Source of the DNA: a virus | Lineage: Duplodnaviria; Caudoviricetes | Virus record (IMG/VR): IMGVR_UViG_3300012663_000597 | Span: 1 to 49,795 of that record | Reading direction: 5' to 3' (one strand) | Length of the DNA stretch: 49,795 nt | Part shown: positions 1-49,795 of the stretch, in pieces | Layout: each line of letters begins with the position of its first letter | How positions within the stretch are numbered: the first letter of the stretch is position 1 | Notes under the pieces: model-generated | Told to the model about the DNA's origin: nothing | Seen by the model: only the letters and a program-made list of their open reading frames with translations | The model's database searches: none | Made by a program: the position numbers and the translations under genes

Positions 1-368
1 GTCTTAACTACATCGTCAAAGCCATATGTATCTTCTTCTGGGCGTGTTGTAGCATCTCCAAATCCGCCATCGATGTTTTCGCCAGCAACTGGTATCTCAA
101 TTTCACCGTCTGGCTGTCCAATAACTATTTCGTCACTGCTAGCATTTTCCATACTATGCAATAAATTCATTAGATCGCGAATACCGCCGGCACCTTGTGC
201 TGTAACATTCATAGTTACGTTGTCTTGTTGTTTTGGAGCCATAGACATCATGCTGCCACATTCTTCAACTGGCATTTCCATCTCTGTATTCTCAGTTACA
301 TTAGATGGATTAATTGCTTCTAGTTTAGCTACTAACGCTTTATATTGGTCTGCTGCTGATATCATCAT
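1..368 (-). CDS. Hypothetical acidic phage protein, 3' end beyond the window (partial)
   Basis: Not in the ORF track. Read by hand from ATG at 368 (ATGA overlap with the upstream TGA): MMISAADQYKALVAKLEAINPSNVTENTEMEMPVEECGSMM..., open to base 1. Confidence 0.75.
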   Translation of the reverse strand, partial: MMISAADQYKALVAKLEAINPSNVTENTEMEMPVEECGSMMSMAPKQQDNVTMNVTAQGAGGIRDLMNLLHSMENASSDEIVIGQPDGEIEIPVAGENIDGGFGDATTRPEEDTYGFDDVVK

Positions 369-1061
369 AGTCCTCCTGTAGACTTTGCTGTTGGCAAGGT
401 TACGTTCCTGCTGCCTACAGGGCTCTTACTATTTTCTTTAAATGCTTTAGCGGCTGGCCCTTCTGTTTTACTAGCTGGATTGCTTTTTGCTAATAGCTCG
501 TCGTTAACACCTTTATACTGTGTTAATTCTGCTCGATTTTTGCTTAACTCTTTAAGCAAACTCATTTTTTGTTTCTCGCCAACTTTATCCTGTGCGCCGC
601 CTGCTTCGTATTCTGTACCTAGCAATGCTTTTCCTGACTTTTTATCGTTAGCATGATTAATTGCGTTTTCTTCTTCTTCTTTTAAATTACGAACAACTAC
701 TGAATCGGTACCGCATTTTAATGCACCGCACACTTCTGCACATACTTGAGCAGTTGTTGCTGGGTATGCTAGGGTAACATCAAAAATAGTTACGTTTGTG
801 TTTAGGTGTGTGGGAAAGTCCATGTGCATTTCTGCAATTGGTAAACGCTTACCAGAAGAGACGCTTTCAACTCCTAATGATGCAAGGCATTGTTTTAAAT
901 GTTTGGAAGCATCTTTATGATCGCCGGCAATTTTTACCTTAAATTCATAAACTTTTTTGTTGCTTTAAATGTTTAGAAGCATCTTTATGATCGCCGGCAA
1001 TTTTTACCTTAAATTCATAAACTTTTTTGCTTTCCATTAAGTATTCTTTAAATGATTTCAT
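365..1061 (-). pseudogene. Conserved-looking phage protein (208 aa if repaired), frameshifted by a 70-bp tandem duplication
   Basis: ATG at 1061 with AGGA RBS reads MKSFKEYLMESKKVYEFKVKIAGDHKDASKHLKQQKSL-stop. Removing one 70-bp copy gives ...HLKQCLASLGVESVSSGKRLPIAEMHMDFPTH..., continuous with the tracked ORF 365..829 (697-70=627 nt). May be an assembly artefact. Confidence 0.75.
890..1029. repeat. 70-bp tandem duplication (890-959 / 960-1029)
   Basis: Two adjacent copies differing only at 893/963 (t/c) and 905/975 (g/a). Confidence 0.95.
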
Positions 1062-1079
1062 AGTTTAATCCTGATGTTG

Positions 1080-1087
1080 TATTTATT
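1080..1087 (-). promoter_or_regulatory. T4-like late promoter motif (AATAAATA)
   Basis: Matches the NATAA(A/G)TA motif recurring upstream of structural genes in this window; followed by AGGA RBS and ATG at 1061. Confidence 0.55.
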
Positions 1088-1571
1088 TCATTTGCTTTAG
1101 TTTTTCAAGCAAACTGTTGCGATCAGTAACTATAAACCCGTCACCGTTTAAATTAATGCTGTTATCGTCGCCTGTATTAGCATCTTGATCTAATTTTTGT
1201 TTCTTAAGCTGTAGCTCAATCATCTTTAATTTCTTGTCAATTTTTGCTGATTTAGCATCAATTGCATTCTTAAGCATACCGCCTGCAACTTCAAAAATCC
1301 TGCTACTATATCGTGCTTCTACATTCATACCTAAGTCCATTAAATCATCGTAGGCATCTGTTGCACGTTGAGCTAGCGCATCAAACTCTGCATCAGCGGC
1401 ATCGCCTAACCCCTTAACTTGCGGTAAACTGGCAGAAATTCTATCAAGTTCATCTGCACTTCTAAGAAACGGTTGCGCTTGATCTTTCATTTCTTTTTGT
1501 TTTTTCTTTTCTTCTTGCTTGATAATTTCTTTACTAGCAGGGAGGTTTAAAAGTTCTTCAAGTTTCTTCAT
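1083..1571 (-). CDS. Putative terminase small subunit (T4 gp16-like)
   Basis: Helical protein with 'ARYSSRIFEVAGGMLKNAIDAK', reminiscent of the gp16 'PRAYEVAGQLIK' core, then a coiled coil and C-terminal 'FIVTDRNSLLEKLK'. Size and position among head genes fit. Confidence 0.55.
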   Translation of the reverse strand: MKKLEELLNLPASKEIIKQEEKKKQKEMKDQAQPFLRSADELDRISASLPQVKGLGDAADAEFDALAQRATDAYDDLMDLGMNVEARYSSRIFEVAGGMLKNAIDAKSAKIDKKLKMIELQLKKQKLDQDANTGDDNSINLNGDGFIVTDRNSLLEKLKQMK

Positions 1572-1576
1572 AACTT

Positions 1577-1584
1577 TACTTATC
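1577..1584 (-). promoter_or_regulatory. T4-like late promoter motif (GATAAGTA), 5 nt before ATG
   Basis: Minus strand GATAAGTA-AAGTT-ATG; no room for an RBS. Confidence 0.6.
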
Positions 1585-1585
1585 C

Positions 1586-2017
1586 TTACGTTTGACTGAA
1601 TAAATCATTTTCGCTTATGATACGAAATTTTATTCCCTGTTGTTTGCACCAAATATTGGCTGCTGCCCACTTAGCTTGATTTTTAACGAACTGCGCTTGG
1701 TTGTACTTGTTTTTCCCCACACGTTCTAAAATTGCCTGACTAGCTGGCTTAATCTCAATAAGTTCAACAATCATTTTGCCCTTCTTATCTACGTATTGTA
1801 TAAAGAAATCAGGGACATATATAGTATTCCTACCAGTTAGGGGATCTCTGTACGGAATGTTAATAGCTTCACTTGCCCATTTTTGTACACTTTCGTTTGT
1901 ATCGCAAAATCGCATAAAACTCCATTCCCAACTTGATCGATATGTTGGAACTTTAGTCCCAACATACTTGTCAGGGCGAGTCATTACAAACTTACCTCGG
2001 GCAAATTTTGAAGCCAT
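1586..2017 (-). CDS. gp4: Head completion nuclease (T4 gp4-like, TnsA-N PD-(D/E)xK fold)
   Basis: YRSSWE-x-FM-x-FCD, WASE, IPY-x-DP, YVPDF, IEIKP, NQAKWAAA motifs. Confidence 0.9.
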   Translation of the reverse strand: MASKFARGKFVMTRPDKYVGTKVPTYRSSWEWSFMRFCDTNESVQKWASEAINIPYRDPLTGRNTIYVPDFFIQYVDKKGKMIVELIEIKPASQAILERVGKNKYNQAQFVKNQAKWAAANIWCKQQGIKFRIISENDLFSQT

Positions 2018-2018
2018 A

Positions 2019-2390
2019 TTATACTAGAATATTTCTAGTCTCGTAAATATCAGTTAATGGAGCAATTCGATATCCAAGTAGACTAGTACTTTCTCTGTAG
2101 GAGTTTAGCACCTGAGCTACAATCTGACTTAGTTGAACAGCTGGTAATTTTTTTAATGTGTCAAGCAATTCAAACACATTTACTGAGTCGGCTCGTGCTT
2201 GGTTTAACAGCACAATAGCTGTGCTTTTAGCACTAGTAACGTCAAATCCACTTTCTTCAAAAAATCCAACTACTGCATCAATTTGTGCGGCTGGGAAGCT
2301 AACTTCTTGCGAAAAGAATTTGTCAAAGAACTGTCTAACCTCAACCGAGCCGTCGGCGCCTACCTGAGTTGGTAAATTTGATCCGTTCAT
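2019..2390 (-). CDS. Hypothetical protein in the tail/head module
   Basis: 123-aa ORF coupled (ATGA overlap) to the upstream gene and 1 nt from the gp4 start. Confidence 0.75.
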   Translation of the reverse strand: MNGSNLPTQVGADGSVEVRQFFDKFFSQEVSFPAAQIDAVVGFFEESGFDVTSAKSTAIVLLNQARADSVNVFELLDTLKKLPAVQLSQIVAQVLNSYRESTSLLGYRIAPLTDIYETRNILV

Positions 2391-3418
2391 AATGTTGTTC
2401 CGTTAATGTTTATTTGGCCAATATTTATTTGATTGATGTTTACTTGGGTAGCTATTGTTATCGGTGAAGGATTTGATACTGTAGGAAATGCAGTATCAGT
2501 AATCCCGTTGAGTCCAGCAGTTGGGGTAGCAAACAAATTGCCAAGCGGTATAGTAGTATTTGTTAACTGTTGAGTGTTTGTGTACCCGTTAATTGTTAAC
2601 ATTAAATTTTGTAATGCTGCTATTGGATCTGTTATTACAGCTTTATTTGAAAACGTTGGACTAGCAGTATCTGTGGCAGCTGATCCTTCTTGTAAAGGAC
2701 TAGGAGATACGTCATAGTGCTCTAACCCAAATCCTTCTGGAGGATTATCATCAACTGTGCCTGTTTCGTATGCCACTGCTTCGTAAGCCAGCTTCATCGA
2801 GTTATCATGCACACCAGTTTGACTATAATCAACTTTATTGTGATTCCAACTAGTGATTACTGGGTTAATTAATTTATAGCTAACCCATTCATGTCTAGCC
2901 ATTTGATATATTGTTATATAGTTAAAAAATGCTTCTGTATTATTGTTATTATAACCGTATGGCGTTTTAACATAGTTAAAATTTTTCATTGCAGTTTTGT
3001 TATACGAACCTGCTGTAGTAGCACTAATACTGTCGGCGTAGTAATAACTATAATAATTTTGCCATAACTGATTAACTACGCCCATGTTATCGTCGTGAAA
3101 GCTAACTGTTATATCACCGTGATTATGAGTAGATTGTACTTTCTTTTTTCTATTGTACTGATTTAACGTTTCAACCACCATATTAAAACTAGGCAAATCT
3201 ACACTTTTAACTAGCATGTTGATTTCATTTTTGTGACGATCAAGAAAATCTGCATTTCTTATTGCAGTAGGATTAATGCTAAACGCTACGTGGAATAAAA
3301 ATTTATGTTTAGGTGCTAGCCTAAACTGATCATCAGTAAACAGTCGTGCAGCGTGTTGCTGATCACGAAATGTCGTTGATGTAGAATTATTTAAAAATTT
3401 ATTAGGAGTGAATGCCAT
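2387..3418 (-). CDS. Tail-tube-fold protein (gp19/gp54-like tube initiator)
   Basis: 'MLVKSVDLPSFN...LNQYNRKK...ITVSFHDD...ITIYQ...YKLINPVITSW...MKLAYE' follows the tail-tube-family pattern; directly downstream of the tube gene; low-complexity C-terminal tail. Confidence 0.65.
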   Translation of the reverse strand: MAFTPNKFLNNSTSTTFRDQQHAARLFTDDQFRLAPKHKFLFHVAFSINPTAIRNADFLDRHKNEINMLVKSVDLPSFNMVVETLNQYNRKKKVQSTHNHGDITVSFHDDNMGVVNQLWQNYYSYYYADSISATTAGSYNKTAMKNFNYVKTPYGYNNNNTEAFFNYITIYQMARHEWVSYKLINPVITSWNHNKVDYSQTGVHDNSMKLAYEAVAYETGTVDDNPPEGFGLEHYDVSPSPLQEGSAATDTASPTFSNKAVITDPIAALQNLMLTINGYTNTQQLTNTTIPLGNLFATPTAGLNGITDTAFPTVSNPSPITIATQVNINQINIGQININGTTL

Positions 3419-3423
3419 ACTAA

Positions 3424-3431
3424 TATTTATC
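3424..3431 (-). promoter_or_regulatory. T4-like late promoter motif (GATAAATA), 5 nt before ATG
   Basis: Minus strand GATAAATA-TTAGT-ATG, located just after the tube-gene terminator. Confidence 0.65.
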
Positions 3432-3465
3432 GATTGCGTAAACTGGGCAGTTTATGTATAGCCGT

Positions 3466-3488
3466 AAAAAAGCCCAGTTTCCTGGGCT
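3466..3488 (-). terminator. Rho-independent terminator after the tail tube gene
   Basis: 7-bp stem AGCCCAG/CTGGGCT with 4-nt loop, followed by a U tract on the minus strand. Confidence 0.85.
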
Positions 3489-3494
3489 AGTTTA

Positions 3495-4118
3495 TTATCG
3501 TGCGCCGGATAGCGTTGCTGCTGTTCCTGTACCACGTGTCTTAGGTGCTGCTGCTCCACCTGAAGTTTGGATACAGTTATCAGGCTGAATTGTTAAATCA
3601 ATTGTTAACAACTCTTGACCGCCATAACCTAATGCATTATAGTTAGCGGCTTGTACATAACAACCATAACATTCCCATGTTTCAAGGACCGCTGGTGTGT
3701 TAGCACCGTTACCACCGTCTAACATTTCAATACGCAACAAGAACTTGTAGTCGCCACCGGATGCCGCGCTAGATTGTTCAAAGAAGTCATATTGCTTTTG
3801 CATCTGTTCACCAACTAGCTTAGACACAGCACCAGTTACGTCATCACGTAACTTGATAGAAATTGTGTTCCACTTTGGACGTCCAGCATAGTGAATTGTT
3901 GAGTTATAAACTGCAATTGTCTGGTCATCAAAACTTACGTTTGGACGAGCAGCTTCACTAACCTGCTTGGTTAATTCTGTTGTAGGAGTTGAAGTACCAA
4001 AGTTCTCAAACATTACGCGAAAGCGGAACTTGAGCTTTGGCATCAACATGCCTTGTGATGTAGCACTTTGATCTGATGCTAGTGGTACTGTAAATTTAGA
4101 TAAACTTGCGATTGCCAT
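3495..4118 (-). CDS. gp19: Tail tube protein (T4 gp19-like)
   Basis: 'PKLKFRFRV', 'ARPNVSF', 'YAGRPKWNTISIKLRDD', 'ETWECYGCY'; immediately downstream of the sheath gene. Confidence 0.85.
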   Translation of the reverse strand: MAIASLSKFTVPLASDQSATSQGMLMPKLKFRFRVMFENFGTSTPTTELTKQVSEAARPNVSFDDQTIAVYNSTIHYAGRPKWNTISIKLRDDVTGAVSKLVGEQMQKQYDFFEQSSAASGGDYKFLLRIEMLDGGNGANTPAVLETWECYGCYVQAANYNALGYGGQELLTIDLTIQPDNCIQTSGGAAAPKTRGTGTAATLSGAR

Positions 4119-4138
4119 TTGTATGCTCCGTTATATTA

Positions 4139-7100
4139 TTATAGACCAGCAATTTCGCCAGTGTTCTTCAAGCGTAATGGAATGTAAATAAATTCCACTG
4201 CCTTAACTGGTTCAATTGCAACATCTAGATATAGTTCACTACGATCAATTCTTGAAGGTGTGTTGTTACTTGTATCACAAACTACAATGTAGTCATACAA
4301 TGCACGTTGGCCTACTAACTCTAACAATAGACTTTCTGCGGCACCCTTAATTTCGTCACGTGTAATTTTGTCGTTTGGTTCAAACACATATGGCTTAGCC
4401 AACTGCGCAAATTGACGACGTAAGTAAATTACTAAACGTGCTACGTTAATGCGATCTAATGCACTAGCATTTCTAGCACGAGTGTACTGACCGTAGTTAA
4501 CAAGTCCTGTGCCTGTAATAAATGTTATTGGATTAACCTTAACACCTGCTAATGTATCACGTTGTCCGTTGTTTAGTGCTACTGACTGGAATTCTCCTTC
4601 AGCATTAACATGTCCAACGGATGTTGCATTAGTAATACCACCACGGCGTGTACCAGCTGGTGCAAACCATGGATATGAAACGTTATCACTTAGTGCAATA
4701 GTGCGTAGCATCATGTGGCTTGGTGGAACAACAATATTGTTACCAATGTTGTCGCTAGTAAAGCCCCATGGATAAAACACGCCTAAATACTCATCAAAGC
4801 TAACTAATCCAGAGTCATTATCTTCTAATGCACCTGCTAGGTTTTGACCCCAGTTGTTTAATGTTGTAGCATCTGGAGCTAGTCTTGCTGGAGTATCACC
4901 GACAACAAACGCTGTCAATCCGCGATCGTAGTTCAAACTGATCATCTCGCCAATTAGTTCAGGATATCCTGGGCAAGCAATTAAGTTGAATATGCGGCTT
5001 TCTTCGTCACGTATTTCTTGGTTAGCATTTACTAGTGCTTGTAGTTTTTGTATAACTACTGCACGTTGAGCTTTACGACCAAATGTTCCTGCGCCATTAG
5101 CTTGATTAGCAGCTTCGCTCACCCAACGATCTGGATAATATTCATCCATTGGCTCACCTTCGCCAATTGGGCCACCTTGTTCGTAACGTGGGTTATTTGC
5201 TAGTAGATCAACATAGCCCGACACATAACGCTTAACGTTAAATCCTGAACGGCGTAAATTCCATAACAACATACCACGAGGATATAATGCAGGATCCGGA
5301 GCATCAAAATCTAGGAAATCGCTATCTAACAATTCAACAATTGAACTAGGTGTTTCTGCAATACCGTCTGTATTCCAACGTGCATCAGCAAATATAATAC
5401 CGTCGCCGGTTGTTTGATCGCCAGTATCTACAGCTACCCATTTCTTAGTTTGGAATTGATAACGATATAGTGCTGGGTAATTTTCAAGATCGCTTGTATC
5501 GATCCATAAGTCGCCTGTGGCCAACGGTGATCCGTCACTCTGTGTTTTTGGTTTAGTTGCACTTACAATTGGACCTAATGGGTCTGTTGGATCATCACCT
5601 GCTTGAGTACTTTGGTTTAAATTTTGATAACCAACCCATGTGTCTCCGTCATGAATCATAATATCGACTTGGTCGGTAATACTGCTGTACCATAGTTGGC
5701 CATCTACCGGAGCGTCTGTTGGAGCACTTGCACTAGCTTCGTAGCTAAATGATGGTGTCCATAAACTTGCAACATAGCGTTTTGCGGCTCCTGTTGGGTC
5801 GTCATAAAAGTTAGTGTTTACTCCTGTACTAAAAATAGTTTCCATTACTTCTTTAGCTGACGTGTCGACAAATTTAATGTCGCCGCCTTGTAAATGAGTA
5901 ATAACAATTCTATTGCTAGAATCTAGTTCAGCAGTAATGTTAGTACTATTTGCAATTGCTGTTTTTAATGCAATAATCAATGTATTTGCATCGTTACTTG
6001 TACCAGCTGAAGTAAATGACACAGTTACCGGTGTAGTATATGTAGCTACTACTGGTCGAGTCCAACTAACAGTAAATTCTCGAAGGCCAGCAGCAAATGT
6101 TCCAAGGCCAATGATTGACGATGTAATAACTGTTTGTCCTGCTGATTTTCTAGCATACACTTTAAAGTTTGCTAGTGGAGGAGTACCTTCGTCGTCATTA
6201 GTTTTAACATATAGTGCGCCGGCTGCTAAGTTAATTCCGCCGCCTGTTGAGTCTAATCCTTTTAATGCATTTGCATTATTAGAGTATAAATTAACAGGTT
6301 GATCAACCCATGCTGCCGTAACTGCATTGTACTTTTTAATAACCCAGCTGGCTCCTAAGTTAGGAGTAGTTGTCTTAACCCATAACGAACCTGTTGGGGC
6401 ACCGTTAACAGTTGATGGATTTTCAGATCTTTTAAACAACGGAACTTCTATGTGTGTAGAAATTTGTAGTATAGGTGCAAGATAGGTACCTGTAGTAATA
6501 CCTAATTCAGTTAAGATTGCACCTGCGCCTGTAATAACAATATTAACACCTGTTGAATACAATGCTAACTTGCCGTTGATGTTTGCCGCAGTTCTTCCAC
6601 CACTGGATAATAGATCATTAATCTCGGCCACTAAATCATCTAAATCAGTGAATCCAGTAAACGGAGTTCCAGAAATTGTCAGTGTACCTTGACCTGTTAA
6701 AGTACCAGCCGTTGAACCTTGAACTGTTGGCCAACTTGCTCTCCATTGTGTTGAGCCAACTTCTACCCAACTAATACCAGTATTAGTTACTGGTTTCTTA
6801 TACCATAATTTGTTTAAAGTTGAAACAGCAACTAATGCATAATCGCCCACTGCTCCAAAACTAGCTAATGGAGTATAGTCTTCTCCTGCAAAATCTACAA
6901 CTTGGGCACGATCAGTAATAACTTTTGGTGCTACATTAACTGATGTTTGTCCTGTGCCTACTCCAAGTTGTGCTGAATCCCACTGGAATACCCCATAGCG
7001 AGAGTTTGCAGTATTAAGCCAGTATGTACCATTAGCCGGTGCGCCTGTTGGTGCGTCTGCTGTTGCATCTAACTGATTTAAGTCTACATCTGCACGTACA

Positions 7101-7429
7101 ACATATGCACGATTGCTTACACCTAAATATGAATATGCTGCTTGCAAACCATATTCATTTTGTTCCCCAGCATGTACGGGATTGTTATTTGCATCTGTTT
7201 TAAATGTTGGTGTGCCAAATGTGTCTGCTAATTCTTTCTGACTAGTTAGCAAATATACTTTTCCAGCCTTTGATTTTGTAGTACCGTCTGCTGTACCAGT
7301 GCCTGCGCCATTTTGTTTATTTTCTGCGCTAGCAACAAAAATTAAAGGAACTGTTCCAGGGGCTGCAGGCGTATAGAAACTTTCATCTATAACTGTTACG
7401 CTTACGCCAGGTGAACTTAATTGAGCCAT
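4139..7429 (-). CDS. gp18: Tail sheath protein (T4 gp18-like), enlarged
   Basis: N-terminal 'SPGVSVTVIDES'; C-terminal 'YPWFAPAGTRRG', 'RDTL...VNPI', 'SALDRINVARL', 'VFEPND..TR', 'VVCDTSNNTP..IDR.EL..DVAIEPVKAVEFIYI'. Confidence 0.97.
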   Translation of the reverse strand: MAQLSSPGVSVTVIDESFYTPAAPGTVPLIFVASAENKQNGAGTGTADGTTKSKAGKVYLLTSQKELADTFGTPTFKTDANNNPVHAGEQNEYGLQAAYSYLGVSNRAYVVRADVDLNQLDATADAPTGAPANGTYWLNTANSRYGVFQWDSAQLGVGTGQTSVNVAPKVITDRAQVVDFAGEDYTPLASFGAVGDYALVAVSTLNKLWYKKPVTNTGISWVEVGSTQWRASWPTVQGSTAGTLTGQGTLTISGTPFTGFTDLDDLVAEINDLLSSGGRTAANINGKLALYSTGVNIVITGAGAILTELGITTGTYLAPILQISTHIEVPLFKRSENPSTVNGAPTGSLWVKTTTPNLGASWVIKKYNAVTAAWVDQPVNLYSNNANALKGLDSTGGGINLAAGALYVKTNDDEGTPPLANFKVYARKSAGQTVITSSIIGLGTFAAGLREFTVSWTRPVVATYTTPVTVSFTSAGTSNDANTLIIALKTAIANSTNITAELDSSNRIVITHLQGGDIKFVDTSAKEVMETIFSTGVNTNFYDDPTGAAKRYVASLWTPSFSYEASASAPTDAPVDGQLWYSSITDQVDIMIHDGDTWVGYQNLNQSTQAGDDPTDPLGPIVSATKPKTQSDGSPLATGDLWIDTSDLENYPALYRYQFQTKKWVAVDTGDQTTGDGIIFADARWNTDGIAETPSSIVELLDSDFLDFDAPDPALYPRGMLLWNLRRSGFNVKRYVSGYVDLLANNPRYEQGGPIGEGEPMDEYYPDRWVSEAANQANGAGTFGRKAQRAVVIQKLQALVNANQEIRDEESRIFNLIACPGYPELIGEMISLNYDRGLTAFVVGDTPARLAPDATTLNNWGQNLAGALEDNDSGLVSFDEYLGVFYPWGFTSDNIGNNIVVPPSHMMLRTIALSDNVSYPWFAPAGTRRGGITNATSVGHVNAEGEFQSVALNNGQRDTLAGVKVNPITFITGTGLVNYGQYTRARNASALDRINVARLVIYLRRQFAQLAKPYVFEPNDKITRDEIKGAAESLLLELVGQRALYDYIVVCDTSNNTPSRIDRSELYLDVAIEPVKAVEFIYIPLRLKNTGEIAGL

Positions 7430-7463
7430 GTTGTAATCTCCAATTGAATACGAATTCTACATG

Positions 7464-7471
7464 TATTTATA
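7464..7471 (-). promoter_or_regulatory. T4 late promoter TATAAATA for sheath/tube operon
   Basis: Exact T4 late consensus, followed by GGAG RBS and the ATG at 7429. Confidence 0.8.
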
Positions 7472-7501
7472 GAGATTTGGCTTTTTATACTTATAATGGG
7501 C

Positions 7502-7523
7502 CCACAAAAAGGCCACAAAAAGG
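7502..7523. repeat. 11-bp tandem direct repeat (CCACAAAAAGG x2)
   Basis: Seen directly in the divergent intergenic region between sheath and HNH-like gene. Confidence 0.85.
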
Positions 7524-7536
7524 CTTAAATAAAGTT

Positions 7537-7863
7537 ATGAGACCCTTGTGCATGTGCGGACAGCATCCTGTAGCAATTAATTACTACAAAGAAGGTAAGC
7601 CCTTCTATAGAAGTCAGTGTGGTCAATGTGCTCGCGGAGTAAAAGTTGCAAAGTGGGTACTAGCAGGTTACAAAAAGAAAAACACCTGTGATAAATGTGG
7701 GTTTAAAAGTCCCTATCAAGAGGTGTTTAGTGTATTCCATACGGATGGAAATTTAAATAATTGCAGGCCTACAAATCTTAAGACGATATGTGCAAATTGT
7801 CAACGGCTTCTTCATCGCGATGGCGTGAAGTGGAAGCAAGGTGATTTAGTACCAGATCTTTAA
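7537..7863 (+). CDS. HNH-endonuclease-like zinc-finger protein (108 aa)
   Basis: CxC/CxxC pairs plus 'VFHTDGNLNNCRPTNLKTICANCQ' HNH-type motif. Start moved from 7411 to ATG 7537, which follows TAAATA-AAGTT and avoids overlap with the sheath gene. Confidence 0.75.
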   Translation: MRPLCMCGQHPVAINYYKEGKPFYRSQCGQCARGVKVAKWVLAGYKKKNTCDKCGFKSPYQEVFSVFHTDGNLNNCRPTNLKTICANCQRLLHRDGVKWKQGDLVPDL

Positions 7864-8476
7864 CTTGTGCAAATAGGTCATCAATAGTAGTGTTGTTGTC
7901 TAACACTGCATCAAAGTTAGTTCCAACCCATGCTGTTTCACTAGCATGAATTTTAAGTTGTTCTAATTTAGCCCTGCTTAAACTCCAAGTAGTATTGCCG
8001 TTAGGGCCTGCATTTACACTAATTGCAGCATCGTACCATTCAGGTTCTGGGCCGCGGTGTACACGCACTACAATGCCGCCTGCGTCTTTAATTGACTTAA
8101 TTTCGTTAGGAAAACGACAGTCTGAAATAACAATGTCGTCTTTGCTGTTACGGAGTTTGTTTTCTAGGCTTGCAATCCAAATATTATCATGGAATGCTTT
8201 ACGGCATACTTCTGTTCCCCAATATTGCAACACCCATCGAGGAGTTAAATTAGGCATATCAAGTCGTTGTGCCCACCACGGATCTACTTGTTCGCGCCAT
8301 TCACGGGCTTGTTTAGTTCGACCCTCTAACATAGTTCGATCCCAACCAAATACATAAGCCACTGCATCTTTTAAGCTGTTAGCAAATGATTCTCGTCGAA
8401 ATCCATGAAAATTTGTAAGGTAGTCAGCAACAGTATCTTTGCCCGAACCAATAAACCCGCATACACCTATAATCAT
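7778..8476 (-). CDS. Deoxynucleoside monophosphate kinase (T4 gp1-like)
   Basis: P-loop 'GFIGSGKDT', 'SFANSLKD', 'TPRWVLQYWGTEVCR', 'VISDCRFPNE', 'HASE'; AGGAG RBS. Confidence 0.92.
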   Translation of the reverse strand: MIIGVCGFIGSGKDTVADYLTNFHGFRRESFANSLKDAVAYVFGWDRTMLEGRTKQAREWREQVDPWWAQRLDMPNLTPRWVLQYWGTEVCRKAFHDNIWIASLENKLRNSKDDIVISDCRFPNEIKSIKDAGGIVVRVHRGPEPEWYDAAISVNAGPNGNTTWSLSRAKLEQLKIHASETAWVGTNFDAVLDNNTTIDDLFAQVKDLVLNHLASTSRHRDEEAVDNLHISS

Positions 8477-8497
8477 AGCGTCTCCTAAAGTAACGCT

Positions 8498-8526
8498 AGT
8501 ATATAACAGTTTTATTACAAGGTCAA
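8498..8526 (-). promoter_or_regulatory. Sigma70-type promoter for dNMP kinase
   Basis: Minus strand TTGACC-N17-TATACT, upstream of AGGAG RBS and ATG 8476. Confidence 0.8.
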
Positions 8527-8533
8527 ATATTTT

Positions 8534-9325
8534 TTAGCCGATAATGAAAGTCATAGGAGTTCCGCCGGGAACATTTAGATCAATTTCTTTATCTAAGGCA
8601 GCTAATTCTTCTTTACCGGCTGCTTGTAGTGCAGTGCCATTTAATGTAATTGGACTGCCAGGGCCTGCAATACTACCAAATTTGCTACGTGCTTCACCTA
8701 ACATTAGTTTACATACTGCAAGAGTATAATCACGTAACCACTGTTTTGCATAAATGTCTTGTAACAATACAAAGTCCGGACGATAGTTATGGCAACGAAT
8801 TAAAATTTGTTCGCCTTGAGCAAACGGACGTTGTAGTATAGTTAATATATGACTAGTTGCTTTCCACTTGAATTCAATAAACGATCCAAACATTTTACCC
8901 ACTAATTTCTGGTATCCTGCAAACAATTCGTATGTTGCCAAACCGCCCATCATAGAACCGCTTAGTAAATAACTATTTGTATATGCTAAGTTGAATGGTT
9001 CAAATAGTGTACCGCCAGCACCCATGCCAGAACGTGAGCCTATAGCTCTGCGGAATACACTTTGTACTTCAACAACTTCATTGGGTAATCGATATTCATT
9101 CTGATCTTGAACTAATTCAAGGAACATATAGCTTTCTTCAACAGCATTACTACTACGTTGTCTATAACGGTTAATTGCCCGGTCTAATGCTGTTTCATAA
9201 TGAATCGGGTCTAATTCAACATCAATCATGCCGTCGCCCAGCATCGTACGCACATAATCAAATACTGCGTTACGTTCTTTTGTACTGTCTGATAAACTAG
9301 GATCTTGTGGGTAATTATCGGCCAT
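8534..9325 (-). CDS. gp13: Neck protein (T4 gp13-like), 263 aa
   Basis: 'VRTMLGDGMIDVELD', 'WLRDYTLAVCKLMLGEARSKF', 'ITLNG', terminal 'FIIG'. Start revised to ATG 9325 (GGAG RBS, late promoter at 9343-9350). Confidence 0.88.
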   Translation of the reverse strand: MADNYPQDPSLSDSTKERNAVFDYVRTMLGDGMIDVELDPIHYETALDRAINRYRQRSSNAVEESYMFLELVQDQNEYRLPNEVVEVQSVFRRAIGSRSGMGAGGTLFEPFNLAYTNSYLLSGSMMGGLATYELFAGYQKLVGKMFGSFIEFKWKATSHILTILQRPFAQGEQILIRCHNYRPDFVLLQDIYAKQWLRDYTLAVCKLMLGEARSKFGSIAGPGSPITLNGTALQAAGKEELAALDKEIDLNVPGGTPMTFIIG

Positions 9326-9341
9326 TGTAAGTTCTCCACTC

Positions 9342-9363
9342 ATATTTATCTTACGATAAATAT
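9342..9363. promoter_or_regulatory. Divergent pair of late promoters (perfect 9-bp inverted repeat ATATTTATC-N4-GATAAATAT)
   Basis: Each arm contains GATAAATA pointing into one of the divergent neck genes. Confidence 0.75.
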
Positions 9364-9366
9364 CAT

Positions 9367-10773
9367 ATGCCAAGACTTTCCCTATATAAGCCCGAGCGGG
9401 GGCAAGATTACCGTTTTATAGATCGCCAAGTTAGCGAGATGTTTCAGGTTGGCGGTACAGATGTGTATTTGCACAAGTATTTAGGGCCTAAAAATCCAGA
9501 AACTGGCACCGCAGATCAGCCAATTTATGATGTTATAAAAGAAACAAATATTCAAGATTTATTGTTTTTAGAAAATCGCGATCGTAAGTATGGTGAGGAA
9601 ATTTATCGTATTCGAGGAATGTACAACGTACAAAATATCGATTTTAATTTAAGTCAGTTTGGCTTATTCATAGACAACGATACGCTGTTTATGACTGTGC
9701 ATATTAATGATTTTATCAACTATATTGGTCGCAAGCCACTCAGCGGTGATGTTATTGAATTGCCACATTTACGTGATCAATTTGCATTGAATGAGTTTGA
9801 CATTGCATTACCAAGATATTACGTAATTGAAGATGTAGGCCGAGCTAGTGAAGGTTTTAGTTCAACGTGGTATCCACATCTGTATAGATTAAAACTTAAG
9901 AAGATTACAGATTCTCAACAATTTGCAGACATTCTTGATAAGCCAGCAGTTGATGCTAATGGTGATCCATCTGATAAAACTTTACGAGAATTATTAAGTA
10001 CACACAACAAAGAGTTAGAAATTAATGATGCAGTTTTACAACAAGCTGAGGCAGATGCTGCAAAAAGCGGTTATGAAACTAGACAGTTTTATACACTAGC
10101 AGTTGACCCGTTAACAGGAAAAACACTATTACAGACTGCTGACGAAACAGAACTTAATGCTAGCAGTACATCATATAATGTCAGCGAAAATACTAATCGT
10201 CCTACTCGTACAGGTTACACTGGGTACTTAATAGGTGACGGATTCCCGTCTAACGGTTACGATTTTGGCCACGGTATTCAATTTCCAGATGCGCCGGGAC
10301 AGGATGATTTTTTCCTACGTACAGATTTTATGCCTAACAGATTGTTCCGCTTTGACGGTAGCCGATGGGTTAAAGTTGAAGATGCTGTACGTATGAACAT
10401 GACTAATAATGATGCACGTCAGACATTAAAAACTGGATTTATTAACAACAACGCATACATCTATGATCAGATGGTTGTTACAGATTATGTAAAACTTGTA
10501 AAAGACGATTTTGTAATTACAACGACACTTGATTATACTACTGCAACATACCTAGTATTAAAATTGCAAACAACCGAACTTGCATTTGTAGTCGCAGACT
10601 ACGAAGACTTATTTGCAGATGTTGACGGCAAACTAGTAATCACATTGCCAATTATTAATGAAATTCAACAAGCTGTGCCAGAAACTGGTACATGGAAAGT
10701 TAGTTTATGTAATGGGCGCGAGGCACAAAGACAAAGTCTTAGCAAAGCACTTAGACCAAAGGCAGATCTATAA
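9367..10773 (+). CDS. gp14: Neck/head-closure protein (T4 gp14-like) with C-terminal extension
   Basis: 'GTDVYLHK', 'DLLFLENRDRKY', 'LSQFGLFI', 'KPLSGDVIELP', 'LYRLKL'; between gp13- and gp15-like genes. Confidence 0.7.
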   Translation: MPRLSLYKPERGQDYRFIDRQVSEMFQVGGTDVYLHKYLGPKNPETGTADQPIYDVIKETNIQDLLFLENRDRKYGEEIYRIRGMYNVQNIDFNLSQFGLFIDNDTLFMTVHINDFINYIGRKPLSGDVIELPHLRDQFALNEFDIALPRYYVIEDVGRASEGFSSTWYPHLYRLKLKKITDSQQFADILDKPAVDANGDPSDKTLRELLSTHNKELEINDAVLQQAEADAAKSGYETRQFYTLAVDPLTGKTLLQTADETELNASSTSYNVSENTNRPTRTGYTGYLIGDGFPSNGYDFGHGIQFPDAPGQDDFFLRTDFMPNRLFRFDGSRWVKVEDAVRMNMTNNDARQTLKTGFINNNAYIYDQMVVTDYVKLVKDDFVITTTLDYTTATYLVLKLQTTELAFVVADYEDLFADVDGKLVITLPIINEIQQAVPETGTWKVSLCNGREAQRQSLSKALRPKADL

Positions 10774-12260
10774 TGCAACATTTTTATGACGGGCAAATAA
10801 GAAGATACTTAACTCAAACTATTCGTGCGTTAAGCAACTTTGTAGTTAGGTACGGTGATGGTACTCTAGTACGTGTTCCAGTAATGTACGGAGATGCCGA
10901 TAGACAAGCATCTAGCATCATTCGACAAAACAGTGAGAATGCAATTAATAGCTCTCCACGTATTAGTGTTTACATTACAGGATTAGATCTTGATAGAGAA
11001 CGATTGAGCGACAGTACTTATGTAGGTAAATTGAACATTCGTGAACGTGATATCAATCTTGAAACAGATCAATATACTCAAGGACAAGGTCGAAATTATA
11101 CGGTTGAACGTTTAATGCCTACACCGTTTAAATTAACAATGAAGGCAGATATTTGGTCATCAAACACCGAACAAAAATTGCAAATACTAGAACAGATTTT
11201 AGTATTATTCAACCCAAGTCTCGAACTTCAAACAACTGACAACTATGTTGACTGGACTAGCTTAACAGTATTGAATTTAAACAGTACTAACTGGTCAAGC
11301 AGATCCGTACCAGTCGGCACAGATACACCTATTGATATTGCTACGCTAACACTTGACACTCCTATATGGATTAGTCCGCCAGTCAAAGTTAAGCATCTTG
11401 GCGTTATTACAAATATTATTACCAGCATCTATCAAGGCGCAGGAAATGACGGTGCAGGATATATTGACGGACTAACTCCGTATACTCCAGACCCAGGACT
11501 TACAATTTCTAGTTTACTATCAGAGCAACGTACTACAATTACTGATTATAATATCCATGTGTATGGTAGTCAAGCAATGTTGTATTCTAAAACATCAAAT
11601 GCTCTTCCTGCAGAACCTACTTTAGATATACCAGTACTTCAAGGACCTGCTGTATTATGGTCTGAATTGTTTAATCAATATCTCGGAAAGTTTGTTCCCG
11701 GCTCTAGTACTTTATTTTTAACACAACTAAATGGCACAGAAGTTGTTGGCACTATTGCGGTTAATCCGTTAGATGAAACCTTACTTGAAGTTAGTTGGGA
11801 TCCAGATACATATCCAACCAATAACGGTATTGACAGTAACGGGTTAATTGAAACAGTAGATGCAGACTACGACGGTGCAAATAGTTATAGACCAGGAAGT
11901 CCGGGAACGTTTAATGCAATTATTGACCCGTTAACTAAAGCGCCAAGAGGTTCTGGTTTGCCTGATCCCACAATTGGTGTTCGTTACCTAATTGTAGAAG
12001 ACATCGGTGCTGACGGTAACACTGACGGTGCAGATGCGTGGAAAGGCGACGACGATAGCGATTTAGTTGCGCATGCTAATGATATCATTGAATGGGATGG
12101 TACTAAGTGGCAGGTTATATTTGATAGTGTTCAGAAACCTGATGTACTCATCTACCAAACGAATATATACACTAAGATACAATACATGTGGAACGGTGTA
12201 ACATGGGTTAAATCGTTTGAGGGTGCATATAGGGCAGGACATTGGAGAATCGAGTTGTAA
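10773..12260 (+). CDS. gp15: Tail terminator / sheath stabiliser (T4 gp15-like) with C-terminal extension
   Basis: 'HFYDGQIRRY', 'RVPVMYG', 'PRISV', 'PTPFKL', 'QILEQILVLFNPS' gp15 motifs. Confidence 0.85.
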   Translation: MQHFYDGQIRRYLTQTIRALSNFVVRYGDGTLVRVPVMYGDADRQASSIIRQNSENAINSSPRISVYITGLDLDRERLSDSTYVGKLNIRERDINLETDQYTQGQGRNYTVERLMPTPFKLTMKADIWSSNTEQKLQILEQILVLFNPSLELQTTDNYVDWTSLTVLNLNSTNWSSRSVPVGTDTPIDIATLTLDTPIWISPPVKVKHLGVITNIITSIYQGAGNDGAGYIDGLTPYTPDPGLTISSLLSEQRTTITDYNIHVYGSQAMLYSKTSNALPAEPTLDIPVLQGPAVLWSELFNQYLGKFVPGSSTLFLTQLNGTEVVGTIAVNPLDETLLEVSWDPDTYPTNNGIDSNGLIETVDADYDGANSYRPGSPGTFNAIIDPLTKAPRGSGLPDPTIGVRYLIVEDIGADGNTDGADAWKGDDDSDLVAHANDIIEWDGTKWQVIFDSVQKPDVLIYQTNIYTKIQYMWNGVTWVKSFEGAYRAGHWRIEL

Positions 12261-12691
12261 CTGATAAGATTGTGTGTAGTGGCGCATTAATTTACGCCAA
12301 GTCTACTCGCAGATTTTTACTCTTGCAAAAAGCTCAAGGCAAGCATGCCGGAACTTGGGGATTAGTAGGCGGTACTAATCTTCAAGATGAGAATCCTTGG
12401 CAGGGACTCCAGCGTGAAGTTAAAGAAGAAATTGGTTCTATTCCAAAGATTCTTAAAACAATTCCAATTGAAACATTTGTTAGCAACGATTTAGTTTTTA
12501 ACTTTCACACATACTTGTGTGTAGTTGAGAATGAATTCATTCCTGTATTAAGCGATGAACATATTGCATGGGCATGGGCTACAGTTGACTATGCACCTAA
12601 ACCTTTACATCAAGGGTTACGTAATAGCTTTGCTAGTAAAACTATCCGCACAAAACTGCAAACAATATTTGATATTATTGAATTGATTTAA
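12242..12691 (+). CDS. NUDIX hydrolase
   Basis: Nudix box 'GGTNLQDENPWQGLQREVKEEIG' and 'LSDEH..WAW'; start codon uncertain (TTG). Confidence 0.88.
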   Translation: MENRVVTDKIVCSGALIYAKSTRRFLLLQKAQGKHAGTWGLVGGTNLQDENPWQGLQREVKEEIGSIPKILKTIPIETFVSNDLVFNFHTYLCVVENEFIPVLSDEHIAWAWATVDYAPKPLHQGLRNSFASKTIRTKLQTIFDIIELI

Positions 12692-14156
12692 TATAGTCAA
12701 TCCATTGTTTATGATCAACTGCGTATTTTCTTAAATCTAATTTAATTTTCTTTACTTGCTCCGATGCATGTTTAGCATGTTGCATTAAATGTTTAGAATT
12801 CAAATATCTTTCAATACCGTCTTTAGTAAATCTTTGGTGTCCGTATCCAATAGCTGTATAACTAAAAGAATCAAACATACCTTTTTTAGGAAAATCTTGC
12901 GGACCTGGGAATGAATTTTTTAATTTGTTATCTAAATTTTGCAACCAAGTTGGTGTATTGTTAGTTAAAAATTTCCAAAATTCTGAATCTGTTCGTCCCG
13001 TGTGATAAAAGAATCTAATATATTCAAGACTGTTTTCATAAAGCCTATTTGAAAATGTGTTATAGCTATCTATATTAAACTGACATTTGGTTAAAGAATG
13101 TAACGTAGTTATAGTTTCTAATTGACTGTATGCATTATGTAAACTAGTTGCTTCAAGTGGTTCTACAAATCCGCTCGATAATCCAATAGCAATGCAGTTG
13201 CCTATCCATTGATCTTTCCAGTAGCCGTTATTAAACTTAATAACACGGTCACTGGCTAATTCTGTACCGTGTGTTTTTAACAACCATTTATTAAAATCTG
13301 TTTTAGCTTCTTCGTCGGATGTAAATTCTGACGAGTATACATATCCAGTACCTCTCCTATTAGATAACGGAACATCTAATATCCAACCATTCTTAGTTGC
13401 CTCAGCAGTAGTATAAGGTGGTATATAATCGTATTTTTTAAATAAGGGATTAGGAATTGTACGATTAGTAGGTAGTTGGTTAGACACATCAATCCATTCT
13501 GGATCTAGATGTTTAAATAATGCATACTCTAATCCTGATGCATCTATAAACAAGTCGCTAGTAATTGTATTACCTGATGCTAGTATTATAGATGTGATTT
13601 CTCTATTATTAACATTAACCTGTCGTACAACATCGTCGACAATATTAATTCGATCTTTAAATTTTGATTCAATATATCTTCCAACTAGAGTTGCATCAAT
13701 GTGCATAGCATGTCTATAAGATAAATTATCTACGCCAAATATTAAATTATTGTCGTAATAAAAATTGTCATAGTTATATGCATTTTCGTATTCATTATGC
13801 AAAATATCATACGCATCTATTGCATTAAAATCTCTAATTGTAGGATCTGTGGCGGCTAAGGCTTCGTTTATTGGAAAACTATGAGTCCATTCACTGCCTT
13901 CGTATGCCCAGTTTTTAAATTTTAGTCCTAATTTAATTGTGGCATGACAATGTTGCACTAACTCTACAGTTGTTATACCAACAGTTTTTAGATAGTTGTC
14001 AAAAATAGGAGTTAGACTTTCACCGACACCAATTCCAGGTTTACTATGATCGTATATCATAGTAACATCAACTAGCTCTCCCCAATAAGATTTAAAATAA
14101 GTTGCTGCCATAACTCCGGCGGTGCCGCCGCCAACTACTGTAATTTTATAAGCCAT
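12675..14156 (-). CDS. Flavin-dependent (tryptophan) halogenase homolog 1
   Basis: GGGTAG FAD motif, 'IGVGES', catalytic-Lys region 'ATIKLGLKF', 'FIDASG', 'FVEPLEAT'; WxWxIP degenerate as 'WILDVP'. Confidence 0.88.
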   Translation of the reverse strand: MAYKITVVGGGTAGVMAATYFKSYWGELVDVTMIYDHSKPGIGVGESLTPIFDNYLKTVGITTVELVQHCHATIKLGLKFKNWAYEGSEWTHSFPINEALAATDPTIRDFNAIDAYDILHNEYENAYNYDNFYYDNNLIFGVDNLSYRHAMHIDATLVGRYIESKFKDRINIVDDVVRQVNVNNREITSIILASGNTITSDLFIDASGLEYALFKHLDPEWIDVSNQLPTNRTIPNPLFKKYDYIPPYTTAEATKNGWILDVPLSNRRGTGYVYSSEFTSDEEAKTDFNKWLLKTHGTELASDRVIKFNNGYWKDQWIGNCIAIGLSSGFVEPLEATSLHNAYSQLETITTLHSLTKCQFNIDSYNTFSNRLYENSLEYIRFFYHTGRTDSEFWKFLTNNTPTWLQNLDNKLKNSFPGPQDFPKKGMFDSFSYTAIGYGHQRFTKDGIERYLNSKHLMQHAKHASEQVKKIKLDLRKYAVDHKQWIDYIKSIQ

Positions 14157-14783
14157 TTAAAGTGCGTCCTTTGCCATTCCGTAAGCAACATTTATGATTA
14201 CGCGGCGATCTACATCGTGGGGAGTTGCACTTGCATGATAATGCCCGCCATCAAATCCTAATAATCTGTTGCGGCGTGGGGTTACTGTTTGTAATATTGT
14301 TTCCTTTCCTAGGTAGTTTTCTTTAAAATATCCGTAACTTGCATTTGCAAAATCGTCATATCTTGATTTATCTAGATCAAAATCATATTTTTCATTGTAT
14401 ATCACAGTAGGAGAATCTGAGTCGGTTAGATATAATATTCCTACTCTATGAGGAAATGGTAGATCAATATGCGGATCATTAGTGTATTGACCGCAAGTAC
14501 GAGGTTGTAATACTACCCTAACTCTAAATATTTGATCTGCAGGATGTCCTATTTTATCAATGCAATCAAACAGTATAGGCTGTAGTAATACTCCTATGTC
14601 ATTCTGAGCTTGCCCATCAACAATTGGATAGTTTGTAAAGTTAAAAGGGTGTGGATTGTTACTAATAAGTTTCCCAAAAGGATATGTAATTGGACTATAG
14701 TGCCACGGAAAATCATATCTTAATAATTTGTCTTCTAGTAAACTAAGAACAGATGCGGAAAGTGCGTTATCTATTATTTTCAT
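14157..14783 (-). CDS. Fe(II)/2OG-dependent oxygenase-fold protein (HxD type)
   Basis: 'PHID', 'ILYLTDSD', 'FDGGHYHAS', 'RRVIIN'. Confidence 0.8.
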   Translation of the reverse strand: MKIIDNALSASVLSLLEDKLLRYDFPWHYSPITYPFGKLISNNPHPFNFTNYPIVDGQAQNDIGVLLQPILFDCIDKIGHPADQIFRVRVVLQPRTCGQYTNDPHIDLPFPHRVGILYLTDSDSPTVIYNEKYDFDLDKSRYDDFANASYGYFKENYLGKETILQTVTPRRNRLLGFDGGHYHASATPHDVDRRVIINVAYGMAKDAL

Positions 14784-15442
14784 TGAGTTACTGACCTAAT
14801 ATTTCCGGCTACTGATATTCTATAACCGTCACTTGTATAAAACGGATTCACGCTGTGATTTAATTTTGACGGGAACAGTATAATTGTTCCTTCGTGATTT
14901 TTATCTACTTCAATCATAAAATGTTTATGCTGTCCCATTAAATTTGAATAATGAAATGTAAATTTTGAAGTTCTGTTAGAACGATTGCCGCCACTAACTG
15001 TGGGAAAATATGCTTCTTCTTCTGCTAAGTCATATGGTATATTAATCCATATAACAAAACTTGCAATACCTGTATGTTCGTGTGGGGGGTTAAATTCGTG
15101 TTTTTTTTGAATGTTTACCCATAAATCTGTAAGCTGTAACTTTTTATACAACCTCGGATCTGGGTCATCGTAGTGATCAAATAATCCCCACTGTTGATCA
15201 TACAAGTTAGTTAAGTGTAAAATATACGGTTCGATCCTAGAAATACAGTTAGATAAATCATGCTCGTGAACCATATGCCCAAGCAATTTATCATTGTATG
15301 ACTGCTGAGATTTAAAATTACTGTTGATTATTTCTTGTATTTCTAAATTTAGCATAGCTAGCATGTCATCCGGAATTCGATCTGACAATACTCCAATGTT
15401 CGGAAGTTCGTTATATCTTACACTAGGCATGTTATCTGACAT
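14780..15442 (-). CDS. Fe(II)/2OG oxygenase-fold protein (HxH type, TIGR02466-like)
   Basis: 'WVNIQKKHEFNPPHEH', 'FPSKLNHSV', 'RISVAGN'. Confidence 0.82.
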   Translation of the reverse strand: MSDNMPSVRYNELPNIGVLSDRIPDDMLAMLNLEIQEIINSNFKSQQSYNDKLLGHMVHEHDLSNCISRIEPYILHLTNLYDQQWGLFDHYDDPDPRLYKKLQLTDLWVNIQKKHEFNPPHEHTGIASFVIWINIPYDLAEEEAYFPTVSGGNRSNRTSKFTFHYSNLMGQHKHFMIEVDKNHEGTIILFPSKLNHSVNPFYTSDGYRISVAGNIRSVTQ

Positions 15443-15452
15443 GGTTATTCCT

Positions 15453-17255
15453 TTACTGACTGCTATTTTTTACAATAATTAATTTGTTAAATTCTGGTAA
15501 AAACAAATATTCGATATCAGAATTTTGCAAAGTCCATATAGCATCGTCTACAGTTTCAACTAATGGTTCTCCACCTAAATTAAAACTAGTATTAAAAATA
15601 ATAGGACAACCTGTTTGATTATAGAATTCTTTAATTAAATTATAATAATGAAAATTCTGCTCTTCTGTAACTGTTTGTATACGACAAGTACCATCAACGT
15701 GAATGATACTAGGTATTTTTTCTGCAACACCTGGCTGACAATTTACGGCATACATCATGTGCGGACTACTAGTCATACCCCTTAGATCAAACCATTCATG
15801 CACATGTTCTTGCAATATAGATCCAGCAAACGGACGGAAATACTCGCGGTGTTTAACTTTGTTAACGTAATCTTTACCATCTGCAAATCTTGGATCAAAC
15901 AATACACTTCGATTACCTAGAGCACGTGGACCGTTTTCTGACTGGCCCTGATAAATTGTTACAATATTTTTATTAACTAGTAAATTAACTATATCGCTAT
16001 ACGAAGCATCGATGATTTCTACATTATTAGCCTGTGCTATTTTTACAATATGATCAACTGTATAGTTATGTTTAGGCCCTAAATATAAAGTTTCATATTT
16101 TCTAATAGTAGTATCTTCAGTCAAGTGGCGCCAGAAAAACATTGCGGCGCCCATGGCAGTACCTGCATCATTACTAATTGGCTCTACATAAATTTCAATG
16201 CCATCTTCTTTTAATGCGTCAAGGTAATAATAATTAGCAACACAGTTTAAACCGTAACCTCCGCTAATCACTACCCGCTTATTACCTGTCATACTAACTG
16301 CTTTTTTGATTAGTTTAACAACTTCAGCTTGCGTTTGAATTTGCGTAGCATATGCTACATCTCGTCTATTTTGTAATAAACTAACATCTTCGTCGTCACT
16401 AATTGTACCACCTAAGTACGAACTTGTAAGTTTGTTAATTTTTGCACCAGACGGATACGTTGGTATAACTAAATTTCTATTAGATAACGACCTAGGGCCC
16501 TCATCAACAAATAGTGCTGGAATTTCAGTAGACGGCTTTCCGTATGGGAACAATCCCATAGTTTTTCCAGCTTCAATTTCTTGGAAGCCACAATACAAAG
16601 ATGCAGCTTCGTATACTTTTACAATGCCTGCCCTATCTGAAAACAGTGCCTCGTATGTATTTCCAGGTTCGCTAATCCATTCACCGTCCATTTTAGATTC
16701 TAATTTTGGAATAATGTTAAATTTAGTAGCGTGATGTTTGTAGTGTGTTTTAATTTCTGCAGGATAATTGCAACTAAAAATTGATTCTGTTTCCCACGTA
16801 ATAATATCCATATTGTCTATAACTGTAGGAAAAAATGTTCCAGCACCGTCTACTACTAGTGCAGTTGCTGATTCCCAGCCTGATCGATAAAATGCGCAAG
16901 CGGCATGTAACTTGTGATGTATATTACACATATCAATAATTTGCGGATGGTTACTAAAATTGTAGGCTCGGCTAATTAATCCTAGCTTTCTAGCAAACCC
17001 AACATATATATTATCTCCAGTAAACTCTATACTGCCAGCTTCGCCCAATGGAGTAGTATGGGAAAAGACCATATAATCAAGTTTATCGGTGTATTCTAAA
17101 ATTTTAAGTATACTAGCAAACGGGCCGCCATCATACTTGTGTCTAGTAAGTCTTTCTTCTTCTACAGAAAATACAATTTCGCCATCCTTTAGCAAACACA
17201 CACCAGAGTTATGTCCTCTAGCAAATCCTGCAATCCATATTGGTTTTTTATCCAT
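15453..17255 (-). CDS. Carbamoyltransferase (NodU/CmcH/TobZ family)
   Basis: 'GHNSG', 'EEERLTRHK', 'HHKLHA', 'VVDGAG', 'SGGYGLNCVAN', 'DAGTAMG', 'GPRALGNRS', 'KHREYFRPFA', 'NTSFNLGGEPLV'. Confidence 0.95.
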   Translation of the reverse strand: MDKKPIWIAGFARGHNSGVCLLKDGEIVFSVEEERLTRHKYDGGPFASILKILEYTDKLDYMVFSHTTPLGEAGSIEFTGDNIYVGFARKLGLISRAYNFSNHPQIIDMCNIHHKLHAACAFYRSGWESATALVVDGAGTFFPTVIDNMDIITWETESIFSCNYPAEIKTHYKHHATKFNIIPKLESKMDGEWISEPGNTYEALFSDRAGIVKVYEAASLYCGFQEIEAGKTMGLFPYGKPSTEIPALFVDEGPRSLSNRNLVIPTYPSGAKINKLTSSYLGGTISDDEDVSLLQNRRDVAYATQIQTQAEVVKLIKKAVSMTGNKRVVISGGYGLNCVANYYYLDALKEDGIEIYVEPISNDAGTAMGAAMFFWRHLTEDTTIRKYETLYLGPKHNYTVDHIVKIAQANNVEIIDASYSDIVNLLVNKNIVTIYQGQSENGPRALGNRSVLFDPRFADGKDYVNKVKHREYFRPFAGSILQEHVHEWFDLRGMTSSPHMMYAVNCQPGVAEKIPSIIHVDGTCRIQTVTEEQNFHYYNLIKEFYNQTGCPIIFNTSFNLGGEPLVETVDDAIWTLQNSDIEYLFLPEFNKLIIVKNSSQ

Positions 17256-17258
17256 TTT

Positions 17259-17867
17259 TTATCCTAAATCTAAATCTGCGCCAGACCATTCTGCTCTAAT
17301 ATTGCCTTTAACAAATGTGTTAAATGCAATAGAAACTCTTTCATTCGACGTTGTGTTTTTCTTTACATAGTGAAAACATTGCGACGGAAAAATAACAATA
17401 CAATTATCTTCAACTGGTAATTCCCATTCTAACGAATTAAAAAAATTATTTTCTTCCGCTGTTAAGTTTAGTAGCATAGGCGGAGTTAGTCTACTAAATG
17501 TAATTGATGGGGTGCTATCTTTGGTTTTTATATATAACACCCCAGATACTATACTATTATTGTGATTATGTATATTGTGTGCTTGACCTGGTTGTGTTAC
17601 ATTTAACCATGAGTTTGTCATATGCAATTTATAATTGTATTTCATGACTTCAGTATAATATTTTTGAGCATGCTCTAAACAAATTTCTTTCAGCCTATTG
17701 AATACTGGGTTATTCAATAACTCACTATTAAATGATGTATTATTTCCGAGTGCCTGTAAAAAAACATCAGTTGAGTAAATATTATCTAATTCTGTTTGTG
17801 TAAGTGTAACTGCATGATTCTTTTTATATATTACCGTTGGAAAGAGGGGAAATAGTTTGTAGTCCAT
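17259..17867 (-). CDS. Fe(II)/2OG oxygenase-fold protein (HxH type, TIGR02466-like), tandem paralog A
   Basis: 'LFPTVIY', 'SWLN', 'HNHNNSIVSGVLYI', 'FPSQCFHYV', 'RVSIAFN'. Confidence 0.88.
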   Translation of the reverse strand: MDYKLFPLFPTVIYKKNHAVTLTQTELDNIYSTDVFLQALGNNTSFNSELLNNPVFNRLKEICLEHAQKYYTEVMKYNYKLHMTNSWLNVTQPGQAHNIHNHNNSIVSGVLYIKTKDSTPSITFSRLTPPMLLNLTAEENNFFNSLEWELPVEDNCIVIFPSQCFHYVKKNTTSNERVSIAFNTFVKGNIRAEWSGADLDLG

Positions 17868-17876
17868 ATAGTATCC

Positions 17877-18479
17877 TTACACTGTTGATTCCACAGGTTC
17901 GTCAAATTCCCAGCTATAATTAACGAATGTGTTAAATGCAATAGAAACTCTTTCGTTTGATGTTACATTTTTCTTCACGTAGTGAAAATACTGCGATGGA
18001 AAAATAATAATACAATTATCGTCAACCGGCAATTCCCACTCTAACGAATTAAAAAAATTATATTCTTCAGCTTTTACATTTAACAACAACGGTGGGGTTA
18101 ATCTACTAAACGTAATTGACGGTGTACTATCTTTAGTTTTTATGTATACCACTCCTGATAACACACTATTATTATGATTATGCATGTCGTGCGCTTGACC
18201 CGGCTGTGTTACGTTTAACCATGAGTTTGTCATATGCAATTTATAATTATATTTCATAACTTCAGTATAATATTTTTGAGCATGCTCTAAACAAATTTTC
18301 CTTAATTTAGAAAATACTGGGTTATTCAACAACAAGACATTAATTGATGAACCATTGCCTTGAGGCTGTAAGTAAACATCAGTTGCGTAAATAGCATCTA
18401 ATTCTTGTTGAGTAATATCAAACGCAAAATCTTTTTTATATATTACTGTTGGAAAAAGAGGGAATAGCTCATAGTCCAT
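17877..18479 (-). CDS. Fe(II)/2OG oxygenase-fold protein (HxH type, TIGR02466-like), tandem paralog B
   Basis: Same motifs; long stretches identical to 17259..17867. Confidence 0.88.
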   Translation of the reverse strand: MDYELFPLFPTVIYKKDFAFDITQQELDAIYATDVYLQPQGNGSSINVLLLNNPVFSKLRKICLEHAQKYYTEVMKYNYKLHMTNSWLNVTQPGQAHDMHNHNNSVLSGVVYIKTKDSTPSITFSRLTPPLLLNVKAEEYNFFNSLEWELPVDDNCIIIFPSQYFHYVKKNVTSNERVSIAFNTFVNYSWEFDEPVESTV

Positions 18480-18482
18480 CAG

Positions 18483-19424
18483 TTATTCTCCTACATTGCG
18501 TTTAACAGATTCTACAATTTGTTTAAGTTGATCAGTAGTTAATTTCATAATTGATTCGTTAGCCAAATCTGCAACTTCATCATAACATAGTCTTATAGGG
18601 GAATATATTTTTTTATCTTCTCCAAAATCTAAAATGTCAAATCTACTATAATCGGGATATGACACATTTTGTTTAAATGTGCCGCCGAGTGCTATTGTTG
18701 CTTTTTTATTTAGACCAAATGCGGCATGTTGTCCTACGCTATCACAACCTAAAAAATAATCTGCTGCATTAATAACAGCAAACCATTTTCGTAAATTAAG
18801 ACCAGTAATTTGAGCCGGATCAATAGTTGTGTACCCTAGTTCTTTAAAATTAATATTAGATTCTGTCATTAATATAATAGTAAACTCTTGCTGTAATTGT
18901 TCTATAATTTTAACAACGTCGTCTATAAAAAACGATTTACCAAAGGTGTCAAATTGTATTGTGTGTTGTTGCATATTTGCGCCGCGGCCAAATGGTTGGA
19001 ATACAATTGTTTTTTTATTTTTTGTAGATTTTTTTATAGTATTAACAGTTTCAATCCCGCCAAAATATTCTTCGTTAGATAACTTAATCCGCGGTGCTCC
19101 TATATACCGAAGACCTTTCTGATTAATTGCAATGTCAAACGCTTGAGAAATACTAGCTTGTTGATTATAATATTCCCATACATGATACGGTTCTGGAGAT
19201 ACATAGTTTCTATTTTTAATTTTATCATGAAATAAATTTTTATGATGAAATTCAAAACACCGCTTATACAACGTTGGATGCCCTTTAAAAAACTCCATGC
19301 CGTGTTCGACAATTATAACAAAATCGTCGTCGGGGTTTTCCGTTTCAAATAACTCTAATGCAGGGATAGAACATAACACTCTACCTGCGCCGCCGTTGAT
19401 TAAAAATGCTGTTGATCTTTTCAT
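18483..19424 (-). CDS. Glycosyltransferase, GT9/heptosyltransferase-like GT-B fold
   Basis: N-terminal 'GGAGRVLCSIPAL', 'IVFQPFG', 'AVINAADYFLGCDSVGQHAA' resembling the GT9 DSGxxHxA motif. Confidence 0.65.
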   Translation of the reverse strand: MKRSTAFLINGGAGRVLCSIPALELFETENPDDDFVIIVEHGMEFFKGHPTLYKRCFEFHHKNLFHDKIKNRNYVSPEPYHVWEYYNQQASISQAFDIAINQKGLRYIGAPRIKLSNEEYFGGIETVNTIKKSTKNKKTIVFQPFGRGANMQQHTIQFDTFGKSFFIDDVVKIIEQLQQEFTIILMTESNINFKELGYTTIDPAQITGLNLRKWFAVINAADYFLGCDSVGQHAAFGLNKKATIALGGTFKQNVSYPDYSRFDILDFGEDKKIYSPIRLCYDEVADLANESIMKLTTDQLKQIVESVKRNVGE

Positions 19425-19428
19425 ATAA

Positions 19429-20037
19429 TTATAATTTTAAATAAGTTAAGCCTTCATCAGACCCAAATTCTCCGCGAGCAAACACATTAAATGCAATGCT
19501 TACTCGTTCGTAGTCGCTTTCATTTTTATCAACACTATGATATAACATCGACGGAAATAATACAATTGTATTATTTTTTACTTGGACTTTCCAGAGGTCA
19601 CTATTCCATATATTAAAAGAACTTCTCTTCATAGTTAGTAATGATAGTTCTGATTTCCTATGAAATACAATATTGTCGTTATCGCCTGCTTGCAAATAAA
19701 ATGTTCCACTAATAATACTATTATAATGGTAATGTATATGATGTTCGGTATCTTTTGGATTAACATTTACCCACGATTGTGTAACATAAAATTCATTAGA
19801 GTCCCACATCATTACATTTTTAGCATAGTGATCAATTTCTTTTTGAACTAGTTCTTTAATTTCTTTGAACATAGGTTCAGATAAAATATCTCGATTGTTA
19901 CTTGCCCAATTTTGTCCAGCATTGCGATAATATTCTAATTCTTTACAATAGTCAAGGACTTGCTGAAATTTCTGAGGCAGTGCATCAGAAGTTGCTACGT
20001 AAACTGGTACTGAGAATAACGGAATTATTTCACCCAT
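19429..20037 (-). CDS. Fe(II)/2OG oxygenase-fold protein (HxH type, TIGR02466-like)
   Basis: 'LFSVPVY', 'SWVN', 'HYHYNSIISGTFYL', 'FPSMLYHSV', 'RVSIAFN'. Confidence 0.88.
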   Translation of the reverse strand: MGEIIPLFSVPVYVATSDALPQKFQQVLDYCKELEYYRNAGQNWASNNRDILSEPMFKEIKELVQKEIDHYAKNVMMWDSNEFYVTQSWVNVNPKDTEHHIHYHYNSIISGTFYLQAGDNDNIVFHRKSELSLLTMKRSSFNIWNSDLWKVQVKNNTIVLFPSMLYHSVDKNESDYERVSIAFNVFARGEFGSDEGLTYLKL

Positions 20038-21619
20038 TATGTACCTTTGTTTTTAAATACTGGAACAACGATGGAGCATTTTTTGCAGCAGTTTGCCATT
20101 TTTTCTGTAGCTCTCCTCGCCTAGTAACAAACAAATCTACAATTGACTTAACATCGATGCCAAATACATGTGACGCAAAAATAGTGTTAAGTTTACTCAT
20201 AACAAAAAAGTGCATACCAGTTGCAACGCAGTGAATTCCGCCAAAATCTTGATGATTAAAATGAAACATTTTTCTATTGGCTAAATCAGCAAATCCTTTC
20301 GCAACAGTTGGTATTAATTTTGTCATCTCTGGATTGAATGTTTTATTTGAAATTGTACGCCAATATTCAGTATCATCTCTGATGCTTAGTGCATAGTGCA
20401 TTGCTACAAATTCTGCAAAATTGTTATATAATTCTAAGGTTGAAGAATTATACACATCTCGATCCCATTGTGTTACATAACCTTGTCGATCTAATGTTGC
20501 AATTATTTTAAATAAGAATTCGTGTACAGTAAACAATCCGTTACTTTCAAGGGGTTCAATAAACCCTGCGCTTAACCCAATTGCAACTACGTTTTTAACC
20601 CAGGTGCGCTCGTGGATTCCAATACGCATGCTAATATCTTTATACGTTAATGCATCTACTTGTTCTCTAGTTCGAGGAACTGTCATCTTATCACTCATCA
20701 AATACTGTTTGAATTCTTCCTTAGCATCCTCGGGGCTTACAAATTTATCGCTATAAACATACCCTGTGCCAATTCTACTCCATAAAGGAATATTCCAACA
20801 CCACCCGTTATTGATAGCTGTACAATTAGTATATGGTTCTAATTCTTTTTCAATTTCTACATAAGGAACTTGTGCAGCCCATGCGCGATTGTTTGGTAAC
20901 ATATCTGAATAGGAAATAAAAGGCTCTGCTAGTGCTTCGCCTAATAGCATACTTTTCCAACCAGTACAATCAACAAATAAATCAGCAACTATTTCGTCGC
21001 CGTTATCCATAACTAGTTTTTCTATGCCTGCATCAGATGTATTAACATTAGAAATACTGCGTTGAATAAGGGTTACGCCTCGTGGAATACAATATTCATC
21101 GCATAACCACTTACCAAACAATGCAGCTTCAAAATGATATGCTACATCTAAATCTGGTCTGTAATTGTCAAGGCCTGTAGGGTCATTAGTAAATTTATTA
21201 TTTTCTATTAATGGCATTGTTGAAAAATACGTCCTACAATAATCTTCAACTGGTGTTTCAGGATAAAATATCTTCTTAGCTTGCCAATCTTTTAGACCAT
21301 CGTCGCCGTCAAATACTATTGGATTGCCAAACGGATAATGAAATGACCCGGCATCTTTGTTATAAAAATCAGTAAACTTAATACTCATTTTATATGAAGC
21401 ATTAGTATACTTCATAAAATCTTGTTCGTCTATTCCCAACGCATGCATCCAGTGTCTAATACCGCCTAGGGTACTTTCACCAACACCAACAATTGGAACA
21501 TTTGGGCTTTCTATTACAGTTATTTTTTTATGTGGAAAGAAGTTAATTAGAGTTGCAGCGGTCATCCACCCTGCACTTCCTCCACCTACTACTACAATGT
21601 TTTCAATTTTTTTAGGCAT
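20030..21619 (-). CDS. Flavin-dependent (tryptophan) halogenase homolog 2
   Basis: GGGSAG, 'VGVGEST', 'ASYKMSIKF', 'FVDCTG', canonical 'WCWNIP', 'FIEPLESNG'; AGGAG RBS. Confidence 0.93.
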   Translation of the reverse strand: MPKKIENIVVVGGGSAGWMTAATLINFFPHKKITVIESPNVPIVGVGESTLGGIRHWMHALGIDEQDFMKYTNASYKMSIKFTDFYNKDAGSFHYPFGNPIVFDGDDGLKDWQAKKIFYPETPVEDYCRTYFSTMPLIENNKFTNDPTGLDNYRPDLDVAYHFEAALFGKWLCDEYCIPRGVTLIQRSISNVNTSDAGIEKLVMDNGDEIVADLFVDCTGWKSMLLGEALAEPFISYSDMLPNNRAWAAQVPYVEIEKELEPYTNCTAINNGWCWNIPLWSRIGTGYVYSDKFVSPEDAKEEFKQYLMSDKMTVPRTREQVDALTYKDISMRIGIHERTWVKNVVAIGLSAGFIEPLESNGLFTVHEFLFKIIATLDRQGYVTQWDRDVYNSSTLELYNNFAEFVAMHYALSIRDDTEYWRTISNKTFNPEMTKLIPTVAKGFADLANRKMFHFNHQDFGGIHCVATGMHFFVMSKLNTIFASHVFGIDVKSIVDLFVTRRGELQKKWQTAAKNAPSLFQYLKTKVHNG

Positions 21620-21625
21620 CTCTAC

Positions 21626-21695
21626 TCCTTTATGCAGTTACTTATCACGATATTAGTAGGGTGTGAAAATTCTTGATAAGTAACTGCACAAAGGA
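21626..21695. promoter_or_regulatory. Divergent late promoter + RBS cassettes forming a 22-bp inverted repeat
   Basis: TGATAAGTAACTGCA(T/C)AAAGGA on both strands (21626-21647 and 21674-21695; one mismatch). Confidence 0.8.
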
Positions 21696-21704
21696 TCTTG
21701 GTAC

Positions 21705-22433
21705 ATGAATAATAGTTTACAAAATAACAATTGGAAATTTTCGGAATTTAAAAGTAAACCTCCTAAGAGTCCATTTGCTCCAAACTACCATTATATATTT
21801 GCCGAAAATCTTATTGAAGATGTTGATTTTAAAAAAATTGCATCTATAATCTTAGAAAAAGAAAAAGAAATTGTTGGCTCTACTATACCAACAACTGATG
21901 CGTATACTGGATTAGGCGACAACAGTTTAACCTCTCGTTGGAAATCATTTAATATATTTTCCTGGACAGAACCAGAAATAGAAAAATTGAAAGTTCAGAT
22001 ATATGGAAGATATCTAGAATTTCTTCAAGCATATAACGTACCTCGGTCAGATGTTATGATACAGTGTTGGGCAAATGTAATGCGAGAAGGTGAGCAAATA
22101 CGTCCACACATACATGCATCCGGTGAATGGTCATATTTGGGTGGACATGTTACTATACAATGCGAAGACACTAGCACAGTTTATATTAACCCAATAGATC
22201 AAATCAACGAACCAGATGTATACGTTAGTTATAATCGAATAGGAAAAATTACACTATTCCAGCACAACATTCCGCACTATACTACTCCTCATCATAGTAA
22301 TACTAACTCGGAAAGAATTACTCTTGCTTTTGATATTTCAATGGCAGAGTTTGTTAATTTGTTTGATCATGAAGCACATCCTGAATGGAAGAACTATGTA
22401 ATGTTTGACTACCCATCTAAGGAGAAAACATGA
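21705..22433 (+). CDS. Fe(II)/2OG oxygenase-fold protein (HxH type)
   Basis: 'WANVMREGEQIRPHIH', 'LFQHNIPHYT', 'RITLAFD'. Confidence 0.8.
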   Translation: MNNSLQNNNWKFSEFKSKPPKSPFAPNYHYIFAENLIEDVDFKKIASIILEKEKEIVGSTIPTTDAYTGLGDNSLTSRWKSFNIFSWTEPEIEKLKVQIYGRYLEFLQAYNVPRSDVMIQCWANVMREGEQIRPHIHASGEWSYLGGHVTIQCEDTSTVYINPIDQINEPDVYVSYNRIGKITLFQHNIPHYTTPHHSNTNSERITLAFDISMAEFVNLFDHEAHPEWKNYVMFDYPSKEKT

Positions 22434-23599
22434 ATATAGCTGTTATAGGAGTTGGTACTGCCGGTGTAACTTCCTTATGTCACGCACTTAGATGGTTATC
22501 TAACGAACATAGTACTATTACTTCAATTTATGATCCTAATGTAAAAATTTTAGCAATTGGGGAGTCGATGGATCCTGGATTTCCTACAGTATTATTTGAA
22601 GGGGCCGGTTTTACTCTATTAGAAGATGCAAAAGAGTTAGATGCTACTCTAAAATTAGGAGTTACTTGGAAAAATTGGAGGGATAATGAATTTACTTCTT
22701 TTATGCATCCGCCAGTATATGCTATGCATTTTAATAACGGCAAATTAAAAGATTTTTGCTTTGAACGATTTACAAAAATATGGGGCAATAGATTTAAAAT
22801 TATCGAAGGTGCAGTTACTGATTTAACTAGTACTTCTGATGTAGCAACTGTTACAGTTAATAATATCGAACACCATTTTGACTTTGTAATTGATTGTAGA
22901 GGAACACCAAAAGATCTAACAGATTATAATGTCATTAAAGATCCCGTTAATCATTGCTTAGTAAATGTTATAGACGAACCGGGAACGTGGAATACTACAA
23001 TTCACCAAGCGCATGCTAATGGTTGGATGTTTGGTATTCCATTGACTACTAGACAAGGGTGGGGTTATTTGTATAACGACAATATCACCTCAAGAGAAGA
23101 GGCAGTTGCAGATATTGAGAAAATTTTTAATACAACTAAGTTAGATCTAAGAGAGTTTAAATTTAACAGTTATTATGCAAAAAGTTTTTTTAATGGTCGT
23201 ATAATTAAAAATGGAAATGCTGCGTTATTTTTTGAACCAATGGAAGCATTATCTGGATATTTTTACAGCACTGTTATGAGAAATCTAACTGATTATATTT
23301 TTGGAGAGTGTTCGGTAGAGGAGGTTAATTATAGATTAACTGAGGCGGCACAAGACATTGAAAATTTTATTAATTTTGCATATCATGGTGGTTCAACTTT
23401 TGATAGTGAATTTTGGAAAACTACAATTGCTAATACTACTAACAAGCTACAAACTGATCAACGATGGGCTGAGACTGTTAAAGATATAAAATCGTGCATT
23501 GCCGATGGAAAAATTATTCAAGAAAAATCTATTGCAAGATGGTATATTAGACACTGGCTTAATTGGGATAAAAATCTAGAGTATAACTATTTTACTTGA
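22430..23599 (+). CDS. Flavin-dependent halogenase homolog 3 (short, divergent)
   Basis: GVGTAG, 'AIGES', 'ATLKLGVTW', 'VIDCRG', 'WMFGIP', 'FFEPMEA'. Confidence 0.8.
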   Translation: MNIAVIGVGTAGVTSLCHALRWLSNEHSTITSIYDPNVKILAIGESMDPGFPTVLFEGAGFTLLEDAKELDATLKLGVTWKNWRDNEFTSFMHPPVYAMHFNNGKLKDFCFERFTKIWGNRFKIIEGAVTDLTSTSDVATVTVNNIEHHFDFVIDCRGTPKDLTDYNVIKDPVNHCLVNVIDEPGTWNTTIHQAHANGWMFGIPLTTRQGWGYLYNDNITSREEAVADIEKIFNTTKLDLREFKFNSYYAKSFFNGRIIKNGNAALFFEPMEALSGYFYSTVMRNLTDYIFGECSVEEVNYRLTEAAQDIENFINFAYHGGSTFDSEFWKTTIANTTNKLQTDQRWAETVKDIKSCIADGKIIQEKSIARWYIRHWLNWDKNLEYNYFT

Positions 23600-23603
23600 T
23601 CAT

Positions 23604-23633
23604 AAAAAAACGGACTGTTAAAGTCCGTTTTTT
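23604..23633. terminator. Bidirectional rho-independent terminator
   Basis: A7-CGGACT-GTTAA-AGTCCG-T6 between convergent genes. Confidence 0.9.
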
Positions 23634-23641
23634 ATTAACAC

Positions 23642-24178
23642 TTAAGGTTGCGGAGGCTCGTCCGGAGTGTTTGCCCATTTTGAGTCAACTGTATCTAATA
23701 CACCCGGCATAGGTGGCCATTCAAATTCTGAACGTTTTCTAATAGTACTAAAATCAATATCGTCTGTGATTGATCGTAACTTGGCACGATATTCTGCCCA
23801 TTCAGCTCGTTCTTCAGGTGTTAATGGTGCATCAGCTACTTGGGTCCAATCAGTTCTTAATAAGTAAGTCATTCTAGGGCCAGCGACCCAACGGCGAATT
23901 TTTTCTTTAACAGAAAGTTCTTGAACATTCCAGAGTTGTTCAATATTACCGTCGTCATTTTTAATAATTTCTCCGCGGAAAACATCAAAGCTATCAAGAT
24001 CGTGTTCACCATCGCCTGGGGGAGCACTATAGTTCTCAATAACTTTTAAGTTATTTGCTGCTAATGTCTCAGGCGATGGTACTGAAACTAAGTCTTCGGC
24101 ACCTACTAAATACCGAACGTTTTCCCACGTTATCGGAAATCCTTCCGGATTTCCATTACTATCAACTTTAATATACAT
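23642..24178 (-). CDS. Tail fibre assembly chaperone
   Basis: 'RMTYLLRTDWTQVADAPLTPEERAEWAEYRAKLRSIT...WPPMP', typical of phage tail assembly chaperones; directly downstream of a fibre gene. Confidence 0.85.
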   Translation of the reverse strand: MYIKVDSNGNPEGFPITWENVRYLVGAEDLVSVPSPETLAANNLKVIENYSAPPGDGEHDLDSFDVFRGEIIKNDDGNIEQLWNVQELSVKEKIRRWVAGPRMTYLLRTDWTQVADAPLTPEERAEWAEYRAKLRSITDDIDFSTIRKRSEFEWPPMPGVLDTVDSKWANTPDEPPQP

Positions 24179-24194
24179 TAATTATTCTCCAATT

Positions 24195-26309
24195 TTATAA
24201 GTCGCCAGTGTTAGTTGATGGATATGCTCTACTTGGGCCCCACATGATTCGAACAGCACCTCTGCCACCCCATCCGCCGCCTTGGCCGGTACCACCACCG
24301 CCGCCCCCACCGCCATATGATCCGCCGCATGCAAATCCGTTGCCAGCACCGTTTGAGTAAGGTTCGCCCCAACCACCGCAAGTACCGTTTGAACCAAATT
24401 GTCCACCACCGCCAGAGGTTCCGTGACCAATTGAAGGGTTACTACATGCACCGTTGTTACCTTGGCCTCTAATACCAGTACCGCCGCCGCCGCCGGAGCC
24501 GTGAGTTGATGAATGGTGTGATGCGGCACTTCCGCCGCCGCCATGACATCCAACATATCCTGAGTTAGCCTGGTTGCATAAGTTGTTAGCGTATCCACCA
24601 CCGCCACCACCACCGCCAGCAGCGTTAGGATATGCAACCATACCGCAACTTCCGCAACAAACAGCGTATGGCCCACTAACGTTGAAGCTACCGCCGCAAC
24701 ATCCGCAAGCGCCACCGCATGCAGTCATAATACCAGCAAAGCAAGAGCAGCCGCCTTGACTTCCGTTCCAGCAACCACCGTGGCCTGCTTTAACACCGTA
24801 ACCCTGTCCTGGAGTTACTGGTACACCGTTAGCCCATGCAAGACCACCGCCCGCGCCACCGCATGCAGCCCAATAATAAATTCCACCGCCGCCACCGCCG
24901 ATAACGGCAATCGATACAGAGTTAACACCTGCTGGAGCAACCCATGTATAGTCATTTCCTGAAGATCCACCACCAGCGGTATTATATGAACCTTCATATA
25001 GTGATTGTCCAGTTGGTACAGGTACGTTTATTGTTACAGTAAATGCTCGATCTTCAAATAAAGTGCCTACTGTTGCTCGTATAGTAAAACTAGATCCAAC
25101 TGATGATCCAGCTCCCGATGTTGATGTGCCGCTAATAGTACCGTTACTAGTGTTTAAGCTACCACCAGACGGTAATGATCCGCTTTGCAATGAATATGTT
25201 ATTGCAGCACCGCTAACTGAAGTTGCATTAACACTAAATGAGTAGGCTGCAGATGCGTTGGCAGTTATTGTACCAAGACCGCTAGCAGTGTTCCAAACAA
25301 TTCTGTTAAGCACGTAGTTTCTATTAGCAGCATGTTCTGCTTGGGTCGGATTTGGAACACATACTGGGCCGGCAAACGTCGACGTAACGCCTGCACTTGT
25401 TGATACAGAGCCACCAGTTACTGATAATCCGTTATTGGCAGCAAGTGAAGTAAATTCACCGGTGTTTCTAGTAACTGATCCAATAGGAGTAGCTTGAATA
25501 CTGTCAGCGTCTAGTAGTCCGCCAACGTGCAATGCACCGCTTATACCAACACCACCGGTTACTACAACAGTACCGCTACCAGTGCCTGTACTTGCTGTAC
25601 CAGCAGTAAACGACACTTGCGAGTTTGCACCTAATGTTGTGAATGCACCAGCAGCTCTGGTAACACCACCAATGTTTGTATTATTAATATTGCCAGTAGT
25701 AGCCGGGCTCATCGACACAGTACCTGTACCAGTTGGACTAATAGTAACTGTTTGGTTTGCTGGGCTTAGACCAACAGCATTGTTAGCATCTAATGTAGTA
25801 AAGTTACCAGCGCCCCTAGTAGTGCCGCCAATTGCTACGTTGTTAATGGTACCTGCTGTTCCTGGATTAATAGTAACAGTACCAGTACCAGTTGGGCTAG
25901 CTGTAACGCTTGCATTTGCTGGGCTTAACGATACTGCACCGTTTGCAGTTAATGTGCTACTAAATGTACCAGTAGTTGCTGATACTGGGCCACCTTCGTT
26001 GTTGCTAATGACATATGCTGTACCATTAGATGTTACAGAAAAACTAGTATTATTAGGAATAGTTTGACTAGTTGCCGCAGTAAATCCGCTACCTATAAGG
26101 TTCGCGCCGCCTGCAACTGCAAGAGTTACGTTGCCACCTGTGTTATTAAAAATATGTTGTATTGTACCAACGAACGATGCTGGAGGTGCAAGGGTTACTG
26201 TATAACCCGGTGTGCCAGTTAATAGTAGAGTAGCGCCGTTAATTACATAGGTAAATGTAGTCGCGCCAGTTACCGATATGGTCGATTGTGTTGTATTAAA
26301 ACGTGCCAT
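24195..26309 (-). CDS. Tail fibre / adhesin with shaft repeats, Ig-like domain and Gly/Cys-rich C-terminal tip
   Basis: Repeats of 'INNxxIGGxTRxAGxFTTL' and 'SPTGTGTV'; Ig-like 'ITYSLQSGSLPSG..LNTSNGTISGT'; polyglycine domain 'IGGGGGG...GGRGAVRIMWG'. Confidence 0.82.
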   Translation of the reverse strand: MARFNTTQSTISVTGATTFTYVINGATLLLTGTPGYTVTLAPPASFVGTIQHIFNNTGGNVTLAVAGGANLIGSGFTAATSQTIPNNTSFSVTSNGTAYVISNNEGGPVSATTGTFSSTLTANGAVSLSPANASVTASPTGTGTVTINPGTAGTINNVAIGGTTRGAGNFTTLDANNAVGLSPANQTVTISPTGTGTVSMSPATTGNINNTNIGGVTRAAGAFTTLGANSQVSFTAGTASTGTGSGTVVVTGGVGISGALHVGGLLDADSIQATPIGSVTRNTGEFTSLAANNGLSVTGGSVSTSAGVTSTFAGPVCVPNPTQAEHAANRNYVLNRIVWNTASGLGTITANASAAYSFSVNATSVSGAAITYSLQSGSLPSGGSLNTSNGTISGTSTSGAGSSVGSSFTIRATVGTLFEDRAFTVTINVPVPTGQSLYEGSYNTAGGGSSGNDYTWVAPAGVNSVSIAVIGGGGGGIYYWAACGGAGGGLAWANGVPVTPGQGYGVKAGHGGCWNGSQGGCSCFAGIMTACGGACGCCGGSFNVSGPYAVCCGSCGMVAYPNAAGGGGGGGGYANNLCNQANSGYVGCHGGGGSAASHHSSTHGSGGGGGTGIRGQGNNGACSNPSIGHGTSGGGGQFGSNGTCGGWGEPYSNGAGNGFACGGSYGGGGGGGGTGQGGGWGGRGAVRIMWGPSRAYPSTNTGDL

Positions 26310-26328
26310 TTATTATTATCCTCACTTA

Positions 26329-26649
26329 TTACGTTGTCGATGTTTCAATGCCGTATACTGTACATCCTAGATTTGCAGTGTCTGAATATACTACTATATT
26401 TAGTCCTGCTTGTAGCACTAATCCAGTACGCTCAAATACACCGTTAGGAATAAGAATAGTATCGTATTCGATCCATTCCGATGTGTTTGGTGTGCCAGTT
26501 GACGACATTGCTACACGTATTTGAATAGCGGTTGTATTTCTGTTTGTAAGAGAAATATTACATACAGTGTAATATCCGGTTGGAACTGTGTACACTGTAG
26601 TGTTTGTTGTTGCAGCAATTGCGAAATTGCCTAATCTTCCTGTTGCCAT
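26329..26649 (-). CDS. Small beta-rich virion protein associated with fibres
   Basis: 106 aa, 'TTVYTVP...NISLTNR...GLVLQAG..IVV'; GGAG RBS; between fibre genes. Confidence 0.7.
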   Translation of the reverse strand: MATGRLGNFAIAATTNTTVYTVPTGYYTVCNISLTNRNTTAIQIRVAMSSTGTPNTSEWIEYDTILIPNGVFERTGLVLQAGLNIVVYSDTANLGCTVYGIETSTT

Positions 26650-26663
26650 TTTTTAATCTCCAA

Positions 26664-29600
26664 TTATCTTGATAAGAACCAACCAAGGGCAACGGGTGCT
26701 CCGTCTATGCCGCCTGTAAAATTCATTTTTGACTTAATGTTTATTTGTCCACCACTAGTAGTAGATATCGAGTCGTTTGCTACATATATTACACCCGAAG
26801 TCAGTGTATTTACGTTTAATGAGCTCTGTCCGCCACCAATTTGGGCTGTAATATACGCCTTAATTGCTCGCTGAGTAGGAACTATATTATCACTGTCTGC
26901 CGTAAAATACGGGTCTGTTGAAAACTGACTAATAGTTGCACTACCAGTTCCTACTGTTAGACCAGTAAGTTGCAAGCTCTGTAGTCCTGACAAGTTAAAC
27001 GCATCAGCATTTAATGTAGCAGTACCAGTTGACTGTTGAACTCCAAACAAACCGCCAACGTTAAAGTTACCGTCTTGGTCAGTTGATGTAAAGAATACAC
27101 GACCACCGCCTGAACTATTAGTTTGTGCTGCAATACTAGCAGTAGTAGGATCAACAAATGGATAATTTGTCTGGGTCTGATTACCTGTTCCAATATATAA
27201 GAAATCGTGTCCAGTTAAACGTACTTGCGAGTATTTAATTGTAGTTGTTATTAGATCTCCGTCCTTAGGCGCATTAAGCACACTTAGTCCTGGACTAATT
27301 TGGAAGTTAGCTGTATATGCTCCAGCCTCACCTAACACATTTGATACTGCAACCAACTTGTGCCATACACCTGATATTGAATCAAAGACTACGTTAGAAC
27401 CGGCTTGTGGTACTTGATATAGATTTCTTACTGCAACAAATGTACTTGGTTGATATAAATCAGCATACCCGTCACCACCTACACCAATTGTTGCGGTTGT
27501 ATACCCAGTTCCTCGATTAGTAAATGTTGGGTTTGCCAAAACTCCGTCGCCTGTTCTAGCAGTTAGGGGCGCAGTTACTACTTTGTTTGGATCAAATTGT
27601 GTAACTATTGGGCCAGCACGGTATGTACCAGACAGCGTAGTTCCTGTAGTTAACACTACTGGAGTTCCACTTCCTGCAACTAGACTAACTTTAAACTGTG
27701 TACTTGTAATAGTTGCACCAATTACGTAGTATACCGCTTCTGTAACTAGGCCGTAATCATCTAACCCTGTAAAACTTACTGGTTGTAAATCTACTAATTT
27801 TTCAGTAATGTTAGTTGTGATCAAATTAGTACTAGCTGCTGTAGCACTAACTGTTCCCTTAGGATATGCAGATCCAGGTTCTATCATTCTAACTTCGATG
27901 ATTTCTCCGGATAACGATTTCATTCTACCTAGTGCCCTTGCACCAGTATTAATGCTAGCCGCAATAGTGCCTGAGGTAGCAGATACTGCAACCCACATTG
28001 GTGTCTTGTTAGGATTACCAAATGCTAGACCTTGCCAGTTGGTGCTTGAGCCAGGCATAGCTCTTGAGTACCAATTAATTCCGTCCGAGCTAACTGCACA
28101 TACTGTTGATGCGTTTGCTACTGCTATAAATACGCCTTGGCCGTATTTAATATTAACCCATGTTTGACTTGATGGTAGTCCAGGTGTTGCTGCTGTCCAA
28201 GTAAGTCCGTTATCAAGACTATACGCAGTAGTTCTTCCACCACTAGCAACAGCAACCCAGCGTCCGTTACCATGTGCAACACTGGTCCATGTAGTGCTTG
28301 ACGGCAAATTGCCGCCAGCTATCCAAGTAGAACCGTTGGTACTGTATGCTGTTGTTTGCGCACCAGTTGATACTGCAACAAATCTGCCTGCGCCGTATGC
28401 TACATCCGACCAAGTACCGGCTGTTGTAGGAAGTGTACGAGAAACCCAGCTTGCAGCAGTTGTTGAACTTGCACCAGATGCAGTACCACCAACTACTACC
28501 CATACCCCTGCACCGTAAGCTGTTCCTGCGGCTCCAGTAAATCCTACTGGTAAATTGCCGCCAGCTGTCCATGCCGCAGTGTTAGCATCAGTTGCTGACA
28601 AATATGATGTTGAAATAGTGCCGCTAGCAACTGCAACAAACTTAGCATTAGTATCAGTAATGGTCACCGTTGGCGTTGAAGTATATCCGGTTCCGCCAGT
28701 ATTTCCTATAATTACACTACTTACGCCAGTATTAGTAAACACTGCTGTACCGGTTGCCTGATTGCTTGATCCACCGTTAGTAAATGTAACAGTAGTAGAA
28801 CCATTGCCGTAATTTTTACCTCTAGAATTAATAATAACTTTTGATACTCGATCAGTAGCGGCTACAACTGTTGGGGCTACACTATATCCAGATCCGTTAA
28901 TAGTAACTGTTACAGTATCAATTTTTCCGTTTAGTACAGTACATGTTGCTGTTGCACCTGAGCCGCCTGACACTGGGGTAAACACAATAGTCGGAGGAGT
29001 AGTGTAATTAACACCGCCGTTAACAATAGTAACACTAACTACTTGATCGGCCCCAGGTAGTCCAATACTGTTAGTAACGCCCATAACTGCTGTTAACACC
29101 GCGCCCTGGCCACCAAGACCGCCAACAACAGCGGTTGCTGTTGCTCCTTCACCACCGCCATATGCTAAGTCAACCCAGGATGCACTAGTCGATAATGCGC
29201 CACCGTTTGCCCATGTTCTGCCATCAAGTGAGAAATTAGTAGTAGTACCACTACCTGCTATGGCAACATATTTGTTATTACCGTATGTTACTTCTCTCCA
29301 TGCTGCGGTACCAATTAATGTTCTTGCAGTTGCTACATATCCAGGATGCGAATAGCTAATTCTTGGCTCAATAATATAGCCGGTAGTTAAATCAAGGCCT
29401 GTTGCAATTGATCTGCCCGGAATAACATGATCCCATCCAGCTGCTAGAACCCCAATAGTCAACGCAGTCACGTTGTTAGTAATAGTGACAGCTGTTCCAC
29501 TTGCACTAACTGTACTAACAGAGAACTGTGTAGCCGAGAAGTTAGCAGTTCTAATATAATACGGAACGTTTGCAGACAATCCAGTTGCGCCACCAGTGCC

Positions 29601-32600
29601 AGACATTGAACCAGTTAAGTAAACTCGCATTCCTGCAAATAGTGTTGCTGTACTAGCCACTGTTAACAAATTATTAGTCACTGACGTAGCAGTAACAGTT
29701 AGTGTTTCAAAACTATCTTTATAAACCTGGGCAACTTTTGTGCCGTTGTTATAAGTTAAGATATTAGCATATTGTCCAACTCCTGAACCAGCAGTTAATT
29801 GAATACGCATTGTAGGATACGCTGCACTTAGCGCAACATCCGAGTTGGCAATTGTAATGGATACAGTGTCTCCACTTTGAGCAGCATTGATAGCGTTTAC
29901 GTAATTAGTGCCGCCGTATCCGTTACCATCATTTAAATCTACCAGTCTTGTTTCAAACACACTAGCATCACGGAACTCATCTGCTACGGCAGTTGCATTA
30001 ACGCCTGCACCTGCAATATCAATAGTTGCGTTAGTATAGTTTGTACCAGCATTATTAAATTCTACACGCCATACAGGATCATTGCCGTCAGTGATAACTT
30101 CGTTTGCATATGCTTGTTGAGCTTTATTATCAAGCACTGCATAAATTGGTTGTTCGTATGTGTCAGTGCCTTCAGCAATAACTCCATATGTACCATAAGA
30201 GCTGTTACCGTTAGTAGCACGGATGCGTCCACCTAGTTCAGCCATGTACCCAGCATAGCCGTAGTAGTTAAACACTGAAACAAGTTCTGTTAGTGAGTTT
30301 GCGCCAGTACACCATACGCCAAAGCCATCACTAATAATAGTTGTAAAGTCGTTCTTAACCATTGAGCGATTACCGCCTGCATGGATAGCGCCGTCAATCT
30401 TAGCGCCAGTACACCCTGTTCCAAACATTGATACGTTTTGTGAATAGTGTGATCGTGTGTTAACCCACACATTACTGTCGTTTGGACCAAACCCGGGGTT
30501 TAAACTAACATATGCACCGGCAGTTGGACGTTTAGTTCCAAAACTATTAACTGGACTTAGTGTGCCAACCAACCCGCTAAGTGTACAATTTCTTAGACCA
30601 GAACCGTTGCTCACTAAGAACATATTTTCTTCTCGAGATCCTATAACTGCACTATTGTACAATCTTGCTTGACGTTCAGATTTGTAATTACCTGTGTAAT
30701 TTAAATCGTACACAATTGCACCGGCAAAATTTAAGATCTTATCTAACCATTCTTGCTCAACTAGATAATACTCAACCGGCATTGAACCAGTTCCGTTAGT
30801 AAGAATATCTATTTCTATCAAACTACCGTTTATTGCCGTTAGTGTAAATGTTGATGTAGTTGGTGTTTCTAATACCCAATATTTTGTATTGGCTACTACT
30901 CCTGCGGCTGCAATAAGGGTACCAGTAAAGATAACTGGGTCGCCTACTTTTAGATTGTGAGGAACACTAGTTGTAAACCTATTATTACTTGCGGTTGTAG
31001 TAGTTACTGTACCGCCAAATGTGGTTTTAACATAGTATAAAGTTTCATACGCAATAAAACTAGCGTTCTTTCTTAGTACTTCACCGCCTTGAATTGTAGC
31101 TAAGGTGTTATCATAAGTTAGTGTACCATTAACTTCAGCAAATTCTCCAGCTGTAAATGTGGCTGTGAGTCCTGTTACTGTTGCTGAAATAGTAAATGCG
31201 GTGCCGCTTTGATAAGCAGTTGTTAAAGTAACTGTAGTAGCGTCAACAATACTGTTAATCCAATATGTTCTATTATTAATTATTCCGCCTGCGCTTCCCG
31301 ACAAGCCAGTAATTCTAACAGGCATGTTAACATATAAATCTTCTGTTGATGTAACTGTTAGATAGTTAGTTGATGTTGTTACCGCAGTTAATGTAGTACT
31401 AACTACACCAGAAATACTTGCAGCAATATCATCAATAATACTTGCGGCCTGCGCCACTGCACCGGCGCCGGCAATCATCTTAGTTTTCCAACCAATAAAA
31501 TTAATCGATCGACTTGTTTCTTCAAGCAACGAGTTAACTACTACTAGTGCGCTAGTTACTGGAGCTAAGTATCGGCGGCCGGCTATTGATGAGTTAAAAT
31601 TACTACCGTATAATAAGTCATAAGCCAATGCATCAACAATGTCACCGGCATCTCTAGCTGCTAAAATTTCATCAAACGCAGTAGACTGATAAAACTTCTT
31701 AATCCATACTACAGAATCGGATGCAATTTCAGATCTCTTTGAAAGAACTTTTGTATGAGATGCTTGTAATGCTGAAGATGAGCCTGCTTTATAAGAGTCA
31801 ATTGTAGCATTTGCAACTGCGTTATTAATCCAGTCAATGACATCTTGTACACGCTCTTGCGCAAACGTACCAGCACCGGCACTGCCCGCAGTACCAGACG
31901 ATACTCGAGGAGTTGTATTGCCAGCAGTTGGTGTAATTGTTCCTTTAGTAACAATTAGAGCAATGATTGTTTTTAACCTATTCAATGCTGTTAAGGTGTC
32001 AGTTAAGAAAACGCCTCTAAGTTGTAAAACACTATTTGAATAATATGCACGACCCGCAATTAACGATTGTCTATTTCCACCATAGGTTATATCATACTGG
32101 ATTGCATCAAGAATATATCCAACATCACGTTTAGTTTTTACTTGGTCACTTGATGCATAAAGTTCGTAATCACCGTTAACTGTAATGAAAGCAGCAATTT
32201 CGTCTTTCATAAACTCATAGTTTTGTACAATTTGTGCTCGACCATCACCGTAATTTAAAGTTGCACCAGTAGCATTGCCTGTAGATGCATATGCGGTATC
32301 AGTTAGTGTTGTATTATAATTAGTTGGTGTTGGTAGTACAAATGCAGGAATTCGTGTTAGGCCGTTTTCAAGAATATCTCGAATAAGTGCAGTGTTAGAC
32401 ACTACACTTTGGAATGCAACTAAACTACCAACGCTACCTGCTGGAAGAGATGTATTTTGAGTTATTGGGTTTGCGCCTGTAGGAGTAACTGGTTGATTTG
32501 TTACTAAATTAGCGGCAAACGATCGGACATGGCCGAGCGCACCTACAGATACTCTAATATCATTTACTAATTCTGGAATAGCAGGTGAAGGTTGAACTAC

Positions 32601-35336
32601 TGTACTACGTAATTCATCGCCAACTATTGCAGTATATTCCGGTATAACCATTGGCAACACTTCATTATATGTTCCTGTTTTAACCGATATTGTAGTGTTG
32701 GCATAGATTGCAGTAGGAATTGCTGAAACTGCGCCGGCTTCTATTCCTGAAATTATGATTACTAATAGACTGCTTATTTGAGGTACAACCCCAGTTTCAG
32801 CAACTAAACTGTTATCAACAGTTTGTGAAACTGCGCCAACAACACCATTAAGAGTTTGATAACTTGTTCCATTAGTATTTGTTACAATTTCACCAAGTAA
32901 TATATTTAAATAATTATAGGCTGCTACTGTTTGTGTAGCTTGAGCACCAAAATTGCTATTAATGTATGCGTTGCCTGCAGAAGTGTAGTATGCTTTAGCG
33001 GCAGCAGTAGTTTTAGCATTACCTCCATGTGATAAGTCAAATTTAATTGCATCAACAATTAATCCAACATCACGCTCGCATAAAGTTTGATCGTAACTTA
33101 ATGTGCCCGTCATTGATCCTGTGCCGGTATTTAACTGGCGTAATGTTCCGCCTGATATATTAGAAATAGTAAATGTATTACCAGGTAATATCGATTTAAC
33201 ATAATAAGTAGTACCTGCAACTACTCCACCAATTGTTCCACTAAACTTAATAGGCATATTTGCAATTAAGTTTGCAGTTGATGAGCATGTAAACACATCA
33301 GATGCTGCATCAGCGGCGGTAACAGTAATCGTGTATGTATAAATTACCCACTGGGTAATTTCTTTCATAATATACTGCTTGTTTATTTCAATTAACTGTT
33401 TAGCTTGCGGATTTAAATATCCGTTTTCAATTTGTTTAGTAGCAAATTGTATAGTTTTCCAAGGTTGGTCAATTGTTGCGCCAGCTTCTGGATAAGGTGT
33501 ATCGACTCCTAATGGGCCTACGTATACTAAATTGTTGATAAGACCGTAGTTTGCCCATACAGGAAATCCATCTTGGCTTCTTAATACTTGACCGTTTATA
33601 CCTACTGGCAACCTTGTTGGGCCATTTGGGCCATAATAAAGAGTATCGCCAGCGGTTGTTAACAAATTAGATTCAGCGCCCGCTGCTAATAAATTCCAAT
33701 ACTCTCCGCTTAGATCAGCATCAGGTCGATTACCGCTAGCTGAAGTATGTGCGTCAACGCACACATAACTGCTTCCGCCAAACGTTACTACATCACCGAA
33801 CAAATAATCGGTATCAGTAGTCCATGTTACTGAACCGCCAGTCCATGAAATTGACGCAATCGGGCCCGGGGCACCGGTTGTTGTTAATACTGTAATAGTA
33901 ATATCGTTAACTGGAGATATGCCACCTACAGCAGAGCCAAGTACTTTGATCGTATCGCCTGCTGCATAATTTGAGCCTGCAAATCCTGTTGCAATGCTTA
34001 CTGAGTATACTGTCCCTGATCGAGTTACATCAAATTTAGCGCCAGTTCCAGACGATGTAATGGCGATTGATGAAACAGCCAAATATGTTTCTGGTGTGTT
34101 AGTCCATCTAAATCCTGTATTTAATAATGCCCAATATGTGCCATTAGTAGGGTCTTGATTATCGTTATCTAATAATGCAACATATGTGTAGGCGCCTCTG
34201 CGAATCACGTTACCTACTAGGTAATCAGTTGCACTAGACCATTCACCAACAAATTTAAATCCGGTAGTAAATACAGCCCAATCAGCTGCATTTGTAGTTG
34301 GTTGTTTATTAGAATGATTAGTTTTGGAAATATATGAATAACCGCCGTAGGTTACAGTATCGCCAGGCTGATAAACTGTTACATTATCCCAAGAATTTTC
34401 GTATTCAAATCCGCTAACAAAGATATCCCATTTAGATTCGTCAAACGGGTCGTCTGACACATGGTGATTAGTACATATCCATAAATTTGCACCGTACTTA
34501 ACAAGATCGTTTTCTTTATATCGAACAGTCGATGAACTCCAATCGCCTAAATAAACTACACCAGTATTAAATGCATCCCATTTATCTGCGTTAAATTCTA
34601 AACCGGCTTCAATTGAGTTGTCGCTGACATGTCCGGTGATACACACATATGTACTGCTGCCGTATAAAACAAAATCATTTTTACGATACCTAGTATTAGT
34701 ATCCCAATTGCCTTCCCAGTTAAATGACTCTGCAAATAGATCCCACTTACTTAAATCTTTTTCTAATCCTAGTTGGCTAGCGCCAGATACAGTACCTAAT
34801 GTTGAAACAGTATATGTACCAGTTAACGCAAATGTAACTTGTGTTGTTGTACAACTTACTACTGTAAATGTTGTGTTTACGGTATTAACTGTGCCAGATG
34901 TTTGAGTTGGGGTAAACCCCGCAAGTGTAATAGTTGCACCAACAAGAAACGGTTGTACTACTTGTGAAGAATATGTAAGGGTAGCTGTTCCGGCACTAAC
35001 GGTAAATCCAGTAGCTGTTAAAGTAGCATTTGTAGTTGCAGACTCGTGTGCAGTATTACAAATGTAAACTAATGCACCATATTTAACAACTGCACCCGGA
35101 TTGTAGTAGGTCTCTGCTTCCCAATCACTTTGCCACTCTGTACCATCTGCTACCACATTCCATTTTGTTGGAACAAAATCTAAATCAGTACCAAATAATC
35201 CGCTAGCTGTATGGTTAACTACGCAAATGTAGCTTTTTCCGCCATTACTAACTACGTCGTCTACTAAGTACGGGGTACCTGTAGTCCATGGACCTTTCCA
35301 TACAAATCGAATTCTACCTAGTTTAAATTCAGCCAT
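26664..35336 (-). CDS. Giant modular virion appendage protein 1 (2890 aa; fibre/baseplate-associated)
   Basis: N-terminal CBM5/12-like 'W...T.Y..GDVV.YGG..Y.C...H.S' repeats; interrupted pectin-lyase-like beta-helix; 'W..VAYG.G.FVAV' propeller-like repeats; C-terminal domain shared with the paralog. Confidence 0.8.
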   Translation of the reverse strand: MAEFKLGRIRFVWKGPWTTGTPYLVDDVVSNGGKSYICVVNHTASGLFGTDLDFVPTKWNVVADGTEWQSDWEAETYYNPGAVVKYGALVYICNTAHESATTNATLTATGFTVSAGTATLTYSSQVVQPFLVGATITLAGFTPTQTSGTVNTVNTTFTVVSCTTTQVTFALTGTYTVSTLGTVSGASQLGLEKDLSKWDLFAESFNWEGNWDTNTRYRKNDFVLYGSSTYVCITGHVSDNSIEAGLEFNADKWDAFNTGVVYLGDWSSSTVRYKENDLVKYGANLWICTNHHVSDDPFDESKWDIFVSGFEYENSWDNVTVYQPGDTVTYGGYSYISKTNHSNKQPTTNAADWAVFTTGFKFVGEWSSATDYLVGNVIRRGAYTYVALLDNDNQDPTNGTYWALLNTGFRWTNTPETYLAVSSIAITSSGTGAKFDVTRSGTVYSVSIATGFAGSNYAAGDTIKVLGSAVGGISPVNDITITVLTTTGAPGPIASISWTGGSVTWTTDTDYLFGDVVTFGGSSYVCVDAHTSASGNRPDADLSGEYWNLLAAGAESNLLTTAGDTLYYGPNGPTRLPVGINGQVLRSQDGFPVWANYGLINNLVYVGPLGVDTPYPEAGATIDQPWKTIQFATKQIENGYLNPQAKQLIEINKQYIMKEITQWVIYTYTITVTAADAASDVFTCSSTANLIANMPIKFSGTIGGVVAGTTYYVKSILPGNTFTISNISGGTLRQLNTGTGSMTGTLSYDQTLCERDVGLIVDAIKFDLSHGGNAKTTAAAKAYYTSAGNAYINSNFGAQATQTVAAYNYLNILLGEIVTNTNGTSYQTLNGVVGAVSQTVDNSLVAETGVVPQISSLLVIIISGIEAGAVSAIPTAIYANTTISVKTGTYNEVLPMVIPEYTAIVGDELRSTVVQPSPAIPELVNDIRVSVGALGHVRSFAANLVTNQPVTPTGANPITQNTSLPAGSVGSLVAFQSVVSNTALIRDILENGLTRIPAFVLPTPTNYNTTLTDTAYASTGNATGATLNYGDGRAQIVQNYEFMKDEIAAFITVNGDYELYASSDQVKTKRDVGYILDAIQYDITYGGNRQSLIAGRAYYSNSVLQLRGVFLTDTLTALNRLKTIIALIVTKGTITPTAGNTTPRVSSGTAGSAGAGTFAQERVQDVIDWINNAVANATIDSYKAGSSSALQASHTKVLSKRSEIASDSVVWIKKFYQSTAFDEILAARDAGDIVDALAYDLLYGSNFNSSIAGRRYLAPVTSALVVVNSLLEETSRSINFIGWKTKMIAGAGAVAQAASIIDDIAASISGVVSTTLTAVTTSTNYLTVTSTEDLYVNMPVRITGLSGSAGGIINNRTYWINSIVDATTVTLTTAYQSGTAFTISATVTGLTATFTAGEFAEVNGTLTYDNTLATIQGGEVLRKNASFIAYETLYYVKTTFGGTVTTTTASNNRFTTSVPHNLKVGDPVIFTGTLIAAAGVVANTKYWVLETPTTSTFTLTAINGSLIEIDILTNGTGSMPVEYYLVEQEWLDKILNFAGAIVYDLNYTGNYKSERQARLYNSAVIGSREENMFLVSNGSGLRNCTLSGLVGTLSPVNSFGTKRPTAGAYVSLNPGFGPNDSNVWVNTRSHYSQNVSMFGTGCTGAKIDGAIHAGGNRSMVKNDFTTIISDGFGVWCTGANSLTELVSVFNYYGYAGYMAELGGRIRATNGNSSYGTYGVIAEGTDTYEQPIYAVLDNKAQQAYANEVITDGNDPVWRVEFNNAGTNYTNATIDIAGAGVNATAVADEFRDASVFETRLVDLNDGNGYGGTNYVNAINAAQSGDTVSITIANSDVALSAAYPTMRIQLTAGSGVGQYANILTYNNGTKVAQVYKDSFETLTVTATSVTNNLLTVASTATLFAGMRVYLTGSMSGTGGATGLSANVPYYIRTANFSATQFSVSTVSASGTAVTITNNVTALTIGVLAAGWDHVIPGRSIATGLDLTTGYIIEPRISYSHPGYVATARTLIGTAAWREVTYGNNKYVAIAGSGTTTNFSLDGRTWANGGALSTSASWVDLAYGGGEGATATAVVGGLGGQGAVLTAVMGVTNSIGLPGADQVVSVTIVNGGVNYTTPPTIVFTPVSGGSGATATCTVLNGKIDTVTVTINGSGYSVAPTVVAATDRVSKVIINSRGKNYGNGSTTVTFTNGGSSNQATGTAVFTNTGVSSVIIGNTGGTGYTSTPTVTITDTNAKFVAVASGTISTSYLSATDANTAAWTAGGNLPVGFTGAAGTAYGAGVWVVVGGTASGASSTTAASWVSRTLPTTAGTWSDVAYGAGRFVAVSTGAQTTAYSTNGSTWIAGGNLPSSTTWTSVAHGNGRWVAVASGGRTTAYSLDNGLTWTAATPGLPSSQTWVNIKYGQGVFIAVANASTVCAVSSDGINWYSRAMPGSSTNWQGLAFGNPNKTPMWVAVSATSGTIAASINTGARALGRMKSLSGEIIEVRMIEPGSAYPKGTVSATAASTNLITTNITEKLVDLQPVSFTGLDDYGLVTEAVYYVIGATITSTQFKVSLVAGSGTPVVLTTGTTLSGTYRAGPIVTQFDPNKVVTAPLTARTGDGVLANPTFTNRGTGYTTATIGVGGDGYADLYQPSTFVAVRNLYQVPQAGSNVVFDSISGVWHKLVAVSNVLGEAGAYTANFQISPGLSVLNAPKDGDLITTTIKYSQVRLTGHDFLYIGTGNQTQTNYPFVDPTTASIAAQTNSSGGGRVFFTSTDQDGNFNVGGLFGVQQSTGTATLNADAFNLSGLQSLQLTGLTVGTGSATISQFSTDPYFTADSDNIVPTQRAIKAYITAQIGGGQSSLNVNTLTSGVIYVANDSISTTSGGQINIKSKMNFTGGIDGAPVALGWFLSR

Positions 35337-35357
35337 TTCTTATATCCTTTGACATTA

Positions 35358-35365
35358 TATTTATC
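35358..35365 (-). promoter_or_regulatory. T4-like late promoter motif (GATAAATA)
   Basis: In the 57-bp gap, upstream of AAGGA RBS and ATG 35336. Confidence 0.65.
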
Positions 35366-35393
35366 TCAGTGTAAATCTTACACTTTCCAATTG

Positions 35394-38300
35394 TTATCTT
35401 GAAATACTTTTCATGAAAAACGCCATGGCCATTCCATCGCCATCCCATCCGCCGTCTTCAAATCCATTAACATTTACTTTATTTGGCATTCTAACTTGCC
35501 CGCCAGCTTCTTCAGATAGCGTACTTCTAATTATATCCGGGTTACCAATTGATACTGTACCAGCAATTAAATTTCCAGTAAACGTGTTAGCGCCACCCTG
35601 GCTCAATCTGGCAGTTAGATATGACTTGATTGCCTTCTGTGTCGATATAATATTATTACTGTTGGCAACAAACGTAGATTCAGTGCTGAACTGTGTAATA
35701 ACAACGCTATTACCGCCAATTGCAATACCTCCTAAACGAAGTTCTGATAATCCTTCAAGTCCAAACTGACTCGCACTTAAGGTAACAATACCAGTTGCTT
35801 GTTCAACAGCAAATAATTTACCTACTCTAAAATTACCGTCTTGATCGGTTGAACTATAAAACACCCTACCGTAGTTTGATTCTACTGCTTCGTTTTGTGG
35901 AGACAATACTGTTTCTAAAGGTAGTCTTGGGTAATTAGACTCTTCAAAATTTCCATATCCAATATTTAAATAGTCATGGTTTGTTAATCGAACTTGACTA
36001 TATTTTGTTCTAATAATTAAATTAACTGCGTGAGCTGGAGATAGTGCAGTAGTCATTGACGGAGAAATTCCAATCAATCCCCTTACGTTAGGAGCAACTG
36101 TTCCGTCTAATGCTTCAGCTTGAGTAACTTTATACACTGTAGAGTCACCTGTTATTACTAAATTATCTCCGGGACTTGGTAGTTGTGTTAAATTATTAAA
36201 AATTATTTCTAATCCAACCTGGAAATTTTCAGCATATCCACTACCTGATATATAAATTAATGTTGAAGTAGTGTTATATCCTGATCCTCTATTATAAAAT
36301 GTTGGATTACCTAACACGCCGTCACCTAATGCTGGCTGGACTACTGCAAATTTAGTAGCGTTTGAGTCGGCAATAGTTACAGTTGGGGATGTAAGATAAT
36401 TTGATCCTGGATCCCATTCATTAACTAGTACAATTTTATCTTGATATAATTGTGCCCGTGCCTTAGTTTGACTGCCAGCTCGTATAAGGGCTACGGAACT
36501 TTGACCTGATACTCCAACAAATAACCCTTTGTCGTCAATATCAAATCCAAACACTGTTGTGCCAGAGCCGGCTGGTACTATTTTAGTAAACCAAACAACT
36601 CCATCTTCGCTAATATATCCTGCTGATCCAGAATTTGGAGTGACTACAAATACTCCATTGCCGTATGATATGTGATTTCCAGCAATTGAATATCTAGACT
36701 GATACCATGTTATTCCATCAAAACTGTATGCTGTTTTATTAGTAGAACTTGACACAGCTACAAATCGACCGTTGCCGTAAGTAACACTTGACCAAGTTAT
36801 TATAGATCCAGGCAGTACTGAAGCATTCCATGTAATGCCGTCGTTGCTATATGCACCCGCAGCCCCTACAGCCACAAATATTCCAGCGCCATATGCTAAT
36901 CCTGTCCATGCAGAGTTTGTTAGTCCAGTTCCTGCTGCCCAAGTTGCTCCAGAGTTTAATGAATATGCAGAAGCAACACCAGTAACTTGATTAGATATAG
37001 CAACAAACTTTCCATTACCGTATACTACTTTTTTCCAGGTGCTAGAAACAGGTAAAGTTGCAGATTTCCATGTAACTAAATTACTGTTAGAATACAGCAC
37101 TGTATCTGATGCTGAGCCTCCCGCAATTATTACCCAGTAACCATTACCGTATGCAATACTAGTCCACGATCCAACTAGTGGAAGTTGTTGTTGAGTCCAC
37201 ACACTGCCGTTAGTCGATACTGCTAACGATAAACCGCTTGACGGCACTGCTACAAAAATATTATTATTATATCCAATTGCAACATATGTTGTGCCAGGTG
37301 CTTGTATTACTATATTTGTGTTTCCATCTGTTTCAAAATTTGGTTTAGAATATGTAATTGCAGGTTCAATACTGTAGACTGTTGTAGAGTCAAAAGAGCT
37401 TGCCAGCGGGTATCCTGGATTAACATGATCCCATCCAAGCTCTCCCATCCTCATCGATCCAGTACTATCAGTTAACGCAAGAGTTGATCCCCCAACTAGT
37501 TCACTAACTGTGAAAGTATTTGAAGTGCCAGGAGTTATAGAAGTTACATAATACGATCCCGATCCAATAACTCCGCCAATTAATGGTACGCTAAAAGTGC
37601 CATTCATTGATCCAGTAGCAGCCGTAAACGTTTCTTTTACAACAGTTGATGTACCAACTAAACTACCCCCTGTTGCTGTTGTTACTGATAATAAAGCTCC
37701 AGTAGTTCGAACACTACATGATCCAGTACCAGCAGTTAAGGTAATTGCGGTCCCGGTAAACCGGCTAGTAGCAGTCATAGTACCACTAGTAGTAGATAGT
37801 ACTACACTAGCCGATGTGGTTCTAGCAGTCATCGATCCCAAAGCAGTTGATAATGTAACTTGACCGCCGCCCTGGGTTGTACTAATTGTAAATGATGTTT
37901 CATCGTTAACTGCTGATATAAAATATACTCGACCTGATTCAATTCCGCCTATAGATATGCCACCAAATATAATTGGATTATTTGCTACAAATCCGACAGT
38001 TGATGATACTGTAATTAAATTTGATACTGTTTCTGTTTCAAGTGCTTCTACCGAAATAATGCTAGGAGAAATTCGTAGTTTTGTAGGACTAATAATTCTG
38101 CTGACGTAATATTCAGTACCTGCGGTAATCCCACCAAATGTAGTGCCTGCAAATACTATTGGGTTTAACGGCATTAAGTTTCCAGTATCGTCCACTGTTA
38201 ATTCATTTGTTATCGACTCTGATGCAGTTGCCGTTATCGATAATAATGTTGAGGTATTACTAATGCTAAAAAATGATGAATTAGCTACGTAATGAATATA

Positions 38301-41300
38301 GTAGACTCGATCGTTTACAATTCCACCAAATGTTGTGCCAGTAAACACAATCGGATTTCCTATAATAAATCCTGCGGTGCTAAACGCACTAAACAAATTG
38401 CTAGGGGCTAATGATATAATTACAATATTAGTAGTTACAACTGACGACATTGTAATACGAGTAGCATCAGCAATATGACTAATGTAATATTTTATGTTAG
38501 GTAAAATTCCACCAAATCCAGTACCTGTAAACACAATTGGATTTAGTGGTCGCAAGGCTGCTGTGTCACCAACTGAAATGTATTTTGTTGTAGCAGCAGT
38601 AGCGGTTGCTGTGACATTTATAAGATTTGACGAAATAGTAAACGTAGTAGTGTTAAAAATGTCATTTATGTAGTATGTTTGGCCAGGGATAACTGTAGAA
38701 AATACATCACCAGTGAAATATATTGGTAAATTTATATCCATATTAGTAGTATCACCAGTAAAATAACTAGTGCCCGACGGATAATTTAATATCATATTAC
38801 CGGTTGAAGTATTCATCAGCACTGCACTTCCGCCCACAGTTGTTGATACTTGTATTTCAAATGCATTAAGAATTTGAAGTACATAGTATGTAAAATTAGA
38901 TGTTACGCCTCCAAATGTTTCTCCACTAAATGTTACAGGCATATTAACTGCTAATCGAGTAGTGCTTTCAACAGTTATTGTGTTTGTGCTTCCGCCAATA
39001 GTTTCTGTTACATTTAAACTTTGTTGTGAAATATTTGTAACTTCAATTACATAATTAGTAGGAACAAATTGTACTGGTTGATCTATATATAATGTGTTAA
39101 TGTCTTCGCCCGCTGCTAGCACAAAACTATCAGTAGCAGCATCTGTACCAACGATAGTCACTGGGGTAAAGGACTCTCTTAAAATCTTAGCAATTTTTAA
39201 TGCAGGATCAAATGTTGATATAATGCCATACTGTCCTGCGCCTTCACCACTGTTAACAAACAATCGCATACCTAAGTAAGTTTTTTCTCCTCCAATATCT
39301 GATCCTGCAATAGTAATAGATGAATCGTCGCCAGATTGTGCGTTATTTGATGATAATAAGTGCCCAGTGCCGCCAGTGTTGCCGTTTATTTCTAAAATAC
39401 GAGTTTGATAAACTGAATCTGATCTTAACTCGTCACCTACTAGGTATGCCCCTGAGCCAGCGCCTACAACTGAAAAGTTTGCATGAGATGTAAATCTTTC
39501 AGTAGTAGTTTCTAGATAAAATCCTAACGTGCCTCCAATTTCAAGTTGTGATCCGTACAATAGTGTGTATCCTGAAGCTCCACTACGTGATCGAGGATAT
39601 AATCTAATCTGTAAATTATTGTTTAATGCAGTGTTATCGTAAAATCTAAAACTAATTCGATACCAACCAGGTGCCCCAGACACTGGCACAGCCGATAATA
39701 TCGTTGGCATCATCCCGCCGCCTTCAGAAATACCTGTAATTTGATTTGTATTAAGGTTAAACGAAGCTCCGCTAGTCACCGTTGAATAGCCGCTGAATAT
39801 ACCAACAATATCAAGTACAGAAGAAGTGCCTTTTTTACAGTATACACTGCATGTGTAAGGTTGAATACTTCCTGCTTGAACAACTCCAGATATAGTAATA
39901 GTTGAGATTGAAGTTCCAGTAATTAAACTAGCTACTGTGATTACTAGGTCATTAATAATATCTAGGCCGCCTAGTCGAGAACCGTTAATTGTAATTTGAT
40001 TTGTAGTAACATATCCGCTACCGCCATTGTTTACTGTGACTATATATTGAGTACTAGTTACAACAACATCAAACGTAGCACCTACCCCGCCGCCTGTTTG
40101 GCTATCGCCTGACAATCCAACATATGCAGAACCAGACGGAGCAATTGTAATATTTTGATAAAAATAACTACTATCAGTTCCCGATGTATTACCAGTTGCT
40201 AACCAAGCATTACTTTGACCGGTTGGAGAAATAATTGATTGTATTAAAGTAATGTTACCGTCTGAAGTCCAGTTTGTAAATAGATTACTGTGCTGCAACA
40301 TGTTAGTAGTGTCTTGGAAATAATTTTCTCCTGCATGACTGTATTGTAATTTTAAAATATCAGCTGATGCCCCTAATGAGTTTAAAGGGGTTGCTGTTGC
40401 TTCATAGTATCTATTATCTACTGTTCCTGTTATTGGAGTTTCGTTATCATTAAATCCTTCTGCAATAACGCCGAATGTTCCGTACGAACTGTTTCCGTTA
40501 GTTGCACGAATTCGACCGCCTGCATCAGAAAAGTATCCTGCATATGCATAGTACGAAAATACTGACACAGCTTCACACAATGCGTCAGGGCCAGTACACC
40601 ATATACCAATACCATCGCTAATAATTTGTGTAAAATCGTTACAAACTATAGATTTATTTCCACCATTGTGCAACGTGCCGTCAATTTTTAATCCAGTTGC
40701 GCCTACACCAAATGTTGTTACATTTTGTATGTACGGAGATTTACGGTAAATCCAGGCACTAGTATCACTAGGATCAATGCCTGGATCTAGTGACACATAT
40801 GCGCCGCCTGTGGGCCTACGTGTGTTAAAATCATTCAGCTCTGACAATGTACCTAGCAGACCTGTTAGTGTCATGTTACGCAGACCTGTACCGTTTTGCA
40901 TATAGAACATGTCGCTAAGTGCATCGCCGCCTACTACTCTCATACGGCTTACAAAATTTGATAATTCTTTAGCAGTACCGTTAATAGTTTCACTTACTGA
41001 AAACGTGTTTTCTGTAATTGATGCGCCAACTACATAATAAGTTCTGCCTGCTTCAAGTCCGCCAAAAACTGTATTTGTTCCAGAAATAGGATTAATAGAT
41101 ACAAATTGTACAGGTGTATTATTAGTTAAGCCTGCTACACTAGATACTTGTATTGAATTACCAGTAACTCTTGTCCTAGTAGCGATTGTATCAACTACTA
41201 TTTTTGGTTTAACAACTGAGCTTCTTAGCTCGTCGCCGTTTAATGCAGTATTAGCTGGAACTACGATAGGCAGAGTTTCTTCGTATAATCCAGTTTTAAT

Positions 41301-43358
41301 CATCAATGTTGCAGTTAATCCTTGATTCTCAGTAGGAATTGAACTAGTATTAGACGACGACAGTGCAGTAATTATAATAGTTCTAAGGCTTTGAATATCT
41401 ACAAGTAATTGTCCACTAATATTTAATTCATCTATTAATGTTTCAAATACATGAGAAATAGTTGCAACAAATTGTGGCATTTGTGCAGTAACTTCTGCAT
41501 TTACAAATTGATTATTAAATTCTTTATCAAAGAACGAATAGGTAAACGCAATTGTCTGGCTATTACCGCCTCTTGTTAAATCATATTCTAATGCATCTAA
41601 TAAGAAACTAGAATCTCTTCCAGTCTTTACAGGATCTACAATGTCGCCGATTGCAAACGGAGAGACTGACCCGGCTATTTGATCAACTACCCATTGTTGT
41701 GCATCTAAGATAATAGCTGGTCTATTAGCATTTAATTGTGCTCTAAAACTTGAATTTAATCGTCCTTGTGCAATTTGTACACACGCAAATCTAATACTCT
41801 GAAATGGATTATCCCAGGTGTCGCCACTTGTTGTAAGATCTGATCCAGAAGGCGCAACATAATATACTGCCGGAGTTTGAAACACGTTTGCCCATGTAGG
41901 CGTTCCTCCAACTGCTTTTAATAAAAATCCTTCTAATCCAATAGCCAATGCAGTATTATTAGTGCCGTTGTTAACAACAATATCACCTGGCTGATTCAAT
42001 ACATTGAATCGATCGTGATTTAAATATGTTATCCATTGTTGATTAAGTGTGTCAAGATCTGGTCTATTAATAGTGGTAGAAGAATGATTCTTAATGCAAT
42101 AATATGTTGCATTTTTCCAAACAGCAACATCTCCAACTACATAGTCAATTGATGTACTCCAACGATTTTTCCAACGAACACCAGTCGAAACTAATTCCCA
42201 ATTTGCAGCATTAAGGTTTGAGAATGAAAGCGTTGCGCCGTCTGCAATAGAACTGTAGGGTGGTTGACTAACAAGTATAGTTGTTGTATCAACACTAGTA
42301 ATAAATTGACCTTTATTAAATCCCAAGCCTGATACTATCATACCAACGGCTAGCCCGGTGGTGTTATTTAATGCAATAGTTGTTCCGTTGCTACCAGATG
42401 CAACATAAGTTTTAGTTATGTTTGTAAATGACGGATCTTGGTCAGTGTTGTCGGCAATTGCAACAAATGTGTTGCCACCGTGCCACACTATACTTCCAAT
42501 ATTATAATAATGGAAGTCTTCCCAGTACGCGGCATACCGATATCCAGTAGTTAACAGAACCCATTCACCGTTAGTGCTTAGTGATGGTCTAATACCGGTA
42601 TTATTAGTAACTGTATTAATATACGAATAACCACCGTATACTACCACGTCGCCAATTTGATAACTATCGCCATTTGCCCAAGCACTCTGATACTCTAAAC
42701 CTGGAATCCATAGATCCCAGTTAGTTTCAGAAAATGTGCTAGGCGATGTATGGTCAATTGTTGCTATCCATAGATTTGCATTAATCTTTACTACATCATT
42801 AAGTCGGTATGCAAATCCAGTAACCCATTCGCCCTTATATTCAATACCAACGTTAACAATTTGCCATTTGCTATTGTCAATTGTAGGTACTATTGGAGAA
42901 GTATGTTGTATAATACACTTGTATGCAATGCCGTTGTATTTTACAACGTCGCCAACTTTGTAAAATGTATTAGCACTATAGTCTCCGCTCCACGTGCTGT
43001 TAACAGCAATATAAACTGCCCAATTAGCTAAATTAATAGTGGAGCCGCTAGTATGGTTTACAATACATCGATATACAGTGCCGCCGTATACTACAAGGTT
43101 ATCTAATGTATACGATGTGCTAGGAGTCCATTCATTTTCCCATATAGTGCCATCTAACATTAACAACCAATAAGGAGTTGGACCAAGTTGTGGGTCAACA
43201 AACTCTGCATCTGCGTAGAAATTGCCGGATGTATGTGGTACTAAGCAGACATATGTTTTACCGTTGTATGCGATTACCGCATCTCTATTATAGAATGTGC
43301 CGGTATCCCAATACCCTTTCCACGTATAACGTAGGTTGCCAATTTTAAATTCTGCCAT
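35394..43358 (-). CDS. Giant modular virion appendage protein 2 (2654 aa), paralog of 26664..35336
   Basis: Same start (MAEFK.G..R..WKG.W), same domain order, closely similar C-terminus (KYSQVRLT.HD.L.IG.GN; STDQDGNF.VG.LF.V.Q.TG). Confidence 0.8.
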   Translation of the reverse strand: MAEFKIGNLRYTWKGYWDTGTFYNRDAVIAYNGKTYVCLVPHTSGNFYADAEFVDPQLGPTPYWLLMLDGTIWENEWTPSTSYTLDNLVVYGGTVYRCIVNHTSGSTINLANWAVYIAVNSTWSGDYSANTFYKVGDVVKYNGIAYKCIIQHTSPIVPTIDNSKWQIVNVGIEYKGEWVTGFAYRLNDVVKINANLWIATIDHTSPSTFSETNWDLWIPGLEYQSAWANGDSYQIGDVVVYGGYSYINTVTNNTGIRPSLSTNGEWVLLTTGYRYAAYWEDFHYYNIGSIVWHGGNTFVAIADNTDQDPSFTNITKTYVASGSNGTTIALNNTTGLAVGMIVSGLGFNKGQFITSVDTTTILVSQPPYSSIADGATLSFSNLNAANWELVSTGVRWKNRWSTSIDYVVGDVAVWKNATYYCIKNHSSTTINRPDLDTLNQQWITYLNHDRFNVLNQPGDIVVNNGTNNTALAIGLEGFLLKAVGGTPTWANVFQTPAVYYVAPSGSDLTTSGDTWDNPFQSIRFACVQIAQGRLNSSFRAQLNANRPAIILDAQQWVVDQIAGSVSPFAIGDIVDPVKTGRDSSFLLDALEYDLTRGGNSQTIAFTYSFFDKEFNNQFVNAEVTAQMPQFVATISHVFETLIDELNISGQLLVDIQSLRTIIITALSSSNTSSIPTENQGLTATLMIKTGLYEETLPIVVPANTALNGDELRSSVVKPKIVVDTIATRTRVTGNSIQVSSVAGLTNNTPVQFVSINPISGTNTVFGGLEAGRTYYVVGASITENTFSVSETINGTAKELSNFVSRMRVVGGDALSDMFYMQNGTGLRNMTLTGLLGTLSELNDFNTRRPTGGAYVSLDPGIDPSDTSAWIYRKSPYIQNVTTFGVGATGLKIDGTLHNGGNKSIVCNDFTQIISDGIGIWCTGPDALCEAVSVFSYYAYAGYFSDAGGRIRATNGNSSYGTFGVIAEGFNDNETPITGTVDNRYYEATATPLNSLGASADILKLQYSHAGENYFQDTTNMLQHSNLFTNWTSDGNITLIQSIISPTGQSNAWLATGNTSGTDSSYFYQNITIAPSGSAYVGLSGDSQTGGGVGATFDVVVTSTQYIVTVNNGGSGYVTTNQITINGSRLGGLDIINDLVITVASLITGTSISTITISGVVQAGSIQPYTCSVYCKKGTSSVLDIVGIFSGYSTVTSGASFNLNTNQITGISEGGGMMPTILSAVPVSGAPGWYRISFRFYDNTALNNNLQIRLYPRSRSGASGYTLLYGSQLEIGGTLGFYLETTTERFTSHANFSVVGAGSGAYLVGDELRSDSVYQTRILEINGNTGGTGHLLSSNNAQSGDDSSITIAGSDIGGEKTYLGMRLFVNSGEGAGQYGIISTFDPALKIAKILRESFTPVTIVGTDAATDSFVLAAGEDINTLYIDQPVQFVPTNYVIEVTNISQQSLNVTETIGGSTNTITVESTTRLAVNMPVTFSGETFGGVTSNFTYYVLQILNAFEIQVSTTVGGSAVLMNTSTGNMILNYPSGTSYFTGDTTNMDINLPIYFTGDVFSTVIPGQTYYINDIFNTTTFTISSNLINVTATATAATTKYISVGDTAALRPLNPIVFTGTGFGGILPNIKYYISHIADATRITMSSVVTTNIVIISLAPSNLFSAFSTAGFIIGNPIVFTGTTFGGIVNDRVYYIHYVANSSFFSISNTSTLLSITATASESITNELTVDDTGNLMPLNPIVFAGTTFGGITAGTEYYVSRIISPTKLRISPSIISVEALETETVSNLITVSSTVGFVANNPIIFGGISIGGIESGRVYFISAVNDETSFTISTTQGGGQVTLSTALGSMTARTTSASVVLSTTSGTMTATSRFTGTAITLTAGTGSCSVRTTGALLSVTTATGGSLVGTSTVVKETFTAATGSMNGTFSVPLIGGVIGSGSYYVTSITPGTSNTFTVSELVGGSTLALTDSTGSMRMGELGWDHVNPGYPLASSFDSTTVYSIEPAITYSKPNFETDGNTNIVIQAPGTTYVAIGYNNNIFVAVPSSGLSLAVSTNGSVWTQQQLPLVGSWTSIAYGNGYWVIIAGGSASDTVLYSNSNLVTWKSATLPVSSTWKKVVYGNGKFVAISNQVTGVASAYSLNSGATWAAGTGLTNSAWTGLAYGAGIFVAVGAAGAYSNDGITWNASVLPGSIITWSSVTYGNGRFVAVSSSTNKTAYSFDGITWYQSRYSIAGNHISYGNGVFVVTPNSGSAGYISEDGVVWFTKIVPAGSGTTVFGFDIDDKGLFVGVSGQSSVALIRAGSQTKARAQLYQDKIVLVNEWDPGSNYLTSPTVTIADSNATKFAVVQPALGDGVLGNPTFYNRGSGYNTTSTLIYISGSGYAENFQVGLEIIFNNLTQLPSPGDNLVITGDSTVYKVTQAEALDGTVAPNVRGLIGISPSMTTALSPAHAVNLIIRTKYSQVRLTNHDYLNIGYGNFEESNYPRLPLETVLSPQNEAVESNYGRVFYSSTDQDGNFRVGKLFAVEQATGIVTLSASQFGLEGLSELRLGGIAIGGNSVVITQFSTESTFVANSNNIISTQKAIKSYLTARLSQGGANTFTGNLIAGTVSIGNPDIIRSTLSEEAGGQVRMPNKVNVNGFEDGGWDGDGMAMAFFMKSISR

Positions 43359-43397
43359 TTGTCCTATCCTTGTTTTACAAAATATATGCTAATATGT

Positions 43398-43405
43398 TAC
43401 TTATC
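43398..43405 (-). promoter_or_regulatory. T4-like late promoter motif (GATAAGTA)
   Basis: In the 57-bp gap upstream of AGGA RBS and ATG 43358. Confidence 0.6.
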
Positions 43406-43415
43406 TAATACCAAT

Positions 43416-43793
43416 TTACGGGGTTACTATTAATTCTGGAGGATATGTATATTTCTGATTTATCCTAACTACAAAATTACCGGCCTCGTCCAGATAATAA
43501 AAAATGTTTTTATTATCCCATCGATATTGATCCCAGCGTAAGTTTGAATATGGACGTGAGTGATCAGCAGCTTCTCTACCATCAAAAAAGTCAATACCGT
43601 ATTCAAACTGTGTAAAATCGTTCTCAGCTAAACCAGGGTCGTTAACAACTACTGCATCAGTGCTGTGAATTTGATCTATTTTTGCAAGAAATAATAAACC
43701 ATCGTCATCTCTGCGCAGTGCATAAAAATACCTACGACTATCCGGATCTACAAGATCCGATAAACTATTTTCATTTCCAATATAATATGTCAT
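43416..43793 (-). CDS. Hypothetical protein in fibre cluster
   Basis: 125-aa ORF with AAGGA RBS, co-oriented and tightly packed. Confidence 0.75.
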   Translation of the reverse strand: MTYYIGNENSLSDLVDPDSRRYFYALRRDDDGLLFLAKIDQIHSTDAVVVNDPGLAENDFTQFEYGIDFFDGREAADHSRPYSNLRWDQYRWDNKNIFYYLDEAGNFVVRINQKYTYPPELIVTP

Positions 43794-43804
43794 TTTATTA
43801 TTCC

Positions 43805-44350
43805 TTAAACAATGTCAACATAACTCATTACTAAATCTAAACTATCGTCAGAATTAGAATTAACAAACATGGTCATGTTTGTTGCTAAAATTAATTTTTC
43901 ACCGCCGTTAATTACTCGTAAACTTTGATTTGGTGGTACAATAACATCTTTGATGTAATACGATGAACTAAAAAATGTAGCAGATGTAACGGCACCGCCA
44001 GATGACACTGCGGTCATTACAATTGTATTTGCATCGACTCCTGTATTTGTTTTAGATAATACACGAGCACCTGTTGGCACATGAGTGCCTGTTATAAAAT
44101 CGCCAACACTTATATTTCCAGCGGCTAAATCGCTAATACCAGTTAAACTAGCACTGCCTGATGTATTAGTTACAGATACTGCTCCGACTGTATTGTTTTG
44201 TAAACGAATGTTAGCAGTAGCAATAGTATCGCTTTTGTTTGACAAACTCAATCCAATGATTGTACTTCTTGTTCCAGCGTTTGTCGTTAATACTACTACC
44301 TCACTTGTAGGTATGTCAGAGTATAATTTATTTCGAAAGAATGATGCCAT
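43805..44350 (-). CDS. Small virion protein with an inserted beta module
   Basis: Termini resemble the 106-aa protein in pattern (SLSN/SLTN; 'VIVPPN'/'ILIPN'; 'KLIL..N..MFVNS'/'LVL..G..IVVYS'), with about 70 extra residues centrally. Confidence 0.7.
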   Translation of the reverse strand: MASFFRNKLYSDIPTSEVVVLTTNAGTRSTIIGLSLSNKSDTIATANIRLQNNTVGAVSVTNTSGSASLTGISDLAAGNISVGDFITGTHVPTGARVLSKTNTGVDANTIVMTAVSSGGAVTSATFFSSSYYIKDVIVPPNQSLRVINGGEKLILATNMTMFVNSNSDDSLDLVMSYVDIV

Positions 44351-44356
44351 AATGTA

Positions 44357-47300
44357 TTATCCAAATAGTAAGGCTGTTAAAATGCCAATGTCTGTTGCTT
44401 GTGCTTCTGAAATACCAGAACTAGTACCTGCAACACTAGTCCAGGTTACGCCGTTATAAATCTCTACCAGTTGAAGTACTGTATTATACCGTATCATACC
44501 TAGTTCTGGTACAACCGGTCTATCAAATTCAGTATCGCCTGCAGGAATAACAACACCGTTTGTTCCTGCAATTTTTACATATCCTGTAGTAGTTTGTAAA
44601 AATTCAGTAACTGCGCCTGCTACAGTGTTAGTAATAGTATTGTTTCTAATTCGTAAGTTACCAACTTTAACACCCCCAGTTCCTGGTGTAGTTAAATTGA
44701 TGTCAGTATTATTTACAATAGTTGTAATAGTATTGTTTTGAATATCTAATGCTGTTGTTTGTAAGCGTTCTGCAAATAACTTGGTGCTGTCAATGGTTAC
44801 CATTAAACTATTGTCAGCATAGAATCTTAATGTATTATCATTTGCGCCCGGAGTAGCTTCAGCTGTGATATATGTATTTCCATCAACGTCTTGTACACCA
44901 CTCATTGGTAACCAATAAGATCCGTTATAGCCCTCATAACGACCAATTTGATTATTATAACGGATCATACCGTTTGTTGGAGTTAATGGACGTTGACTAT
45001 TATCACCGATAGGTAATATTAAACTTTGATTGCTGTTAACAACAACACTACCTGTGCCTTGCGGAGTTAGTGTAATATCTGAATTAGTTACTACGCTTTG
45101 AATATTGTTGTCAGAGATTTTAATCCCTTCAATAACAACATTACCAGTGCCATTAGCAACTAAGTTAAGATCTGTACCAGCAACTTTAGTTGTAATTGTT
45201 GTGCCGGTAATATTAATTGCTGGTAAATCTAAATATCCTGTGGCAGTAATATTGCCAGTAACTTCTGTATTTCCGCTGGTTGTAAAATTGCCAGTTTGAT
45301 TAATATCACCAGTTTGTGTAATAGTTCCTGTAACTGAAGTAGCTTTTAAATATGTTGTGCCTGTAGTAACTGTTAAATTCTGGGTAACAGTTAAACTTTG
45401 ATCAATCTGTACATCATTGCTAGGAATGTAAACTTTACCAGTGCCATCTGCAACTAATTCTAAGTTGCTGTTACCAACGGTAGTTGTTATTAAATTATTA
45501 TCTAATTTAATGTTTGCAAACTGTGTTACTTGTCCGTCAACGGTTAGTTTACCAGTTAAGTCGTATGTACCAGTTTGGATAACATTACCGGTTTGAGTTA
45601 CATCACCATACTGAATAACATTGCCGTTGATGTCTACATTACCTAAAGTAGTTAATCCAGTTACCCCTAATTGTTGTGTAATTGCAACATCATTGGTAGG
45701 TACTGTTATTTTTCCTATGCCGTTTGCTTTTAATTCTAAATCACTTGCTGGTAATGTAGTTGTAATATAGTTGTCATTTATTTCTATATCACCGGTAGTA
45801 AAAATATTTGATGTTAAAGTGTTAGTAACATCAATTGTTCCAGCATCTAGTGTTCCAAGAACTGTTAAGTTTTGATCAATTTGTACATCATTACTAGGAA
45901 TATAAACTTTGCCAGTACCATTAGCAACAATAATTAAATCACTATTTGTAACTGTAGTTGTTAATAGATTTGCATCTAATTTAATATCTTGAAATTGTGC
46001 AATTTGTCCATCAACTGTTAGTTCGCCAGTTAATGTGTACGTACCAGTCTGTATAACGTTACCAGTTTGTTCTACATCGCCAAACTGTACAACGTTGCCA
46101 TTAATATCTACATTACCTAAAGTAGTTAATCCAGTAACGCCAAGCTGCTGGGTAATTGAAACATCATTAGTAGGTACTGTTATTTTGCCAGTATTGTTTG
46201 CTTTTAGTTCTAAATCGCTTGCCGGTAATGTTGTTGTGATATAGTTGTCATTTATTTCTATATCACCAGTAGTGAAGATGTTGGATGTTAGGGTATTTGT
46301 AACATCAATACTGCCTGCATCTAACACTCCTAATACTGTTAAGTTTTGATCAATTTGTACATCATTACTAGGAATATAAACTTTACCAGCGCCGTTAGCA
46401 ACAATAATTAAATCGCTGTTAGTAGCAGTTGTAGTTAATAGATTTGCATCTAATTTAATATCTTGAAACTGAGCAATCTGTCCGTCAACAGTTAATCCGC
46501 CAGTTAGGTGATATGTTCCTGTCTGAATAACATTGCCAGTTTGTTCCACATCGCCAAACTGCACAACATTGCCGTTAATATCTAAGTCATCTAATGTTGT
46601 TAGTCCAGTAACAGATAAAGTTTGTGCAATTTCAACATCAGTGCCTGTAACATATACTCTTCCAGCACCGTTAGCAGATAGAATTAAATCACTTGCTGCC
46701 AATGTTGTTGTGATATAGTTGTCATTTATTTCTATATCACCGGTAGTAAAGATATTCGCCGTTAATGTGTTAGTAACATCAAATGTACCTGCATATAATG
46801 TTCCGGTAATATTTAAATTTTGATCAATTTGTACATCACTACTAGGAATGTAAATTCTACCAGTACCGTTAGCAACCAATGTTAAATCGTCGTTTCCAAT
46901 AGTTGTAGAAATCTGATTATTATCAATTACAACGCCGTCTATTTCTGCACGGTTTAAGTAGATATTTTTCCACCATAAATCGTCAACGCTTGATCCTAAG
47001 TTGTAAAAATTAGTAGTTGCCGGAATAAGATTACTGTTGATACCGCCAACAAACTGAATAGTATCAGTTGTTTGATCACCAATTTGAATATTTCCACCAA
47101 GTGTGATATCACCTGTTACATCTAAATCACCTGTAATGAATGTATTGTTTTGTAAATTAATTACCCCACTGGCCGCAGTAATATTCAAATTACCCGTTAA
47201 ACTTTCAACGGTATTTCCACTGATTCGAATATTGCCAGTGTCAATGTTTGTTGGAGTTATTAAAGTAGTATTGGTACCGTCAGTAAATGTTACACCAGTT

Positions 47301-49795
47301 GCACTAGTAATGTTTAGTGTTTGGCTATTAAATAATACTTCTCCGGTCTTTTGATTTACATAAAAACTATCGCCAACTTTAAAGTTACCTTCGTTATCTA
47401 CACTAGTGTAGTAAATCTTAGCACCGTTTAATTCAACTACTTCATTAGCAGCAATCCTGTCGTTAGGATCGTTTGTTGCTAATTTACCAGAACCAATATA
47501 CGCAAAGTTTTGTGATATTAGATAAGCAATAACGCCTACGCCAGTTCCGTGTGCGCCATAGTTACCATAAACGTTTGCAGAACCAATAGCACGAATTTCA
47601 GCACCAAAGTCTGAATAGTCTGCAAAGTTAATTAATTGTGCTGTACCGCCTGCACTAGTTCTTAGGTCCTGAAATGTAATACCGTCGTCTAAGAATGCTG
47701 TTGAATTATTAAGTCCATTAAAGTGCAGTAGGAGTACTGTGTTTAAATCGCTAGTGACTGCGGTAGTTGGTGCAGTAAATGTTCCAGTAAATCTAGCAAC
47801 ATTACTAATTCTAAAATCATCAATGTAACCTGCATATGCAGTTACGCCAAGATTAGTAGCACCTATTGTTAAAGAATATGGTGCAGAATAATTATTAGTG
47901 TCAGTGTATGTTGAACCGGCTTGCGCTCCGTTGATCCACATTTTAGTACTGCCACTAGCACGACTAACGGCAACGTGTACCCAGGTGTTTAAAGTTAATG
48001 CGCTTCCAGTAATTACTGTGGCACCATTAACGGCATAACGTAATACACCTGTAGAACTTAAATTAAGTTGATGGAAAGGAGTGCTGCCAGTTTGTGGTCT
48101 AAAATCTACTAAGGTAGACAGCGCCGTGTTAGTTCTATAGAACCAGCCATCAAATTCAAAATTGCCTGTTCCAAAACTAAAATCTGAAGTTGCAGCAACC
48201 GTTGCATAATCATCAGTGCCGTCTAGAGACAAACTTGCTGTCCCAAACTTTTTAATACTTGTAGAAAGTTTGGCGTTTCCTTGAGCGTAAACTGTTTTAC
48301 TGACTCGATCTGTAATTGTTTGAAACCCTAACTGTCTACCGGTAAGATTTACATAATTTCCGTCAATGCTGGCAATTGTTCCTGTACCTAATACAGTTGT
48401 TCCATCAGTATCATAGTAATTTAAAGTATTGCCAACAGCCCAAGTGCCTACTCGATTATCAATTCGTAATCGTGTTAAACCTGCTCCAGCAAAGCCAGAT
48501 GCACTTGAATAGGCATATAAACCTTTGTCGGCAAAGTAGGTAAAACTGTTTAACCACTCGATGCGTACACCGTTAGTTGCAGTAATCGTTTCTTGATTTG
48601 GTGTGAAGAATGTACAACTATGAAATAACATAGCAGCTTCTTTGCTGTCTGCATTAACTACACTACCATCTAACAACGCACCCTTACCAGCATCATTTTG
48701 ATCAAAGCCGTAAGGATCTGAACCACTAGTAACGCTACCGCGTGTAATAACTGTTACGTTTCTAATGTATGGACTACGGGTAGTTACTTTAAAGTTGCTA
48801 GCAAAACGGAATCCATATCCAGTATTGTTGCCGGAGTTAAATCTAAATCCACTAATTGTTAAATCTTCAACTGTAGTTTCACCGTTGATTAAAAATGCAT
48901 CTTTATCAACAGTTCCTACCGTAGGTCGAATGTCTACTGATCGTAGACTTGCGCCACGGATTGTTACTCCTACCGGTATAGTTAGTGGAAACTCTTCTAA
49001 GTATTCACCGGGGTAGATAAAAACTGTATCGCCGCTAACTGCTTGGCTTAGGGCATGTTTTACTGTTAAGAACGGATCGTTTTCGTGAGTTCCAGTAGCA
49101 GCATCATCGCCCGCAGTAGCTACATAGATAATATTACCCTGAGGTAATGTTAAATCAATACCGTTTACAATAAAGTTAGCAGTGGTAAATGACTCTGCAA
49201 ATAAATCTTTAACGTATAAATTATTCCAACGATTAGTATTAGTACCTAATGTATATTTTGGTTCAGACGTAATATCGTCTAACCCTGGAATAAGGTCGCT
49301 TGTAATTTCAGCTGTAAAAGTGATAGTATCTTCTGCTAAATTATTACCTAGCTGAATATCCCCGTCAGCTGTAATAGTGCCAGTAGCATGCAAATTGCCA
49401 TTGACTAACACATTACTGTTAATGTTTACTTCACCAGTGCCTACTGTGTTAATTTCTAAATCAAGATCAGTTGCAGTTGTTTCTATAGTGTTTGCAGATA
49501 TTTGCAAATCACCTGTGACAATTTTACCTTGATAAACAACTGCATTTGCGCCGCTTGGCTGCAGAGTAATTTGTGAGTTAGAACTAGAAATTGTACTACC
49601 AGCAATGTTAAACGTGGCAATATCAGCTTCAGTAGTTATTAAATTTGTAGTACGTGTTGTACCGTTTACAGTTAAGTCGTGCGTTGGGTTGGCTGTCTTA
49701 ACACCAACTCGGCCGTTTACAACGTCTAGATATAATAGGTCGGTCTCAAAGGCAAGCGGAACTCCATCTCGTAAGAGATTAGCCTTTAAGAGCGG
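44357..49795 (-). CDS. Long tail fibre-like protein (>1812 aa, 5' partial) with beta-helix, LamG and repeat shaft
   Basis: The frame stays open from the tracked TTG at 49507 to the window end (PLLKANLLRDGVPLAFETDLLYLDV...). LamG-like 'LSLDGTDDY...W.HVAVSR...GYIDDFRIS...LLLHFNG'; 'GMIRYN....EGYNG..W' fibre motifs. Confidence 0.82.
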   Translation of the reverse strand, partial: PLLKANLLRDGVPLAFETDLLYLDVVNGRVGVKTANPTHDLTVNGTTRTTNLITTEADIATFNIAGSTISSSNSQITLQPSGANAVVYQGKIVTGDLQISANTIETTATDLDLEINTVGTGEVNINSNVLVNGNLHATGTITADGDIQLGNNLAEDTITFTAEITSDLIPGLDDITSEPKYTLGTNTNRWNNLYVKDLFAESFTTANFIVNGIDLTLPQGNIIYVATAGDDAATGTHENDPFLTVKHALSQAVSGDTVFIYPGEYLEEFPLTIPVGVTIRGASLRSVDIRPTVGTVDKDAFLINGETTVEDLTISGFRFNSGNNTGYGFRFASNFKVTTRSPYIRNVTVITRGSVTSGSDPYGFDQNDAGKGALLDGSVVNADSKEAAMLFHSCTFFTPNQETITATNGVRIEWLNSFTYFADKGLYAYSSASGFAGAGLTRLRIDNRVGTWAVGNTLNYYDTDGTTVLGTGTIASIDGNYVNLTGRQLGFQTITDRVSKTVYAQGNAKLSTSIKKFGTASLSLDGTDDYATVAATSDFSFGTGNFEFDGWFYRTNTALSTLVDFRPQTGSTPFHQLNLSSTGVLRYAVNGATVITGSALTLNTWVHVAVSRASGSTKMWINGAQAGSTYTDTNNYSAPYSLTIGATNLGVTAYAGYIDDFRISNVARFTGTFTAPTTAVTSDLNTVLLLHFNGLNNSTAFLDDGITFQDLRTSAGGTAQLINFADYSDFGAEIRAIGSANVYGNYGAHGTGVGVIAYLISQNFAYIGSGKLATNDPNDRIAANEVVELNGAKIYYTSVDNEGNFKVGDSFYVNQKTGEVLFNSQTLNITSATGVTFTDGTNTTLITPTNIDTGNIRISGNTVESLTGNLNITAASGVINLQNNTFITGDLDVTGDITLGGNIQIGDQTTDTIQFVGGINSNLIPATTNFYNLGSSVDDLWWKNIYLNRAEIDGVVIDNNQISTTIGNDDLTLVANGTGRIYIPSSDVQIDQNLNITGTLYAGTFDVTNTLTANIFTTGDIEINDNYITTTLAASDLILSANGAGRVYVTGTDVEIAQTLSVTGLTTLDDLDINGNVVQFGDVEQTGNVIQTGTYHLTGGLTVDGQIAQFQDIKLDANLLTTTATNSDLIIVANGAGKVYIPSNDVQIDQNLTVLGVLDAGSIDVTNTLTSNIFTTGDIEINDNYITTTLPASDLELKANNTGKITVPTNDVSITQQLGVTGLTTLGNVDINGNVVQFGDVEQTGNVIQTGTYTLTGELTVDGQIAQFQDIKLDANLLTTTVTNSDLIIVANGTGKVYIPSNDVQIDQNLTVLGTLDAGTIDVTNTLTSNIFTTGDIEINDNYITTTLPASDLELKANGIGKITVPTNDVAITQQLGVTGLTTLGNVDINGNVIQYGDVTQTGNVIQTGTYDLTGKLTVDGQVTQFANIKLDNNLITTTVGNSNLELVADGTGKVYIPSNDVQIDQSLTVTQNLTVTTGTTYLKATSVTGTITQTGDINQTGNFTTSGNTEVTGNITATGYLDLPAINITGTTITTKVAGTDLNLVANGTGNVVIEGIKISDNNIQSVVTNSDITLTPQGTGSVVVNSNQSLILPIGDNSQRPLTPTNGMIRYNNQIGRYEGYNGSYWLPMSGVQDVDGNTYITAEATPGANDNTLRFYADNSLMVTIDSTKLFAERLQTTALDIQNNTITTIVNNTDINLTTPGTGGVKVGNLRIRNNTITNTVAGAVTEFLQTTTGYVKIAGTNGVVIPAGDTEFDRPVVPELGMIRYNTVLQLVEIYNGVTWTSVAGTSSGISEAQATDIGILTALLFG
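45400..46880. repeat. Intragenic tandem repeat, period 474 bp (158 aa), about 3 copies
   Basis: 'gatcaat(t/c)tgtacatca' recurs at 45400, 45874, 46348 and 46822. Confidence 0.9.

Follow-up and report, generated by a model that had tools for sequence, protein, structure and literature searches.

A phage tailoring-enzyme island linked to cysteine-rich fibre tips and its possible role in adhesin S-heptosylation

A GT9-fold transferase (GT) and a NodU-type carbamoyltransferase (CT) were found to accompany cysteine-rich tail-fibre tips and to form the core of an 11-gene enzyme island in the window, which is the whole IMG/VR record IMGVR_UViG_3300012663_000597 (49,795 nt), a fragment of an uncultured myophage genome. 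The island is two-layered, with halogenases and oxygenases as accessories to the GT+CT core. From gene content and sequence comparisons, we give about even chances to a scheme in which the GT would S-heptosylate fibre-tip cysteines, the CT would then carbamoylate the sugar, and the halogenases and oxygenases would play an accessory part.

Gene content and promoter-like motifs

The island comprises 11 consecutive, divergently transcribed ORFs (12675-23599). A previous sequence-only reading had described 11 tailoring enzymes, and this was confirmed by Pfam and PHROG scans, which gave three flavin halogenases (all PF04820), six Fe/2OG-fold oxygenases (five PF13759 and one phrog_274 match), one CT and one GT. 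The island is located between gp15/NUDIX and a PF16778 chaperone with a 704-aa fibre. It had been placed between the neck genes and the fibre genes, but the NUDIX gene stands between it and gp15. As had been claimed, the enzymes come without a scaffold synthase or nucleotide-modification partner: no NRPS/PKS, thymidylate synthase or DNA methylase was detected among the 32 ORFs of this 49.8-kb fragment by either scan. Likewise, no RiPP-type short precursor with leader, protease or exporter was found among window ORFs of at least 70 aa.

Nine genes are encoded on the minus strand. A flavin halogenase homologue of 493 aa (12675..14156; PF04820, E 4e-82), in which WILDVP replaces WxWxIP, is followed by a phrog_274 oxygenase (14157..14783; a member of this family matches PF13640) with a canonical HxD..H..R triad including the 2OG-binding Arg. 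PF13759 oxygenases are located at 14780..15442, 17259..17867, 17877..18479 (a tandem paralogue of the preceding gene) and 19429..20037, interspersed with the CT (15453..17255) and the GT (18483..19424). The last gene of this arm is a halogenase with canonical Lys and WCWNIP (20030..21619; PF04820, E 4e-103), whose nearest solved structure is phage VirX1 (6qgm, E 7e-107). The plus-strand arm consists of a fifth PF13759 oxygenase (21705..22433) and a short halogenase homologue of 389 aa with the variant WMFGIP (22430..23599; PF04820, E 9e-31). GxGxxG and the Lys at the catalytic position are present in all three halogenases, and HxH..H..R in all five PF13759 members.

The genes described next are again on the minus strand. 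The tail-fibre assembly chaperone (23642..24178; PF16778 and PHROG) adjoins the 704-aa fibre (24195..26309), the proposed acceptor. 16 of the 17 fibre cysteines fall within the tip (residues 431-704), a Gly/Cys-rich, Pam3-gp24-like TNF-like sandwich with glycine-rich lattice, homologues of which carry PF21722. Across 11 window-type tips, about 10 of the tip cysteines are retained in 9-11, a pattern also compatible with disulfides or metal sites. The tip slot starts at a conserved 106-aa protein (26329..26649), which is followed by a Cys-poor (0.45%) giant fibre of 2890 aa (26664..35336; PHROG).

The motif GATAAGTA occurs four times in the window. This number does not exceed chance (27 of 100 shuffles reach four), yet each of the four copies precedes a gene start by 13-47 nt, and 7/8 copies of GATAA[AG]TA lie within 80 nt upstream of one (binomial p 6e-11). 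Two copies form a divergent promoter-like pair (21633..21688), a perfect 15-bp inverted repeat (21633-21647 / 21674-21688) with one GATAAGTA in each arm of the repeat, 27-30 nt ahead of a start. Such a pair is also present in two other loci (L004 and L262). The statement that both arms begin at a motif used by structural genes holds by above-chance placement. In this window no copy belongs to the 704-aa fibre itself. Since the motif is common to fibre, tube-like, neck and terminase-small genes, the island is probably expressed late.

Linkage of the GT and CT to cysteine-rich tips

Loci were surveyed using the 106-aa gene as an anchor independent of the enzymes, and 70 of 80 loci were scored. 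The GT was located within 10 kb of the anchor in 30/31 loci with Cys-rich tips and in 0/39 others; in the 31st it lies just past 10 kb, at the flank edge. The CT was near the anchor in 30/31 and 1/39 loci, respectively. On a backbone tree built on the C-terminus of the 2890-aa fibre the tip class switches at least seven times, and the GT tracks it in 7/7 independent pairs (p 0.016). For window-type tips, GT and CT were both present in 13 of 17 loci, the remaining four being cut by contig ends. In L099 and L287 the same slot is occupied by Cys-free tips of the same subfamily; these records (44 and 51 kb) lack the GT, and their CT belongs to another clade. A neighbour with at least 12 Cys per 200 aa was found within 7 kb of 134/144 GT genes; the 10 remaining loci are truncated at one end. 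As a counter-case, the GT is missing from a 93%-complete 32-kb phage whose tip contains 10 Cys. The linkage could partly come from one block inherited whole.

Distant GT homologues adjoin Cys-studded tail proteins of unrelated folds, which is new here. In Vibrio phages K479 and SBP1 the GT directly precedes a tail protein with 14 Cys in one stretch. The mv51A7 homologue of this tail coiled coil has 0 Cys in the same stretch, and a search of mv51A7 for the GT gave no match; this amounts to one independent comparison. In Aeromonas phage HJ05 the GT follows a fibre whose Cys density reaches 17 per 200 aa (at most 5 in the other 14 listed genes), and at locus L329 it lies beside Cys-studded RCC1-like repeats. 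In the scan of the distant clade, a Cys-studded neighbour was found at only 5/10 viral loci. L327, L331 and L333, whose records are 11-29% complete, have none within 6-7 kb (maximum 6, 9 and 10 per 200 aa). Of the others, L326, with Lys, is truncated, and L334 is fragmentary.

Halogenases and oxygenases are absent from most Cys-tip loci and common beside His-rich or C1q-like tips. No halogenase was found in a complete 364-kb Cys-tip genome, and the link of these enzymes to tip type fails the independent-pairs tree test (halogenase p 0.25-1). The earlier proposal that the fibre tip is the substrate is well supported for GT and CT, by synteny, tree contrasts and the Vibrio/Aeromonas contrast, and weaker for the accessory enzymes. 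Hydroxylation prior to carbamoylation or glycosylation, also put forward, need not be assumed: no oxygenase lies close by in most GT+CT loci, and in the Vibrio and Aeromonas phages the GT occurs alone.

Proposed chemistry and alternatives

The GT is a bare domain of 313 aa (phrog_8954; 3201 family clusters at E 1e-5) with the GT-B fold of the GT9 group, and its structure model matches GT9 structures. The donor-site motif D228-S-x-G-x-H233, counterpart of WaaC D261/H266, is intact, with D228, S229, G231 and H233 invariant. Arg15 is invariant in 103/103 members and aligned to WaaC D13, an equivalence taken from sequence alignments of which the pairwise one is weak (hhalign probability 4.9%). In WaaC, the D13A mutation lowers activity 4688-fold (PMC5713226). 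The combination of a kept heptose-binding motif and a catalytic Asp13 apparently replaced by invariant Arg is new here. Without its Asp base the enzyme might just as well be inactive, or act on an anionic acceptor.

We infer ADP-heptose as donor from the GT9 fold, the kept DSxGxH and the occurrence of ADP-heptose genes next to the GT in cyanophages, the hosts of which have no heptose. Cys is the probable acceptor, since a thiolate needs no general base and would be stabilised by Arg, and since unrelated folds gain Cys at polar positions on their surface where the GT is present. The CT contains Kae1-like and YrdC-like domains with conserved motifs (PF02543 and PF16861 above cut-off; TobZ/GdmN/NovN matches), is 59.5% identical to the GT-adjacent S-SSM7 enzyme, and falls in a clade of 43 GT-linked rows (SH 99). 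As this clade is always GT-linked whereas the GT may occur alone, a sugar is its likely substrate. In the proposed mechanism, the GT would move heptose from ADP-heptose onto tip Cys thiols and the CT would carbamoylate the Cys-linked heptose, while halogenases and oxygenases may modify other tip residues. The outcome would likely be an adhesin coated with glycans and changed in its receptor binding or stability. Weakest is the assignment of the halogenase and oxygenase targets to tip His, Trp, Tyr or Asn, which is doubtful. A broader, tentative reading, with somewhat less than even chances, is that the phage-specific Asp-to-Arg GT9 clade consists of protein S-heptosyltransferases, that phages of unrelated families stud tail adhesins of any fold with surface Cys as glycosylation sites, and that swappable enzyme sets matched to tip type would then add carbamoyl, acetyl, halogen or hydroxyl groups. 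The phages concerned are T4-like cyanophages, giant aquatic myophages, N4-like Vibrio phages and an Aeromonas myophage.

The cassette might act on the fibre other than by S-glycosylation, which we consider unlikely. Either Ser/Thr would be O-heptosylated as by TibC/Aah, the cysteines serving disulfides or metal sites, or the GT would bind Cys-rich tail proteins or help them fold without acting as a catalyst. However, TibC requires Asp110 as base (excerpts of PMC4358343) where the GT family, compared via the WaaC alignment, has Arg, and GT-linked tips show no excess of Ser/Thr over other tips (S 23 vs 26, T 17 vs 19) at a Cys content of 14.5 vs 1.3. A dead GT would not be expected to keep its donor motif or to come with a dedicated CT and ADP-heptose genes. 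Alteration of the host surface (LPS or capsule), blocking superinfection or grazing, is very unlikely, although 103/103 GT members give weak, sub-cut-off matches to TIGR02201, a model of LPS heptosyltransferases, and Pseudomonas LPS contains carbamoylated heptose. This is the published view of the cyanophage 'LPS genes' (excerpts of PMC2984593 and PMC7824862), but cyanobacterial LPS lacks heptose and Kdo (excerpts of PMC4515613), structural genes carry the same promoter motif, and both the tracking of tip Cys by the GT through seven independent changes and the Vibrio Cys contrast are left unexplained.

Synthesis of a halogenated amino-acid or sugar metabolite, above all by the halogenases and oxygenases, with the tip slot as a mere recombination hotspot, is improbable. 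It has been proposed in print for Syn9 and S-SSM6a clusters (excerpts of PMC2938197 and PMC7824862), and it would suit VirX1 as nearest solved halogenase, the location of halogenases apart from the GT in 3/5 Cys-tip records, and the failed tree test. Against it, a scaffold synthase is absent from the window, 36/39 non-Cys tip loci have a halogenase within 10 kb of the anchor, and the GT-Cys link is not accounted for. Hypermodification of phage DNA by CT, GT and oxygenases is highly improbable. Phage carbamoyltransferases acting on hydroxymethylcytosine exist, and a dNMP kinase and the NUDIX gene flank the region, but the latter also occurs in loci without GT. Moreover, the window, a fragment, contains no thymidylate-synthase-like or methylase gene and no TET-plus-methylase pair, the window CT is 34-39% identical to thymidylate-synthase-adjacent CTs vs 46-60% to GT-adjacent ones, CTs beside primase/helicase-like genes fall outside its clade, and the GT fold is GT9.

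Significance and comparison with known systems

Aquatic-phage 'LPS genes', carbamoyltransferases, halogenases and 2OG oxygenases have been counted since about 2005-2010 as auxiliary metabolic genes of unknown target. Fibre S-heptosylation would point to their target, to the residue concerned and to a mass shift that can be checked in cultured S-CAM1, P-SSM2, S-SSM7, Vibrio SBP1 and K479, and Aeromonas HJ05. If true, S-linked heptose would join protein chemistry, receptor-binding proteins would be chemically tailored, and such fibres made without their enzymes would be incomplete. With swappable enzyme sets, host-range variation would have a chemical layer invisible in sequence.

The cyanomyovirus 'LPS gene' cluster (P-SSM2 PSSM2_307-313, S-SSM7 120-133, S-CAM1; PMC3037559, PMC7824862) has GT orthologues of 42-49% and CTs of 46-60% identity in the same order as the window, after fibre, 106-aa gene, Cys/Gly-rich tips and chaperone. 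In excerpts of these papers it is assigned to LPS, capsule or metabolite, and no tie to Cys-rich tips is drawn. The window differs by more halogenases and oxygenases and by having no ADP-heptose genes in view. The Syn9-type cluster (PMC2938197) likewise combines several distinct 2OG oxygenases with tryptophan-halogenase homologues, and VirX1 is the best PDB match. The Syn9-type cluster was proposed to make metabolites, whereas the window cluster is located in the tip slot with GT and CT, and two of its three halogenases have a variant WxWxIP. Pam3 gp24 and its chaperone gp25 (PMC9608196, PDB 7ypx) share the TNF-like sandwich, glycine-rich lattice and chaperone gene, but the window tip is Cys-studded and joined to a longer shaft; the excerpted account of gp24 has no word of cysteines or modification.

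Mycobacteriophages offer a precedent for phage-encoded glycosylation of virion proteins (Freeman 2023, cited in excerpts of PMC12582341). The GT gene adjoins an adhesin gene, its possible target. Of the autotransporter heptosyltransferases TibC/Aah, TibC has an Asp base, beta-barrel and iron-finger additions and a dodecameric assembly (excerpts of PMC4358343), whereas the phage GT is a bare domain with Arg, and TIGR04414 is touched by only 3/103 members (best E 0.04). WaaC, WaaF and WaaQ share the GT-B fold and donor-site motif with the phage GT and differ in their catalytic Asp13; the phage proteins score far below the cut-off for that family (17.7 vs 170 bits). Sugars are put on Cys sulfur by glycocin S-glycosyltransferases. 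The glycocin and mycobacteriophage systems use other GT families and place hexoses or HexNAc on small peptides or on capsid and tail-tube proteins, not heptose on an adhesin.

Island gene content and promoter-like motifs

The window spans the whole of a 49.8-kb virus contig, which carries genes for sheath, tubes, neck, baseplate wedge and two giant fibres. At 12675-23599, the gene make-up described in the sequence-only reading was confirmed: three of the genes are tryptophan-halogenase homologues and six encode Fe/2OG-fold oxygenases, alongside a NodU-type carbamoyltransferase (CT, 15453-17255) and one further gene. This eleventh gene (18483-19424) belongs to phrog_8954, a PHROG family without assigned function, and encodes a GT9-fold heptosyltransferase-like protein (GT). 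GxGxxG and the lysine at the catalytic position are kept in all three halogenases; WxWxIP was found only in 20030-21619, whose best PDB match is phage VirX1. Five oxygenases carry HxH..H..R and one HxD..H..R. In PHROG, the family of the gene at 14157-14783 is named 'DNA endonuclease V', and cyanophage records call it denV, yet the gene contains 2OG-oxygenase motifs; judged by sequence, the name is likely a propagated mis-annotation. A dNMP kinase (7778-8476) and a NUDIX hydrolase (12242-12691) lie within the run of sheath and neck genes, and the NUDIX gene keeps its position in relatives whether or not they have the island.

GATAAGTA was counted four times in the window, no more than expected by chance. 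For GATAA[AG]TA, seven of eight copies lie no more than 80 nt ahead of a gene start (p 6e-11). The two divergent promoter-like copies of the island form a perfect 15-bp inverted repeat (21633-21688); the pair recurs in L004 and L262 and was not seen in eight other loci with tips homologous to the window's own (window-type). Gene blocks of the island occur in both orientations among relatives. We infer late expression of the island.

Linkage of GT and CT to cysteine-rich tips

The GT-based survey comprised 97 sequences, the window and 96 loci, which form 61 GT clusters at 90%. Of these sequences, 95 had CT, 80 had a chaperone family (the window's own chaperone, PF16778, is at 23642-24178) and 79 had a Cys/Gly-rich tip family with 9.8% Cys. 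Halogenases were found in 9 of them, and oxygenases like those of the window in 10. Genes for a nucleotidyltransferase, a PfkB kinase and a cupin occurred in 24, whereas 21 had an epimerase. In 45 loci, a 300-aa SGNH-like gene lies between GT and CT (e.g. L049:10938-11837; our own motif reading, no Pfam hit); its product is a candidate O-acyltransferase or esterase acting on a sugar. Cyanophages S-CAM1, P-SSM2 and S-SSM7 keep the gene order fibre, 106-aa gene, tips, chaperone, GT, CT, in each case with ADP-heptose-type genes next. PMC4515613 describes cyanobacterial LPS as free of heptose, which explains why the phages would supply a donor pathway of their own. Within the ADP-heptose-type set (L053:14225-14602; cyanophage loci L001-L003), a cupin gene is annotated as 'cysteine dioxygenase' and a gene for a short HAD protein as 'phosphoheptose isomerase'; the isomerase's place may be taken by the cupin.

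The GT-tip link holds even where the tip block is inverted. Among the loci outside the distant-clade scan, 134 of 144 GT genes had a neighbour with at least 12 Cys per 200 aa, the other 10 loci being cut short. At L093:4661-7422, two proteins of 670 aa (68 Cys) and 249 aa (22 Cys), apparently not glycine-rich tips, precede chaperone, GT and CT.

For an enzyme-independent survey, the 106-aa gene at the start of the tip slot (26329-26649) served as anchor, with an alignment built from GT loci. The best 80 of 592 relatives were taken, and 70 were scored after leaving out 10 with <8 kb downstream. Tips with at least 14 Cys and at least 25 Gly in the last 200 aa were classed as Cys-rich by composition. 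In these 70 loci, GT was present in 30/31 with Cys-rich tips vs 0/39 others, CT in 30/31 vs 1/39, halogenase in 2/31 vs 36/39 and oxygenase in 10/31 vs 37/39. The single Cys-rich locus counted without GT, L106, has its GT at the flank edge; clustering left it out, giving GT in 17/17 vs 0/28 (45 of 48 rows scored). The other tips were His-rich glycine lattices, C1q-like domains and further types. GT was absent from five records with such tips (38-75% complete), three of which carry a CT of another clade elsewhere.

On a backbone tree of the giant-fibre C-terminus (giant fibre 26664-35336), tip class shifts eight times, seven of them forced. GT tracked tip class in 7/7 independent pairs (p 0.016), and in 6/6 without window-type rows. 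The halogenase link failed this test (p 0.25-1); halogenase was absent from a complete 364-kb Cys-tip genome and located elsewhere in three of five Cys-tip records. The proposed covariation of the island with Gly/Cys-rich fibres held for GT and CT and is weaker for the halogenases and oxygenases.

Three paralogous His-rich glycine-lattice tips occupy the tip slot in L104:12129-14735, L122:11104-13700 and relatives. Behind them come a halogenase, several 2OG oxygenases, a dUTPase-like family (f37) and a JmjC-like gene, and the whole may be a parallel system for tailoring His/Asn. In L110:10963-13814 and L111:10954-13847, this slot holds C1q-like tips with a high content of Trp, Tyr, His and Asn, accompanied by halogenases and oxygenases and no GT.

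Window-type tips were found in 17 loci (55-67% identical, 13-18 Cys and a His motif; four on the same contigs as earlier loci). GT, CT and oxygenase were present in 13, with halogenases in 12 of these, and the other four were cut; the window's tip type therefore consistently carries both enzyme sets. No GT was found at L099 and L287, which have Cys-free tip homologues in the same slot. As a counter-case, no GT was found in a phage of 32 kb (93% complete) whose tip has 10 Cys. Short contigs L316 and L318 (13-14 Cys) were left unscored for GT. The part of the shaft that adjoins the tip is Cys-studded as well in some window-type fibres (L271:775-3096, L273:8462-10786, L055:342-2543). The island system is real and well conserved.

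Distant GT homologues

N4-like Vibrio phages and Aeromonas phage HJ05 carry GT homologues at ~24% identity; the stretches read around these contain no CT. The host genera of these phages, Vibrio and Aeromonas, synthesize ADP-heptose. In Vibrio phages K479 and SBP1, the gene directly after GT encodes a tail protein with 14 Cys in a predicted coiled-coil stretch. The homologue in Vibrio phage mv51A7, where a search for GT gave no match, has no Cys in this stretch; the aligned positions are mostly Q, E, D, S, T, N or G. In HJ05, the fibre encoded immediately ahead of GT reaches 17 Cys per 200 aa. Across 10 viral loci of the distant clade, five had Cys-studded neighbours (17-31 Cys per 200 aa), RCC1-like repeats among them; three fragments showed no such neighbour within 6-7 kb, one more locus was cut and one broken. 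At L329:4725-6997, two proteins that we read as RCC1-like repeats, with 28 Cys each, lie directly before an Arg-type GT.

Proposed chemistry, alternatives and known systems

GT probably acts on a Cys-rich tail protein. Thiols are indicated as acceptor because Cys were added to unrelated folds only with GT present and the hydroxyl-activating base is lost. GT would S-heptosylate Cys of the tail protein or fibre tip (C-terminal part of 24195-26309), and carbamoylation would follow; we give this sequence an even chance. S-glycosylation is known from glycocins, and carbamoyl-heptose from Pseudomonas. O-heptosylation, or a role of GT as non-catalytic partner, is unlikely. Action of halogenases and oxygenases on the tip is plausible but doubtful, its basis being co-location, which fails the tree test.

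Carbamoylation of hmC offers a precedent for DNA as target. The window CT falls within a 43-row, always GT-linked clade (SH 99, FastTree) and is 46-60% identical to GT-adjacent cyanophage CTs vs 34-39% to CTs annotated beside thymidylate synthase; DNA modification by the island is highly improbable. A separate 490-aa CT clade is flanked by primase-like genes on one side and helicase-like genes on the other (L257:6150-7622 in G002; also G004 and G005), and its target could be DNA-related. For the S-SSM6a cluster, PMC7824862 proposes capsule decoration or a metabolite, and PMC2938197 proposes metabolites for the Syn9 oxygenase-halogenase array; for bacterial operons, PMC2938197 makes a separate prediction, that tail-collar and glycine-rich proteins are modified. 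A metabolite as island product seems quite improbable. Modification of the host surface, the reading given in PMC2984593, with co-occurring 'LPS' genes of the cluster listed in PMC3037559, is slightly less probable still.

In a literature search of mostly open-access main texts, to which virion proteomes in supplements could add, no paper tied GT to Cys-rich tail proteins or S-glycosylation. Virion glycosylation is known in mycobacteriophages (as cited in PMC12582341). As proposed, the GT system would work like TibC/Aah in heptosylating an adhesin; GT is not a member of that group, because the Asp base is missing (Arg15 at the WaaC Asp13 position). Phage-encoded virion glycosylation and adhesin heptosylation are known in kind, and what would be new is the specific chemistry proposed for GT.
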